From positions 1 through 47,252 of the forward strand of contig JBCCHT010000063.1 in NCBI GenBank assembly GCA_039028615.1: DNA of 47,252 bases, written 5' to 3'. The notes under the pieces are model-generated. The model ran no database searches, was not told the origin of the DNA, and worked only from the letters and a program-made list of their open reading frames with translations. Each line of letters opens with the position of its first letter. Positions within the stretch are counted from its first letter, which is position 1. The position numbers and the translations under genes are program-made. The stretch is from Myxococcota bacterium (GTDB lineage Bacteria; Myxococcota_A; Polyangia; Nannocystales; Nannocystaceae). Below are positions 1 through 47,252 of the stretch, piece after piece.

Positions 1-464
1 CCGCCGCCAAGAAGAAGACCGCCGCCAAGAAGAAGACCGCCGCCAAGAAGAAGACCGCCGCCAAGAAGAAGACCGCCGCCAAGAAGAAGACCGCCGCCAA
101 GAAGAAGACCGCCGCCAAGAAGGGCCGAGTCTTCAGCATGCGGTTCGGAAAGGTGTACCCGCTCTACGTGCAGAAGGCCGAGAAGAAGGGCCGGACCAAG
201 CAAGAGGTCGACGAGATCATGGCTTGGCTGACGGGATACTCCGGCAAACAGCTGGCCAAGGTCGTCGCGGGGGATGTCGACGTGGAGACGTTCATCACCA
301 GCGCTCCCAAGTTCAACCCCAAAGCGAAGCTCATCACCGGGGTCGTGTGTGGCATCCGAGTCGAGAACGTGGAGGACCCACTCATGCGAAAGCTCCGGTA
401 CCTCGACAAGCTCATCGAAGAGCTCGCCCGCGGCAAGGACATGAACACCATCCTCCGCTCCTGA
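1..464 (+). CDS. DUF2200 family protein with N-terminal Lys/Ala-rich (AAKKKT)n repeat; 5' end outside window
   Basis: Frame is open from position 3 (AAKKKT x6, then [29 protein letters not shown]...WLTGY...[11 protein letters not shown]...[14 protein letters not shown]), matching the DUF2200 pattern as I recall it. Confidence 0.85.
3..122 (+). repeat. 18-bp tandem repeat GCCGCCAAGAAGAAGACC (6 full copies plus a partial, truncated by the window edge)
   Basis: Read directly; encodes AAKKKT, histone H1-like. Confidence 0.95.
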
Positions 465-471
465 AACCAAC

Positions 472-495
472 CGGGCCCATCATGGGGTGGGCCCG
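472..495 (+). terminator. Stem-loop just after the DUF2200 stop (possible terminator or stabiliser)
   Basis: CGGGCCCATC-ATGG-GGTGGGCCCG, 10-bp stem with one G.U pair; no U-tail on the + strand. Confidence 0.35.
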
Positions 496-548
496 AACAA
501 AGCAGTGATCCGGCCGAAGGTCTCGTGGACCTCCGAAGGTGCGAGCAC

Positions 549-1991
549 ATGTCTCGCCTTCCGAGGTTCGCCATGCCCCGACGACTCCCCTTCGCCTTCT
601 CCATCGCGGCCTGCCTGGCCCTCGCTTGTTCTTCCGAGGCGCCGATCGACGCACAGCTCGATCCCCCGGACGCGGAAGAACCCGAAGATGCGGAGGAACC
701 GGACGCGATGGCCGTTCCGCGCTGCGAGTACCGCAATGCCTTTACGGGTGAGTCCGAATGCAAGGCGTACGTCGGCGAGGCGTGGACATCGGACGCCGCT
801 CGTACCGACTGCGAACGAGACATCCCGGGCGGCGGAGGCACCTACATCGAAGACGAAGGCCGCTGCGCGGTGGACCCCCTGTTGGGCCGGTGTGACAGCC
901 CTTCGGCCGAGGCGCTCGAGACATACATCTTGCTCGGCGGCGACGACCCCGGCTTGTGCACCAACGCCGAGCTCGCCTGCACCACCTTCGCAATGGGCGA
1001 GTTCACGCCGGGCCCGCCCTGCGAGGAAGCCACCGAGGACGACGATCACGTCGTCTTCATCTGGCCCTACGAGACCTGCAGCCCCCCCGTCGACGGCGAA
1101 CCGCCGGGCGAGCGCGATGGAGAAGTATGCGTTTGGGAGAGCATCAACGGCTGTGTCGAGGAGGGACGAGACTTTCGCGACTACGGCAGCTGCGAGGTGG
1201 TGCTCACCAACCGCCCCTACTACCCCGTGCCGGGAGCGGAGACGGCGGGCCCCGAAGACCCGCGCATGGACGACTCGGCCTACCGCGAAGAGCTGGCCTG
1301 GGTCACCACCCAGGTCGAAGCGTCGGCGTGCATCTGCTGCCACTCCGAACAATCGCCCCAGGGCCCGGCCATCTGGTCCGTGGACGGCCCCACGCTATGG
1401 CCCGACATGATGTCCGACCAGGCGATCGGCATGTTCGCGGGCTACGTGGACTCGAGCGCGCTGGGAGCCTATCCGCCCGAAGACAACAACGGCTTCGATC
1501 GGATCCACAGCGGCATGCCCTCGACCGACCCGATGCGTATGGTGGAGTTCTGGCTCGGCGAGTTCGAGCGACGAGGGCTGACGCCCGAGGACATGGAGGA
1601 CGTTCCGCCGATCGGGGCCGCGCTCCAGGAGCAGGTCGACTACGAGCTGCCGCCCTGCGAGGCCGGCGATGGCATCGATGCCGACGGCGTGGTCACGTGG
1701 GAGGACCCTCGACGCGCGCGCTACCTGTATGTGCTGGAGGAAGGCAGTCGGAACCCCGGCATCCCGCCCAACTTCGACATGCCGGAAGGCACCGTCTGGC
1801 GCATCGACGTACCGCATACCGGGCAAGGATTTCAGTCGGGGCTGACCTACGGATCGACGCCCGGGGACAGCTGGCAGCGCCTTCCTGCCGATGATGCTCC
1901 GCCGCCACTGGTCTCCGGGCGTCGCTACCACCTGTACGCGCTATACGACGTTGCGATCCCGATCGCCCGCTGTGTGTTCGAGGCCCCGTAG
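549..1991 (+). CDS. Cys-rich secreted lipoprotein with one CxxCH motif (possible monoheme c protein)
   Basis: Lipobox-like CLALAC, acidic linker, ACICCHSE motif; start could be 549 or 573. Confidence 0.7.
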   Translation: MSRLPRFAMPRRLPFAFSIAACLALACSSEAPIDAQLDPPDAEEPEDAEEPDAMAVPRCEYRNAFTGESECKAYVGEAWTSDAARTDCERDIPGGGGTYIEDEGRCAVDPLLGRCDSPSAEALETYILLGGDDPGLCTNAELACTTFAMGEFTPGPPCEEATEDDDHVVFIWPYETCSPPVDGEPPGERDGEVCVWESINGCVEEGRDFRDYGSCEVVLTNRPYYPVPGAETAGPEDPRMDDSAYREELAWVTTQVEASACICCHSEQSPQGPAIWSVDGPTLWPDMMSDQAIGMFAGYVDSSALGAYPPEDNNGFDRIHSGMPSTDPMRMVEFWLGEFERRGLTPEDMEDVPPIGAALQEQVDYELPPCEAGDGIDADGVVTWEDPRRARYLYVLEEGSRNPGIPPNFDMPEGTVWRIDVPHTGQGFQSGLTYGSTPGDSWQRLPADDAPPPLVSGRRYHLYALYDVAIPIARCVFEAP

Positions 1992-2065
1992 AGCCAGCCC
2001 ACCGATGGGATGAGTTCGGGGACGGGCCGGCCTCGAAACGCCTCGCGACTGCTACGCTCGCTGCC

Positions 2066-3541
2066 ATGTCGTGGCGACCGACTCGGCCCCTCGTCCCCCT
2101 CGTCTTGTCGTGGGCGCTGGGATGTGCGAGCGCACCGACCCCACACAACCCCGCTGCCACGCGACCGGGCTCCTCGTCCGCCGCCGAGACCCCGGCATCG
2201 CAACGCATCGACGACTACGTAGGGCAATTCGGACGGCACTGGGGCGAGGCCTTCCGATTCAACGGCTACGTGATGGTCGTCCGCGATGGCGAGGTGCTCT
2301 ACAGCAACGGCTTCGGACGCGCCGATGCAGCGGGGAGCCCCTTCGAGGCGACCACGGTCTTCCCCATCGCTTCCAACACCAAGGCATTCACGGCGGCGGC
2401 CATCCTGAAGCTCCAGGAGCGGCAGAAGCTCAGCGTCGAGGATCGGGTCGTGGACCATCTCCCCGACTACGAGGGCCCTGCCGCCGAGGTCACCATCCAC
2501 CAGTTGCTGACGCACACAGCGGGCCTGCCGAGCTATACGACCTTCCCCAAGTACTTCGAAACGCAGAGTCGGGAGCGGAGCGTAGAAGAGATCCTCGACC
2601 TGTTTCGTGCCCGCCCGCTGCTGTTTTCCCCGGGCGAGAGCTACACCTACAGCAACTCGGGCTACGCACTGCTCGGCGCCATCATCGAAGCGGCCTCGGG
2701 TTCGAGCTACGGTGAGTTTCTCGCCTCCGAGATCATTGCCTCCGCCGGCCTCCAGGACACGAGCTTCGTGCCGGCCGGGTATTGCCAGGATGAGCTGCCC
2801 GGCTACGCGTTGGGGGACGACGAGCGGCTGAAGCTCGACGACCAGAACACCCACATGTCCAATGGCTTCTCCGCAGGCGGCATTCGATCGACGGCGACGG
2901 ACCTGGCCGCTTGGGGTACCGCACTCTTGGATGGCCGCGTGTTGCAGGCGTCGTCCATGGAGGCGCTGTTCACCGCGGAGCGAGAGCACTACGCGTACGG
3001 GTGGGAGATCGGTGAACTGGCGGGGCAGCCCCTGTTCTGGCACGGCGGCGTGATCTGTGGATTCCAGAACCAGGTGGTGCTGCTTCCCGAGGAGAAGCTC
3101 GTGGTCGTGGCCTGGATCAACAATCGAGATTTCGCGCTCGATCCTCTCGTCCCTGGCGTGGTGTCGCTGGCGCTCGGCGAGGAACCTCTGCCCGTGGAAG
3201 AGCCGGCACTGGTCGAGCTGTCCGAAGCGCAACGGAAGCGCATCGCCGGCCAGTACCAGATCACGGACCAGGGCCGGACGGCCGCGATCGAGGCGGGCGC
3301 CCCCGAGACGTGGATCGATACGGTCTCGGCGCTGACCCTGGTGGACCGTGGAGGTGAGCTGTACGTCGAGAATCTGGGCGGGCTGTTGTCGGCGACCGAG
3401 GATGGGCCGCTAGTGGTTCGGAGCTGGCGAGTGTTCTTCACGTTCGAGCGCGACGACACCGACCGAATCACCGGGATGTGGATGCGGCAGGGCGACACCT
3501 CGATCGAGTATGACCGCGCCCCCGCAGCCGACGAGCCCTGA
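2066..3541 (+). CDS. Serine hydrolase, beta-lactamase/PBP class C family lipoprotein
   Basis: SNTK (SxxK), LLTHTAGL, YSNSGY (YxN) and HGG motifs; signal peptide ending ALGC. Confidence 0.9.
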   Translation: MSWRPTRPLVPLVLSWALGCASAPTPHNPAATRPGSSSAAETPASQRIDDYVGQFGRHWGEAFRFNGYVMVVRDGEVLYSNGFGRADAAGSPFEATTVFPIASNTKAFTAAAILKLQERQKLSVEDRVVDHLPDYEGPAAEVTIHQLLTHTAGLPSYTTFPKYFETQSRERSVEEILDLFRARPLLFSPGESYTYSNSGYALLGAIIEAASGSSYGEFLASEIIASAGLQDTSFVPAGYCQDELPGYALGDDERLKLDDQNTHMSNGFSAGGIRSTATDLAAWGTALLDGRVLQASSMEALFTAEREHYAYGWEIGELAGQPLFWHGGVICGFQNQVVLLPEEKLVVVAWINNRDFALDPLVPGVVSLALGEEPLPVEEPALVELSEAQRKRIAGQYQITDQGRTAAIEAGAPETWIDTVSALTLVDRGGELYVENLGGLLSATEDGPLVVRSWRVFFTFERDDTDRITGMWMRQGDTSIEYDRAPAADEP

Positions 3542-3551
3542 GCACCGCCCG

Positions 3552-3890
3552 CTACTCCTCGACCACCGCCCTCAGCCGCTCGATGGCTTCATCCCACTGC
3601 GCCGACGCCCGCGCCAAGTAGTCTCGAGCCCGCCGAATGGACTCGGGCCGAATCGAGAAGTGGCTCTCGCGACCCGAACGCTTGCGCGACACGACACCCG
3701 CTCGCTCCAACGTACGCAAGTGCTTCGTGACGCCTTGACGCGTCATGTCGAGGCCCTCGGCCAGCTGTGCGATCGAATGGCGTCTCCCGTCACTCAGGCG
3801 CGACACGAGCTCCAGGCGAGTGGCATCGCCGAGCGCCGCGAACACGTTCGCCGACGCAACCACGCTACGCGCCGTACTAGCTCTCGACAT
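3552..3890 (-). CDS. ArsR/SmtB family transcriptional regulator
   Basis: VFAALGDATRLELV...MTRQGVTKHLRTLERAGVV winged HTH; C-terminal W..A+.RL typical of ArsR-SRPBCC pairs. Confidence 0.9.
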   Translation of the reverse strand: MSRASTARSVVASANVFAALGDATRLELVSRLSDGRRHSIAQLAEGLDMTRQGVTKHLRTLERAGVVSRKRSGRESHFSIRPESIRRARDYLARASAQWDEAIERLRAVVEE

Positions 3891-4338
3891 GGGCAGCGAC
3901 GTTCACGGCCTGGATGTCCCAACCCTGCTCATTCGAACGCAGCACCTCGAGCCGCTTTGTCTCCGGGAAGTGCAAAAAGCCGGTCTCGGTGATGGTGAGG
4001 CGCGTCCCCGCCGCGGTGGGCTCCAGTCGGAACTCCACCATCACCTTCGCGTCCTCGGGATAGTCGGTATCGGGATCGACGGCGCTCGGCGGCCACGAGA
4101 ACGCAAACAGGCGCTCGTGCTCCATCGTTTCGGTGATCGACACCCATTGCATGTCCTCGTAGCCGGGCGCCGTGATGTTGCCGGTCGTGGTCGCTCCCAC
4201 CTCGAAGGGGTTGTCCAGCCGAACCCGAAACCACGCTCCGAACTCCTCGTGGTCGGTGATGGCCTTCCAAACCCGAGACACCGGGGCTGCGAGCTCGACG
4301 ATCTTCTCGATTCGATCTTGGTCCGCGCGGACGGTCAT
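3877..4338 (-). CDS. SRPBCC/AHSA1-like domain protein
   Basis: IEKIVELAAPVSRVWKAITD..EFGAWF...GTRLTITETGF...NEQGW; ATG at 4338 with a GAGGAGG RBS. Confidence 0.9.
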   Translation of the reverse strand: MTVRADQDRIEKIVELAAPVSRVWKAITDHEEFGAWFRVRLDNPFEVGATTTGNITAPGYEDMQWVSITETMEHERLFAFSWPPSAVDPDTDYPEDAKVMVEFRLEPTAAGTRLTITETGFLHFPETKRLEVLRSNEQGWDIQAVNVAAHVES

Positions 4339-4380
4339 GAGTGCACCTCCTCGTGCATCTTGACGCGTTTCGCCAAAAGA

Positions 4381-4396
4381 GCAACCATTTAGTTGC
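4381..4396. promoter_or_regulatory. Putative ArsR operator GCAAC-N6-GTTGC
   Basis: GCAACCATTTAGTTGC inverted repeat in the AT-rich gap about 43 bp upstream of the SRPBCC-ArsR operon. Confidence 0.6.
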
Positions 4397-4464
4397 ATTT
4401 AGTCTTCGGCCGGACCGGGCACGAGTCCCGATGACGAACCGGCGCCTGCTACAGTCCCCACCCG

Positions 4465-5199
4465 ATGACGGATTGGTCTCGACGACGAATTCTGAGCGCA
4501 GCCGCCGGCCTCCCGTTCTTGGGCTCGGGATGCGCCCTGTTCAACAGGGCGGTCGAGCCCGTGCGTGTGATGGGCGAGGCGAACATCGACGGCGCGGCCC
4601 CACTGGCCGCGGGAAGCATCGACGCCGTCGTGGAGATGACCGCACCGTGGGTCGCCTACGATGGTCGCTATGGCGGTGCCTCCGACGAGCACGATCGGAT
4701 CATCATCAAGCGATACGACAAGGACGCGCTGCGGATCGGTCCCACCCCTGGTGGCGCATGGACCGTGCAGACCTTCAATGTCGACGCCGGCCGTGACACG
4801 GGGATGCTGGCCGCCCACCCCGAGCTCGCTACGCCCGACTTCGTGGCTGCAGGTCCGGTGATGAAGGAGCTCCCGGACTACAAGGGCAATCGCACCGTCG
4901 TGTTCGCGGGCGGCAGCAAGGTGATGCTCCTGCAGATCAGCAGCTACTACGACTCCGAAGCGGTGGTCGACAAGCAAAAGGGCCGCGTGATCTTCCAGGG
5001 CGCCGACCTGTCCGCCCTCCTGGGCCCCAACCGCGATGGCTACCGCATGTTCGCGGAAGTCATGCAGGGGCTGAAGGTCCATGCGCTGCCGTGGACCGAC
5101 GCTGGCCCCGACATGTCGAAGCCCGGCTACACGCTCGAGGTCACCGCGTCCATCGGCGTGACGGCCACACTACGGCTCACCCGCCGCACGCTCGGCTGA
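4465..5199 (+). CDS. Hypothetical Tat-exported lipoprotein
   Basis: SRRRILS twin-arginine motif followed by a hydrophobic stretch and LGSGC lipobox. Confidence 0.7.
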   Translation: MTDWSRRRILSAAAGLPFLGSGCALFNRAVEPVRVMGEANIDGAAPLAAGSIDAVVEMTAPWVAYDGRYGGASDEHDRIIIKRYDKDALRIGPTPGGAWTVQTFNVDAGRDTGMLAAHPELATPDFVAAGPVMKELPDYKGNRTVVFAGGSKVMLLQISSYYDSEAVVDKQKGRVIFQGADLSALLGPNRDGYRMFAEVMQGLKVHALPWTDAGPDMSKPGYTLEVTASIGVTATLRLTRRTLG

Positions 5200-5291
5200 G
5201 CGTCGGTGGGTATGCTGAACGACGCGTTCATGATCGATTTTCGTGTGCTTCGCCCTTCGAGTCGACCGCCGATGTCGGTGCCGGGTCGAGC

Positions 5292-5822
5292 CTAAGCCCC
5301 GCTGGAGCGCATCTCGGGCACCAGATGGAATCGTATCGGTACGGCGGCCCGAGGATCCGTGCTCGCAAAGCCGAGCCGCTCGAGCAATCGAGCACTGCGT
5401 CGGTTGTCCGGGGCGCAATCTGCCTCGATGCGGCGAAGACCGAGGTCGTCGAAGGCATAGACAATCACGGCGGAGACGATCTCGTGCATCATCCCCTGCC
5501 CTTCGCAGGCCCCCGCGATGCCGTACCCCAGGCGGCAGTGGCCTTCGGCATCCGAGTGCATCGACGTCAACGCGACCGTCCCCACCACTGACTGCCCATC
5601 GGCGCTGAAACCGTAGAGCTTGCAGCTCGAACCGGCACGGAACTCCGCCCGGGCCCGATCGGATGCCTCGGCCCAGAGTTGCTCCTCGAGCATGGGGGAG
5701 GGAAGCGGCGGATCATAACGTTGACCGTTGGCCGACCAGTACTCGAGGAGTTTGGGCGCGTCGTCGCGCGCGCTCAGGCGGACGATGCACCGCGGAGTTC
5801 GGAGGCAGGGAAGGTCTTGCAT
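5292..5822 (-). CDS. RimJ/RimL-like GNAT N-acetyltransferase (last gene of the RiPP operon)
   Basis: LRTPRCIVR, CRLGYGI....EGQGMMHE, LGLRRIEADCAPDNRRSARLLERLGF; starts 18 bp after the upstream stop. Confidence 0.85.
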   Translation of the reverse strand: MQDLPCLRTPRCIVRLSARDDAPKLLEYWSANGQRYDPPLPSPMLEEQLWAEASDRARAEFRAGSSCKLYGFSADGQSVVGTVALTSMHSDAEGHCRLGYGIAGACEGQGMMHEIVSAVIVYAFDDLGLRRIEADCAPDNRRSARLLERLGFASTDPRAAVPIRFHLVPEMRSSGA

Positions 5823-5840
5823 GGCATTCGCCTTCGAGCG

Positions 5841-7910
5841 TCAACGGAAAGAGCCTAGCGCCGTCTTGTCCCGTGCGCTCCGTTCGGCGTCGGCGATGAA
5901 GCGATCGAGCACGCTGCGGTCCTCGAGGTGCGCGCGTATGCCCGAGATGACTCGCTCCAGGCGCTCTCGGTCGAGCGCCAGAGACCCGGCGCCGTCGCGA
6001 CTCGGTTGTGAGACAGAGCCGACGAACGCCTCGTCGGCGGCGAGCTGCTCGCCGAGCCAGGCCAGGAAGTCGCCTCCCGTCTGGCAGCCGGCGGCGAGGG
6101 TGAGGTGCAAGGAAGGCCCCTCGAGCGCGACGGGTCGGTGCCAGGTTTGCGCGGGTACGTACAGCGCATCGCCCTTCGACAGCCACACGTGACGGCTACT
6201 GGTGCCCGTGTTCCCGGCGTTGAGCTGGGCGAGCCGACGCTGTCGCTCGAGCGGCGAACGAATCGGCCCCGGGGCAAGCTCCCAGTACTTGCTGCCCTCG
6301 AGCTGGAGCACGAGGACATGGGTGTCGTCGAAGTGATAGTCGAGACCGGGTCCGCTCGCGCCAGGACTGTAATAGGCGTTGATATGGCAGCGGGTGCCGA
6401 ACACCTCGTGGAGCTGCCACAAAAGCGGCGCGAGGGTGGGATGACAGTGGTGGGCCGCGCTCAGGCGAAGGGTGGTCGTCCAGCCGTTGCTCGTACCATG
6501 ACGATGGGCCTGGTCCCAGCTCTCGGCCTCGTCCCAGCGTGGTGGGTACGGGCGGGTCGGCGGAGCCGGGGGCAAGTAGTTGCCTTGTTCGAACATCTCG
6601 ATGTGCGAGGTCCCGGCTTCGTGCGCGTAGGGGTGGCGCTCGTGGACCTCGCGAACGAGGCGGAGCAGCGTGTCGCCATCGAGTATCTCGGAAAACCGGC
6701 CGGAGTCGCCGCGGAGCACCAGGGCCTGGCGATCGGCGTAGTCTTCGAGGAAATCGGACAGCTCGAGCGGAGCCACGAGTTCATCCAAGCCGGTACCGGC
6801 AGGCCGAAGGGGTGCGGTCATCGTCGGCACGGAGACACTCGCTGCGATCCTCTTCGAGACTTCATCGCGGCGGTCATCGTCGATGAAGCGAGCGAGCGAC
6901 TCCGGGTCCATGTTCGGCTCGGCCCGGATCGGTTCGCCCGACAGCCGCAGGAGGCCCTCGGGGCGGTTCGCCCACGCACACAGCACAGCGGCACCCAAGG
7001 CGGCGGTCGTGTCGTCGGGTACGGTGACGGCAGCGCGCAGGTGCTGCTCCATGAACTCTCGCAGCCGGCGTGGTCGACACCCCGAGCCCACGATCAGCAG
7101 CGGAGTATCCGGTACGACCTGGCGAGCAGTTGCGGCCAACCGTTCGATGTCACGAGCCGCGACGTCGAGGGCCGCTCGCGTCAGCCCGGCTCGCTGCGCT
7201 CCGTCCGGGGACTGGCTACACAGGGCGACGCGCCAGTGGTAGTAGCCGTCGGCAAAGGACTCCTGCGAGTCATGACCCGCGAACGGCACCGCGCTCGCAG
7301 AGGCCGGGGCCTCCAGCTCCGACAAGTCAGTCTCGTACAGTTCGGCCAGCAGTTCCAGCAGCGTCGCCGGGCCGCTGTTGGGCTTTGCCGCCCCCGGGAG
7401 CGGATTGCCCCCCACGAGACTCGGTAGCCCAGCGCCGAGCCTCAACACGGCCTCGATCCGGTTGCCCGTGAAGCGATAGATCCCGATGCCGGCATCGACG
7501 ACGAGCACGCAGAGTTCAGCGTTGGGGACCCGAACCGCCGCAGCGGCTGCCATCGCGGCGAGCGGATCGGAGCTCGTCGACGTCTCCGCGGTCTCGACGA
7601 AGGCCTGGGCCTCGACGAAGCTGGACAACCCGCACCGCCGAGCATGGCTGATGCGTTGGGCCTCCGTCCATGTGCCTCGAGCCCGGACGACTCGACCAAC
7701 ACCAGCCCACGACTGAGCCGCCGGGTTCAGGGCGAGTCCGCTGGCCACCGCGCTGTACAGGCACAGGCCCTCGCGCTCGGGGCCCCGCGCAACGCCGGAT
7801 CGGCCGATCGCGAAGGCACCATCCCGGGGTCGGATCGCGATGCAGGTGCCGGGGAAACGCTCGGGGTCCACCCCCAAGAACACGGTGTCGGTGGGCTCGC
7901 TGGGGCTCAT
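5841..7910 (-). CDS. Fusion of a degenerate carbamoyltransferase-N (Kae1/ASKHA)-like domain and a JmjC/cupin_4 (ROXA/YcfD-like) 2OG-Fe(II) oxygenase
   Basis: C-terminal INAYYSP..GLDYHFDDTHVLVLQLEGSKYW...LSKGDALYVPAQTWH gives the HxD..H triad. N-terminal VFLGVD, VLVVDAG and VPDDTTAALGAAVL resemble the NodU/CmcH N-domain. ATGA overlap with the upstream gene at 7907-7910. Confidence 0.75.
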   Translation of the reverse strand: MSPSEPTDTVFLGVDPERFPGTCIAIRPRDGAFAIGRSGVARGPEREGLCLYSAVASGLALNPAAQSWAGVGRVVRARGTWTEAQRISHARRCGLSSFVEAQAFVETAETSTSSDPLAAMAAAAAVRVPNAELCVLVVDAGIGIYRFTGNRIEAVLRLGAGLPSLVGGNPLPGAAKPNSGPATLLELLAELYETDLSELEAPASASAVPFAGHDSQESFADGYYHWRVALCSQSPDGAQRAGLTRAALDVAARDIERLAATARQVVPDTPLLIVGSGCRPRRLREFMEQHLRAAVTVPDDTTAALGAAVLCAWANRPEGLLRLSGEPIRAEPNMDPESLARFIDDDRRDEVSKRIAASVSVPTMTAPLRPAGTGLDELVAPLELSDFLEDYADRQALVLRGDSGRFSEILDGDTLLRLVREVHERHPYAHEAGTSHIEMFEQGNYLPPAPPTRPYPPRWDEAESWDQAHRHGTSNGWTTTLRLSAAHHCHPTLAPLLWQLHEVFGTRCHINAYYSPGASGPGLDYHFDDTHVLVLQLEGSKYWELAPGPIRSPLERQRRLAQLNAGNTGTSSRHVWLSKGDALYVPAQTWHRPVALEGPSLHLTLAAGCQTGGDFLAWLGEQLAADEAFVGSVSQPSRDGAGSLALDRERLERVISGIRAHLEDRSVLDRFIADAERSARDKTALGSFR

Positions 7911-9151
7911 GCGTTCCTCCAATCGGCGGCGTACCAACCGAAGAAGTCGTAGGCGCGGTGACTACGGTCGAGGGTGAGGCGGACCGGCTGCATCTCGTTC
8001 TGAACCTCTCCCGCCGCCTCGACCAGGCCGCTGCACCACACCTCGGCGGGGCGATCGATGACGAACTCACCGCGGTAGCCGATTGCGATCCTGGCCTCCA
8101 CCGGACCTCGGGGCACGGCCGTTCCCTCGCCGACGAAGCCCTGGATGACCCCCTCGCTCGAGTCGATGTCGAACACGACCATCGGCCTGCGCTGTCCCTG
8201 CTCGTCTCGGATCTCCGAGCGATGCGGCAGGACGGGGGCACCCGATGACGCGGGTCGGGGTTCACCGCGGAGGCGATGGTCCAGGGCCAGCCGTTGCGAC
8301 GAGCGCATGGGGTAGTCGCAGCCCTTGCACGACGCGCGCTCCCGCAGCTTGCCGCCCAGGGCATCGCGGCGCAGCGACTTCATCGCAGGCCCGTTCCACA
8401 GCTCGGCGATCGATTGGTTCGCAAGCGAGCCAAAGGTCTCGTCGTGGGACCAATCTTGGCAGCACAGCAGGGCCTCCCCGTCCCAGCGCAGGGTCAGGGT
8501 CTCGACGGGGTAGCTGCAATAGCCGTAGTCCTCCTCGACCTGCTGCATCACTCGGTCATCGCCCTTCGTCCCCGCGCGAGTCGAGTAGGGCAGCAGCCGC
8601 ACCGAGTACCCTCGCTCGGACCAGTAGTGGCGAAAACGGTTGCCCGCTTCGACGTCGTCGGAGCCGACGACGGAAGACACGACGACCTGGCTGCGATCGC
8701 CCTCCCACGTCGTGAGAACCTCGTGGACCCGATCCCAGCGATCGCGGCCGTGGACCTGCAGGTAGCGTCGCTGGTCGGTGGCGTTGATCGACACCGTCAG
8801 CTGAAAGCGGGGGAAGGTCGCGAGTTCATCGAGGACCTCGTGACCGAGCCGGCTCCCGTTGGTGACCGTGGCGATGGCCTTGATGTTGTCGATGGCATGG
8901 GCCTGCCGCACGAAGTCGACGAAGCGCTTGTCGACCATCGGCTCGTTCTGGAGCATCAGGCACAGCGTCACCGTCTGCCCCGATTGCTCGATCTGCTCGA
9001 GGATGCCGCGATACAGCTCGTCGTCCATCCACGCGGCCTTGGTGTCGAGCGCGGTCGCGGGATACGGGCACATGCTGCACGCGTAGTTGCAGCGATTGTG
9101 CGTCTGAATCTGGATCCTCCGGGGGAAGGCCGAGCCGATTTCTTCGTGCAT
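7907..9151 (-). CDS. Radical SAM enzyme with SPASM/Twitch auxiliary cluster domain and about 130-aa C-terminal extension
   Basis: CNYACSMC (CxxxCxxC), NEP, TNGS; CSYP...DGEALLCCQDW...FGSL..QSIAELWNG...CKGC; ATG 9151 with a GAAGGA RBS. Confidence 0.9.
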   Translation of the reverse strand: MHEEIGSAFPRRIQIQTHNRCNYACSMCPYPATALDTKAAWMDDELYRGILEQIEQSGQTVTLCLMLQNEPMVDKRFVDFVRQAHAIDNIKAIATVTNGSRLGHEVLDELATFPRFQLTVSINATDQRRYLQVHGRDRWDRVHEVLTTWEGDRSQVVVSSVVGSDDVEAGNRFRHYWSERGYSVRLLPYSTRAGTKGDDRVMQQVEEDYGYCSYPVETLTLRWDGEALLCCQDWSHDETFGSLANQSIAELWNGPAMKSLRRDALGGKLRERASCKGCDYPMRSSQRLALDHRLRGEPRPASSGAPVLPHRSEIRDEQGQRRPMVVFDIDSSEGVIQGFVGEGTAVPRGPVEARIAIGYRGEFVIDRPAEVWCSGLVEAAGEVQNEMQPVRLTLDRSHRAYDFFGWYAADWRNA

Positions 9152-9168
9152 CGTAAGGGTCCTTCGGT

Positions 9169-10032
9169 CTACGTCGTGGCGCCGTGGCGTTGCTGCTCGG
9201 CGATCTGGCAACCGGCTCGATACGCATCCGCGTTGGCGACCAGTTGCTCGATGTGGCAGTGCTCGCCGACGGTGGCGGCATCCTGCAGGGTCTTGGTGAC
9301 GGGCTCGTGTGCCCCCTGCCCGTACAGGGTGTTGCGATGCGCAACGAAGGCGAGCAGCTGTCGGAAGCGGAGGCTGTCGGCGTCGCTGACCCGCGGCACG
9401 TGGTTCATCGTGATCAGCCGTCGCGGGCCGCGGGCGTGGAAAGCGGCATGCTTGATGTTCGCGTCGAAGATCAAGACATCGCCGGGCGCCGACTCGAGCG
9501 CGACGCTGGGGATCTGATGTCCGCGGCGGCCCCAGTAGCTCAGCTCGTGGGCGACACGGTTGGTCGAGACTCCCGTGGCCAGCTCGGAGCTGAGAGCGGC
9601 GGAGAACTGATCGTTGGCGTGGTGTGAGCCGGGGATGACCCGCAGACAGCCGCTATCGGCGTGCAGGTCTTCGAGGTAGATCGAGATTCGCAGCGAACGA
9701 AAGGGCAGCACCAGTCGGCCCGCGCCATCGTCCGAGTGCCAGGGGGTGCACTCGCCGGAGAACACCTGGCCCGTGGAGCCGACGTACGAGAAATCGTCTC
9801 CGAGCAGGTCTCGGATCACGGAGACGAGCGGGTCGCCGAAGCCGATGCTGGCCAGTCGCGGGTCCTCGCCCAGGATGTTCGCAATGGACACTCGCTGACC
9901 GGGATGAGCCTCGCGCCATCGGGCCGCGCAGGCATCGAACGCGTGCTCGATCTCGGCGATCCGTGTCGAGAGCAGCCCCGGCAGGTGGAGGAACCCAAAG
10001 GTCTCGAAGAACGAGCGGTCTTGCGAAGGCAT
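9169..10032 (-). CDS. PhyH (phytanoyl-CoA dioxygenase) family 2OG-Fe(II) dioxygenase
   Basis: FFETFGFLHLPGLL, WHSD, SGCLRVIPGSH, PGDVLIFD..IKHAA...R motifs. Confidence 0.9.
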   Translation of the reverse strand: MPSQDRSFFETFGFLHLPGLLSTRIAEIEHAFDACAARWREAHPGQRVSIANILGEDPRLASIGFGDPLVSVIRDLLGDDFSYVGSTGQVFSGECTPWHSDDGAGRLVLPFRSLRISIYLEDLHADSGCLRVIPGSHHANDQFSAALSSELATGVSTNRVAHELSYWGRRGHQIPSVALESAPGDVLIFDANIKHAAFHARGPRRLITMNHVPRVSDADSLRFRQLLAFVAHRNTLYGQGAHEPVTKTLQDAATVGEHCHIEQLVANADAYRAGCQIAEQQRHGATT

Positions 10033-10064
10033 GACGTGGGGCCTAAGAGGTCGAGAGGAAGGAG

Positions 10065-10097
10065 GGCTGCGCCGCCCCGAGTCGGAGCGACGCAGCC
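10065..10097 (-). promoter_or_regulatory. GC-rich mRNA stem-loop directly downstream of the precursor gene
   Basis: Minus-strand RNA GGCUGCGUCGCUCCGA-C-UCGGGGCGGCGCAGCC; the arms pair fully only with two G.U wobbles, which works on the coding (minus) strand. A pyrimidine tract follows. Confidence 0.7.
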
Positions 10098-10107
10098 GCA
10101 CAGCTGG

Positions 10108-10299
10108 CTACTGCCAGGTGTCGTTGGCGTTGATCGTGTGCAGCCGGATCGGGCCCAGCGGGTTGGTGGGAAGGGGGCCACCCGCGCCGGGAACCGCCGC
10201 ACCACCGAGGACCTCCTTGAGCTGCTCGAGGTCGAGCACCTTGGTGTCGGCGCCCACGATGTTGTCGTCAGATTTGGTGTTCTTCTCGTTCTTGTTCAT
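10108..10299 (-). CDS. RiPP precursor peptide with double-glycine leader
   Basis: MNKNEKNTKSDDNIVGADTKVLDLEQLKEVLGG|AAVPGAGGPLPTNPLGPIRLHTINANDTWQ; LDLEQLKEVLGG fits the L(S/D)xxELxxIxGG leader consensus. It lies between tfuA-ycaO and the tailoring genes. Confidence 0.85.
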   Translation of the reverse strand: MNKNEKNTKSDDNIVGADTKVLDLEQLKEVLGGAAVPGAGGPLPTNPLGPIRLHTINANDTWQ

Positions 10300-10401
10300 T
10301 TGTCTATCGACTTTCCGTTACAGGGTTGATGTGAGTGCACCCGAGAGCATCCCGGATGCCTTGGGGGCAAAAATTCGGAAGGGGGTTTGGTGTCAGATCG
10401 T

Positions 10402-12378
10402 CTACGCGTGGTCTTGCACAGGAACGGGAACGCGGCGATCGGCTTTGTCGCGGAGCCAGCCCAGCAATCGTGGTCCCACGTGCGTGGCACAGAGTCCTGC
10501 CTCGTAACCGGGGACGATGCAGCGCACGACGTGGAAGCGCCCGTCGTCCAGCGACAGATCGACCGCGAGGACCCGCTCGAGTCCACCCCCCTTGCAGACC
10601 TCGAGCGCACGCTGGAGGTCGCCAGTGATGGTGCGAGTGCTGAGATCGGGCAGCTGTCGGAAGTCGACCGGCTCGGTGCTGCTCCACTGCAGCGCATGCT
10701 GTCGCACGGTCTGGATGTCCATCCCGGCCCGGGCAGCCTTGTCACGCTCGAGGTCCTCGCGCGAGCCCGACACCACCGTGAGCCGGGTGTAGACCGCCTC
10801 GCTCAGCGCGGACGCGAACGCAACGCGGGGGTCGAGGTGACACGCCTGGCCGGCGTTGACGTACAGCGTGTTGTCTTCGTTGCGATCGTCGAGCGCGACA
10901 GAGAACAGCGGCAGCGAGAACTCGTTGTAGACGACCCAGCAGTGCACATCGATGCCGGCCGATTGCAGCGTCTCGATGACGTGCCGGCTGTGCTCGTCGG
11001 TGATGGTCGACAGATCGAGCGGCCGTCCATCGCGAAACCACCAGGCGTAGGTCGCGATGTCTCGCTCGATCACCTCGATCAGCCCGTAGAGCAGCGCCTC
11101 GGTGAGGGTCGCTCCCGTGGCCGCCCCGGCGGAGCTCGACGGGAACAAGCGTGGGCCCTCGGGGACGGGAAAGAACACGGAGGCCGCGGGAACCATCATG
11201 GCCTCGCCCGTCAGCAGGTCACGGGCGGGCCACCACGGGAGGGGCTCCGACTCCGACCAGGTACAGTCGAGCTCCCGAACCAGTGCATTGGGGTGCAGGA
11301 CGCGGTGCTCCCGAGCGACCTCGGCGAGCGTGCCGTACACCACGGGGCGATTGCGGCAGGACAGACACGCCCGCTCCACGGCTTCCAACAAGGCGCCGAC
11401 TCGTGCTCCGTCGGCACTGAGCCCCTTGCCGCCGGTCACCGTGATGTCGCCGACGTCGGCATAGGGGCGAAGCGAGCTGTAGCTCGATAGCCCCAGGCGT
11501 TCGAGGTCGGAAAGATCGGCCAGCCTCGTCACGCCGACCCTTCGGGCGTCGATCCATGCCCGCTCCAGCGCGGCCTCGGGGGACGAGATTCGATGAGAAC
11601 CGGGCGTCTTGGGCTGCTCGCCGGGCCGCCCGAGGAACTGCTCGACCGAGGGGGGCTCGGCCGGGACGTACTGCATCGTCGGCGGCCCTGCGGGGGCGCG
11701 GCGAACAATTCGGCGTTCCGCGATCCGGGTGAGCAACTCCACCGCATCGAGAGCCTTGCGATCGTGGGCGCGCGGATCTTGCTCCATGGCGGAGACGAGA
11801 GTCGACAACGCCGCATTGCTCGAGGTCGCGGGCGCCTGGCGCAGAAAGTCGAAGGTCCGCTCCCAGTACGGCACATCCGCCGCGCAACGCAGCGCAGCAT
11901 CGACCTGCGCCGCGCCGAGGACCCCGCTCGCCACCGCGCGCTCACCGGCCCATCGTAGGTTGACCATGGGCACGGACATTGCTCGATGCCGCTCGGTGTC
12001 GAACACGAGCGCGACCTCTTCGTCGGACTCGATGCGGCCGGAGACATAGGCCTCGTAGATCCAGCCGACCCCGTTCATCCCCAAGGGCTGACTCTCGGAG
12101 GCCCGCAGCGCGCCCATCGAGGACGAGCCGCAGATCCATGCTCCCGCGTGAACGGCCTCGCGAATCTCGACCAACGAGACGGACAGGCTCTGGGAAAACT
12201 CGCCGTCGATGATCGCGAAGCGTGACCACCCTTCGGCGAGCAAGCGCGGCAGGTCCCCGCGTCGAATCGGAGGCTGGAAGTGGGCATCCGGGAGGATTGC
12301 CTCGGCGTCTTCGCGGGGCAGGCACGGACCCTGGAACACGACCCAGCGCTCGTCTCGATGTTCGTCGTTCGTGTTCAT
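10402..12378 (-). CDS. tfuA-ycaO: TfuA-YcaO fusion (putative backbone thioamide synthetase)
   Basis: TfuA: VFQGPCL, PPIRRGDL, IIDGEF, GSSSMGALRASE, GVGWIYE, DEEVA, PMVNLR, RKALDA. YcaO: GVTRLADL...GKG...EAVER, SAGAATG...GLIEVIERD, EAVYTRL..SGSRED. ATG 12378 with a GGAGG RBS, 2 bp after the upstream TAG. Confidence 0.92.
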   Translation of the reverse strand: MNTNDEHRDERWVVFQGPCLPREDAEAILPDAHFQPPIRRGDLPRLLAEGWSRFAIIDGEFSQSLSVSLVEIREAVHAGAWICGSSSMGALRASESQPLGMNGVGWIYEAYVSGRIESDEEVALVFDTERHRAMSVPMVNLRWAGERAVASGVLGAAQVDAALRCAADVPYWERTFDFLRQAPATSSNAALSTLVSAMEQDPRAHDRKALDAVELLTRIAERRIVRRAPAGPPTMQYVPAEPPSVEQFLGRPGEQPKTPGSHRISSPEAALERAWIDARRVGVTRLADLSDLERLGLSSYSSLRPYADVGDITVTGGKGLSADGARVGALLEAVERACLSCRNRPVVYGTLAEVAREHRVLHPNALVRELDCTWSESEPLPWWPARDLLTGEAMMVPAASVFFPVPEGPRLFPSSSAGAATGATLTEALLYGLIEVIERDIATYAWWFRDGRPLDLSTITDEHSRHVIETLQSAGIDVHCWVVYNEFSLPLFSVALDDRNEDNTLYVNAGQACHLDPRVAFASALSEAVYTRLTVVSGSREDLERDKAARAGMDIQTVRQHALQWSSTEPVDFRQLPDLSTRTITGDLQRALEVCKGGGLERVLAVDLSLDDGRFHVVRCIVPGYEAGLCATHVGPRLLGWLRDKADRRVPVPVQDHA

Positions 12379-12380
12379 GA

Positions 12381-14309
12381 CTATGCGGCCTCCACCAGGA
12401 AGGGTCGGAACCGGGCGTCGATGCGGATGTCGTGCTCGTGGAACAGACGTTGGACTCGCCACTGCGCCAGCCCGTCGTCGTCGTCATCGGGGCCGATGTC
12501 GTGCAGCGCTCGAAGCACGCTCGCCTCGCTGTCGTGGCTCGCCAGCAACGCCTCCAGCAAGCGGTACGGGGTCGTCTGGGTACGCCCACTCGGATCGACA
12601 TCGACTCCGAGCCCAGCCATGAGCTGCTCGAACGCGGGGCTGCGATGGCCTCGGAGCAGCTCGCACAGGATGAACGCCAGCGCGTTGTCGAGTGCATGCC
12701 CGGCCTCGTCCGGGTCGAGTCGCTCGGCGAGCAGGCGCGGCGATGGACCAGTGCCGTCGGGCCACAGTCCGCTCAAGCGGTTGGCGAGGGCGTCCGGCAC
12801 CCCCGGCAGCGCGGGAGGCTCGGGGCCGAGCCGGGCGGCGATCCACTCGGGGGTCGCGCTTCGACGCAAGAAGCGGCACCAGTCGCGCCCCTTGCGGTGC
12901 TCACCGGCCAGCAGCGTCTTCTCCACGTAGTCGAAGAACGACAGAGCCTCGGTCACGCCACCCAGGGCTCCGACGATCGCCTTGGGGATGTGGAAGGTCG
13001 GGTGCAACAGGCGCGTGTCGTCGCTCGACGTCGTGCCGGTATGGGTCTGCGAGTGCGCGACCGACTGCTCTCCGACCACGTCCACCACGCTGTCGAAGAG
13101 GCGGGTGCCCACCCCGACCTCGGCGCGGGCGAAGCGACCGGCGAGGTCTCGATCGTAGCGCTTCAGCGTCTGGGCGATCGTGTTCGGGGTGCTGAACGCA
13201 TTGCCCAGAAACAGCCCGATCTTGGCCCCTCGGCCATCGGGTCCGCCGGGCAACAGCTCGGCCGTGATCTGGGCGTGCTCCACCAGGTCGGACGCTCGGT
13301 AGGGCACCCGGCAGGATCGCAGGACCGAGTCCTCGAGCGCAGGGAAGTCGTTCCAGCCTCCCATGAAACCGGAGCGGTACATCAGCTCGAGATCGTCGCG
13401 ACCGAGCCACCGCGGCAGCATGTACGCGCGCCACGACACCGGAGTCGTTCGCCCCTCGTTGAAGCGAAGGAACCGCTCGGAGACCGTGCGCGCCAGATCG
13501 GCCGAGCCCATGTTGAGCTCCGAGCAGACCAGCCACACGCTGCGGACCCCCTGGCGAGCCAGGAACTCCACGTCGGCCATGACCGCATCGAGGTCTCGGA
13601 CGCGGGTCTTTCGGCCTTTGACGGTGGGCTCGGTGCAAAAGTAGCAGCGATAGGGGCAACCGCGAGCCAGCTCGACGGCGACCGTGGGCGGGTCTTGCCC
13701 GTGGAGCTGGCCTTGGCCGTAGAAGCTCTCGAGCGCCGCGAAGACCTCTTCGTCGTACTCGCGCTCGTTCAGCGGCGCGTGGAAGACCCTGGCGTTGGAG
13801 GCCACCTGTCCCCCGTCGTCGAAGAGCAGGTTGTCGACGCGATCGAGGTCTCGGCCCGCGAGGACCGAATCGAACGCGGCCAGCATGCCATCGGGCTCGC
13901 CTTGAACCCCGAAGTCCACGCCGAGGTGCCGATAGAGGCGATGAGCGTGCGTCGTGAATCCGAAGCCGCCCGCGAAGATCTTGGCGTCAGTACGCCGACG
14001 AACCTGCTCGACCAGCCACCGGGTGTCACGCAGCGGAAAGTAGGCGAACTCGGAGGTCGACGGGTGGTAGTCGCGGAGCAGGAGCGAATCGGCCTGGCGC
14101 AGGTGGACTCCCACCGCGCGAGGACGGTGCGTCTCTAGCAGCCGATCGAGGTGCGGTCCGATCTGCTCGGGCGCGACTCCGAACAGATCGTGCCCGACCA
14201 CCCGCAGACCATGCTGCTTGGCGATCGCCCTCACTTGCACGAATGCATAGGGATAGACCGGGCGCCGCGGATAGTTCGTCGCGTTGAGCAGCAGGAGATC
14301 GGTAGACAT
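12381..14309 (-). CDS. Cobalamin (B12)-binding radical SAM enzyme (class B methyltransferase-like)
   Basis: N-terminal B12-binding Rossmann pattern (VYPYAF...VGHDL...PRAVGVHLR...IFAGGFGFT...GVQGEPD), then ELARGCPYRCYFCTE. Confidence 0.88.
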   Translation of the reverse strand: MSTDLLLLNATNYPRRPVYPYAFVQVRAIAKQHGLRVVGHDLFGVAPEQIGPHLDRLLETHRPRAVGVHLRQADSLLLRDYHPSTSEFAYFPLRDTRWLVEQVRRRTDAKIFAGGFGFTTHAHRLYRHLGVDFGVQGEPDGMLAAFDSVLAGRDLDRVDNLLFDDGGQVASNARVFHAPLNEREYDEEVFAALESFYGQGQLHGQDPPTVAVELARGCPYRCYFCTEPTVKGRKTRVRDLDAVMADVEFLARQGVRSVWLVCSELNMGSADLARTVSERFLRFNEGRTTPVSWRAYMLPRWLGRDDLELMYRSGFMGGWNDFPALEDSVLRSCRVPYRASDLVEHAQITAELLPGGPDGRGAKIGLFLGNAFSTPNTIAQTLKRYDRDLAGRFARAEVGVGTRLFDSVVDVVGEQSVAHSQTHTGTTSSDDTRLLHPTFHIPKAIVGALGGVTEALSFFDYVEKTLLAGEHRKGRDWCRFLRRSATPEWIAARLGPEPPALPGVPDALANRLSGLWPDGTGPSPRLLAERLDPDEAGHALDNALAFILCELLRGHRSPAFEQLMAGLGVDVDPSGRTQTTPYRLLEALLASHDSEASVLRALHDIGPDDDDDGLAQWRVQRLFHEHDIRIDARFRPFLVEAA

Positions 14310-14383
14310 GAAACCAAGCCGCACCAGGAACCGTGCGCCTCTTCGTCGTGCACCGATAGAGTCGTTGTAGGGAAAACGGATCA

Positions 14384-14405
14384 GAGAAAAATTCGAATTT
14401 TCCTC
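14384..14405. promoter_or_regulatory. AT-rich palindrome upstream of the RiPP operon (candidate operator)
   Basis: GAGAAAAATTCGAATTTTCCTC, with a perfect 14-bp core AAAATTCGAATTTT at 14388-14401, about 78 bp upstream of ATG 14309. Confidence 0.5.
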
Positions 14406-14650
14406 GGGGCGAAATTGTCTCTGGGAGGGGCTCGAGCGGTTGCGAACGGCCGAGCGGCCAGCCGCCCCAAAACGATGAACGATCCCCCGTCGGCTCGATC
14501 GACGGACAGTGGTACGTGCTCGGCATCGATGCCATCGATCCCCACTGCGGGTAGCTGGACTCCGCAAAAACGAAAGAGGCCTCGATGCTCGCCGAATCCT
14601 CGCGGACTGGCGGCACCGAGGCCTCATTCACCCTTGCCCGGGCGCGTGGG

Positions 14651-16591
14651 CTACTCCTCGACCTGGCTGACCACCATGTTGACGAAGGTCGAGTCGCACC
14701 AGTTGGCGCCGAGCCCTTGATGAACGCGAAGGTAGACCCGCTCACCCGTGGCCATCGACAGCGCCACGTCGTGCTCGTAGGTGATGCCGAAGTCCCCGTA
14801 CTGCGTCCACAGCAGGTTGCCCTGGTCGTCGCGAAGCTCGATGTCTACCCCTTGGCCGACACAGCCGGGGTCCCCCGTGCCGATCTCCACCGCCACGTCG
14901 GCCTCGCCATCCGCGGGCGCCTCCCAGGCCAGCGTCGTCCAGCCGGCACAACCCTTGACCGAAGGCGGAACCATGACGAGCTGGTCCGGATCGGTGATCC
15001 AGGGGAAGAACGATGCGTCGGTGCAGGTCGGATCGCGCCACGAGTCGTTCCCCCAGTAGGCCGGGCCGGGCTCCAGCTCGGTGTAGTTGCCGTTGCCGTC
15101 CGCGTCGTACAGGTAGCGCCACGTGTCGTCCTCTTGGTCGCTGCCCGCGGTGCACAGCGACTGACCCAAGACGCGGGGATCGTCGTCGATCACCACGCAG
15201 CCATAGCCCGGGCCCCCCATCGAGCCACCGTCGGCGAGCCGCACGATGTACCAAGTCCCCAGCAACGAACACAGCTCGCCGTTGCGCGCTCGCGCCTCGT
15301 CGGGGGTCACGAGCGAGAAGTCCCCCGAGCACGTGCCGTCGCCCGGGAACAGCTGGTCCTGGTGCGGCACTCCGAGCTCGAAGTCGGCCGCGGCATCGTA
15401 GATGGTCGGCTCGACGCACGACCCATCCGCCGCCACCGAGGCACCGGCCAGCTCCGCCTCGCACGCGCTGCCGTAGGTCACCCCATCACAACCGCAGACC
15501 TCACCCGCCGGGGCGAACTCGCAGCCGATGGGTTGGGCTTTGCACATCCCCGCGGCCACCGTGCCGCACGCCGCCGCCTCGTCGAAGCTGCAGAACGAGT
15601 CCGCGCTGCAGTCGTCGTTGCTCGTACACGCCCCGGCGCCCTGGTAGGCGTACAGCGGCTGGCACGGCTCGACGTCGAAGTCGGTGTGCTGCGGGCCCCA
15701 GTACCAGGACTGACTCTGCGTGAGGTTGTTCCACACGCCCATGCCCATGTAGCCCACGACGTCCACCCAGTACGAGACGCTGGTTGGTCCATCGTAGAGG
15801 ATGGGGAACACCTGCCAGTTGTTGCCGGACTCCGCCGTGACGGCGAACGCCTCGGTGGTGGGCACCGTCCCCACGAGCGACTGGTACGCGGGCGTGCTGC
15901 CGTTGACCTGCGCTGCGACGACGCTACCGAAGGGCAGGTCGTAGTCGGCGGCCGTGCCTGCTCCTTGGTTGGGGAACCATGCCTGGTACGCCTGATTGGC
16001 GGCGTTCCAGGTGAACACGCCGGTCACCGAGCTGCCCAGCTGCGCCGCGACATCCGAGGCACGCGAGGGTCCGCCCAGCATGCACAGGCCCAGCTTGTTG
16101 TAGCCTGGCGCCATCTCGGTGGTCTTCTTCATCAGCATCGTCGACGGCTGGCCATCGATGCTGAGGCGATAGAAGGTGTCCGACGTGGGCTGATCGTGAT
16201 GCGCCGCGTCAGCATCGATGTAGCTGGTGGTCCCCGCGGGAAGCACGATGACCTCCGCGCCCGAGCTGGGCAGGGCAGCAGCGTCGCTCAAGTCGGTGGG
16301 CTCCGTCGTTCGGTACAGGCGAACATCGGCGCCGGAGGGCCCGGCCACCGACCAGTCGAGCACAACGTCGTTCCCGACGACCGAGACATCCACACCGAAG
16401 CCCGGGAAGGCCGGCGTCCCACGACCATCCTCGAGCGCATCCGCAGCGGAGTTCGGCACGCCCTCCCCTTCTTCCTCATCGGCGAGTTCGGCCTCGAGCT
16501 CCAGGTCGTTGGTGGGGCCCTCGGCCTGGCAGGCCGGCAGCGCGAGCAGGGCGAGGGTCGTAAGGGCAGCGTGGGTGGTCTTGATGGTCAT
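14651..16591 (-). CDS. Multidomain secreted lipoprotein with Kazal-like and aerolysin/pertussis-toxin (APT)-like domains
   Basis: Lipobox LALPAC; VCGCDGVTYGSAC (Kazal-like); DQLFPGDGTC...VTPDEA...LGTWYIVRLADGGSMGGPGY...SLC (APT-like); ATG 16591 with a GAAGGA RBS. Confidence 0.75.
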   Translation of the reverse strand: MTIKTTHAALTTLALLALPACQAEGPTNDLELEAELADEEEGEGVPNSAADALEDGRGTPAFPGFGVDVSVVGNDVVLDWSVAGPSGADVRLYRTTEPTDLSDAAALPSSGAEVIVLPAGTTSYIDADAAHHDQPTSDTFYRLSIDGQPSTMLMKKTTEMAPGYNKLGLCMLGGPSRASDVAAQLGSSVTGVFTWNAANQAYQAWFPNQGAGTAADYDLPFGSVVAAQVNGSTPAYQSLVGTVPTTEAFAVTAESGNNWQVFPILYDGPTSVSYWVDVVGYMGMGVWNNLTQSQSWYWGPQHTDFDVEPCQPLYAYQGAGACTSNDDCSADSFCSFDEAAACGTVAAGMCKAQPIGCEFAPAGEVCGCDGVTYGSACEAELAGASVAADGSCVEPTIYDAAADFELGVPHQDQLFPGDGTCSGDFSLVTPDEARARNGELCSLLGTWYIVRLADGGSMGGPGYGCVVIDDDPRVLGQSLCTAGSDQEDDTWRYLYDADGNGNYTELEPGPAYWGNDSWRDPTCTDASFFPWITDPDQLVMVPPSVKGCAGWTTLAWEAPADGEADVAVEIGTGDPGCVGQGVDIELRDDQGNLLWTQYGDFGITYEHDVALSMATGERVYLRVHQGLGANWCDSTFVNMVVSQVEE

Positions 16592-16870
16592 GGCGTGTAC
16601 GTCCTTCGGGGGCCAGGCGCCTCGTCGGTGACCGCACGGTTTTTCATCGTGCCGGTCGCCGAACGGGGCGGCGTTTCGACTTCGAGGGCGGCGACGAGGC
16701 CCGCTCGCCCGGTTCGCCCTAGCTGTCCGACCACACCCGGTTTCGTTCCCGCCTTTTTGCTGGCTACTTCGAATGGCCGTACGAGGCCCCCGAACGCCGC
16801 TACGGAGCCCTTCGCCCGGGACGAGGGCCGACGACCGAGGCCGCCGGCCCAGCTGCGATAGCCTGACCAG

Positions 16871-17158
16871 GTGCCGGTCTCCGCTCGAATCGAAGCGATC
16901 TTGGCGAAGCAACGCAGCGATGCCGAGCAGCGCGATTGGAGCACGGCCAAGGGCATCGTCGCTGCGGTCGGAGCCGCACGCGATGCGCTGGAGCGAAGGC
17001 TCGCCCAGCCGGGCGCCCCACCATCGGCAGAGCAGCTCGCGGACGCAGTCGAGGCCGCCAAGGCCGAGTTTCGTGAATTGTGGGAGGACGAAGCGGGCTA
17101 CGGACTCGCGACGCTCGGCGAGATTGCGGCCGCCCTCCGATCGGGGCCTGAGGACTGA
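16871..17158 (+). CDS. Small helical hypothetical protein
   Basis: GC3-biased codons; fills the gap between flanking genes; no recognisable motif. Confidence 0.5.
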   Translation: MPVSARIEAILAKQRSDAEQRDWSTAKGIVAAVGAARDALERRLAQPGAPPSAEQLADAVEAAKAEFRELWEDEAGYGLATLGEIAAALRSGPED

Positions 17159-17211
17159 GCCGCCTTCGCGGCCCCAGCCTCACCCGTGTCGCGCTCGGCG
17201 GCCGGGCTCGA

Positions 17212-18159
17212 TCACAGCTTCCACTCGAAACCGGTTTCCTTCTCGCTCCGTTCCCAGAGTCTCGTCATGACGGCTTTGTCGTGGGCGTGGGGCTCCAGCG
17301 TGCCCCTGCCCACGGGACCGACCCACTCCATCCGTCCCGTCGGACCGAAGAGGGCGCGCTGCTCCAGACCCTCCTGCGTCGCGCACATGACCTCTGGATA
17401 CGCGCCCTTCTCGGCGGTCTGAACCATCGGAGACATCGCCATGAGCCGGAACATGATCCGCATGGCCAAGCTACCGCTCGTGTCGATGAGCGAGGTCGCG
17501 GACGACCCGGGGTGACAGACATAGACTTCGACGTCCTTGCTGGTCGCCTCGATCTTGTCTTGAAGTTCATAGGCGAACATCATCTGCGCCAGCTTGCTCT
17601 GGCTGTAGACCGGGTTGGCGCTGTAGTTGCCGTCCCAGTTCATGTCGTCGAACTGGATCGTCTTGATCCCCATCTTGTAGCCCAAGCTCGCGACCACCAC
17701 GATACGGCCCCTCGACTCTTCGACCCGCTCGAAGAGCAGCCCGCACAGCAGGAAGTGACCATAGTGGTTCGTGCCGAGCTGGCTCTCGAACCCATCGACG
17801 GTGAGCTTTTGCTTGGGCACCTGGGCAATGGCCGCGTTGCAGATGAGGGCGTCGATCCGGGGCACCGTATCCAGGAGTTCCGCCGCGGCTTCGCGCACGC
17901 TCGACAGCGCCGCCAGGTCCATGCGTATGAAGCGGACCTCTGCCCCCTCCCCGAACTCCTCCTTCAGCTTCGCGATGGCAGCGTTGGACTTTTCGGGATT
18001 GCGGTTGAGCATCACCACCCCCGCCCCCTTCGACAGGAAGGTTCGCGCCGCCTGGAACCCGACCCCCCCGTTGGCACCGGTGATGACGAAGGTCTTTCCG
18101 GTGAGCGAGCTCAGTCGCTCCGGGGTCCAGCCGTGGGGTCCAAATGTCTTGTCTGCCAT
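17212..18159 (-). CDS. Short-chain dehydrogenase/reductase (retinol dehydrogenase/WWOX-like)
   Basis: VITGANGGVG, DLAALSSVR, CNAA, GFESQLGTNHYGHF, YSQSK (YxxxK), HPG. Confidence 0.93.
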   Translation of the reverse strand: MADKTFGPHGWTPERLSSLTGKTFVITGANGGVGFQAARTFLSKGAGVVMLNRNPEKSNAAIAKLKEEFGEGAEVRFIRMDLAALSSVREAAAELLDTVPRIDALICNAAIAQVPKQKLTVDGFESQLGTNHYGHFLLCGLLFERVEESRGRIVVVASLGYKMGIKTIQFDDMNWDGNYSANPVYSQSKLAQMMFAYELQDKIEATSKDVEVYVCHPGSSATSLIDTSGSLAMRIMFRLMAMSPMVQTAEKGAYPEVMCATQEGLEQRALFGPTGRMEWVGPVGRGTLEPHAHDKAVMTRLWERSEKETGFEWKL

Positions 18160-18312
18160 CTCAGGTCTCCCGCCAGCCAGTGCGAATCGGGTCTCGCCCG
18201 CCAGCTCGTGTCCCAAACCTAGGCGCTACGCGACGACACTCTACTGTCTCCGCGCGCCAATTCCCTGCCTCCACGCGCCAGCTCGACCGAAGGCGTCGGG
18301 CCGAGGCCTCCC

Positions 18313-19476
18313 TCAGGTCGACGAAGGGCGCTCGACCACCAGCAGGCAACACAGCGCGAGCTGCCCGGACACCGACACCACGTAGTGCGCGAAGACGTCG
18401 GTGATCACCAGCTCGAGACCGATCGCGAGCGCGGTGAGGCCCACCAGCATCGCCCACGCCGATCCACGCCCCCGCAGCGACTTGGCCAGGGCGTCCCACC
18501 GCCGAGCCAGGAACAGGCTGATGGCCATCACCACCGTACTCAGCCCGGCGAAGGCCCACGACGACAGCGCGTGCGTGTCGACGAGCCAGACGACCACGGC
18601 GATCACGGCGTAGTGCACGGGCACCACGGCCAAGCTGCTGATCCCCCGCAAGCTGATGCGACCGGCCAAGCCCGCCGAGGGAGCCGCGAGCAACGACACG
18701 CCGGAGCCGAGCGCCAGGGCCACCATGCCCGAGACGAAGAACACCTTGGAGACCGTGCCCCAGCGCATCATGTTTGCGCCGCGAATCGCCAGCCACCACA
18801 CCACCGCCAAGCCGACGACCCCGAGCGCCAGCACGACCCATGTGATCACGCGTCGACGCTCGAGCACCAGCTCTTGCTTGCGCTGAAGCAACACCCCCGC
18901 CGAGAACCCGGCCAGCGCATACGCGACCCAAGGCAGCACGGGATACGAGAAGCCAGGGGGCGAGCCCAGCCCCGCGAGCCAGTGGAGCATGGTGGGCGCC
19001 TGGCCCGGCCCCACCGCATCGACCAGGCGAGGCGTCACCCCGTAGCGGAGCGCAGCCACCAGGACGACACCGACCAAGGGCCAGATCCACCCGACCCGCC
19101 ATCGACGCAGCGGCTCGAGCAACAGCATGCACAGCGCGATGAAGCCGAGGAAGTTCAGGCCGATCCACGTCTCGGGGCTCAGCCACATCAGCGCGTCGGC
19201 CAGCAGGAGGATCCAGACCTTGCGCAGGAACCCGAACGCATGCCCACCGCGCTTGCGGGGTAGCTCGCTCTGAATTCCATAGCCGATCCCCGTGGTGGCG
19301 AAGAACACCACTGGCGCGTAGCTCCCGATGATGAACAGCGCGCCCATCAGCGGGTCCTCGCGCTGCACCGCGGTCAGCCACTTCGCCGCCGCATGGTTGT
19401 AGACCATGATGATGCCCGCGATCCCGCGCAGGACATCGAGCTCGACCCATTTTGTTCGCTTCGAAGGTGCGCCCAC
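18313..19476 (-). CDS. HGSNAT/DUF1624-like multi-pass membrane protein (acyltransferase-like)
   Basis: ELDVLRGIAGIIMVYNH, APVVFF..GIG, YPVLPW motifs; about 10 hydrophobic helices. Confidence 0.75.
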   Translation of the reverse strand: MGAPSKRTKWVELDVLRGIAGIIMVYNHAAAKWLTAVQREDPLMGALFIIGSYAPVVFFATTGIGYGIQSELPRKRGGHAFGFLRKVWILLLADALMWLSPETWIGLNFLGFIALCMLLLEPLRRWRVGWIWPLVGVVLVAALRYGVTPRLVDAVGPGQAPTMLHWLAGLGSPPGFSYPVLPWVAYALAGFSAGVLLQRKQELVLERRRVITWVVLALGVVGLAVVWWLAIRGANMMRWGTVSKVFFVSGMVALALGSGVSLLAAPSAGLAGRISLRGISSLAVVPVHYAVIAVVVWLVDTHALSSWAFAGLSTVVMAISLFLARRWDALAKSLRGRGSAWAMLVGLTALAIGLELVITDVFAHYVVSVSGQLALCCLLVVERPSST

Positions 19477-19659
19477 GGAACGGTCGGCATCCTAGCAGGC
19501 CCCGGCTGTCACGCCCGCGTTGGTGATTTTGTTCATCCCCTGTGACTTCTGATCGGTTCGCCGGTTGCTTCGACCACGGTGAACACCCGGGAAATCGAGA
19601 GTACGGGTGGGTCCTGCTCCGATGGTAACCTACCGCCGTAGTGACACTGCCGAGGTGAG

Positions 19660-21330
19660 ATGACCGGACGAGAAGTACAGCCGCCCGAGTTCATTCGTGA
19701 CCTGCTCGGCGAAGTCCTGGGCGAGCGCCTGGCGTGCTGGACCACCGGGCAACACCAGTGCTCGGTACGGGTCGGCGTCGAGGACCCGACGGGTGAGGCC
19801 TACGAGGGTTTGTTCTTCGACCTGGACAGTGAGTACGGGGTGCATCACCTCGGCACCGTCTGGGAAATTTACAGCGGAGGACGACCGCGGCTGGGGCACG
19901 CGTGGGACGACAACGAGGAAGACCAGTTCGCGGACCCGCTGCCATTCCGCGAGTGGTTGCGCGGGGAGGTGTCGGGCCTCGCACGGGGACGCTCGAGCCA
20001 CGTGGTGTTGGCAGCCTGGAGACGGCTGGCCGAACAGCTCCCCCCGTCGCCCGGCGTCGAGTCGGAGGCGCTGCGGACCGAGCTGGCCGAGGCGCTCGAG
20101 GTTGGCGAGCGATACGGTGCGAAAGGGCGTTCGTGGTTCGAGGGCGGACGCGTCGCGGAGTTGCTGCTGCGGGGACAAACGGAGGAAGACACTGCCCTTG
20201 CGGTTGCGGAGCTTCTTCCGAAGCTGGAGGGGCGGCTATACGAGCCCGCGACCGACTGGGCGAAGTTCCTGATGTACGGCGCGCGGCTTCATTCCGAGCG
20301 CGAGCTACCCCCAGGAGCGAAGGACCGGATCGGCGAGGAAGTGGGGTGGGTCTTCGACGGGATGGACGAAGGAATGCCACCGCCGCGCCTGCAGGAGTAC
20401 TGCGCGCGAGTGGCCGTGTGTGCCGAGCCTGTGCGTCGGGCGTTCAGCTCGGCATTCGTGGCTCAGGCTCGTGATCCCATGTGGCTGCACATGCTCGCCG
20501 CCGAGCTGCGGGCGGTCCCCTCGGAGATGGTGCCGCCGCTCGAGGCTGCGCTGGAGCTCGAGCCGGAGGACACCACCATCCTCAGCGCGTTGCTGGGGGC
20601 CTACCGGGAGGCAGGGCGACCGGAGGATGCCGAGGCAGTGCGCGTCACACTGGACTCGCTCACCGATGACGCGGAAGAAGCCACCGCGGTGGACTCGGAC
20701 ACACCGAGCGACGCGGACGTTCAGGGTTGGATCGACGCGTACAGCCGGCTGGCGGCCGAGTTCTCCGCATCGTCGCCTCGGCGCAAGGGCGACCCGGACG
20801 CACGCGGGAAAACGCTGATCGAACTCGAAGCCCGGCTCAATACCTACTGGCGGACCCATTTCGCCAACCGCCTCGATCAGTGCGTGCAACAGGGGCGATT
20901 CCTGAGTTCGGGCTCCAGCGGGTACGTGGGCTGGCTCCGCAACGAGGAACGCTACCAGGAAGCCGTCGATCACCTCGCGGCACAGCTCCGCGACGACGAA
21001 CTGAACGACCTACGTTTTCGGACCCACCGCTATGCCTTCGAGGTGCTGGTGAACAACGGCCTCGGTTCTTGCGTGGACAGCGGAGACGAGGAGCACCTGC
21101 AGATCGGGGTCGAGCTCGTGAACCGTGTGGACGCGTTTCCGATGGAGTCGAGCGACGTGCTGTACCAGGTCGCGTGCGTGCTGGCCCGCGCAGGCGATGT
21201 CGATCGGGCCCTGGTTTACGCCGAGCGTGCCGTGGCGGCGGGTGAGTCCGCGCAGGTGATGGCGAGAGATACGGATCTGGCGGCTATCCACGATCATGAG
21301 CGGTTCCGACGGCTGTTGGAACGCGAATGA
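19660..21330 (+). CDS. TPR-containing hypothetical protein
   Basis: C-terminal YQVACVLARAGDVDRAL...AVAAG...ARDTDL TPR-end motif; internal ALELEPED repeat. Confidence 0.75.
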   Translation: MTGREVQPPEFIRDLLGEVLGERLACWTTGQHQCSVRVGVEDPTGEAYEGLFFDLDSEYGVHHLGTVWEIYSGGRPRLGHAWDDNEEDQFADPLPFREWLRGEVSGLARGRSSHVVLAAWRRLAEQLPPSPGVESEALRTELAEALEVGERYGAKGRSWFEGGRVAELLLRGQTEEDTALAVAELLPKLEGRLYEPATDWAKFLMYGARLHSERELPPGAKDRIGEEVGWVFDGMDEGMPPPRLQEYCARVAVCAEPVRRAFSSAFVAQARDPMWLHMLAAELRAVPSEMVPPLEAALELEPEDTTILSALLGAYREAGRPEDAEAVRVTLDSLTDDAEEATAVDSDTPSDADVQGWIDAYSRLAAEFSASSPRRKGDPDARGKTLIELEARLNTYWRTHFANRLDQCVQQGRFLSSGSSGYVGWLRNEERYQEAVDHLAAQLRDDELNDLRFRTHRYAFEVLVNNGLGSCVDSGDEEHLQIGVELVNRVDAFPMESSDVLYQVACVLARAGDVDRALVYAERAVAAGESAQVMARDTDLAAIHDHERFRRLLERE

Positions 21331-21425
21331 CGATGCCGCCGCGCGCAGGCGTGCGGCACGAACGATCATCGTGGTGGACCGCAATGCGACGCATGTCCAC
21401 CCGCGACCGGTGCTACGGTGGAACG

Positions 21426-22556
21426 ATGGTGAAACGGACGACCTTCGCAGTCTCCGACGTCGAAGAGGCCCCCTCGCGCCTCGATGCGCTCGACCGAGAC
21501 CGGGCGTTGCGCTCGCTGCTGCATCAACCAGTGGAGGCGATGTACAGCAGCAACGCCAAGCTGGTGAAGTGCGACGACGGCAACCAGCTCGCGCGGGCCG
21601 TCCACGATGCCTTCTACGACCACCGTCCGCTCACGCTGAGCCCCGACACGATCTGGTTTTCCATCGCCAGTGGGTTCGCGAATCACATGTCGCTGCACGC
21701 CGAGACGCTGCGCGAGCGCTTCGTCAGCCACGACGGACGCCTGCTGCTGACCGTGACGCGACCCGACTTCAGCTTCGGCGGTGACAACCCTTGGCCGGAG
21801 GTCCTCGCCTCGTTCTCCGACCAGATCGCCGAGCACGTGGGTAAGGCGCGAGACCTGCTGGTCTGCGATTTCTCGACCACCGGGCCCACGCAGCGCGCCG
21901 CGAGCGAGATCCTGCTCATGGATGCCTACCAGGCGTACTTCGAGTACGAGGTGAGGATCGGTTGCGGCATTCCGCGGATCCACCTGCTCGGCACGGAAGA
22001 TGACTGGCGATCGGTTCGAGCCCGCGCCCGAGCGCTGGGCGAGTACGGCCTCGAGGCATGGGTGGAAGTGCTCGATCCGGTGTTGGAGCAGTTCGTGAGC
22101 GCCGCCCGGGGCGACGTGGACCTCTCGTTCTGGCGCTCGATGTTCCGCTACGAGAGCGGCTCGGGCCGCGCCGATCTGTCGGGATGGCTGCACACCTTGT
22201 TCCCCTACCTGAAGACCGAACGAGGCTTGGTATGGAACGACCTGATGGCCAAGTGGCCCGACGATCTCGCGGCGCTCGCCAAGCGTCGCGAGAACTGGGA
22301 CTTGCGTTTCGGGCCCGGCCTCGACGCGTTGCCCCCTGGCCTCTCCAGCGCGCCCGTGCGCGTGTCCGACCTCGCCACTGGGGAGACACACGACATGCGC
22401 TTCATTGCCGGGCTGTTCGGCGTCACCGAGGATCCCGAGGACGGGGCGTTGGCGCCGGAGTTCGGCTGGGCGTTGGTCCACGGGAAAGGCACGGGCAAGC
22501 GCTTCTCGTACTCGGAGAAGATGCGCGAGGAAAATCCTGAACTATTCGGAGAGTAG
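21426..22556 (+). CDS. DUF4419 domain protein
   Basis: AFYDHRPLTLSPDTIW, CDFSTTG, LMDAYQAYFEY...CGIP.I.LLGT.EDW motifs. Confidence 0.88.
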   Translation: MVKRTTFAVSDVEEAPSRLDALDRDRALRSLLHQPVEAMYSSNAKLVKCDDGNQLARAVHDAFYDHRPLTLSPDTIWFSIASGFANHMSLHAETLRERFVSHDGRLLLTVTRPDFSFGGDNPWPEVLASFSDQIAEHVGKARDLLVCDFSTTGPTQRAASEILLMDAYQAYFEYEVRIGCGIPRIHLLGTEDDWRSVRARARALGEYGLEAWVEVLDPVLEQFVSAARGDVDLSFWRSMFRYESGSGRADLSGWLHTLFPYLKTERGLVWNDLMAKWPDDLAALAKRRENWDLRFGPGLDALPPGLSSAPVRVSDLATGETHDMRFIAGLFGVTEDPEDGALAPEFGWALVHGKGTGKRFSYSEKMREENPELFGE

Positions 22557-22613
22557 GTCGACCACTGCGGCCTCGGGGAGTCGACGCCCCCTGAGCAATA
22601 CGTCTCGCTCGGC

Positions 22614-25418
22614 TCAACGGTCCCCGAGCGCGGTCAGTTGGCGTGCAGCGATGTCTTCGACTTCGGCCGCTCCGCCCCTGCGGGCGGACTCGAGGCTCGC
22701 CTCGAGTGCCTTTCGAGCCGCGACTTCATTCCCCGCATCCTTCTCGATCATCCCTAGCTGTAGCTGCACCCGCGCGAGATTGGCGGGGTCGGCCCCTCCT
22801 GCCACCGCCACCGCAATCGCCCGCGTGACGGCCCCCCGCGCCTCGCCGTAGCGCCTCAGGGCAGCCAACGCGCTCGCCAGCTTCGACAGCGCCGGGCCCA
22901 GCTGCACCGAGTCCACCCCGTACGCAACCTCGAGGTCCCTCAGCGCCCGGTTGATCGGCTCGATCGCATCTTCGGGGCGCCCCTGTTTGATCGCCAGCGC
23001 GCCGACGTTGTCCCAAAGCAGCGCGTAGCCGAGTTCGTCAGTGCGTCCTTCGGCCTCGAGCGCCGCCACGATCGGCTCGAGCACGGTGCCCGCCTCTTCG
23101 ATCAACGCCTCACGTCGCTCTCGGTCCCAGGTCTGAGACAACAGGGCCGATCCGAGGTTGGAGGCGACGCGCACGGTCGGCGGCGCCGCGGGCCCGGCAT
23201 AGCGACGATGCAGACGCAGCGACTCGCGGAAGCTCGCGGCCGCGTCCTCGGGTTGCCGCATGGCCAGCTGCACCGTCCCCCGCCCGTCGAGCAGCTTTGC
23301 CATCGAAGGATGCTCCGGCCCGTACACGCGCTCGTTGATCTCGATCGCCTCGGTAACGACCGCCATCGCCTCGTCATAGCGCTGAAGTCGGCGTAGCGGC
23401 GACGAGAGGTTGTCGAGGAAGTTGATCGTGGTCGGGTGCTCGTCCCCCAGCTCCTCCCGCGCCAGCGCGACCGCCCGCATGCCCTCGGCCGCTCCCGCCT
23501 CGTAGTCCTCGCGCTGCTGATGGCTGGCCATGCGCGCCGACGCGAGCAGCAGCCGCAAGCGCACGGGCGGCTCACGCCCTTCCACCGCCGCCTCGGCGAG
23601 CAACAGCACGCGGTCGGCCTCGTCGACGCGCGTGAGCCCACTGAGCACGACCGATAGCCGCGCGGCCACCCGCGCGAGCAAGCGTGAGTCCCCGCTGCGC
23701 ACCGCCGAAGCGAGCGCGCCGTCGAAACGAGCCACCGCCGTCTTCGAGTCGTCGTGCGTCTCGGCCAGTCGGGCCTCCGCAAGCTGGAGACGCGCCTGTA
23801 GATCGGGCTCACCCGCAGCCTCGATCCGCGGACCCAGCCCATCGAGTTCACGCCGCGCGTCGTCGTCCTGCCACAACGCGATCGTGGCCTCGAGCGCATC
23901 GAGCCGACCCGTGAGTTCCGCGCGGGTCCGAGGGTCATCGACCGACGGAGGCAAGGCTGTCGCGCTCGCACACTCGGAAGGGTCGGGAAGGTCGGCCACC
24001 GCCTCGATCACCCGGGGCCGCCCGCGCTCGCCGACGTTCTGCACTGCCGCCACGACGGCCTCGAAGCGCCGACGATCCGCCCGCAAGCACGCGCGTCGAG
24101 CCGCGGTCGCATCCTCGTCAACCGCCGCGCGGCAGGCCGCGTCCTCCTCCTCGGACCACGCCCGCGCGTAGCGATCGAGCATCGTAGTCACTCGCGTAGT
24201 CGTGACCTCGGCGTACGGGACGTCGCCCGACAGCGCGGCATGGATCCCCTGGCGTGCCGCATCGTTCCAGGTCTCACCGATCACGGCCGTTCCGTCGCAT
24301 CCGGCGACCGGGGCACGCCCCACGCTCCACGCCACGGCACTGCTGATGCCGACCACGGCCAACGCCGCGCCAACTCGACGAGGTGCCCGCCAAGGGTCGT
24401 GCTGCAGCGCATCGATCAGCGCCTCCACGTCACCGTAGCGTGCCGCCGGATCGGTCGATAGACCGCGCCGCAACACTCGAAGGATCCGGGCAGGCACCCG
24501 AGAGCCCTCCGTGGGCTCCCAGCGTGGCTCCTCATCCGCGAATGGTGCGAGCACGCCCAACGCCGCGATCGGGTTGTGGCCATAGAGCACCTCGAACAGG
24601 CTCACGCACAGCGCATACTGGTCCGCTTTGGGGCTGGCCTCCCCGCGCCACTGCTCCGGGGCCATGTACGCAGGTGTCCCGAGGACCGCGCCGTGCTCGG
24701 TCTGCCCGTGCACAGACCCCGGAGCAGGACCGTCCCCGTCCTGGGTCGGAGGTTCGGCCGCGAGACGGGCCAGACCGAAGTCGGCGACGCGAACGCGCCC
24801 CTGCGTATCGATGAGGACATTCGCGGGCTTGAAGTCGCGGTGCACCACCCCCGCGGCATGGGCCGCCGCGAGCCCTCGGCCTGCCTGCACGAACACATCG
24901 ACGATCGACCGCCAGCTGTGTTGCCGTGCTTTCGCCCAGGCGACCACCGACCCACCGTCGACGTACTCCATCGCCACGAACAGCCGCGACGCGCCACTGG
25001 TGGGATCCTCATGGTGCCCGACCTCGTGGATCGTCACCACGTGGGGATGCGAGAGACGAGCCATCACGCTCGCCTCTCGCAACAGACGATCGAGCCCGTC
25101 CTCGGTGGGACGGCGGCGATGGAGCTTGAGCGCGACGCTTCGCTGCAGGGCGATGTCCGTGGCCCGGTACACCAGCCCCATGCCTCCGGTCCCGATCAGC
25201 TCGTCGATCCGATAGGCCCCTGCCACGAGCGTGCCCGGGCTCAGCGGAAACAGCTCGGGCGAGGGCTCGATGACTGGCGCTGCGGCGACTTCCCGCAACA
25301 GCGCCTCGATCTCGTCGGAGCCGATGGTCGACCGGTTCGCCACTCCCCCGATGCTATGTCCGGACGGAGGGGTGATCGAATTCCATCCCATGGGATCGTC
25401 GTCGTGCGACCGGGTCAC
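22614..25418 (-). CDS. Hanks-type Ser/Thr kinase with transmembrane segment and C-terminal TPR array
   Basis: IGTGGMGLVY, VALK, HRDFKPANV, DFG, GTPAYMAPEQ; repeated G.EHP TPR motifs. Confidence 0.93.
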   Translation of the reverse strand: MTRSHDDDPMGWNSITPPSGHSIGGVANRSTIGSDEIEALLREVAAAPVIEPSPELFPLSPGTLVAGAYRIDELIGTGGMGLVYRATDIALQRSVALKLHRRRPTEDGLDRLLREASVMARLSHPHVVTIHEVGHHEDPTSGASRLFVAMEYVDGGSVVAWAKARQHSWRSIVDVFVQAGRGLAAAHAAGVVHRDFKPANVLIDTQGRVRVADFGLARLAAEPPTQDGDGPAPGSVHGQTEHGAVLGTPAYMAPEQWRGEASPKADQYALCVSLFEVLYGHNPIAALGVLAPFADEEPRWEPTEGSRVPARILRVLRRGLSTDPAARYGDVEALIDALQHDPWRAPRRVGAALAVVGISSAVAWSVGRAPVAGCDGTAVIGETWNDAARQGIHAALSGDVPYAEVTTTRVTTMLDRYARAWSEEEDAACRAAVDEDATAARRACLRADRRRFEAVVAAVQNVGERGRPRVIEAVADLPDPSECASATALPPSVDDPRTRAELTGRLDALEATIALWQDDDARRELDGLGPRIEAAGEPDLQARLQLAEARLAETHDDSKTAVARFDGALASAVRSGDSRLLARVAARLSVVLSGLTRVDEADRVLLLAEAAVEGREPPVRLRLLLASARMASHQQREDYEAGAAEGMRAVALAREELGDEHPTTINFLDNLSSPLRRLQRYDEAMAVVTEAIEINERVYGPEHPSMAKLLDGRGTVQLAMRQPEDAAASFRESLRLHRRYAGPAAPPTVRVASNLGSALLSQTWDRERREALIEEAGTVLEPIVAALEAEGRTDELGYALLWDNVGALAIKQGRPEDAIEPINRALRDLEVAYGVDSVQLGPALSKLASALAALRRYGEARGAVTRAIAVAVAGGADPANLARVQLQLGMIEKDAGNEVAARKALEASLESARRGGAAEVEDIAARQLTALGDR

Positions 25419-25430
25419 GAGCTCGCCGTC

Positions 25431-28151
25431 CTACAGCAACGTGGACTGCACCATCGACCCCTCTGCCGGGTTCCAGCACATCTGGAACTGCGGCTGAGGC
25501 GGCCAGACCGGGGTGTAGAAGCCCCCGAACGTCATCTGCTCGGTCACGCCGGGCGGGGTGGCGGGTGACTGCTGCTCGAAGTGCAGGTGCGGACCCGTCG
25601 AGCATCCGGTTGTCCCCGACAACCCGAGGAGGTCGCCGCGCTCCACCTCGTCACCGATCTCCACCACGACCCCGCCGACGTTGAAGTGCACGTACACCGC
25701 GAAGGTGCCGTCGATGTGCTGGACGACGACCGTGTTGCCGACGGGTACGCAACCCCATCCCCCCGGAGGTCGCGGAGTGGCCACGGGCGGGATCAAGGTC
25801 GGATCCGTGCTGCACCAGGGGACGCCCGCTTGCAGCATGTCGAGGCACTGGGCCTCTCCCCGCCACTCGCCCTCGAACACGTTGACCACCGTCCCCGGTC
25901 GAGCCGCCAAGACGAAGCTGGTCAGCGGCAGGTCGAAGTCGAACGCGTACTGCCCCGGTGACCCCACCGCATGCGACTTGGTGGGAACGGACATGTTGCC
26001 CTGCGTCACCTCGAGCCAGCCCTGCAGGAACCCGAAGGGCAGCGCGTAGTACGAGTCCACCAGCGCGGGGAAGGCCCCACAGTCCGCCACCCGGTCGCGA
26101 ACCATCGTGGGTACGTCGCACGAGTACGCGAACTCGTAGGGCCCGTCTTGACCGATCACATGGGGCCAGCGCACCGGGGACCTCGACACCGCGCCCGTGT
26201 CGAAGAAGCTCGACCCACTGGTGTCCAGCGGCTCATCGTACACCGCGACCCCGTCTCCTTCATTGATGGCGTACTCGATGCTCGCCGTGGACCACTGCTG
26301 CAGCATCGAGCCCACCTGCTGCTGCTCCGCACGGTAGCCCTGGGCATGCGCCGTCAGGGTCGTGTTGGCGAGGATGGAAGGAAAGCCGCTGGTGTCCTCC
26401 ACGCCGTCGAGCACGGCTCGCTGGTAGAACGCGGGCGAGGTCTGGTGAAGCTCGAAGATTTCCCGGTCGAACTCCAGCTCGCACGCCGACCCCTGAGCCA
26501 CGCGCCGCACGGGATAGCTCTCCGTGGGCTCGACCGTGGTGATGCACGGGATCGTGTTGCCGCAGCTCTGCTCGACCAGCTCGACCTCGAGCCCCGTCAG
26601 CGGCGACCCGGAGTGATACCAGTCGATCGGCACCGGCTCCTCGTTCGGCCCCAACGACGCCGCGAGCTGAACCTGCACCCCGTCGTAGTCCGCGACGATC
26701 CGCAGCCCTCGGGAGAGCCCGAACTCCTCCTCGCAGCCGTAGGCCACCGCGGCCAGCCGCCCCCCCTCCTCGAGGTGCGCCGTGCCGGGCTGAGGCCAAT
26801 CGCCACGAAGGTAGCCCGCGATGTCGTGCACCACCGACGCGGGCTGCCCCGGGTCGAAGGGCTGGATGGGAGGCGCGTAGCCGAGCTGAAGGCAGGGCAG
26901 CAGCGGCTTGGGCTCGACGTATCCCGCCACGCCATCGACCACCTCCACCCCAGTGGCGAACAGCGTGTCCCCGATCGAATGACCCGACAGCGCGACCGTC
27001 ATGCCCTCGGCCACGGGCACGGACCCGGAGGGCAGCGTCGCGAACATGCCTTCGTCGAGCTGGACCACCCCGCGGGCATCCGGCGTGCCGGTCACGGAAG
27101 CGACCCACTCCACGTCCGTCTGAACCTGCTCGCACAGGCCCGCCAGCGACTCGACCGGGCCCTCGAACGCATCGACCAGCGCTTGCGCCCGGCTCTGGAT
27201 CCCGTGCACGCGCACCATGAAGGCCGTGCCCGCGAGCCCCTCTTCGTCGGGTTCGTACACGTTCGCCGCGTGGGCTCCGATCGCATCCGAGGATCCACTG
27301 AGCGACGTCGCGGTGGCCATCGCGGAGTCCTGCGCCGCCCCCAGCCACTTCAGCGCTCCGCAGGCTTCCCCCTGCTCCACCAACGGCTCCAGCCCCCGTA
27401 GCTGCTCCCCCGTCATCGCGGCCATCGCTGCCGTCTCGGCCAACGAATCCAACCCTTCGGTCTCCACCAACGCGTTGATCTCGGTCTCCACCTCGGCCGC
27501 CGCCTCGGACAGCGACCGGGTGAGCGCCCCGGGACTCGCGACCAGCTGCGCCGCCGAGCAACCCGAGGCGACCGCGGACAGCACCGTGCCTGCGCACGCA
27601 TCGTCGGTGTCGAGCACCCCGTCACCATCGGCGTCGGCGGGCTCGGCTTGCGGACACTCGCACGCGGAGCCGTAGACCTCTGGATCGAGCGTCGACCCCC
27701 CGGGCACGGCGATCGATCCGAGGCACGCGAGTTGCTCCCCTTCTTGCTCCTCTCCCCCCTCTTCGTCGTCGCTGCACGACTCCACCACGACCTCGGCCAT
27801 CCCGATCTCTTCGGAGCCTTCGATCACCGCCTCGACCAGGTACGTGCCCGGCTCCGACACCGCGAGCCGAGCGAACGGCCCCCCGCCGACCAGGCACCCC
27901 TCCGACGGACCCTCGACCAATGTCCACTCCACCTCCAATCCCGGATCGGGGGGGTGCTCCGCGGTCGTCGGGAGCGATAGCGAGACACCCTCCGCGAGGC
28001 ACTGCCCGTGCACCGCGATCTCGAGCACGGATTCCTCGCGAAACGATGACGGCTCGGGCTCTTCCGAAGGGTTGGCGGTGCAACCCGTGAGCATCCCAGC
28101 GCATAGCAGCGCGGGGCCAAGGAACGGCGTGATGGTCTGCGAATCGTTCAC
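25431..28151 (-). CDS. Large lipoprotein with a C-terminal M23 metallopeptidase domain
   Basis: MLTGC lipobox; DADGDGVLDTDDAC (TSP3-like Ca-binding); YAFDF, AARPGTV, GNTVVVQH.DG...YVH, SGTTGCSTGPHLHFE. Confidence 0.85.
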   Translation of the reverse strand: MNDSQTITPFLGPALLCAGMLTGCTANPSEEPEPSSFREESVLEIAVHGQCLAEGVSLSLPTTAEHPPDPGLEVEWTLVEGPSEGCLVGGGPFARLAVSEPGTYLVEAVIEGSEEIGMAEVVVESCSDDEEGGEEQEGEQLACLGSIAVPGGSTLDPEVYGSACECPQAEPADADGDGVLDTDDACAGTVLSAVASGCSAAQLVASPGALTRSLSEAAAEVETEINALVETEGLDSLAETAAMAAMTGEQLRGLEPLVEQGEACGALKWLGAAQDSAMATATSLSGSSDAIGAHAANVYEPDEEGLAGTAFMVRVHGIQSRAQALVDAFEGPVESLAGLCEQVQTDVEWVASVTGTPDARGVVQLDEGMFATLPSGSVPVAEGMTVALSGHSIGDTLFATGVEVVDGVAGYVEPKPLLPCLQLGYAPPIQPFDPGQPASVVHDIAGYLRGDWPQPGTAHLEEGGRLAAVAYGCEEEFGLSRGLRIVADYDGVQVQLAASLGPNEEPVPIDWYHSGSPLTGLEVELVEQSCGNTIPCITTVEPTESYPVRRVAQGSACELEFDREIFELHQTSPAFYQRAVLDGVEDTSGFPSILANTTLTAHAQGYRAEQQQVGSMLQQWSTASIEYAINEGDGVAVYDEPLDTSGSSFFDTGAVSRSPVRWPHVIGQDGPYEFAYSCDVPTMVRDRVADCGAFPALVDSYYALPFGFLQGWLEVTQGNMSVPTKSHAVGSPGQYAFDFDLPLTSFVLAARPGTVVNVFEGEWRGEAQCLDMLQAGVPWCSTDPTLIPPVATPRPPGGWGCVPVGNTVVVQHIDGTFAVYVHFNVGGVVVEIGDEVERGDLLGLSGTTGCSTGPHLHFEQQSPATPPGVTEQMTFGGFYTPVWPPQPQFQMCWNPAEGSMVQSTLL

Positions 28152-28243
28152 GGGCCGGTGGTGATCCGGCGCGACCGATGTGACACGCTCGACCAGAAAA
28201 AAGACGAAACTCGGTCGAAACAGCGTTTGATACAGTCGTACCG

Positions 28244-28864
28244 ATGAGGACCTCTTCGCCCCCGGACTCCCGCGAGGAGCTCGAGCGGCAAATCCGCGTC
28301 CACGTCGACGCGCGACGCTGGGACCAGGCGGCCACCTGCGCCTTGCGTGGTTACGGCGGCGAGCTGCTGGGCTTCCTCCATGCGGTGATCGGCGATCCGA
28401 GCGAGGCGGACGAGGTCTTCTCCGCCGTCTGCGAAGCGGTATGGGCGAGCCTGCCGAAGTTCCGCTTCGAGTCCTCGTTCCGCACCTGGCTGTACGGCGT
28501 CACCCGCAACCTGGCGCGTGAGCACTGGCGGGACCGAAGACGTCAGCGGCGACACTTCGCCCCGCTCGACGGTGACTCGGCCGCGGCCAAGGTCGCCGCC
28601 GCGATCCGAAGCACGACCGCCATCCACCTTCGTTCGCAGACCAAGACCCGCCTGCAACGCATCCGCGACAGCCTTCCGCCCGAGGATCGGATGCTGCTGG
28701 TGTTGCGGCTCGATCGCTCTATGGCCTGGCGGGACATCGCGCGGGTGCTGAGCGAGGATGAGGACCTCGACCTCACGCGGGCCGCGGCGCACCTGCGCAA
28801 GCGATTCGAGCGGGTGAAGGCGAAGGTGGCCGAGCAGTTGCGGGCGGACGCGGCGGGGCGCTGA
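28244..28864 (+). CDS. ECF RNA polymerase sigma factor
   Basis: Region 2 YGGELLGFL...FRFESSFRTWLYGVTRN; region 4 LPPEDRMLLVLR...MAWRDIARVL. Confidence 0.9.
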   Translation: MRTSSPPDSREELERQIRVHVDARRWDQAATCALRGYGGELLGFLHAVIGDPSEADEVFSAVCEAVWASLPKFRFESSFRTWLYGVTRNLAREHWRDRRRQRRHFAPLDGDSAAAKVAAAIRSTTAIHLRSQTKTRLQRIRDSLPPEDRMLLVLRLDRSMAWRDIARVLSEDEDLDLTRAAAHLRKRFERVKAKVAEQLRADAAGR

Positions 28865-28981
28865 CGGTGGTGGTGGACCTTCGATACAGCCGAGGCACCG
28901 TGAAGCTGGGGAGATCGTAGGCAGCTCGCCCAAGCGGTGAAGCCCCCGGACTGAGCCCCGAGAGGAGTTATCATCGTCTCG

Positions 28982-30181
28982 ATGGGCTTTCGCATACTCC
29001 TGGTGTTGGCCGCTGTTCTGCTCCTCGTCGCTGCCATCATCCCATCCAATATCGCGGTCTATGGCGCGGCGTCGTCGCTGTATCTGGTGTGGCTCGCCGG
29101 CACCCACCACGTGCTACTCGTCAAAAAATCCCGAGCAGACCAATACACGTCGTCTCCCGAAAACGACATGCTGACGCACTGGCTTCAAGGGGCGGTGGTG
29201 CTCTTCGGTGGCGCCTTCTCGTTGACGCAGTTCACCTCGGTCACCGCAGCCGAGTCCGTGCAAGTGCGTGTGGCCCCCCGCGAAAATGGAAGCTTCGTAC
29301 GCACCTGCATCGACCAGCGACCCGGCCAGGACCCAGCACTGCGCATCACGGCACAGATCGAGGTCGAGAACCTCGGCCAGGTCGACACGAAAAGGCTCCT
29401 CGCACGCGCGTCGCTGGAAGCTCCCCACGTCGATGAGCTGCGATGCTGGGGCGCGTCTCTAGACTCGACTGCCGCCAACGACGAGAGCCGCCTTTGTGGC
29501 GTTCCGCCCAGCGATGAGCCAGAAAATCCGCTCGAAGCCAGCATCGGTGCTCTGTCTGCAGCCGCCACCGGTTCCGCCGTCTTTCATTGGTGGCTCCCCG
29601 TGACCAAGGTACCGCTGGGATGGCACGTCGACGGCAAATACGGAACGACCCTCGGCAAGTCGCACGTCACCCACGAACTCCGCATCACCACCTGCGTCCA
29701 GAACGCCGGTTCCCAGAAACCCGCAAGAAGCGAATGTGCCCCGGAGTTCACCCAAGAGGATGGAATATGGACGACGACGGTCCGTCTCGATCAGCTCAAC
29801 CTCGACCGGATTGGTTCCTGCGAAACGAAAACACCCATCGCCACGGGGAACTGCTACGTCAACGGCCAGCTCGTCGCAGGCTACTCGAACACCGGCCTTA
29901 CCCTGAACGGTTGCTCCGAGCACTGCGTGTATTGTGTCGAGCGTCTGAGTTCATCTCACACGCCACCGGAGGAGGACGGCGACGGCGAGGCAGCCCAGGA
30001 ATCGTGCGTCACGCTATGGCAACCGTTGACTGCAGGGGAAGACGCTCGATGGTGCCGGGGCTCCACGACGGGAGAATGCAAACCCAAGCAGTGCTCGACA
30101 TTCGACCACACCGAATCTTCTCAGCAGCAGGCAACACCCGCTCCAGAACCGACGCCCACGGGTTCCAAGTCGCCATCGTAG
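28982..30181 (+). CDS. Hypothetical membrane protein with Cys-rich C-terminal region
   Basis: Three N-terminal hydrophobic segments; long ORF; visibly more AT-rich codons than its neighbours. Confidence 0.6.
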   Translation: MGFRILLVLAAVLLLVAAIIPSNIAVYGAASSLYLVWLAGTHHVLLVKKSRADQYTSSPENDMLTHWLQGAVVLFGGAFSLTQFTSVTAAESVQVRVAPRENGSFVRTCIDQRPGQDPALRITAQIEVENLGQVDTKRLLARASLEAPHVDELRCWGASLDSTAANDESRLCGVPPSDEPENPLEASIGALSAAATGSAVFHWWLPVTKVPLGWHVDGKYGTTLGKSHVTHELRITTCVQNAGSQKPARSECAPEFTQEDGIWTTTVRLDQLNLDRIGSCETKTPIATGNCYVNGQLVAGYSNTGLTLNGCSEHCVYCVERLSSSHTPPEEDGDGEAAQESCVTLWQPLTAGEDARWCRGSTTGECKPKQCSTFDHTESSQQQATPAPEPTPTGSKSPS

Positions 30182-30208
30182 CCACCCCCCTGGCCGGGAT
30201 GACTCTCC

Positions 30209-31327
30209 ATGGATGAAACCAGCTCGTTCGCGCGTACCCCCGCCGTGCGAACCTGGTGTCTGATCTCGGTGGCGTGTGCTGCTTGCGCGGCCACGCCCGT
30301 GCCCCGAGAGCCACCTGGGTCTCCCGAGATCGAGCCCGACCCCGTTGCAGTCGAGACCGCGTCCACCTCCATCGTCGAGCCCGACCCCGCCACAGCACCC
30401 ACACCACCGCCCGGGTTGCTCGGAGCGAACCCGGGCTGCCCGGCGATGCGGGTGTTTCGCGACGACGAGCACCTGTGCACCAACGGGATCATGCCGACCC
30501 ACGCCTTCGGCAGCTGCGAGCGTCTGCTGGTCGATGGGAAGGAGTACATGGAGTCGAGTACGTCGATCGACTCGGTCGAGGCCCTCGGCGGGACCGCGCA
30601 GCTGTTCATCAAGGGCTACCTCGGCTCCTACGACGCCACCGTCGAGGACGTATACCTCGGACTCACGGGTCCCAACGGTCAGGTCTTGCTGGCGCAGATC
30701 GGCAGCCACGACTCCCGATACGACGATGCCCTAAAGATCGTGAGCATATCTGGAGCGCCCGACGCCGTCGAGGTCGAGGTTCGCCAAAAAATCTACCCCG
30801 GGCCCGATGAGCCGGGTGACGGGACCACGAGCCGCGAGACGATCCGCTGCGAACGCGCGCAGGACGGTGGGATCCGTTGTGGTGGCACTTGCCCCGAGCT
30901 CGCGGTCGCCCTCGAGCGGCCCCCGCTCGACTGTCAGGCCCTCGCGGCGTTCGATTGGTCTCGGCTCCCGCGGGGACGCCGACTGAACCCCGACGACTGG
31001 GGTGGACGCTTCGCCGACGAACAGTTCTACGCTGCCCTGTCCGTCTGGGATCTCGAGGACGAGCGGCCGGTGCAAGCGGTGCGCGAGGTCGAGATCGAGA
31101 ACCGAGTGTTGACGATCCTGAAGGTCGCGCCGCGACGATGGGTGATGCTGGAGGACTCGGTGCCGCTGTTCCGCAGTGTCGAGCCGATCCAGGTCGGGCC
31201 CGCGCCGGGCGGGATCTACGTCCGCGGAGGCTCCGCAACGACGCGGAAGATCAAGCGCCTTCATGTTCGCTCGCATGAGCTCGAGCCAGTGAGCCCTGGG
31301 CCGTGCACCTTCGACACCGACGAGTAA
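30209..31327 (+). CDS. Hypothetical lipoprotein
   Basis: VACAAC lipobox-like signal, Pro-rich linker, GC3-biased codons. Confidence 0.65.
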   Translation: MDETSSFARTPAVRTWCLISVACAACAATPVPREPPGSPEIEPDPVAVETASTSIVEPDPATAPTPPPGLLGANPGCPAMRVFRDDEHLCTNGIMPTHAFGSCERLLVDGKEYMESSTSIDSVEALGGTAQLFIKGYLGSYDATVEDVYLGLTGPNGQVLLAQIGSHDSRYDDALKIVSISGAPDAVEVEVRQKIYPGPDEPGDGTTSRETIRCERAQDGGIRCGGTCPELAVALERPPLDCQALAAFDWSRLPRGRRLNPDDWGGRFADEQFYAALSVWDLEDERPVQAVREVEIENRVLTILKVAPRRWVMLEDSVPLFRSVEPIQVGPAPGGIYVRGGSATTRKIKRLHVRSHELEPVSPGPCTFDTDE

Positions 31328-31348
31328 GCGAGAACAATGGTGCCCCGC

Positions 31349-31879
31349 TCACCCGCGTTCGTGCGGGCCGAGGCCGGGATATGTTTCGCACACCACCTCG
31401 AAACACCCACCAGTCCATGACCGCGTCCACGCTGGTTCGAGCGCGGCCGAACACACCCGGCCTTCCGCAGTGTCCTCGCACGAAATTCCGGCGTTGCAGC
31501 ACGCCGCGCTCGTGGGCTCGTCGGTATTCCATAGCGGGCTCGGTGGAACGTCTTGCAGGAGTTCGGCGTGCTGCGGGCGAATCGAACAGTCGCCCTCGTC
31601 ACCGATGAACGCCACGAACAGCGCCGCGTAGTCGCGAAAGAAACCGAAGGCAGGGTCCTCGGGATCGCGCGCACGCTGCCAAGCACGCTGCGCCGCGACC
31701 AAGGACGACTCATACTCGCAGCCGTCGAATCCTACGAGGCCCAGGCAGGTCAGCAGCTGTCCTGGGTCCCGTGTGGGGTCGAAGTTGTGGTGACCCGCGA
31801 CTCGCTCGAGCCAAGGGCGCGGGGTGAGATCGGGCACCAGCATGCAGGTGGCAAGGGCAACGAAGCGACACGCGAGCAT
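31349..31879 (-). pseudogene. Internal fragment of a myxobacterial VWA-like Cys-rich lipoprotein
   Basis: GCEYESSL...GFFRDYAALFVAFIGDEGDCS...TSAACCNAG matches the GC.FE..L/GFLR..A.L....TDE.DCS motif; the signal peptide and DxSxS N-terminus are missing. Confidence 0.55.
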
Positions 31880-32115
31880 GCGCCGCGAAGGTCATGCGAG
31901 CGACGTACCAAGGGCTATGATTGCGATCTCGGGCACCTGGCAGCGCCCGACTTGGCAACTTGGTTGGCGATGAGCGCTTCGGTGCAGGTTCGTCTCGAGG
32001 ACGACGACTCCGAGGGTCCCACGCGAGCAGGGGCGCAAGCTCGATCTCGAAAGAGCGAGGCCCCGGACTGCGATCGTCCGCATCTCCGGGGACCGGTCCG
32101 CTCACCGAGCAGACC

Positions 32116-32763
32116 TCAGCATGCCGCCAAGAACGCGGCTTCTTCGGCCATACACACGGGCATGCCCCCGCCAAACTCAGCGCACGTCAGGGCACTCAAG
32201 CACACGACGAAATCCTCGAATGCCATCACGCACGCTGGGCCGTAGTTCATCGCCAGGGTCATCTGGTAGTTGTCGCAGTACGCTTCTGCATAGGCCCCAT
32301 ACATCGGGTCGTAGCAGTAGGCCACGGTCGCGCCGTAGGCTTCACAGGGCGTCGTAGCTGGACCGGTGGAGCCGCTGCTGCTCTCGGAGTCACCGCTGCT
32401 CTCGGAGTCACCGCTGCTCTCGGAGTCACCGCTGCTCCCGGAGTCACTGCTGCTCTCGGAGTCACCGCTGCCCGTGGAGGACGTCCCCTCCGAGGTGCCG
32501 CTCGATTCCCCCGCGATGCCCGAGGAACTCGACCCACTCGTGCTCGAGTTTGCCGTGCCCGTCGAACCTCCGGTCCCATCGGCACCGGAGGTCGTCGATG
32601 CGGGCCCCGGCCCGGGGGAAGTCATGGTGGTCGCCGTTCCAGAGCTCGATGCTCCCGAAGACCCATCGCCCCCCACCCCGTCGTCAACGGGGCAGCCGAG
32701 GGTCAGGGGCGCGATGGAAAATAGAAACCAGAGGTTCGTCCGATCTTCGTCGAAGGTACGCAT
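32116..32763 (-). CDS. Ser/Thr/Gly-rich, Cys-rich lipoprotein
   Basis: LTLGC lipobox, low-complexity linker, C-terminal helical Cys-rich domain. Confidence 0.8.
   Translation of the reverse strand: MRTFDEDRTNLWFLFSIAPLTLGCPVDDGVGGDGSSGASSSGTATTMTSPGPGPASTTSGADGTGGSTGTANSSTSGSSSSGIAGESSGTSEGTSSTGSGDSESSSDSGSSGDSESSGDSESSGDSESSSGSTGPATTPCEAYGATVAYCYDPMYGAYAEAYCDNYQMTLAMNYGPACVMAFEDFVVCLSALTCAEFGGGMPVCMAEEAAFLAAC
32377..32466 (-). repeat. Five 18-bp tandem repeats encoding SGDSES
   Basis: GCTGCTCTCGGAGTCACC x5 on the + strand, one copy with 2 substitutions. Confidence 0.9.
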
Positions 32764-32978
32764 GGGGGTCACAGAAGATACCCGGGATAAAGCGATGGAC
32801 ACCACTTGCAGGGATGCATCGGCGGTCGCTCATCCCTGGCCCGAGTCGTGCAGGTGCCTTCGCTCGACGCACGCCGTTGCGAATCCTGATTGGCCTTTGT
32901 CCAAAAAGTGCACCGCTGCCGGGACAAGGTCCGGGGTCGGGGCACTTGTCGTTCGAGGAAAGGGGAAACACCGAGCCC

Positions 32979-34397
32979 ATGTTCAATCACTACCGCCCAT
33001 ATAGGGGTCACGCCCTCGTCGCCGCGGGCATCGCGTTCGGGTGCACCGGGGGGTGTCTCGCCGAGGAGGACCCATCCCTCGAGTCGAGCGAGTACCGCAC
33101 CGAGCCGCAGCTGATTCAGGGGATCACGGTCTATAGCCAGGCCAGCAGCACGCAGAGCGGCAACGAAGCCGCCAACATGTTCGATGGCGACACGTCGGCG
33201 AGCTGGGGCGCGCGTTGGTCGGCCAGCGGCCTGCAGTCGAGCAGCAAGAGCGCCAAGTTCGACCTCGGCCAAGAGTACGTCATCACGCAAGTGCGGCTGC
33301 ACCCGTTCAAGAACCGCGCGTATCAATACGCGGTGAAGATCTCGCCGACGGGCTCTTCGCCGTGGAGCGACATCGTCGATCGCCGCGGCAATACCGAAGG
33401 AGGCGGCGTGCTCGTCGACGACATCCCCGAGGTCCCCACGCGCTACGTCGAGCTGCTGATCAAGGGCGCGTCGGGCTATGGTGGCAACTGGGCCAGCATC
33501 CGCGAGCTCGAGCTCATCGGCTACCCGGTGGGTGGCGACGGCGATGGGGGCGATGCGGCAGAGGGTGGAGACCCGATCGGTCTCGATCCCAGCCTACCCC
33601 CGGGGGACAACTTCGATCTCGAGTTCTGGAAGATCACCTTCCCCAACGCAGAAGAGGAGCACCAGGATTGGCTGACGGCAGGCGGCGAACGGCCGGGCGA
33701 GTTCTACACCGATCCGGTGACCGGCGGTATGGTGTTCAGCTGCCCCAACGCGGGCGAGACCACCAGTAGCAGCACCAAGTACTCGCGCACCGAGCTCCGC
33801 GAGATGCTGCGCGGCGCCGACGATGGCATCTCCACGCAGGGCATCAACGGCAACAACTGGGTCACCAGCACGTCCAGCGCCTCCAATCGCAATGCAGCCG
33901 GGGGTGTCGATGGCACCCTCAACGCCACGCTGACTGTCGACCACGTGTCCACCACGCACGACGATGGCAACGAGCACATGGTCGGGCGCGTCATCGTGGG
34001 GCAGATTCACGCCCCCGACGACGAGCCCTGCAAGCTGTACTACCGCAAGCTACCCGGCAACACGCGAGGCTCGGTCTACTTCGCGTACGAGCCCGAAAGC
34101 GGCAGCGATGTCATCTACCCGCTGCTCGGAAGCCCGGACAGCGATGCCAGCGACCCGGAGGACGGCATCGCGCTGGGTGAGCCGTGGAGCTACGAGATCG
34201 ACGTCGATGGTCACCAGCTCACGGTGACCGTCACCCGCGAGGACGGCAGCACCGTTTCCGACAGCATGACGATGGACTCGTACTACGACGACGCGTACCT
34301 GTACTTCAAAGCGGGGGTGTACAACCAAAACGACGGCGGTGCCGACGGGGACTACGCCCAGGCCACGTTCCATGCGCTCACCCACACCCACGATTGA
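32979..34397 (+). CDS. Polysaccharide lyase family 7 (alginate lyase) with N-terminal F5/8 type C (CBM32) domain
   Basis: PL7 motifs YSRTELREM, QIH, YFKAGVYNQ; CBM32-like AANMFDGD...RWSA...FDLG...RYVEL...WASIRE; signal peptide with Cys. Confidence 0.92.
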   Translation: MFNHYRPYRGHALVAAGIAFGCTGGCLAEEDPSLESSEYRTEPQLIQGITVYSQASSTQSGNEAANMFDGDTSASWGARWSASGLQSSSKSAKFDLGQEYVITQVRLHPFKNRAYQYAVKISPTGSSPWSDIVDRRGNTEGGGVLVDDIPEVPTRYVELLIKGASGYGGNWASIRELELIGYPVGGDGDGGDAAEGGDPIGLDPSLPPGDNFDLEFWKITFPNAEEEHQDWLTAGGERPGEFYTDPVTGGMVFSCPNAGETTSSSTKYSRTELREMLRGADDGISTQGINGNNWVTSTSSASNRNAAGGVDGTLNATLTVDHVSTTHDDGNEHMVGRVIVGQIHAPDDEPCKLYYRKLPGNTRGSVYFAYEPESGSDVIYPLLGSPDSDASDPEDGIALGEPWSYEIDVDGHQLTVTVTREDGSTVSDSMTMDSYYDDAYLYFKAGVYNQNDGGADGDYAQATFHALTHTHD

Positions 34398-34461
34398 ACG
34401 GGGGCGCCACCAGCGTTCGCGATATACTGGCGAGCGGTCGCATCACGCGTCCTCTCGCCCC

Positions 34462-35097
34462 ATGAGCGACGATCTCGAATTGCTGCGGCGCTGGAAGGCC
34501 GGGGATCGGATGGCGGGCAATCAGCTGATGGCTCGCCACTACGACTCGATTCATCGGTTCTTCGAACTCAAGGTCCCGGCCGCGGCCGAGGACCTGGCTC
34601 AGCGCTGCTTCCTCGCGGCCATCGAGGGTCTCGAGCGGTTGCGCGAGGGGGGAAGTGTTCGTGCCTACCTGTTCGGGATTGCGCGGTACCAGCTCATTCA
34701 CCACCTGCGAGACGGCGGCCGGCAGCAGCGCATCATCGGGTTCGGCGAGGCGGATCGAGTGGACAGCGCCACCTCCCCGAGTCGGGTGGTGGCGCGCCAA
34801 GAAGAACAGCGGCTGCTGCTACGAGCCCTGGACGACCTGGCCACCGACCAGCGGATCGCCCTGCAGCTCTTCTACTGGGAAGGGCTCTCCAATCGCGAGA
34901 TCGGCGAAGTACTCGAGATCCCGATCAGCACGGTCACCAGTCGCATTGCCCGCTCGCGCGATCAGCTGCGACGCATCGTGGCCGAGCTGCCCGCCGTGTC
35001 ACCGCGTGCGCGAGCCTCGGTCGATGCCGATCTCGAGGGGTGGACGCGCTCGCTGATCGCCCAACCGAACGAGCGCTGGACCACGTCCTCGGGGTGA
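34462..35097 (+). CDS. ECF RNA polymerase sigma factor
   Basis: DLELLRRWKAGD, AEDLAQ, VRAYLFGIAR, LFYWEGLSNREIGEVLEIP.STVTSRIARSR. Confidence 0.92.
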   Translation: MSDDLELLRRWKAGDRMAGNQLMARHYDSIHRFFELKVPAAAEDLAQRCFLAAIEGLERLREGGSVRAYLFGIARYQLIHHLRDGGRQQRIIGFGEADRVDSATSPSRVVARQEEQRLLLRALDDLATDQRIALQLFYWEGLSNREIGEVLEIPISTVTSRIARSRDQLRRIVAELPAVSPRARASVDADLEGWTRSLIAQPNERWTTSSG

Positions 35098-35128
35098 GGG
35101 GTCCCATGCGCCTGCTATCATCCCGACG

Positions 35129-36571
35129 ATGGTGGCTCCCCGGCTCGACGACGCACCCGGGCGTCAGCTGTCGGCCGGGCGTCGTCTCGGTCGATACACC
35201 ATCCTCGGCCGGGTCGGGCACGGCGGCATGGGGGAGCTGTACGTCGCGCGCGACGATGAGCGACCGCAAGCGCCTCCACTGGCGCTGAAGGTCCTGCTGC
35301 CCCACATGGCCAGCGATCCCGAGCTGGTCCGCATGTTCCTCAACGAGGCGCGCTATGCCGCGCTGCTGCAGCACCCCAACATCGTCGCGGTTCACGACGT
35401 CGGCCAAGCGGGTGGCGAGCACTTCATCGCCATGGAGTTGGTGCAGGGACCCGACTTGCGGATCCTGCTGCGGGAGGTCGCCCGCTCGGGCGGGCTGCCG
35501 CTCGATGTGGCGCTGTCGATCCTCGCCCCCGTGGCCTCCGCCCTGCACTACGCCCACGATTCGCACGACAGCGCCGGCCGCCCGCTCGGCCTGGTGCATC
35601 GCGACGTCTCGCCGTCCAACGTAGTGATCGGAAGCGACGGCATCGCCAAGCTGGTGGACTTTGGTCTGGTCAAGGCGCTGCATCAGACCACCGTCACTCG
35701 GACCGGCGTGCTCAAGGGCAAGATCGGCTACATGGCGCCCGAGCAGCTCGCCAGCGGGCAGCCCGTCGATCGGCGGACCGACGTGTTTGCCATGGGCGTG
35801 CTGCTGTTCGAATGCACCACGTGCCGACGGCTCTTCGTGGGGGACAACGAGTTCGAGGTGATGAACAAGGTCGCGCGCGGGGAGGTCGTGCCGCCGACGA
35901 CGATCGTGCCCGGCTATCCTCCGCGGCTCGAGTCGATCATCTCGAGGGCATTGCAGACCGATCCCGCCGAGCGCCATCCCACCGCGGCCGCGCTGGTTCG
36001 AGACCTGCAGGAGTTTGCGCGCGAGCACTCGATCGCGCTCGGGCCGGATCGGGTGGCGATGGTGCTGCGCCGATTCGATCTGGTGGGACCCCAGGCATCG
36101 ATCGGGGCGATCACCATTCCGAGGCGGGGTGGCACGGCACCGGCCTTCGGCACACCTGCGGAGCAGCCGCGTCGCGCTCGGCTTCGGCCCGGCACGGTGG
36201 GACTCGGTACGCTGACGCTGGGCCTCGGCTTGGCGCTCGGGCTACAGCTTCGTGACTCCGAGCCACCACCGACGGAGACGGGCGGGTCGACCGTGGTACC
36301 GGGCGACACGAACACACCGAGCCCCTCGAGCCCGGCCGCGGTTACGCCCGAGCCCGAGTCGGCCGTGGCCTTCCCCCCGGAGGACTCGCGGCCGAGCCAA
36401 GCCCCCGCAGACGAGTCCGAGGTCCTGGAGGCAGCACCGGAGCCCGAGCCCGCGATGGAAGCGACACCTGCCCCGGCCAAGAAGAAGAAACGCCGACGGC
36501 CGCGATCGAGTGCACGGACCAAGCCTTCGACCGATCCGCTGGAATCGCTGCTGCCGCAGGGCGGGCGCTGA
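35129..36571 (+). CDS. Hanks-type Ser/Thr kinase, single transmembrane helix, Pro-rich tail
   Basis: GHGGMGELY, ALK, HRDVSPSN, DFG, GKIGYMAPEQ. Confidence 0.93.
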   Translation: MVAPRLDDAPGRQLSAGRRLGRYTILGRVGHGGMGELYVARDDERPQAPPLALKVLLPHMASDPELVRMFLNEARYAALLQHPNIVAVHDVGQAGGEHFIAMELVQGPDLRILLREVARSGGLPLDVALSILAPVASALHYAHDSHDSAGRPLGLVHRDVSPSNVVIGSDGIAKLVDFGLVKALHQTTVTRTGVLKGKIGYMAPEQLASGQPVDRRTDVFAMGVLLFECTTCRRLFVGDNEFEVMNKVARGEVVPPTTIVPGYPPRLESIISRALQTDPAERHPTAAALVRDLQEFAREHSIALGPDRVAMVLRRFDLVGPQASIGAITIPRRGGTAPAFGTPAEQPRRARLRPGTVGLGTLTLGLGLALGLQLRDSEPPPTETGGSTVVPGDTNTPSPSSPAAVTPEPESAVAFPPEDSRPSQAPADESEVLEAAPEPEPAMEATPAPAKKKKRRRPRSSARTKPSTDPLESLLPQGGR

Positions 36572-36638
36572 ACCGCCGCCCCTTGGTCCATCGCTCGATC
36601 TGCGCGACCCTGCTCGGGTGACCTCAGCGCCTCGCTCG

Positions 36639-37376
36639 ATGCGACGACTGCTCGCCGTGGTGAGTGCATCGACACTCATGGGCGCGCCGCTCGACGCACT
36701 CGGGGCCGAACCGGCTGCACCGACGCCCGCGCCCCTGATGGAGCCATCGGCTTCGGAACGGGCCGATGCATTGCTCGAACAAGCGCAAGACTTGCTCGCG
36801 AAGAGCCGCCACGACGAGGCACGGTTGCTACTCGACGAAGCCTACCGGCTCGACCCACGGCCTTCGCTGCTGTGGGCTCGAGCGCAGGCGGCTCGCTGGG
36901 CGGGTGACTGCGTGGCGGCAATCGATCTCTACGAGCAATATGAAGCCGCGGGTCCGTCGGCGGCCGACCTGCATCGAGCCCGGGCCAACGCCGAGCGGTG
37001 CCGAGCCACCCTGGCCGACGCCGGGGTGCCGGTCGCTCCCGACACCGAACCCGCCCCAGAACCCGAACCGGAGCCGGTGCCTCCTCCGCCGGAAGCAGCT
37101 CCGCCTGCACAGTCGCCCCGTCGCCCCGCACCCGGCGTTGGCTTGCTGGCCACGGGAAGCGCCATATTCGTCGCCGGAGGTGCGCTGGCGGCCGTCGGTG
37201 CATCGACCTCGGCCCGCGCAGGCATGGCCCCCACCGAAGAAGACTTCGGTCGCCGCCTCTCCGCCTCACGTATCGAGCTGGGCGTGGGCGGAGCCCTGTG
37301 CGGCGTCGGCCTCGGCCTCGCCACCTGGGGAATCATTCGGCTCGTGCGTCACCGTTCGCGACGCAGCGCTCGCTGA
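36639..37376 (+). CDS. TPR protein with signal peptide and C-terminal membrane hairpin
   Basis: EAYRLDPRPSLLWARAQA..AGDC..AIDLYEQY TPR; Pro linker; two Gly-rich hydrophobic helices. Confidence 0.8.
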   Translation: MRRLLAVVSASTLMGAPLDALGAEPAAPTPAPLMEPSASERADALLEQAQDLLAKSRHDEARLLLDEAYRLDPRPSLLWARAQAARWAGDCVAAIDLYEQYEAAGPSAADLHRARANAERCRATLADAGVPVAPDTEPAPEPEPEPVPPPPEAAPPAQSPRRPAPGVGLLATGSAIFVAGGALAAVGASTSARAGMAPTEEDFGRRLSASRIELGVGGALCGVGLGLATWGIIRLVRHRSRRSAR

Positions 37377-37381
37377 CGTGC

Positions 37382-38764
37382 TCAGCACGGCTCGGCAGGC
37401 TCGAACAGCCCGCCGAACATGCCCCCGGTCGGGCTCCCGTTGCCCTCGAGCACGTTGCCGCAGATCGCCTCCTGCACTTCGTCCTCGACCTTCACCCCCG
37501 CCCCGGCATTGTTGCGGATGTCGTTGCCGATGACTTCATTGTCGACCCCGTAGGTCACCCCGCCCGCATCATCGCCGCCGAGCCGGATCCCCGCGCCTTC
37601 GCCCCCCTCGACGAGGTTGCTACGCACGATGTTGGCGTTGCCGCGGATGCTGATCCCACCCGAGTCCACGTCACGCAGCCCCGTGCACGTATTGCCCTCG
37701 ATGAGGTTGAGCATCGCGCCCTCTTGCACATCGACGCACTCGTTGCCCCGCGTGTCGATGGTGTTGTCGTGGATCCAGTTGTCTCGGCTCTCGTCCGGGC
37801 CCGCCTCGCCCCACTGGTCGTCGCTGGTCCCGATGTAGATCCCCTCGCCGTTCTTGCCCGTACCTCCGAATTCGTTGTCGCGAACACCACACTCGACGAT
37901 GGTGCATCCCGCCACTTCGGTGTCACGGGTGTGATCGACCAGGCGCACACACTCGTCGGCGGCCCGACGAAGGGTCAGTTCGAGCAGTCGCACCGAGGAA
38001 ACCGGTTCGATGGTCTTCGTCCCCTCGACCGTGCCTCGTACCACCACCAACTGATCGGTGTAGTCGGAGAGCACCTTGGGATCACCGTGAAGTCCATCGA
38101 TCGAGATGCCGTGGATTACGAGATGGTCGTGCTCGATACGCAGAACGTCGTCGGCGACCGGCTCGTGCAGCACCGCGTCAGCCGAACCGTAAACGATGAT
38201 GGGCGCGTCGGCAGACCCATCGCGAACGGAGACCGCCCCAAGCCCGTAGTCGCCATCGGCCAGCTCGACACCATCGCCAGGCATCGCCGCCTCGAGCGCT
38301 CGCTGAAGCGTGGCAAAGGGGTCGTCTGCGGTCCCCTCCCCTTCGTCGCTGCCCTCGGGGGACACATGCCAAACATCACCCGAGATCGGCGGCAAGGGGA
38401 TGGGCGGGTCCTCGCCACCCGTGCTCTCCGTGGCCCCCTCGCTGGATTCACCTCCGCCTGTCGTCGAAGTGGACGCGTCGATTCCGGTGGATGAGCTGCC
38501 CATCGACACATCGGGGTCGACGCACTCGCGGGCGAACACCCCGGCATACGGACCAAAACGCAGCATCGACGCACAGTCGTCATCGGGATAGGCGCAGACC
38601 GAGAACTCGGAGACACACTGTCCGACGCGACCTTGCCAGACACATTGCGTGTCGGATTCGCATACGTAGGTCCGATCGGAGCAAGCGATCGACCCGGCCA
38701 CGGCGTAGGCCGAAAACCAGACGAAGGCGACTCGCGCCCACCGATGCAGCCCCCCTCCGACCAT
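37382..38764 (-). CDS. Right-handed parallel beta-helix (pectin lyase-like/DUF1565) lipoprotein
   Basis: WHVSPEGSD..GT..DPFATLQRAL..AMPGD.V.L.DG.Y, GKNGEGIYIG, N.I.DN.I repeats; N-terminal Cys-rich motif. Confidence 0.85.
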   Translation of the reverse strand: MVGGGLHRWARVAFVWFSAYAVAGSIACSDRTYVCESDTQCVWQGRVGQCVSEFSVCAYPDDDCASMLRFGPYAGVFARECVDPDVSMGSSSTGIDASTSTTGGGESSEGATESTGGEDPPIPLPPISGDVWHVSPEGSDEGEGTADDPFATLQRALEAAMPGDGVELADGDYGLGAVSVRDGSADAPIIVYGSADAVLHEPVADDVLRIEHDHLVIHGISIDGLHGDPKVLSDYTDQLVVVRGTVEGTKTIEPVSSVRLLELTLRRAADECVRLVDHTRDTEVAGCTIVECGVRDNEFGGTGKNGEGIYIGTSDDQWGEAGPDESRDNWIHDNTIDTRGNECVDVQEGAMLNLIEGNTCTGLRDVDSGGISIRGNANIVRSNLVEGGEGAGIRLGGDDAGGVTYGVDNEVIGNDIRNNAGAGVKVEDEVQEAICGNVLEGNGSPTGGMFGGLFEPAEPC

Positions 38765-38879
38765 CGTGACCCGAGGAGGATAGCAAGCACGCCGAGCGAG
38801 CACGTCGCGGCCTCGGCGCGACGGGAGACCGCCCCAAAGGCGGTGGAGGCCAGCCGCAGCGCTGCACTTCGTCGCGTGA

Positions 38880-39135
38880 TTTCGTATCGGGCGATGGCGT
38901 TCCGCTGCCCGCTACATCTGACGAACGAGCCTCGTGAAGACCCCGGTCACGGTCGACGATGAGGTTGCGCTTTCCCGTCGGGAAGCCGTCGACCTGGTCG
39001 AACCAACCGCGAACCACCGTGATGACCCCTGGCCGCACGGGGCGGCCACACCTGCATCTTCCATCGTTCGAGTTTCGGGATCGATCACGAAAAGGACGTA
39101 GCGACGAGACGACGCGCTGGGTGGCGGCGCAGCAC
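38880..39135 (-). pseudogene. Decayed integrase-core (rve/DDE) transposase remnant
   Basis: Across frameshifts it reads YVLFVIDPETRTMEDAG / VRGWFDQVDGFPTGKRNLIVDRD / VFTRLVRQM*, like the YVLFVI..TRRV..AG...DGFL..KR.LI.DRD..FT motif. Confidence 0.55.
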
Positions 39136-39416
39136 GTGACCATCGCGACGCTGGCCGGTGGCCTCTGGCTACCGGGGCTCGAGCATCGAGGTCCGTGAGT
39201 CGCTTCACGTCCGTTGTTCGTGCACCCGCGGGCGATCACAGGTATGGAGTCCTTCAAATCGCTCGGACGAACGCCGACGGCGCTGGTTCGCAACGCTTCG
39301 AGAGACGAAGCAGCGAAAAGCAGGCGCCGACGGCATGGCAGCCGGGTGAAACGAACAGACACGAAGAACGATGGCGGCGGCCCAACGGCGCCGCCATCGA
39401 CGAAGAAGTGAACGAG

Positions 39417-39740
39417 ATGACGAACAAACTCTTTGTAGGTGGCCTCAGCTGGGACACCAACGACACGAGCCTGCGCCAGGCATTCGAGGCTCACGGCGCG
39501 GTTTCCGACGCCAAGGTCCTGCTCGATCGTGAGACGGGTCGCTCGCGCGGCTTTGGTTTCGTGACCATGGCCGACGCCGACATGGCTTCGAACGCGATGC
39601 GCGAGATGGACGGCACGATGCTCGACGGCCGCAACATCCGGGTCAACGAGGCCAACGATCGCGGCCGTGGTGGCGGTGGCGGTGGCCGCGGTGGCGGTGG
39701 CGGTGGCGGTGGCGGTGGCCGCTTCGGTGGTCGCTACTAG
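39417..39740 (+). CDS. RRM (RNP-1) RNA-binding protein with Gly-rich tail
   Basis: KLFVGGLSW (RNP2), RGFGFVTM (RNP1), DGRNIRVNEA, poly-Gly/Arg tail. Confidence 0.95.
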   Translation: MTNKLFVGGLSWDTNDTSLRQAFEAHGAVSDAKVLLDRETGRSRGFGFVTMADADMASNAMREMDGTMLDGRNIRVNEANDRGRGGGGGGRGGGGGGGGGGRFGGRY

Positions 39741-39923
39741 CTCGCCGAAATACTCGCTCGCAAAATAGCGGGCCACGAATGGAAGCCATGTCGCATCGGG
39801 ACCTTCGGTCTCGGGCGATGTGGCTTCGTCGTCGACGCCAAGAAACCCACGAACCGCCCCCGGGGCGTTTCGCCGAGTGTTTGTGAGCGCGAGTCGGCGA
39901 TCCGGCGGCCAACTTCGGGCCGA

Positions 39924-41555
39924 TTGATGACGACGGTCGATCCGGTCCGCGCTCGAGAGCGTACCGTTCGACTCATGGTGCCCGTCGATCCCGTTCCGGG
40001 GGTGGCTCTGGTCAGCGAACCTGCGCCGCCTCCAATTCCGGTCGCTCCGCCCAAGCCCGCGCCCCGCAAGGTAACCGGACGTTGCAAGAAGCAGGCTGCA
40101 CCGCCGCCGCGGGAAGAATCGGAGCCAGGCGAGCCCGAGGAGGGCAACGGGGAGGAGTCGCGCAACGGGATTCGCCTCGCCCCGGCCGTGCTGGGACCGA
40201 TGCTGCTCCGCAACCCGCGGCCGCTCGATCCCAGCGCCGCGGGGGGCCGCTTCACCGCCAAGTCCCATGTGCTCGAGGCGAACCGCGACATGGTGGTCAC
40301 CAAGGACCTCACCGTCATCGCGACCGACGGAGACATCCGTATCAAGGGGCGCATCATCGTGGTGCCGAGAGGGGTGGTAGTCCCGCGGGTGACCCTATGT
40401 GCTCCCAAGGGACGCATCATCATCGAGAAGGCGGATCGGCTGACCCGACGTCGTCGACTTCGCCGCCGTCGTCGGCTCCGACGTCGCTTCGGCGTAATGA
40501 TCCGTCGACGACTGAGTAGCGAGACGGGAATCTACGGCGGCAAAGTGTTCGAGGCCTCGTCGGACGACGAGAGCCGCCCCAGCGTGCGACAGCTTCGCAA
40601 CGTTCGACGCATGCTGGCCGCGGCGGCCAAGCGGACGATCACTCGCGGCGCCGGAGGGACCAACGCGGCGCCGATCCTGCTTCAGGCCCAGGAGATCGAG
40701 ATCTTGGGGGTCGTCAAGGGCATGGACGGCGGCGACGGTGGCTTCGCCCGATGTGTCGGTCCGCTCGGTGAAAGTTACGCGACGGGTGGCCAGGCGGGTG
40801 CAGGCGGTGATGTGGTGCTGTGCGCCACCGATGCCATCGAGATTGGCGACAAAGCCACGGTGCGGGCGGGTGCATGTGGAGCGGGTGGCGACGCGAAGGC
40901 CCGTGGGGGCCCGGGCAAGACCAACGTCGCCGAAGGCGGTCCCGGACACGAAGCGGGTGACGTGCGCTTCGAGGGGCACGGCGCGGCGCGCAAGTGCAAC
41001 GTGCAGCTCGCCGGCACGGTGAGCGGTGGCGCTGGCGGCAAGGGAGGCAACGCCGGGGCAGAAGGAGCCGCGATCGTGTCGATCCCCGGGATACTCGGCG
41101 ATTCGGGAGGTTCGGCGCGATCGACCGGCGGAAAGGCGGGCCCCGGGGGCGACGTCGAGTTCGTCAACTGCACCGTCAACGTGGCGGCTGCGGCCAAGCT
41201 CGCGGGCGGAACCGGAGGCACGGGGGGCGAAGCGTCCGCGATCGGAGGCCACTCCCGCAGCAACATCGACGGAGGGAATGCAGCGGCACGTGGTGGCGAT
41301 GGTGCGCTCGCGGGCAAGGCGGCAGGCGGTGCCGCGGGAGCGGTGGGTCGCGGCGGCGATGCCAAGGCACGCCCCGGCAATGGCGGTCGCGCGCTGCCCT
41401 TCGCCCTCGTCGGTGACTCCGGCAGCGCGCAGGCGCAAGGCGGAAGCAATGGCGATGGCACGCCTGCAAAGTTCGTTCGGAATCCCGGAGACCCCGGCCA
41501 ACCCCGCAAACCGGGCCAGGGCGCCAAGGCGGCAGTGGAATCGAAGGGGGCCTGA
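39924..41555 (+). CDS. Gly/Ala-rich repeat protein with a poly-Arg insert; start uncertain
   Basis: Repeated GG.GG.GG.A..GG blocks interleaved with beta-type segments; RRRRLRRRRRLRRRF. Confidence 0.6.
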   Translation: MMTTVDPVRARERTVRLMVPVDPVPGVALVSEPAPPPIPVAPPKPAPRKVTGRCKKQAAPPPREESEPGEPEEGNGEESRNGIRLAPAVLGPMLLRNPRPLDPSAAGGRFTAKSHVLEANRDMVVTKDLTVIATDGDIRIKGRIIVVPRGVVVPRVTLCAPKGRIIIEKADRLTRRRRLRRRRRLRRRFGVMIRRRLSSETGIYGGKVFEASSDDESRPSVRQLRNVRRMLAAAAKRTITRGAGGTNAAPILLQAQEIEILGVVKGMDGGDGGFARCVGPLGESYATGGQAGAGGDVVLCATDAIEIGDKATVRAGACGAGGDAKARGGPGKTNVAEGGPGHEAGDVRFEGHGAARKCNVQLAGTVSGGAGGKGGNAGAEGAAIVSIPGILGDSGGSARSTGGKAGPGGDVEFVNCTVNVAAAAKLAGGTGGTGGEASAIGGHSRSNIDGGNAAARGGDGALAGKAAGGAAGAVGRGGDAKARPGNGGRALPFALVGDSGSAQAQGGSNGDGTPAKFVRNPGDPGQPRKPGQGAKAAVESKGA

Positions 41556-41563
41556 GGATCAGC

Positions 41564-43675
41564 TCAGTTCGCGCGTGGCGTCGCGCGCTCGATCTCCTTG
41601 TCTCGAAGTCGCTCGAAACGCGCGCGGGCTGCCTTGTGCTCGGCGCGGAGCTTCTCGAGCCGGGCATCGACGCTCGTGGGCGCCTCGTCGAACTCCTGGA
41701 TCGCCATGAGGGCCTCTACGTATTGCCCCATTCCCCCGCGAACGTAGTGCCCTCCCTCGATGAGCACCCCGGTCTCGGTCATGCGGGCGGCGGCGATCGT
41801 CATGCCCAACGCTCCCAGCCGCCGCCAGGTCATGCGAGCCCGCTCGGCGATCTGCTGCTGTCGTAGCCGAAACACCTGGTTGCCGAGGGCCTTGGCCCGC
41901 TCGCGTGCTTTCTGCACCTTGCGCCCCATCGGGACGTCGGATTTGGCCTCGGCCATCCCCGTGATGCCGATGAAGCCCGTCGACAAGCCGAAGAAGGTCA
42001 TGGCCATGAGCCCGTGACCGATTCCCGCTCGGAAGACGGTACTCCCTTGGGTGAGCCGGGCCCACGCTTCTTCGCTCGGCATCTTCGCGGATGCGCTCCC
42101 CGCCTTGCCCTCGGCGATGCGCCGCACCATCGCTAGGTCGCTCGCGAGTACGACCTGGTCATCGACCACCGCCAGCCACAGCCGGTCGGGGACGTTCATC
42201 TCGCGCGTGTAGCCCTCGATCTCCTTGGCCTTCGTCCAGCCCAGACCGAAGAGCATCGGCTCGAGCTGCTTCAGCAGCGCCCGGGCCTCGTCCGGGTCTT
42301 TCACCCCGACCGTCATCGCTCCCGTCACCCATTGTTCGACGTCGCGAGCCTCGTCGCCCGCGGTGGGCTCGGCATCGACGATCATCAGCGCCGCCCGCCC
42401 ATCGAGGAGCGGACGCACTCGGCGGTCGAAATCGAGGGTCGTGTCGCGCCGTATCTCCTCGTTGAGGTCGGCGTACGACGCCCCGTCCGCCAGCATGACT
42501 TGCGCCAGCAATCCGACCGCCACGTCGACGTCGACCCGCCCCGCAGCCGCGAACAGGGGCTCGAGGTCGGCCGACAACAGAGCCTGCGGTGGCGCCTCGT
42601 CGGAGACCAGTAGCTCGCGGGCCACCGAGTCGGGCGTCAGCGCGATGTGGATCGCCCCCAGGAGTCCGCGCTCATCGGCGTTCACCGACAGGCCGATGCC
42701 TTGGATCGACCCTACCGTGCGCGACAGCAGCACATTGACGAGCTGGCGCTCGCGATCCTGGGCCATGAGCTCCACCCGGGTCGCGTTGACTATTTCTTGC
42801 AGGTTGCGAATCTCGTCCGCCGAAGCCCCTCGACTGCGCGCATTCGCCAGCTCGGCCTCGGCTGCGTTCAGACGCTCCCCACCGATCCGGCGCGACCACT
42901 CGAGCTCAGTGAAGAGCATGCCCGCCGGGTCGAGCAATCCGTACAGGTCGGCATCATCGGCCAGGGCTGCATGTGCCTTCTTCATGGGCTCGGCATGGGC
43001 GAGCGAGCCCGAGGGGCTCACAGTGGCGACCTCGTGCGCGTAGTCGATCGGATGCACCCCATCGAAGTCACCATCGGACCAGAACACGAACCCGAACATG
43101 TTGCCGCGGACGACGATCGAGGCGCGCTCGAAGCCCTCCCGGATCACGATCACCCGAGCCTCGCCCACTTCCTGAACAGGTAGCGTCGACCCGGCGAGGC
43201 GATGCAGCGAACTCGAGAACAGCTCAGGGTCACTCAACCCCCCGAAGAACACCACTGCCGTATCGCGGGGGTCGAGCAGAGCGATGCCGACCGGCGCCGA
43301 CGGGTCGAGCCCCAGCTTGCTCACGTCCCCCGGGTCGAGCAGGTCGAGCGCGAACTCCCGGAGGAAGGGGTGAGCGACCTTCGCATAGATCTCGGGATAC
43401 TGTTCCGCCAAGCGCTCCCGCTCCCAGATCTCCGCGATGCGCTGGAGACTGCGGGCCATGATCATTCCCGATGCACGAGCGGGCACCATCTCGAGCGGAT
43501 GCGTAGGCTCGGCGGGCAGGTCGTCCTCCGCCGCGCTCGCATCGGCTTCTTCGCGGTCCGAAACGGCGACCTGCGGCTCGCGCTCGGGCTCCGGAAGCCC
43601 GCCTCGCGTTCCCGGCCGACACCCGACCGCAAGTACGAGTGCGAGAGGCCACCTCAGGATCCGTAGCGCAGGCAT
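41564..43675 (-). CDS. Large hypothetical lipoprotein (DUF3352-like)
   Basis: LVLAVGC lipobox; GLDP..P.GIAL, WLAVVDDQVVLASD patterns; coiled-coil inserts. Confidence 0.7.
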   Translation of the reverse strand: MPALRILRWPLALVLAVGCRPGTRGGLPEPEREPQVAVSDREEADASAAEDDLPAEPTHPLEMVPARASGMIMARSLQRIAEIWERERLAEQYPEIYAKVAHPFLREFALDLLDPGDVSKLGLDPSAPVGIALLDPRDTAVVFFGGLSDPELFSSSLHRLAGSTLPVQEVGEARVIVIREGFERASIVVRGNMFGFVFWSDGDFDGVHPIDYAHEVATVSPSGSLAHAEPMKKAHAALADDADLYGLLDPAGMLFTELEWSRRIGGERLNAAEAELANARSRGASADEIRNLQEIVNATRVELMAQDRERQLVNVLLSRTVGSIQGIGLSVNADERGLLGAIHIALTPDSVARELLVSDEAPPQALLSADLEPLFAAAGRVDVDVAVGLLAQVMLADGASYADLNEEIRRDTTLDFDRRVRPLLDGRAALMIVDAEPTAGDEARDVEQWVTGAMTVGVKDPDEARALLKQLEPMLFGLGWTKAKEIEGYTREMNVPDRLWLAVVDDQVVLASDLAMVRRIAEGKAGSASAKMPSEEAWARLTQGSTVFRAGIGHGLMAMTFFGLSTGFIGITGMAEAKSDVPMGRKVQKARERAKALGNQVFRLRQQQIAERARMTWRRLGALGMTIAAARMTETGVLIEGGHYVRGGMGQYVEALMAIQEFDEAPTSVDARLEKLRAEHKAARARFERLRDKEIERATPRAN

Positions 43676-43979
43676 GCGGACATCATATTCGTAGTCCGAC
43701 ATGCGAGGTCCAGCGAGCACCCGAAGATCGACAGCACCGCGGATGCTCCCCTTCTGCGCGTACTCGGGTGGACAATCGGCGCCGCGCGCCAAAACGAAAC
43801 CGAGCGCCGCCGCGGGTGAACGCACAGGGGTTGCGGGTCTGTTCGCAGTAGTATCCCGTCAGCTGAACACAGACGCCGGAAAACACTGAGAGAAGGGAGA
43901 CCTTCGAGGGTGGGTACTTTCGCGTTACGCCGAATTCCGCTCCAATGCCTCCTCCCCGCCCCCCGGCTGGACGACCCCG

Positions 43980-45356
43980 ATGAACCCACGCTCCTTGCTC
44001 CCCCTCCTCGTACCGTGTCTGGGCTGTCTCCCCAGTCCCCCCTCACTACCCGGGCAGACCTCGACCGAATCGGGGACCACGAACACCTCGACGGCGACGT
44101 CGGTCGAGCCCACCGACTCAGGTCCGGCCTCCGGCACCACCGAGGTAGGCGGCGAAGGAAGCGGGGGCAGCACGACCGAGGGTACGGGCGTCGACTCGAC
44201 CGATGGCGGCGATACCACGGGGCAACAGGATTTCTGCGGGCGCCCGGAGGCCATCTTCATCTTCGACGATCCAGAGCTCTTTCCGGTCGGCGATGATCCG
44301 GGGGTGCTCGCGGTGGGCCCCTTCATCGGCAACGACGACGATCCAGATATCGCGGTCGTCAACGGAGACAACCTCGGATCCCGGGTCGACATTCTGAGGG
44401 GGCAGGGCATCCTGTCTGGATTCATCTCGGAAGAGCCAATCCCGATGACCGAGGGGGCTCACGGGGCGGCGGTCGGTAACTTCGATGGTTCTCCGACCCA
44501 CGAGCTCGCGGTCCTCGGCCGACACGAATGGCGGATCTACGGGCCCGATCCAGACTCGAGCAACTCGCTCCTGCTGCGGGCCACGGGTTCACTCGGGCGA
44601 GATCGTGGCTTCTCGATGGCCGCGGTCGAGCTGCTGGGGGATGACGCGGACGAGCTGGTGATCGCCGGCGGTGTCACCGACGACGCCCTGGGTTGGGTCG
44701 ACGTCATCCAGCAGCCGATCTCGGGACCGATGGGCCTGCGGACCTTAATCGCTGCGGGCCAAGATAGCGCCAGGGTGGCGGTGGGAGACTTCAACGGAGA
44801 TACGAGCCTCGACCTCGTGTTACCGAATACCGATCCGGCAGGAATGCTCGAGAGCCACTTCATCGACGTCGTATTCAACGAGAGCACCCCGGGGGCGCCC
44901 AGTTTCCAACGACTGTCGATGCCATCCAACGGGGCCCCGTGGGGGGTCGCCGCGATGGATCTCGACGGGGACGGGTTCGACGACTTCGTGGTGGGCCATA
45001 CCGGGGGCGGGCTCTCGGACAAGGACCCTCTCCCGCCTCTTCAGCTGTTCTTCGGAGACGGTGAGGGAGGTTTCACCGAGACCACGCTCGCCCATACGAG
45101 CATTCAAACCGCGGTCGAGGTCGCCGACCTCGACTGTGACGGAGACCTCGACATCATCACGGGCGGGACGGGCGAGCTCGTCCTGTGGCGGGCCGATGGT
45201 CCCGGGAATTTTGATCCCACGAACACCGACTCGCTGGTGGTCGACAGTCATCTCATCTCGGATATCGCCGTCGCCGACTTCGACCTCAACGGGCGGCCGG
45301 ACATCGTGGCCAGCCTGATCGACGAGGGCGACGTGGTGTACTTCGAGGCGGACTGA
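43980..45356 (+). CDS. FG-GAP/VCBS repeat lipoprotein
   Basis: CLGC lipobox, Thr/Gly linker, repeated GDFNGD..LDL, DLDGDG.DD, ADLDCDGDLDI, ADFDLNGRPDI. Confidence 0.9.
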   Translation: MNPRSLLPLLVPCLGCLPSPPSLPGQTSTESGTTNTSTATSVEPTDSGPASGTTEVGGEGSGGSTTEGTGVDSTDGGDTTGQQDFCGRPEAIFIFDDPELFPVGDDPGVLAVGPFIGNDDDPDIAVVNGDNLGSRVDILRGQGILSGFISEEPIPMTEGAHGAAVGNFDGSPTHELAVLGRHEWRIYGPDPDSSNSLLLRATGSLGRDRGFSMAAVELLGDDADELVIAGGVTDDALGWVDVIQQPISGPMGLRTLIAAGQDSARVAVGDFNGDTSLDLVLPNTDPAGMLESHFIDVVFNESTPGAPSFQRLSMPSNGAPWGVAAMDLDGDGFDDFVVGHTGGGLSDKDPLPPLQLFFGDGEGGFTETTLAHTSIQTAVEVADLDCDGDLDIITGGTGELVLWRADGPGNFDPTNTDSLVVDSHLISDIAVADFDLNGRPDIVASLIDEGDVVYFEAD

Positions 45357-45488
45357 GTGTTCGGGTCGCTGCTCGTGCCGCGAGGGTCCGAATGCGTCGT
45401 CCATGGCCCGAGTCACGCGATGGCCGCCTTGAGCAATGAGGACCGGAATCCCGGGGGACCAGGTCCGCGAGGGCACACACGAGGACGC

Positions 45489-46496
45489 CTAGGCGCTCGA
45501 TTCCGCGGCGACGTGCTCGAGGACAAGATCGACGAACTGCCCGCGACACAGCACTTGGACGTCGATCCCCAGCTCCTCCGTGAGCGCCTCGCGCTTAGCC
45601 TCGTACTCCTCGGACACCTCGGTCGCGGTCGTGAGGACGATGCCGGCGTGAATGCCCCAGTACTCGCGGGCCTCCGCGATCTGCTCAAGGCTTCGTAGGC
45701 CGGTCTCGACTCCCTCGTGCTTCTTCACCTGCACGCCGATCTTCAAAGAGACGCCGAGCGGATCTGGCAACGTGACCAGCACGTCGATCCCGTGCTCGCC
45801 CGTACCGCCTTTGGGGTCTACGCGCGCGTTGGGGTGAGACGCCCGGTATCGGTTTCGCAGCACTCGGACGACGAGATCCTCGAGTTCTGCTGCCCCCCAG
45901 CCATGGTCGACCAGCTTGTAGGCCTCGGATCGCATGGAGCCGACGAAGGTGCTGAACCTTTCATCCGGCGACTGAGCGTCCGTAAGCGCTTGGCCTTTCT
46001 CCAACGCTGAGAGGACTAGCTCGATAGCTTCGCCGAAGGCGTCGACGCTCCACATCCGCGAGCGACATGTCATCGATCGCCGCATCGGGGCGGGCACTAG
46101 TTCGTGATTCGGGACGACCCACGCCAACTCGCCACCACCGGTGAGCCATGGTTCAACCTCGCGGATATGGCCGTAGTCGCCCTGGTTCGCGTCGATCTCA
46201 TATCGGTAGCCGCCCGTGATCCTCGCGAACGCCCATCGGCCGGGCTCGGGCACGTTCGGAAAGACCACGACGTCGCCGAGTTGGAGGCCATCCCCGGTGG
46301 CTTCGAGCAGTCGTCGGTTACCCCTCCACGCTGCATGCTGGTGCGCGACACGGTCGGCCCGCGGTGTTGAGTGAATCACGCGAAGGTCCTGGTTGGCCTC
46401 ATGGCCCCACCCCTGGCGAAGGCGACCAGCCTTCAGCTCGGCAGCGATGAAATCGCGGGCTCGAGAGTCGGTCCTCATCGCTACATAGCTCGGCAT
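45489..46496 (-). CDS. Mrr-like (Mrr_cat) restriction endonuclease with an N-terminal PUA/EVE-like domain
   Basis: C-terminal E.LV..VL...GEHGIDVL...IGVQVKK...GIVLTTA; N-terminal LRQGWG...GDVVVFP...ITGGY.Y...HIREV. Confidence 0.8.
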   Translation of the reverse strand: MPSYVAMRTDSRARDFIAAELKAGRLRQGWGHEANQDLRVIHSTPRADRVAHQHAAWRGNRRLLEATGDGLQLGDVVVFPNVPEPGRWAFARITGGYRYEIDANQGDYGHIREVEPWLTGGGELAWVVPNHELVPAPMRRSMTCRSRMWSVDAFGEAIELVLSALEKGQALTDAQSPDERFSTFVGSMRSEAYKLVDHGWGAAELEDLVVRVLRNRYRASHPNARVDPKGGTGEHGIDVLVTLPDPLGVSLKIGVQVKKHEGVETGLRSLEQIAEAREYWGIHAGIVLTTATEVSEEYEAKREALTEELGIDVQVLCRGQFVDLVLEHVAAESSA

Positions 46497-46579
46497 TGAC
46501 GTATGGTAGCGAGGTAATGACGAGTTTCCAGCAATAGCGAACGTGGTATCGGGCCGTTGTCATCGACTCTTCCAGCTCG

Positions 46580-46968
46580 GTCTAGTTGACCCTGTGCCAG
46601 CAGAGGATCGCGATCGGCTGCTATCCGTTTCGGCACAGGTTTTGGGAGCTTCCCGATCTGCAGCGCCCCCCTGCCATCAAAACGGCGGCTATTCCTACAA
46701 GTCAATCTATGGGTGGCTCTGGTCGGACGACCCCGTCCAAACGATCACGACAGGGTTTCGGTGCATGGGCTAAGGGCAGTTCGTCCACCTGACACAGCGA
46801 CGGACCATCACGCCACATGAGGCGGCTTGCCTTCAGTGCATTCCCGACTTCGTGGACTCCGGCAGGCTAGAGCAAACAGCCGAGGCCAAGCCGATCGGCA
46901 ACGCTTTGCCACCGAAGTTGCCCTACGGAAGTGCACTACCGCTGGTTGCGGCGGGCCACTGGTCATGA
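46580..46968 (+). pseudogene. DNA (cytosine-5)-methyltransferase C-terminal remnant
   Basis: WELPDLQRP / frameshift in the C-run near 46666-46671 / CHQNGGYSYKSIYGWLWSDDPVQTITTGFRCMG* (TAA 46771) GQFVHLTQRRTITPHEAACLQCIPDF...IGNALPP, i.e. target recognition domain plus motifs IX and X. Confidence 0.85.
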
Positions 46969-47113
46969 CGAGGATCACTTTCCGCCGGCCCGCAGTCCAC
47001 GAGCGACGCTAGGACTCGCGATCGTCTTCGCCGTGCGAAAGGGCGGCGAGAATGGCGTCGAGGGCCCGAATCGCCTCGGTTGGTTGTTCCGCCGTAGGGC
47101 GTCAAGGGCTGCC

Positions 47114-47252
47114 TAGACCTGCCCCGATTTGGTGGACACCCAAGGAAAGAGGAAAATGGGTTCACCAGTGGCACGGAAGAGAAGAAAGCGGCGAAAATTC
47201 ACTGACGAGTATCGGGCAGAGGTCGTCCGGCTCGTCGAGACCTCCGACAAGA
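47114..47252 (+). mobile_element. IS3-family element: left inverted repeat and start of the OrfA transposase (truncated by the window)
   Basis: TAGACCTGCCCCGATTTGGTGGACAC IRL-like end; ORF from 47156 MGSPVARKRRKRRKFTDEYRAEVVRLVETSDK (HTH_Tnp_1 pattern). Confidence 0.85.

Follow-up and report, generated by a model that had tools for sequence, protein, structure and literature searches.

The seven-gene operon described here most probably (roughly three chances in four) directs the synthesis of a multiply tailored peptide that is made on the ribosome and modified after translation (RiPP), through a series of enzyme steps that would include backbone thioamidation. The window, i.e. the whole stretch of DNA analysed, is a complete contig of 47 252 bases (C63) from a 12.27 Mb assembly of marine metagenome origin, and the DNA here is 67% GC. 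According to the open reading frame (ORF) lists, seven co-oriented genes, all on the minus strand, occupy positions 5292-14309. In the direction of transcription, the features are:

14310..14650, no strand assigned: presumed promoter region, a 341-nt intergenic stretch between the start of the B12-binding radical SAM gene and the stop of an upstream 753-aa gene
12381..14309, minus: B12-binding radical SAM enzyme, 642 aa (P0211), recognized from sub-cut-off Pfam and NCBIfam matches and the TsrM structure
10402..12378, minus: TfuA-YcaO fusion, 658 aa (P0002), TfuA lying N-terminal of YcaO (Pfam, NCBIfam, PDB)
10108..10299, minus: precursor peptide, 63 aa (translation, codon-position GC, homologue in the related cluster L128)
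10065..10097, minus: perfect hairpin, 15-bp stem and 3-nt loop (RNA fold)
9169..10032, minus: PhyH-family Fe(II)/2-oxoglutarate dioxygenase, 287 aa (Pfam PhyH, 1.8e-15; ATG at 10032)
7907..9151, minus: radical SAM enzyme, 414 aa, carrying a SPASM/Twitch-like auxiliary-cluster domain plus a C-terminal extension (Pfam, alignment)
5841..7910, minus: fusion of an orphan domain to a JmjC domain, 689 aa (P0061; Pfam JmjC_2, 4.7e-18, residues 507-615; ORF 5841-7937)
5292..5822, minus: RimJ-like GNAT N-acetyltransferase, 176 aa, the last gene of the operon (Pfam Acetyltransf_3, 2.6e-23)

Direct reading of the sequence shows how closely these genes are packed. The TAG of the B12-binding radical SAM gene is followed after 2 nt by the ATG of the TfuA-YcaO gene, 17 nt separate the PhyH gene from the radical SAM-SPASM start at 9151, the radical SAM-SPASM and JmjC-fusion genes overlap in an ATGA, and the GNAT gene follows 18 nt later, exactly the arrangement that the initial annotation had reported. 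Tight spacing, combined with conservation elsewhere, exceeds chance expectation. By inference only, the stretch 14310..14650 is the candidate promoter region of the operon; a scan of 4800-15000 for the sigma-70 consensus returned no site, although this consensus says little for such an organism. The sequence occurs in no RNA run, which is not evidence either way. Pfam was run on 14 ORFs, and 31 window ORFs in total were scanned for domains.

The presumed substrate is encoded between the YcaO and PhyH genes, in an ORF whose GC content by codon position (0.62/0.39/0.89) follows a typical coding pattern. Its leader (residues 1-33) is rich in Lys and Asn and ends in LGG at 31-33; the core (34-63, 30 aa) is rich in Pro and Gly, has neither Cys, Lys nor Ser, holds three Thr, a single Arg and a single His (with an Arg-Leu-His run) and ends in TWQ. 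Residues 22-33, LDLEQLKEVLGG, fit the double-glycine leader pattern LxxxELxxVxGG, the consensus of GG leaders exported by C39 peptidase ABC transporters. In an alignment of four members of the precursor family, K6, L22, E25, L27, G32, G33, P37, G38, G41 and W62 are invariant. Neither Pfam nor NCBIfam yields a match for it at E <= 0.01. The hairpin begins 11 nt past the precursor stop, and a C/U-rich tract comes next. With a fold z of -1.68 it is weak on its own; perfect hairpins of 11-18 bp (z -2.94 to -5.08) stand behind each of four related precursor genes, so that such an element follows the precursor gene in all five cases examined. The hairpin is probably an attenuator or transcript-stabilizing element, and its place 3' of the precursor gene could keep precursor transcripts well in excess of those of the enzymes.

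Related loci in the same bacterial family argue that the small ORF belongs with its neighbours. L128, a cluster in a genome of the same genus (G047:C25), contains a 56-aa ORF matching the window precursor (BLASTP 1e-5) about 96 nt upstream of a homologue of the radical SAM-SPASM enzyme (39%, window residues 8-412 of 414), as well as a B12-binding radical SAM homologue (42%), an oxygenase of the cupin type and, after the precursor, a hairpin. A homologous small ORF adjoining homologous enzymes thus lends support to the RiPP reading proposed from the window sequence alone. In L128, however, an MNIO (MbnB/TglH/ChrH family), a 2OG-Fe(II) oxygenase and an asparagine-synthase-like gene replace TfuA-YcaO, PhyH and GNAT; since no TfuA or YcaO gene lies within 16.8 kb, thioamidation is not a conserved trait of the precursor family. 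L139, from the same family, shows a Pro/Gly-rich GG-leader ORF amid two radical SAM-SPASM genes, a YcaO gene, two JmjC genes and a B12-binding radical SAM gene (37%); pairwise BLASTP of this ORF with the window precursor is not significant (E = 8.2), the likeness being one of motifs and context. In L173, from the same genus, an ORF of this Pro/Gly-rich, GG-leader type adjoins a TfuA-led frame truncated by the contig end.

Among 12 loci with a homologue of the B12-binding radical SAM enzyme, only L128 and L139 contain a second window-type enzyme, and most other genomes with such a homologue present no RiPP context for it. Searches of 72 further genomes from the order, and of two samples of 400 (class and phylum), did not turn up the window cluster, whose patchy and rare occurrence fits secondary metabolism rather than housekeeping. 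Precursor, radical SAM-SPASM enzyme, B12-binding radical SAM enzyme and JmjC/cupin oxygenase appear to form the conserved heart of the family, and TfuA-YcaO, PhyH and GNAT appear to be one of several interchangeable tailoring sets within the bacterial family. Conversely, one could suppose that no RiPP is made at all, the enzymes modifying a full-size protein or sharing no substrate and the 63-codon ORF being incidental. Indeed, adjacent residues of E. coli uL16 are modified by a YcaO together with a JmjC_2-type oxygenase, as summarized in PMC13063428, and McrA is likewise a full-size protein modified by YcaO/TfuA. Moreover, the window is devoid of RRE, protease and exporter, and a word-based search of a 5.8-billion-protein set retrieved no relative of the small ORF. 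This supposition is nevertheless most improbable, given the coding-type composition of the ORF, its L128 homologue beside homologous enzymes, a hairpin of the same kind as those behind four related precursor genes, the tight operon spacing, and the absence of so patchy and rare a cluster from the genomes surveyed.

A RiPP precursor being the preferred reading, the enzyme that defines its likely chemistry is the TfuA-YcaO fusion (ORF 10402-12462, with the ATG at 12378 taken as start). Pfam places TfuA (1.1e-32) and the whole YcaO profile (1.1e-64) in one frame; the nearest NCBIfam models, both below cut-off, are the YcaO of McrA-glycine thioamidation (3.1e-59) and TfuA (3.3e-51), while the best PDB matches are to TfuA 6XP8 (6.1e-29) and the M. 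jannaschii YcaO MJ1094, 6PE3 (7.9e-25). Ten relatives share the architecture at 39-59% identity (P0003-P0012), and many residues, including GGKG and EAVER, are invariant in the alignment of 11 sequences. The B12-binding radical SAM enzyme and the fusion co-occur on at least one, and probably five, metagenome contigs: the relatives RL685_993 and RL685_996 (NCBI locus tags) belong to one MAG, and four more pairs sit on contigs of equal size (17086, 366271, 11760 and 9213). The chemistry by which YcaO and TfuA form thioamides is treated as established in the relevant passages of PMC13174530 and PMC13063428. On sequence grounds, the fusion is best read as an enzyme of backbone thioamidation, and the nearest models and structures support the earlier prediction of this step.

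All YcaO enzymes nonetheless share one ATP-dependent activation of the amide, and the PDB matches of the fusion also include the azoline-forming TruD, MusD and LynD. The peptide could therefore receive an amidine macrocycle or an azoline (cf. bottromycin, streptamidine and azol(in)e peptides) and no thioamide, for which the core would offer three Thr and, once cleaved, a free N-terminus. We regard this as very unlikely: TfuA is fused in frame, the top NCBIfam models and the top YcaO structure are thioamide-forming, neither an E1-like or Ocin-ThiF partner nor a dehydrogenase is present, and the core has no Cys or Ser.

Alongside thioamidation, two radical SAM enzymes, both of which keep the CX3CX2C motif, would act on the peptide. 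The B12-binding one scores under the Pfam cut-offs (Radical_SAM 28.1 versus 29.5 bits; B12-binding 24.4 versus 32.1 bits). Its 19 NCBIfam matches at E <= 0.01 are mostly B12-binding radical SAM families, all sub-cut-off (best 1.1e-29), and none bears the name 'RiPP maturation radical SAM C-methyltransferase'. The TsrM structure 6WTE matches residues 5-162 (6.3e-17), a Streptomyces clavuligerus enzyme is 43% identical over 509 aa with the motif CPYRCYFC common to both, and no family was found for the C-terminal part (approx. 290 aa). The C-methylation initially proposed stands as the most likely chemistry, but not as the sole option: PbsB, a RiPP B12-binding radical SAM enzyme, makes a C-C cross-link, in this case a biaryl bond (PMC12257519), so that methylation by the window enzyme is not certain. 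The second enzyme (ORF 7907-9211) matches Radical_SAM (9.7e-14) and SPASM (7.4e-12) in Pfam; aligned with its counterparts in L128 and L139, it shows an invariant CX3CX2C (C21/C25/C28) and five more invariant Cys (C212, C230, C231, C275 and C278).

Two oxygenases are also encoded. The PhyH protein matches structures of the phytanoyl-CoA dioxygenase family and of ectoine hydroxylase (1.9e-5 to 4.6e-5); an alternative GTG start at 10101 would give 310 aa and put the hairpin within the gene. The JmjC domain is of the ribosomal-oxygenase type, with NO66 and MINA53 as closest structures and an HxD...H triad (H526, D528, H591) invariant across the three known fusions; full-length relatives number only two among 1.84 billion representatives. 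Its N-terminal partner, approx. 370 aa, gives a sub-threshold FGGY_C match (25.6 bits versus a cut-off of 27, residues 215-323), an Atlas model with TM 0.57-0.66 to carbamoyltransferase-N/TsaD, and an AF2 model with pLDDT 46. These models would make the orphan domain ASKHA-like, at fold level only. The Pfam scan detected no Carbam_trans_C/YrdC-like domain in the operon proteins, and the N-terminal domain of the three fusions has no invariant His. The 'carbamoyltransferase-like' label of the initial annotation is overstated: its support is confined to fold hints for a poorly modelled domain, and it survives as a fold-level lead. Elsewhere in the same genome, contig C16 carries a two-gene unit of a precursor and a JmjC_2 gene, which suggests that JmjC_2 oxygenases act on such peptides. 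The nearest NCBIfam model of the GNAT is RimJ (PRK10809; 1.3e-16, below cut-off), and its PDB matches are ribosomal-protein Ser/Ala N-acetyltransferases (1e-6 to 9e-6).

None of the 31 window ORFs scanned encodes a protease, an exporter, ThiS or a PqqD-like RRE. The cluster could accordingly be decaying or silent, its genes intact but, for want of a sulfur carrier, protease and exporter of its own, yielding no mature product in the native host, and the contig indeed has no ThiS, C39 peptidase or transporter. We find this unlikely, as all seven frames are open with their catalytic motifs kept, and three Peptidase_C39 matches (contigs C18 and C1) and three ThiS-family matches (contigs C13, C2 and C14) elsewhere in the genome could serve in trans.

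A functional pathway, drawn from observed gene content, motifs and conservation and, for its chemistry, from enzyme families, would run as follows. TfuA-YcaO would use ATP to activate one or more backbone amides and replace O by S, with sulfur supplied by a ThiS-type thiocarboxylate whose gene lies at another place in the genome. The B12-binding enzyme would act on unactivated carbons, most likely by C-methylation and perhaps in the Pro-rich segment, or alternatively by forming a C-C cross-link; the radical SAM-SPASM enzyme would install a cross-link or an epimerization, with the invariant C-terminal Trp as candidate site. PhyH and the JmjC domain would each hydroxylate one side chain, the single core Arg and His suiting JmjC chemistry of the ribosomal-oxygenase type, and the orphan ASKHA-like domain might hold the peptide or derivatize the new hydroxyl at the expense of ATP. 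A C39-type peptidase-exporter, encoded elsewhere, would cleave after Gly33, and the GNAT could then acetylate the N-terminal Ala exposed by this GG cleavage, Ala being a RimJ substrate type.

A more far-reaching proposal, which we put forward tentatively and hold to be doubtful as a whole, is that the window represents a RiPP class, so far undescribed, that belongs to myxobacterium-like bacteria of the sea. Its defining marks would be a GG leader rich in Lys and Asn, a core rich in Pro and Gly whose C-terminal Trp is invariant, and the trio of radical SAM-SPASM enzyme, B12-binding radical SAM enzyme and JmjC/cupin oxygenase, onto which modules such as TfuA-YcaO, MNIO or LanB would be grafted; the orphan-domain/JmjC fusion would couple hydroxylation to ATP-dependent derivatization of the hydroxyl (phosphorylation, adenylylation or O-carbamoylation). 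We know of no such pair of reactions in RiPPs.

Backbone thioamides are rare in nature, and the four characterized classes of YcaO-TfuA-modified RiPPs all come, to our knowledge, from Actinobacteria. The count of four is that given in the text of a 2026 preprint, which adds a new class of its own (PMC13174530). A reconstituted product would extend this list to a Myxococcota-like marine bacterium, with a class in which thioamidation is joined by two radical SAM steps and the action of two oxygenases, and would give a function to the as yet uncharacterized type of fused TfuA-YcaO cluster catalogued by Malit et al. 2021. The comparative result may be more useful still: one leader/core scaffold served by different enzyme modules across related genomes is a natural mix-and-match set of pathways for assigning enzyme functions, and a precursor profile would allow mining for ORFs that word-based search missed. 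The orphan-domain/JmjC fusion, with so few relatives, is a target for enzymology by itself.

The gene-level features of TfuA/YcaO-dependent thioamidated RiPPs are present in the window: a YcaO domain whose ATP-site region is conserved, a fused TfuA and a precursor gene in the cluster. As predicted here, the thioamitides (thioviridamide, thiostreptamide) rely on TfuA and YcaO for backbone thioamidation, and they also carry a PhyH-like oxygenase, which hydroxylates His. They have no radical SAM enzymes, unlike the window, and their hosts are Actinobacteria. No AviMeCys ring is possible in the window product, because the core has no Cys; the 31 window ORFs include no flavoprotein/HFCD domain, no APH or HopA1-type kinase/lyase domain occurs in the operon, and the distal Ser/Thr kinases of the contig are ordinary Pkinase genes. 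The statement that the window lacks the core Cys, HFCD and kinase/lyase of thioviridamide clusters is thus borne out by the core sequence and by the 31 ORFs scanned. A proteusin of the polytheonamide type was also considered and rejected: the leader is only 33 aa and is neither nitrile-hydratase-like nor Nif11-like (Pfam and NCBIfam, E <= 0.01).

JmjC_2, the Pfam family of the window oxygenase, has a match in the E. coli control genome, which we take to be RoxA. In E. coli uL16, Arg81 hydroxylation by RoxA lies next to a Met82 thioamide made by YcaO, and the two genes co-occur, as outlined in PMC13063428; uL16 as presented there is a folded ribosomal protein modified without TfuA, whereas the window encodes a fused TfuA adjacent to a leader-bearing peptide. 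The parallel is one of mechanism, not of membership. The std pathway of Streptomyces thermodiastaticus, in the account given by the 2026 preprint (PMC13174530), likewise combines thioamidation with oxidative tailoring, its YcaO-TfuA acting near a conserved C-terminal WQ motif (SNKEWQE), and is the earlier case of a RiPP pathway that includes a carbamoyltransferase. In that account, however, StdF, which acts on Lys, is a complete carbamoyltransferase of the NodU type joined to an S8 peptidase, whereas the window core has no Lys and the orphan domain no YrdC-like half; std is also described with an MNIO and no radical SAM enzymes.

B12-binding radical SAM enzymes of similar size act on leader-bearing peptides in the clavusporin (MpcB/MpcC; 10.1101/2024.01.23.576971) and biphenomycin (PbsB; PMC12257519) pathways, as far as these reports describe them. 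MpcB C-methylates Val, Ile, Thr and Pro, the last of which fits the Pro-rich window core; it is reported to have a CX7CX2C motif and to require a DUF5825 partner, whereas CX3CX2C is the motif both of the window enzyme and of the related S. clavuligerus protein. The clavusporin (mpc) markers DUF5825, S9 peptidase and MFS transporter are absent from the 31 window ORFs.

The closest resemblance of gene content is to the Burkholderia thailandensis cluster family of Malit et al. 2021 (PMC8120280, Fig. 5A and Fig. S23), for which the legend of the latter lists a fused TfuA-YcaO, PhyH, a radical SAM enzyme, a radical SAM C-methyltransferase, a cupin, a precursor and ThiS, with no product named; likewise, the literature found reports no product for this kind of cluster. 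Compared by legend text, six of the seven window genes have a counterpart of like enzyme type in the family. The C-methyltransferase there goes under the NCBI name 'RiPP maturation radical SAM C-methyltransferase', the name absent from the NCBIfam matches of the window's B12-binding enzyme. It differs in including ThiS, which the window lacks, and in that its legend lists neither a GNAT nor an orphan-domain fusion on the cupin, both found here; no Burkholderia protein is among the 59 matches of the TfuA-YcaO fusion. With nearly the same type of gene set in the legend of Fig. S23, the initial view that the operon matches no recognized family was overstated, and we place it as an uncharacterized variant within the TfuA/YcaO RiPPs.

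The seven genes between 5292 and 14309 form a tandem array on the minus strand, in the following order of transcription (assignments from Pfam and NCBIfam, save for the precursor, which comes from translation):

12381-14309, minus: B12-binding radical SAM protein (B12-rSAM), 642 aa
10402-12378, minus: TfuA-YcaO fusion, 658 aa
10108-10299, minus: precursor peptide, 63-codon ORF
9169-10032, or to 10101, minus: PhyH dioxygenase
7907-9151, minus: radical SAM protein with SPASM domain (rSAM-SPASM), 414 aa
5841-7910, minus: 689-aa protein with JmjC_2 at its C-terminal end (JmjC fusion)
5292-5822, minus: GNAT of the RimJ/Acetyltransf_3 type

The shared orientation and tight spacing read in the initial annotation were confirmed on the sequence: the B12-rSAM and TfuA-YcaO genes meet as TAG-2 nt-ATG, 17 nt separate PhyH from rSAM-SPASM, the latter overlaps the JmjC fusion by ATGA, and 18 nt lie between the JmjC fusion and the GNAT. 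A convergent gene flanks the operon downstream, and elsewhere the contig encodes proteins such as kinases, a sigma factor and an alginate lyase; no peptidase-exporter was found there among the window ORFs with Pfam. Upstream, a 341-nt gap is followed by a secreted Cys-rich protein of 753 aa (14651-16912, minus), probably unrelated to the operon. For the Cys-rich C-terminal part of this frame, the genome contains five or more paralogues (23-36%); the only profile matches of the frame, Kazal_2 and APT, are both sub-threshold. The contig itself begins within an ORF (3-464, plus) truncated by the contig end; over the first 42 residues of this ORF, a six-residue Ala/Lys/Thr unit is repeated in tandem, seven copies in all. 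A sigma-70 promoter scan around the operon (4800-15000) returned 0 sites, a consensus that says little for this kind of organism, and terminator-like sites numbered 4 against 3.4 expected. The assembly comprises 12.27 Mb in 94 contigs and is 96.7% complete; its size and GC content, and named homologues from Kofleriaceae, Archangium and Stigmatella, are consistent with Myxococcota. The only sequencing run containing the window sequence is marine metagenome DNA and probably its source; the same search listed no RNA run, which is not evidence either way.

The proposed substrate is MNKNEKNTKSDDNIVGADTKVLDLEQLKEVLGGAAVPGAGGPLPTNPLGPIRLHTINANDTWQ. Its residues 22-33 agree with the consensus of double-glycine (GG) leaders, and a cut after G33 would yield a 30-residue core beginning with Ala, devoid of Cys and Lys, with Trp as its penultimate residue and a single Arg and a single His. 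The GNAT, nearest to RimJ/RimL-type N-terminal acetyltransferases, fits with an N-terminal Ala exposed through such cleavage; three genes for C39-type peptidases exist in the genome, all on other contigs. The ORF has the GC content by codon position (0.62/0.39/0.89) of coding DNA here. It had no match in Pfam or NCBIfam, and in a word-indexed search of 5.8 billion proteins it matched itself alone (1/1 candidate), a blank that reflects the sensitivity limit of that search, as relatives later turned up by genomic context.

Indeed, a class-wide search with the B12-rSAM found positives in 11 of 400 other genomes. Twelve loci were taken and all compared by tblastn with eight window proteins; Pfam was run on 71 ORFs of six of them (L133, L130, L132 and L135-L137 fell outside this annotation). 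A second window-type enzyme occurred in only 2/12, L128 and L139. In L128, from the same genus, a 56-aa ORF, MNKNDKNNDTTKTPEKLEELDAETLDEILGGITGLPSLPGLPGFPGLPTSEPVAWQ, lies about 96 nt upstream of a gene homologous to rSAM-SPASM (39%, aligned over residues 8-412 of 414), after which come an MNIO, a homologue of the B12-rSAM at 42%, a 2OG oxygenase, an asparagine-synthase-like gene and a cupin; this ORF matches the window precursor with a BLASTP E of 1e-5. Thus a small ORF is conserved beside homologous enzymes, as expected of a RiPP. In L139, from another genus of the family, the ORF MNDKKNKQPLVDESKFADELDEETLANVLGGISIDPRPLPGPGIPGAGGPIPGDCDW sits between two rSAM-SPASM genes and a YcaO, in a neighbourhood that also holds two JmjC genes, a B12-rSAM homologue (37%), an O-methyltransferase and an aminotransferase; its pairwise E against the window peptide, 8.2, is not significant alone. 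A profile of the first two precursors, run across the order, recovered L173 (same genus; G048:C1370 1-12747), with a Pro/Gly-rich GG-leader ORF, MRKKNNKGLKRIKRKGSVQLELREEELAEVNGGLLAGPISNTASLPDLPGLPGLPGWPPAPPPLPWP. Its neighbours encode an HTTM-domain protein, a full-length LanB, TauD, a 2OG oxygenase, a methyltransferase and, cut short by the contig end after more than 549 aa, a divergent TfuA-led frame; from its gene content, L173 would be a combination of thioamide and dehydratase chemistries. Residues K6, L22, E25, L27, G32, G33, P37, G38, G41 and W62 are common to the four precursors. The family to which the window precursor belongs is small and had not been described before; in it a single scaffold recurs with varying enzyme modules.

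Not every homologous enzyme lies in such a setting. No related precursor or partner was found near the rSAM-SPASM homologues of genome G154. L134 and L135 (G298:C36 and G371:C2) carry a more distant B12-rSAM branch, similar over the first ~480 residues only, in a conserved block with a class-V aminotransferase, a TPP enzyme-receiver domain fusion, a KAS III-like gene and several histidine kinases (Pfam on L134, matching ORF sizes for L135), which is not a RiPP context. Separately, two genomes of another genus of the family (L171, G038:C2, about 9650-10360; L172, G042:C1, about 9890-10320) contain two to three tandem small ORFs whose Lys/Asn-rich GG leader is of the same type as that of the precursors above, but whose cores are Cys-rich with acidic C-terminal ends.

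A perfect 15-bp hairpin (10065-10097) lies 11 nt past the precursor stop, with a C/U-rich tract behind it; taken alone, its z-score of -1.68 is weak. Perfect hairpins of 11-18 bp, similarly tailed, also come after each of the precursor genes of L128, L139, L173 and a two-gene unit on contig C16 of the window genome (z between -5.08 and -2.94, with equal folding in at most 1/200 shuffles). As the stem sequences differ, structure is what recurs. In RiPP operons, hairpins are so placed where the precursor message is kept in excess. The hairpin position favours the ATG at 10032 as the start of PhyH.

The TfuA-YcaO fusion has as its nearest curated models the McrA-glycine thioamidation pair (NCBIfam, below cut-off), and as its nearest structures TfuA 6XP8 and the Methanocaldococcus jannaschii YcaO 6PE3, behind which the azoline-forming TruD, MusD and LynD rank. 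By the accepted mechanism, YcaO activates amides with ATP, and sulfide reaches them through TfuA from a thiocarboxylated ThiS-type carrier (PMC13174530, PMC13063428); ThiS genes occur in the genome on other contigs only. With these thioamide-type models and structures and the small ORF conserved in L128, the earlier reading of the operon as a RiPP cluster with predicted thioamidation is well supported.

The B12-rSAM matches Pfam just below cut-off. Most of the 19 NCBIfam models that it also matches, none of them above its own cut-off (best 1.1e-29), are for B12-binding radical SAM families; the TsrM structure matches at 6.3e-17, and an Atlas fold search with the C-terminal part gave TM <0.4 and no family. 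A Streptomyces clavuligerus protein is 43% identical over 509 aa, and both carry CX3CX2C. Clavusporin MpcB of S. clavuligerus is described as C-methylating Val, Ile, Thr and Pro, and as having CX7CX2C and a DUF5825 partner (10.1101/2024.01.23.576971). Since the motif differs and the window has no DUF5825, neither the window enzyme nor its S. clavuligerus relative is equated with MpcB. By analogy with PbsB, a B12-rSAM that cross-links in the biphenomycin pathway (PMC12257519), the window enzyme may cross-link instead of methylating. The rSAM-SPASM retains CX3CX2C and five further invariant Cys, scores below all NCBIfam cut-offs and has BtrN as its only PDB relative; its predicted complex with the precursor scored 0.02, which speaks neither for nor against binding.

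For the JmjC domain of the JmjC fusion, the nearest structures are those of the ribosomal oxygenases NO66 and MINA53, and the HxD...H triad of this domain is invariant in 3/3 fusions. Pfam JmjC_2 also matches in the Escherichia coli control genome, a match we take to be RoxA. The N-terminal ~370 residues, labelled carbamoyltransferase-like in the initial annotation, gave weak signals (FGGY_C, 25.6 bits; XylB, 0.0032); an Atlas model (pLDDT 0.61) reached TM 0.57-0.66 against carbamoyltransferase-N/TsaD and about 0.5 against pantothenate kinase II and PilM, while the AF2 model (pLDDT 46) was too poor for use. These signals agree on an ASKHA fold, and all three fusions keep DAG and GAA motifs; however, no His is invariant among them and the YrdC-like half is absent, so that the narrower label is a lead rather than a finding.

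When 1.84 billion representatives were searched exhaustively by HMMER with the JmjC fusion, 4286 hits had E <= 0.001, of which three reached 1e-30: the fusion itself, P0062 (full length, 40%) and P0063 (33%); the remaining hits cover residues ~380-690 alone, the JmjC part. For the TfuA-YcaO fusion, 8000 candidates were scored and 59 were hits; ten of these relatives, all from metagenome assemblies, share its architecture (39-59% identity over at least 90% of the length). Searches of the order (72 other genomes), of 400 sampled class genomes and, with a stricter first look, of 400 phylum genomes recovered no orthologue; their non-self matches concerned the YcaO part only (31-37%), besides the genome's own paralogues on contig C17. 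A single-protein scan of genome contigs yielded 25 pattern matches and one weak relative (28%, an Inquilinaceae MAG); in a metagenome scan with the fusion-family alignment, the patterns fell in generic TfuA motifs and 80 loci were kept of 519 relatives. Tblastn of eight window proteins against 101 loci found no close relative, and a second, weak match in L059 only. The plasmid collection held split TfuA/YcaO only (31-35%) and no B12-rSAM relatives; a Mycetohabitans locus examined there is a different cluster (Nif11, LanM, ThiS). The B12-rSAM family is wider (147 hits, including Streptomyces, Kitasatospora, Stigmatella, Archangium and Kofleriaceae). Its best members and the best TfuA-YcaO relatives lie on contigs of equal size (17086, 366271, 11760, 9213 and 34832 nt), and the genes of the 34832-nt pair belong to one MAG, with the NCBI locus tags RL685_993 and RL685_996. 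These shared sizes and tags indicate that the two genes travel together elsewhere, in at least one other assembly and probably in five.

The window genome carries further GG-leader ORFs and other clusters of related enzyme genes:

C17, about 14,900-22,600 (L177 6906-14518), single strand: second TfuA/YcaO cluster, with a radical SAM (498 aa), an MNIO (MbnB/TglH/ChrH family), YcaO, TfuA, a second YcaO, a GNAT and a TylF-type methyltransferase
C8, about 186,000-206,000 (L175; precursor 15288-15458, minus): third RiPP-like cluster, with a B12-rSAM (584 aa), a cupin/JmjC gene and a divergent full-length LanB dehydratase
C16, 136,459-137,481 (L182 7947-9482, minus): minimal two-gene unit, with a GG-leader ORF directly 5' of a 408-aa JmjC_2 protein (1.5e-29) and a 13-bp hairpin between

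YcaO and TfuA of C17 score strongly against the profile of the window fusion family. The C8 GG-leader ORF has a different, Tyr/Phe/Thr-rich core, and 5/10 JmjC_2 matches of the genome fall inside these 20 kb; a 707-codon JmjC_2 frame on C8 was rejected as a second fusion, as its first ~317 codons look non-coding and the real gene is about 390 aa. The C16 core is Pro-rich and ends in His/Trp-rich residues; the unit may be a stand-alone peptide-hydroxylase cassette.

Thioamitide, thiopeptide, proteusin and clavusporin identities were each rejected, as defining features of each were looked for and not found. Among CC-licensed PMC papers and bioRxiv, no product was found reported for any cluster in which fused TfuA-YcaO is accompanied by radical SAM enzymes. 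The earlier statement that the cluster matches no known family needs amending, as a bioinformatic listing by Malit et al. 2021 (PMC8120280) includes Burkholderia thailandensis fused tfuA-ycaO genes with two radical SAM proteins, by its legend (Fig. S23) the same kind of gene set and the closest published. As described there, that cluster has ThiS, whereas the window does not, and lacks the GNAT and the N-terminal domain of the JmjC fusion. No Burkholderia protein occurs among the 59 TfuA-YcaO hits, the NCBIfam radical SAM name given by Malit et al. has no match among the hits of the window B12-rSAM, and the hosts belong to different phyla; this suggests that the two clusters, compared by description, are at most distantly related. 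A mechanistic parallel exists in E. coli, where YcaO and the hydroxylase RoxA are described as modifying adjacent uL16 residues, with co-occurring genes (PMC13063428): in the window, enzymes of these two types are likewise found together, next to a peptide that contains Arg-Leu-His. Although one among many uncharacterised RiPP clusters, it is a good target for heterologous reconstitution and, judged on its genes, is best regarded as an uncharacterised new form of the TfuA/YcaO RiPP kind.

Follow-up and report, generated by a model that had tools for sequence, protein, structure and literature searches.

A candidate RiPP precursor with a tryptophan-containing tail beside a TfuA-YcaO fusion and a TsrM-like enzyme in a Nannocystaceae genome

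The open reading frame (ORF) at positions 10108-10299 of a contig from a bacterium of the Nannocystaceae (Myxococcota) is almost certainly a genuine RiPP precursor gene. We lean toward a reading in which its product is the substrate of six flanking enzymes, the C-terminal NDTWQ tail being rebuilt by a backbone thioamide and, likely, by methylation of the tryptophan ring, with a Pro/Gly-rich spacer ahead of it. The window, i.e., the whole stretch of DNA that was analysed (47,252 nucleotides), is a complete 47-kb contig of a 12.3-Mb genome with 68% GC. The following features of the window are considered:

5292-5822, minus strand: RimJ-like GNAT acetyltransferase, 176 aa (PF13302; the best NCBIfam match is RimJ, below its cut-off)
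5841-7910, minus strand: predicted carbamoyltransferase-N/ASKHA-fold domain fused to a JmjC dioxygenase, 689 aa (JmjC_2, weak FGGY_C)
7907-9151, minus strand: radical SAM enzyme with twitch/SPASM domain and C-terminal PilZ-like barrel, 414 aa (PF04055, PF13186)
9169-10032, minus strand: PhyH-family Fe(II)/2OG dioxygenase, 287 aa, putative start (PF05721; HxD and distal His)
10065-10097, minus strand: stem-loop just 3' of the precursor stop codon (z -1.97; 10 of 200 shuffles equally stable)
10108-10299, minus strand: 63-aa RiPP precursor gene (ATG...TAG, GC3 0.89, coding score 19.6, six homologs)
10111-10125, minus strand: C-terminal NDTWQ, family pattern N-x-x-W-Q, with the Trp codon at 10114-10116 as the putative modification site
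10150-10200, minus strand: Pro/Gly-rich middle, core residues 1-17, variable in sequence, a likely spacer
10177-10182, minus strand: inner Gly-Gly, found in 4 of 8 cores; C39 cleavage there is unlikely
10201-10299, minus strand: 33-aa double-Gly leader with Leu-12/Leu-7/Val-4, in this register in 8 of 8 aligned rows
10402-12378, minus strand: TfuA-YcaO fusion of the thioamide-forming type, 658 aa (PF07812 and PF02624)
12381-14309, minus strand: TsrM-like cobalamin-dependent (B12) radical-SAM-family methyltransferase, 642 aa, putative start

The precursor gene and the layout of its cluster

The GC content of the precursor at codon positions 1, 2 and 3 is 0.63, 0.40 and 0.89, respectively. Under a codon model trained on the other contigs of the genome, its coding score is reached by a single one of the 1127 shadow ORFs in the size range 55-70 codons, and the three ORFs that overlap it in other frames score -39.8, 4.8 and -52.6. 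No Pfam or NCBIfam model matches the peptide, no second copy was found in its own genome by tblastn, and the sole candidate returned by a word-index search with the precursor as query was the precursor itself. Because the direct peptide search was fruitless, the enzymes were used as queries for homologous precursors.

This coding signal bears on a reading in which the ORF is untranslated, regulatory or a relic rather than a substrate, with the enzymes acting on a protein or a metabolite, like the YcaOs that modify MCR or uL16. YcaOs that thioamidate folded proteins do exist (PMC13063428), and both the TfuA and the YcaO halves of the fusion best match MCR-modifying models. However, the coding signal is strong, six homologs keep the leader and the tail, the placed ones next to the same enzymes, and changes in the tail track enzyme swaps; we consider this reading very improbable and treat the ORF as a precursor below.

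The precursor consists of a leader of 33 aa ending VLDLEQLKEVLGG (VLGG) and a core of 30 aa that starts with Ala-Ala-Val and contains five Pro, four Gly, three Asn, three Thr, one each of His, Arg, Asp, Trp and Gln, and neither Cys nor Ser. The initial annotation took the ORF for a RiPP precursor with a double-Gly leader, next to a TfuA-YcaO fusion, and this is supported; the ORF, the lengths of leader and core, the residue counts and the inner Gly-Gly were also found as claimed on re-reading. The hydrophobic residues at -4, -7 and -12 before Gly-Gly, which define a double-Gly (C39/PCAT) leader, are present, and the register of Leu/Val-12, Leu-7, Val/Ile-4 and Gly-Gly holds in all eight rows of the alignment (seven distinct precursors). 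The C39 protease LahT docks the same leader positions, -12, -7 and -4 (PMC6363468). The inner Gly-Gly, proposed earlier as an alternative cleavage site, is unlikely to serve as one: it occurs in half of the eight cores, has Pro at +1 and lies in an unsuitable register (Val-12/Ala-7/Gly-4), whereas the first Gly-Gly is preceded by Leu-12/Leu-7/Val-4. Genome-wide, there are three matches to the C39 domain (PF03412) and three to ThiS, none of them on the contig of the cluster, where no transporter or C39 peptidase was found.

The core had also been described as bipartite. A two-part layout is retained with other boundaries, as Pro/Gly richness extends to core residue 17 and conservation of the tail comprises the last five residues only. 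Pro and Gly together make up 25-50% of each of the eight cores, and positional identity is low. A similar leader and Pro/Gly segment stand ahead of a Cys/Ser-rich tail beside LanC genes in locus L143, and ahead of other tails beside unrelated TfuA/YcaO genes in L155-L158. Because such segments precede unrelated tails, they support the view of a reusable spacer, and this is the likely role of the Pro/Gly-rich middle, as judged from the sequences.

On the minus strand, the gene order is B12 enzyme, TfuA-YcaO fusion, precursor, PhyH, twitch radical SAM enzyme, JmjC fusion and GNAT. The six enzyme genes are co-oriented, and the gaps in that order are 2, 102, 75, 17, -4 and 18 nt, given the putative starts; the spacing suggests one operon. 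Scanning for sigma-70 promoters gave none, and terminators were found at chance level only. The stem-loop after the precursor stop codon is possibly an mRNA-stabilising hairpin; the precursor in the related locus L098 is also trailed by a hairpin region (z -3.57). The 753-aa ORF at 14651-16912 was rejected as a pathway gene, as it has no Pfam or NCBIfam match, has paralogs in the genome and is missing from the related clusters.

Homologous precursors and the C-terminal tryptophan

The precursor has six homologs here: those of L098 and L141 were read beside homologous enzymes, and P0175-P0178 came from a profile search. The profile, built from the precursors of the window, L098 and L141, was searched against 1.84 billion proteins and yielded seven matches: two members of the query, the four new precursors and one unrelated shark repeat protein. 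The precursor of L098 ends in PVAWQ and that of L141 in GDCDW; the new tails are PVAWQ (P0175), GDCDW (P0176), NDTWQ (P0177) and NGAWQ (P0178, with cluster members P0181 and P0182). Trp is at position -1 or -2 in all seven distinct precursors and is the sole aromatic residue common to all eight cores, although it was part of the profile, so that the four profile-found precursors were pre-selected for it; P0175 and P0176 are unplaced. For comparison, among 1785 proteins of the genome, a WQ ending is absent, Trp occupies one of the last two positions in 2.5%, and Asn is at -5 in 1.1%.

These data bear on two earlier claims concerning the core. The absence of Cys and Ser was taken as a meaningful trait, yet homologous cores carry Ser (5 of 8) and Cys (2 of 8). 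In the tail, which was regarded as functionalised, His and Arg are not conserved (His occurs in one core of the eight); the conserved residue is Trp, and neither Trp nor the TsrM-like enzyme had been singled out. In contrast, where precursors stand beside homologous enzymes, both leader and tail are conserved, so that the lack of conservation named in the initial annotation as the adverse outcome was not observed.

The three TfuA-type precursors have Asn at -5, and the other four lack it. The -5 column of the query alignment was filled solely by the window, so Asn was not favoured by the search itself; it should be noted, however, that the three N-x-x-W-Q precursors form a close clade, and the shared Asn may reflect descent. 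P0177 is presumed to lie alongside a fusion (P0123, 59% identity) and a B12 enzyme (P0003, 61%), based on a matching longest-contig size of 17086, and P0181, by the same criterion (7725), alongside the fusion P0167 and the B12 enzyme P0169. Overall, 44 matches to the fusion included nine full-length relatives (42-59% identity), five of which are presumed to share a contig with a relative of the B12 enzyme; on three of these five putative contigs (sizes 11760, 34832 and 9213), there was no precursor match.

The two clusters read directly differ from that of the window in their enzymes. In L098, which is labelled Myxococcota in the tree and was also returned from the same-genus genome G004, the precursor is followed by a twitch radical SAM enzyme (38% identity), an MNIO, a cupin, a B12 enzyme (42%), a 2OG oxygenase, an AsnB-type amidotransferase and a second cupin. 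There is no TfuA-YcaO in this locus, and the 88%-complete genome has only an unrelated split pair. L141, from a same-family genome, has two radical SAM proteins, two JmjC proteins, a B12 enzyme (37%), an aminotransferase, an O-methyltransferase and a SagD-type YcaO; its twitch radical SAM enzyme is homologous to that of the window at 29% identity. The B12 enzyme and the twitch radical SAM enzyme are kept in all three clusters. N-x-x-W-Q occurs with a TfuA-YcaO fusion in three of three cases (two of the placements being presumed), PVAWQ with an MNIO, and GDCDW with an azoline-type YcaO; tail type, on the sequences compared here, tracks enzyme set across clusters.

Wider searches added no members. 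A full-length orthologue of the fusion was found neither in 60 relatives nor in two further genomes, and the eight-row precursor profile detected no additional member with these enzymes in 400 class-level genomes. A metagenome scan with the fusion alignment, which reflects generic TfuA patterns, gave 80 loci with 28-48% matches; one of them (L018) is split rather than fused, and the other 79 were covered by the precursor profile only. We rejected L149 and L154 (false profile matches to a housekeeping gene), P0179 (a false profile match), and L153 and L155-L158, which have the leader in common with the family, but not the enzymes.

Enzymes and predicted chemistry

The YcaO half of the fusion scores 200.8 bits with the MCR thioamidation YcaO model versus 138.3 bits with SagD, both below the cut-offs, and both NCBIfam scores of the fusion are below cut-offs that are MCR-specific. 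The profile E-value is 9e-47 to 6PE3 versus about 1e-21 to TruD, LynD and MusD, and the protein carries the ExxER motifs and the TfuA motif GSSSMGALRA. For comparison, the YcaO of L141 scores 137.6 bits with SagD versus 33.1 bits with the thioamide model. The fusion probably installs a thioamide, and there is a modest preference for a position within the last six residues of the peptide. The thioamide, methyl and hydroxyl chemistry anticipated earlier is compatible with the enzyme families present in the cluster. Thr can in principle yield methyl-oxazoline or dehydrobutyrine, and the core has three Thr residues; the argument against azoline and dehydro chemistries therefore comes from the annotated genes, among which there is no cyclodehydratase partner, flavin dehydrogenase or dehydratase.

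For the B12 enzyme, the closest solved protein by profile is TsrM (E 1e-32). A fold search with a model of pLDDT 92 places TsrM at ranks 1-4, with about 18% identity, and the second solved protein is the MCR Gln C-methyltransferase. The score with the TsrM model TIGR04428 is 77.6 bits versus a cut-off of 500, so the enzyme is not assigned to TsrM by this model. In a HMMER alignment to 6WTE, with numbering counted by hand, Arg69, Glu236 and Glu273 of TsrM align to Arg71, Glu227 and Glu264; this trio is kept in 54 of 54 family rows, some of which are near-duplicates. The CxxxCxxC motif is retained in the window enzyme as well. A polar lower-axial residue is associated with non-radical chemistry, and hydrophobic residues at the positions of Arg69 and Glu236 with radical methylases (PMC12931638). 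The roles of Arg69 and Glu273 have been explained, with the reservation that Glu at the position of 273 is common among radical SAM enzymes (PMC8992657). From the conserved polar residues we predict polar methylation of an aromatic carbon, and, because Trp is the only shared aromatic residue, indole C2 of the peptide Trp is the simplest target. That the enzyme may act on peptide-bound Trp is our lead hypothesis, on which our confidence is evenly balanced; methylation at C2 in particular is put forward more tentatively.

An alternative is that the B12 enzyme acts on the penultimate aromatic residue like ApyD, forming beta-methyl-Trp by radical methylation at C-beta, or that its target is an sp3 carbon of Gln, Asn or Thr. 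The pairing of the B12 enzyme with an MNIO in L098 is consistent with this, as is the rank of the MCR Gln C-methyltransferase as second solved match; however, this match is far weaker than that to TsrM (9e-9 versus 1e-32), the ApyD model gives 16.7 bits versus 77.6 for the TsrM model, and Arg and Glu occupy the positions that are hydrophobic in radical methylases. We consider ApyD-like chemistry unlikely.

The genomic context of the B12 family raises another alternative. Besides the window, we considered 36 distinct loci (28 from the B12 alignment, L141, and seven of ten from a later search, three being repeats), with the caveats that gene calls in them are crude, that some are short or have a low GC content, and that scanning of L121 and L124 covered short ORFs only. 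A clear precursor is present in four of the 36 (L098, L141, L106 and L112). The precursor of L106 is an aroma-sacti-domain peptide ending in Trp, and the His/Tyr/Phe core of L112 lacks Trp. A His-rich ORF in L103 is doubtful, and a possible precursor, short and free of Trp, is encoded in each of three Streptomyces loci. The remaining loci are small-molecule clusters, have NRPS or KAS-III neighbours, or are orphans. The B12 family is not RiPP-specific and mostly occurs without a precursor. Trp is in the last two residues of 4 of 5 precursors beside the B12 family, window included, versus 3 of 18 other GG-leader peptides (Fisher p 0.017, or 0.046 minus the window, for hand-picked sets in which kin are not independent).

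Accordingly, the B12 enzyme might methylate a free small molecule (Trp or another arene), to be used elsewhere or ligated later, with the peptide receiving only the thioamide and oxidative changes. About 32 of the 36 loci have no clear precursor, and the known substrate of TsrM is free Trp (PMC8992657, PMC11285071). On the other hand, the B12 gene adjoins the TfuA-YcaO gene with a 2-nt gap and is retained in the three clusters read while other enzymes swap, and no quinaldate-pathway, adenylation or ligase gene is annotated in the cluster of the window. A free substrate is, in our estimation, improbable, and we proceed with peptide-bound Trp as the candidate target.

In the twitch radical SAM enzyme, CxxxCxxC is kept; it is 38% identical to the L098 enzyme, and the barrel has TM 0.55-0.66 to mostly PilZ-type models. 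The predicted structure (mean pLDDT 69) resembles BtrN, SkfB and other SPASM/twitch enzymes and indicates no specific reaction. The metal-binding residues of PhyH and JmjC are present. The JmjC fusion, which overlaps the upstream gene by 4 nt, has a structural match to Carbam_trans_N (TM 0.64-0.70), no match to Carbam_trans_C, and no significant BLASTP match to a full carbamoyltransferase; by its predicted structure, it has a partial carbamoyltransferase-like domain. No class I methyltransferase is annotated in the cluster.

In the proposed pathway, TfuA-YcaO would consume ATP and draw sulfide from a ThiS carrier whose gene lies elsewhere in the genome, forming one or more thioamides, most likely in or next to N-x-x-W-Q; ThiS-derived sulfide has been described for thioamidation (PMC13063428, PMC8153245). 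The TsrM-like enzyme would methylate indole C2 of the penultimate Trp, still bound in the peptide, by polar transfer from methylcobalamin. PhyH and JmjC may hydroxylate Pro or the beta-carbon of Asn, Asp, Trp or His; by analogy with TsaJ, PhyH could act on His21. The twitch enzyme might catalyse another redox step close to Trp. A C39 transporter from another part of the genome would then cut at the first Gly-Gly and export the product, and GNAT may acetylate the newly exposed N-terminal Ala.

A more extreme version, which we regard as doubtful, takes the leader and the Pro/Gly spacer as a disposable scaffold. The TsrM-type methylase and the twitch radical SAM enzyme would turn the terminal Trp (Trp-Gln) into a 2-methylindole-derived alkaloid core (for example, pyrroloindoline or ring-rearranged) that is excised as 2-5 residues, with TfuA-YcaO, MNIO plus amidotransferase, and azoline YcaO as swappable cassettes that vary the adjoining residues. 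This would be the first case found of TsrM-type chemistry on peptide-bound tryptophan.

Relation to known systems and significance

With TfuA and a thioamide-type YcaO beside a precursor, the cluster has the genes expected of a TfuA-YcaO thioamidated RiPP. The thioamitides thiostreptamide S4 and thioholgamide have a TfuA and YcaO pair and a PF05721 dioxygenase in common with it (PMC8153245). Compared to the thioviridamide type, however, the window core lacks a C-terminal Cys, and the cluster lacks the AviMeCys decarboxylase, the HopA1/phosphotransferase pair and the His N-methyltransferase; instead, it has a fused TfuA-YcaO, a double-Gly leader and two radical-SAM-family enzymes. Thioviridamide-type identity was therefore rejected: the Cys and genes for AviMeCys are lacking, and PF05721 is present with no His bis-N-methyltransferase, His being found in one of eight cores. 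A related alternative is a 30-mer decorated in the thioamitide style, with the Ala/Gly-rich N-terminal half carrying several thioamides, PhyH hydroxylating His21, the B12 enzyme methylating this His, and Trp being incidental. TsaJ, the His beta-hydroxylase of thioamitides, belongs to PF05721 like PhyH of the window (PMC8153245), the core has one His and begins with Ala-Ala-Val, and L112 couples the B12 family to a core without Trp. However, this His is not conserved, the N-terminal half is unconserved in sequence, and the cluster has no TsaG-type class I methyltransferase; we give this alternative little weight relative to modification of the Trp tail.

A cluster of Burkholderia thailandensis with a fused tfuA-ycaO also has two radical SAM genes and, in the legend of Figure 5, a phytanoyl-CoA dioxygenase label (PMC8120280). 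It is an uncharacterised prediction, compared here by its main-text description only, and may bear on novelty (PMC8120280). None of the nine full-length close fusion relatives is labelled Burkholderia. TsrM itself, the best match of the B12 enzyme, differs in that the window enzyme is about 70 residues longer and has only about 18% identity to it, the window has no quinaldate pathway, and the candidate substrate is peptide-bound.

In aminopyruvatides (apy), a long precursor is modified only at the C-terminal pentapeptide, a B12 radical SAM enzyme acts on the penultimate aromatic residue, there is no protease, and there is an MNIO, as in L098 (PMC11117315). The window has no P450, no MNIO and no second aromatic residue at -4, its terminal residue is Gln rather than Asp, and its ApyD score is weak; only the aromatic residue at -2 and the B12 radical SAM enzyme are in common, and membership was rejected. 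Crocagins are myxobacterial and have a short C-terminal Trp core, a 2OG dioxygenase and a carbamoyltransferase gene (PMC10070186). Their precursor is of 21 aa with an Ile-Tyr-Trp core and CgnB/CgnE, whereas the window has a 63-aa double-Gly precursor and a carbamoyltransferase-like domain that is partial; because the core differs and no aminopeptidase-like gene is annotated in the cluster, it was not assigned to crocagins. Assignment to LAP/TOMM was rejected as well, as the scores favour the thioamide type, no E1/ThiF or flavin dehydrogenase is annotated, and there is no terminal PxP; the L141 relative, unlike the window, has the SagD-type YcaO.

A literature search, in which coverage of subscription journals was weak, returned no account of this family, nor any report that peptide-bound Trp is methylated by a TsrM-type enzyme (PMC11285071 among the sources). 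According to a 2022 perspective, the sharing of the non-radical mechanism of TsrM by other cobalamin enzymes is speculation, and determination of substrates is a major hurdle (PMC8992657). The precursor family provides a gene-encoded candidate substrate adjoining TsrM-like enzymes, and the three combinations of tail and enzymes constitute a natural experiment for assigning the target of each enzyme. As of 2021, all characterised TfuA-YcaO RiPPs came from Actinobacteria (PMC8120280). If the preferred reading is true, this family would be a thioamidated RiPP group beyond Actinobacteria and would provide a tool for post-translational formation of 2-methyl-tryptophan.

Genes flanking the cluster on the window contig

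The precursor cluster is followed downstream by four genes (2066-5199), none of which was linked to it, and is preceded upstream by a gene for a large, secreted-looking protein that matches no Pfam or NCBIfam family and has three partial paralogs within the genome.

14651-16912, minus strand: large secreted-looking protein
4465-5199, plus strand: 244-aa ORF without annotation
3877-4398, minus strand: SRPBCC/AHSA1 gene
3552-3890, minus strand: small regulator-like ORF accompanying the SRPBCC/AHSA1 gene
2066-3541, plus strand: beta-lactamase-family serine hydrolase
32550-34397: alginate lyase with an F5/8 domain
19660-46496: remaining contig genes (TPR, Ser/Thr kinase, M23 peptidase, ECF sigma factor, beta-helix protein, Mrr-like endonuclease)

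Other double-Gly precursors in the genome and its relatives

The window's genome (G000) contains a second TfuA/YcaO RiPP cluster, locus L016 (G000:C17:14905-22755), in which a 54-aa double-Gly precursor, with two Cys in the core, is encoded together with a rSAM, an MNIO (PF05114), two YcaOs, TfuA, a GNAT and a TylF-like methyltransferase. Within this genome, the window's YcaO has its closest relative in the first of these two YcaOs. Six more double-Gly-leader peptides are encoded on other contigs (C-numbers) of this genome.

C8:199287-199457: adjoins cupin-like genes and another, different B12-rSAM-like gene
C16:137269-137448 and C16:200199-200375: JmjC gene alongside
C1:732441-732623: C39 transporter nearby
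C21:42950-43126: core formed by a Glu-Pro/Lys-Pro repeat
C30:86148-86387: double-Gly-leader peptide

Further double-Gly precursors adjoin TfuA/YcaO genes in the genomes of relatives (L155:10778-11074; L156:9779-9949; L157:9580-10308; L158:2482-2628; L161:7728-8027; L162:11047-11376). This set includes TfuA-YcaO fusions of about 920 aa, and two of its cores are near-identical, both with the C-terminus MNTGKPLPIMS.

Gene settings of the TsrM-like B12 family

The family of the window's cobalamin-dependent enzyme was also found in other gene settings.

L106:4962-11740: actinobacterial cluster encoding an aroma-sacti-domain peptide with a C-terminal Trp, alongside two YydG-like rSAMs
L112:5675-17741: Trp-free, long-leader precursor adjoining the B12 enzyme, with a carbamoyltransferase, a GNAT and a C39 transporter set

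An uncharacterised actinobacterial cluster is conserved around the enzyme (L101, L109, L110, L113-L117, L120, L122, L123), with several dioxygenase-like and hydrolase-like neighbours; an acidic ORF of 20-28 aa, with the C-terminus Tyr-Glu-x-Pro-Lys/Arg, occurs in L117, L121 and L122. In several myxobacterial genomes (L102, L104, L105, L107, L108), the family adjoins two-component genes and KAS-III-like genes, the latter label being Pfam-checked in L102.

Sister clusters and the barrel of the twitch rSAM

Two sister clusters in other genomes differ in the ends of their precursors.

L098:739-11761: precursor without Cys, with Trp-Gln at the end
L141:8367-19976: precursor with the C-terminus Asp-Cys-Asp-Trp

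The azoline-type YcaO of L141 lies within the operon, but on the opposite strand. The L098 precursor is accompanied by an MNIO, a cupin, an AsnB-type amidotransferase, a 2OG oxygenase and a 392-aa protein, which is sulfotransferase-like by sequence inspection and has no Pfam match. The MNIO is a candidate for action on a non-Cys residue. It should be noted that the window's twitch rSAM and the L098 enzyme have in common a C-terminal PilZ-like beta-barrel.

7907-8270: PilZ-like beta-barrel, present as a C-terminal fusion to the window's twitch rSAM

This barrel is possibly a peptide- or ligand-binding module.
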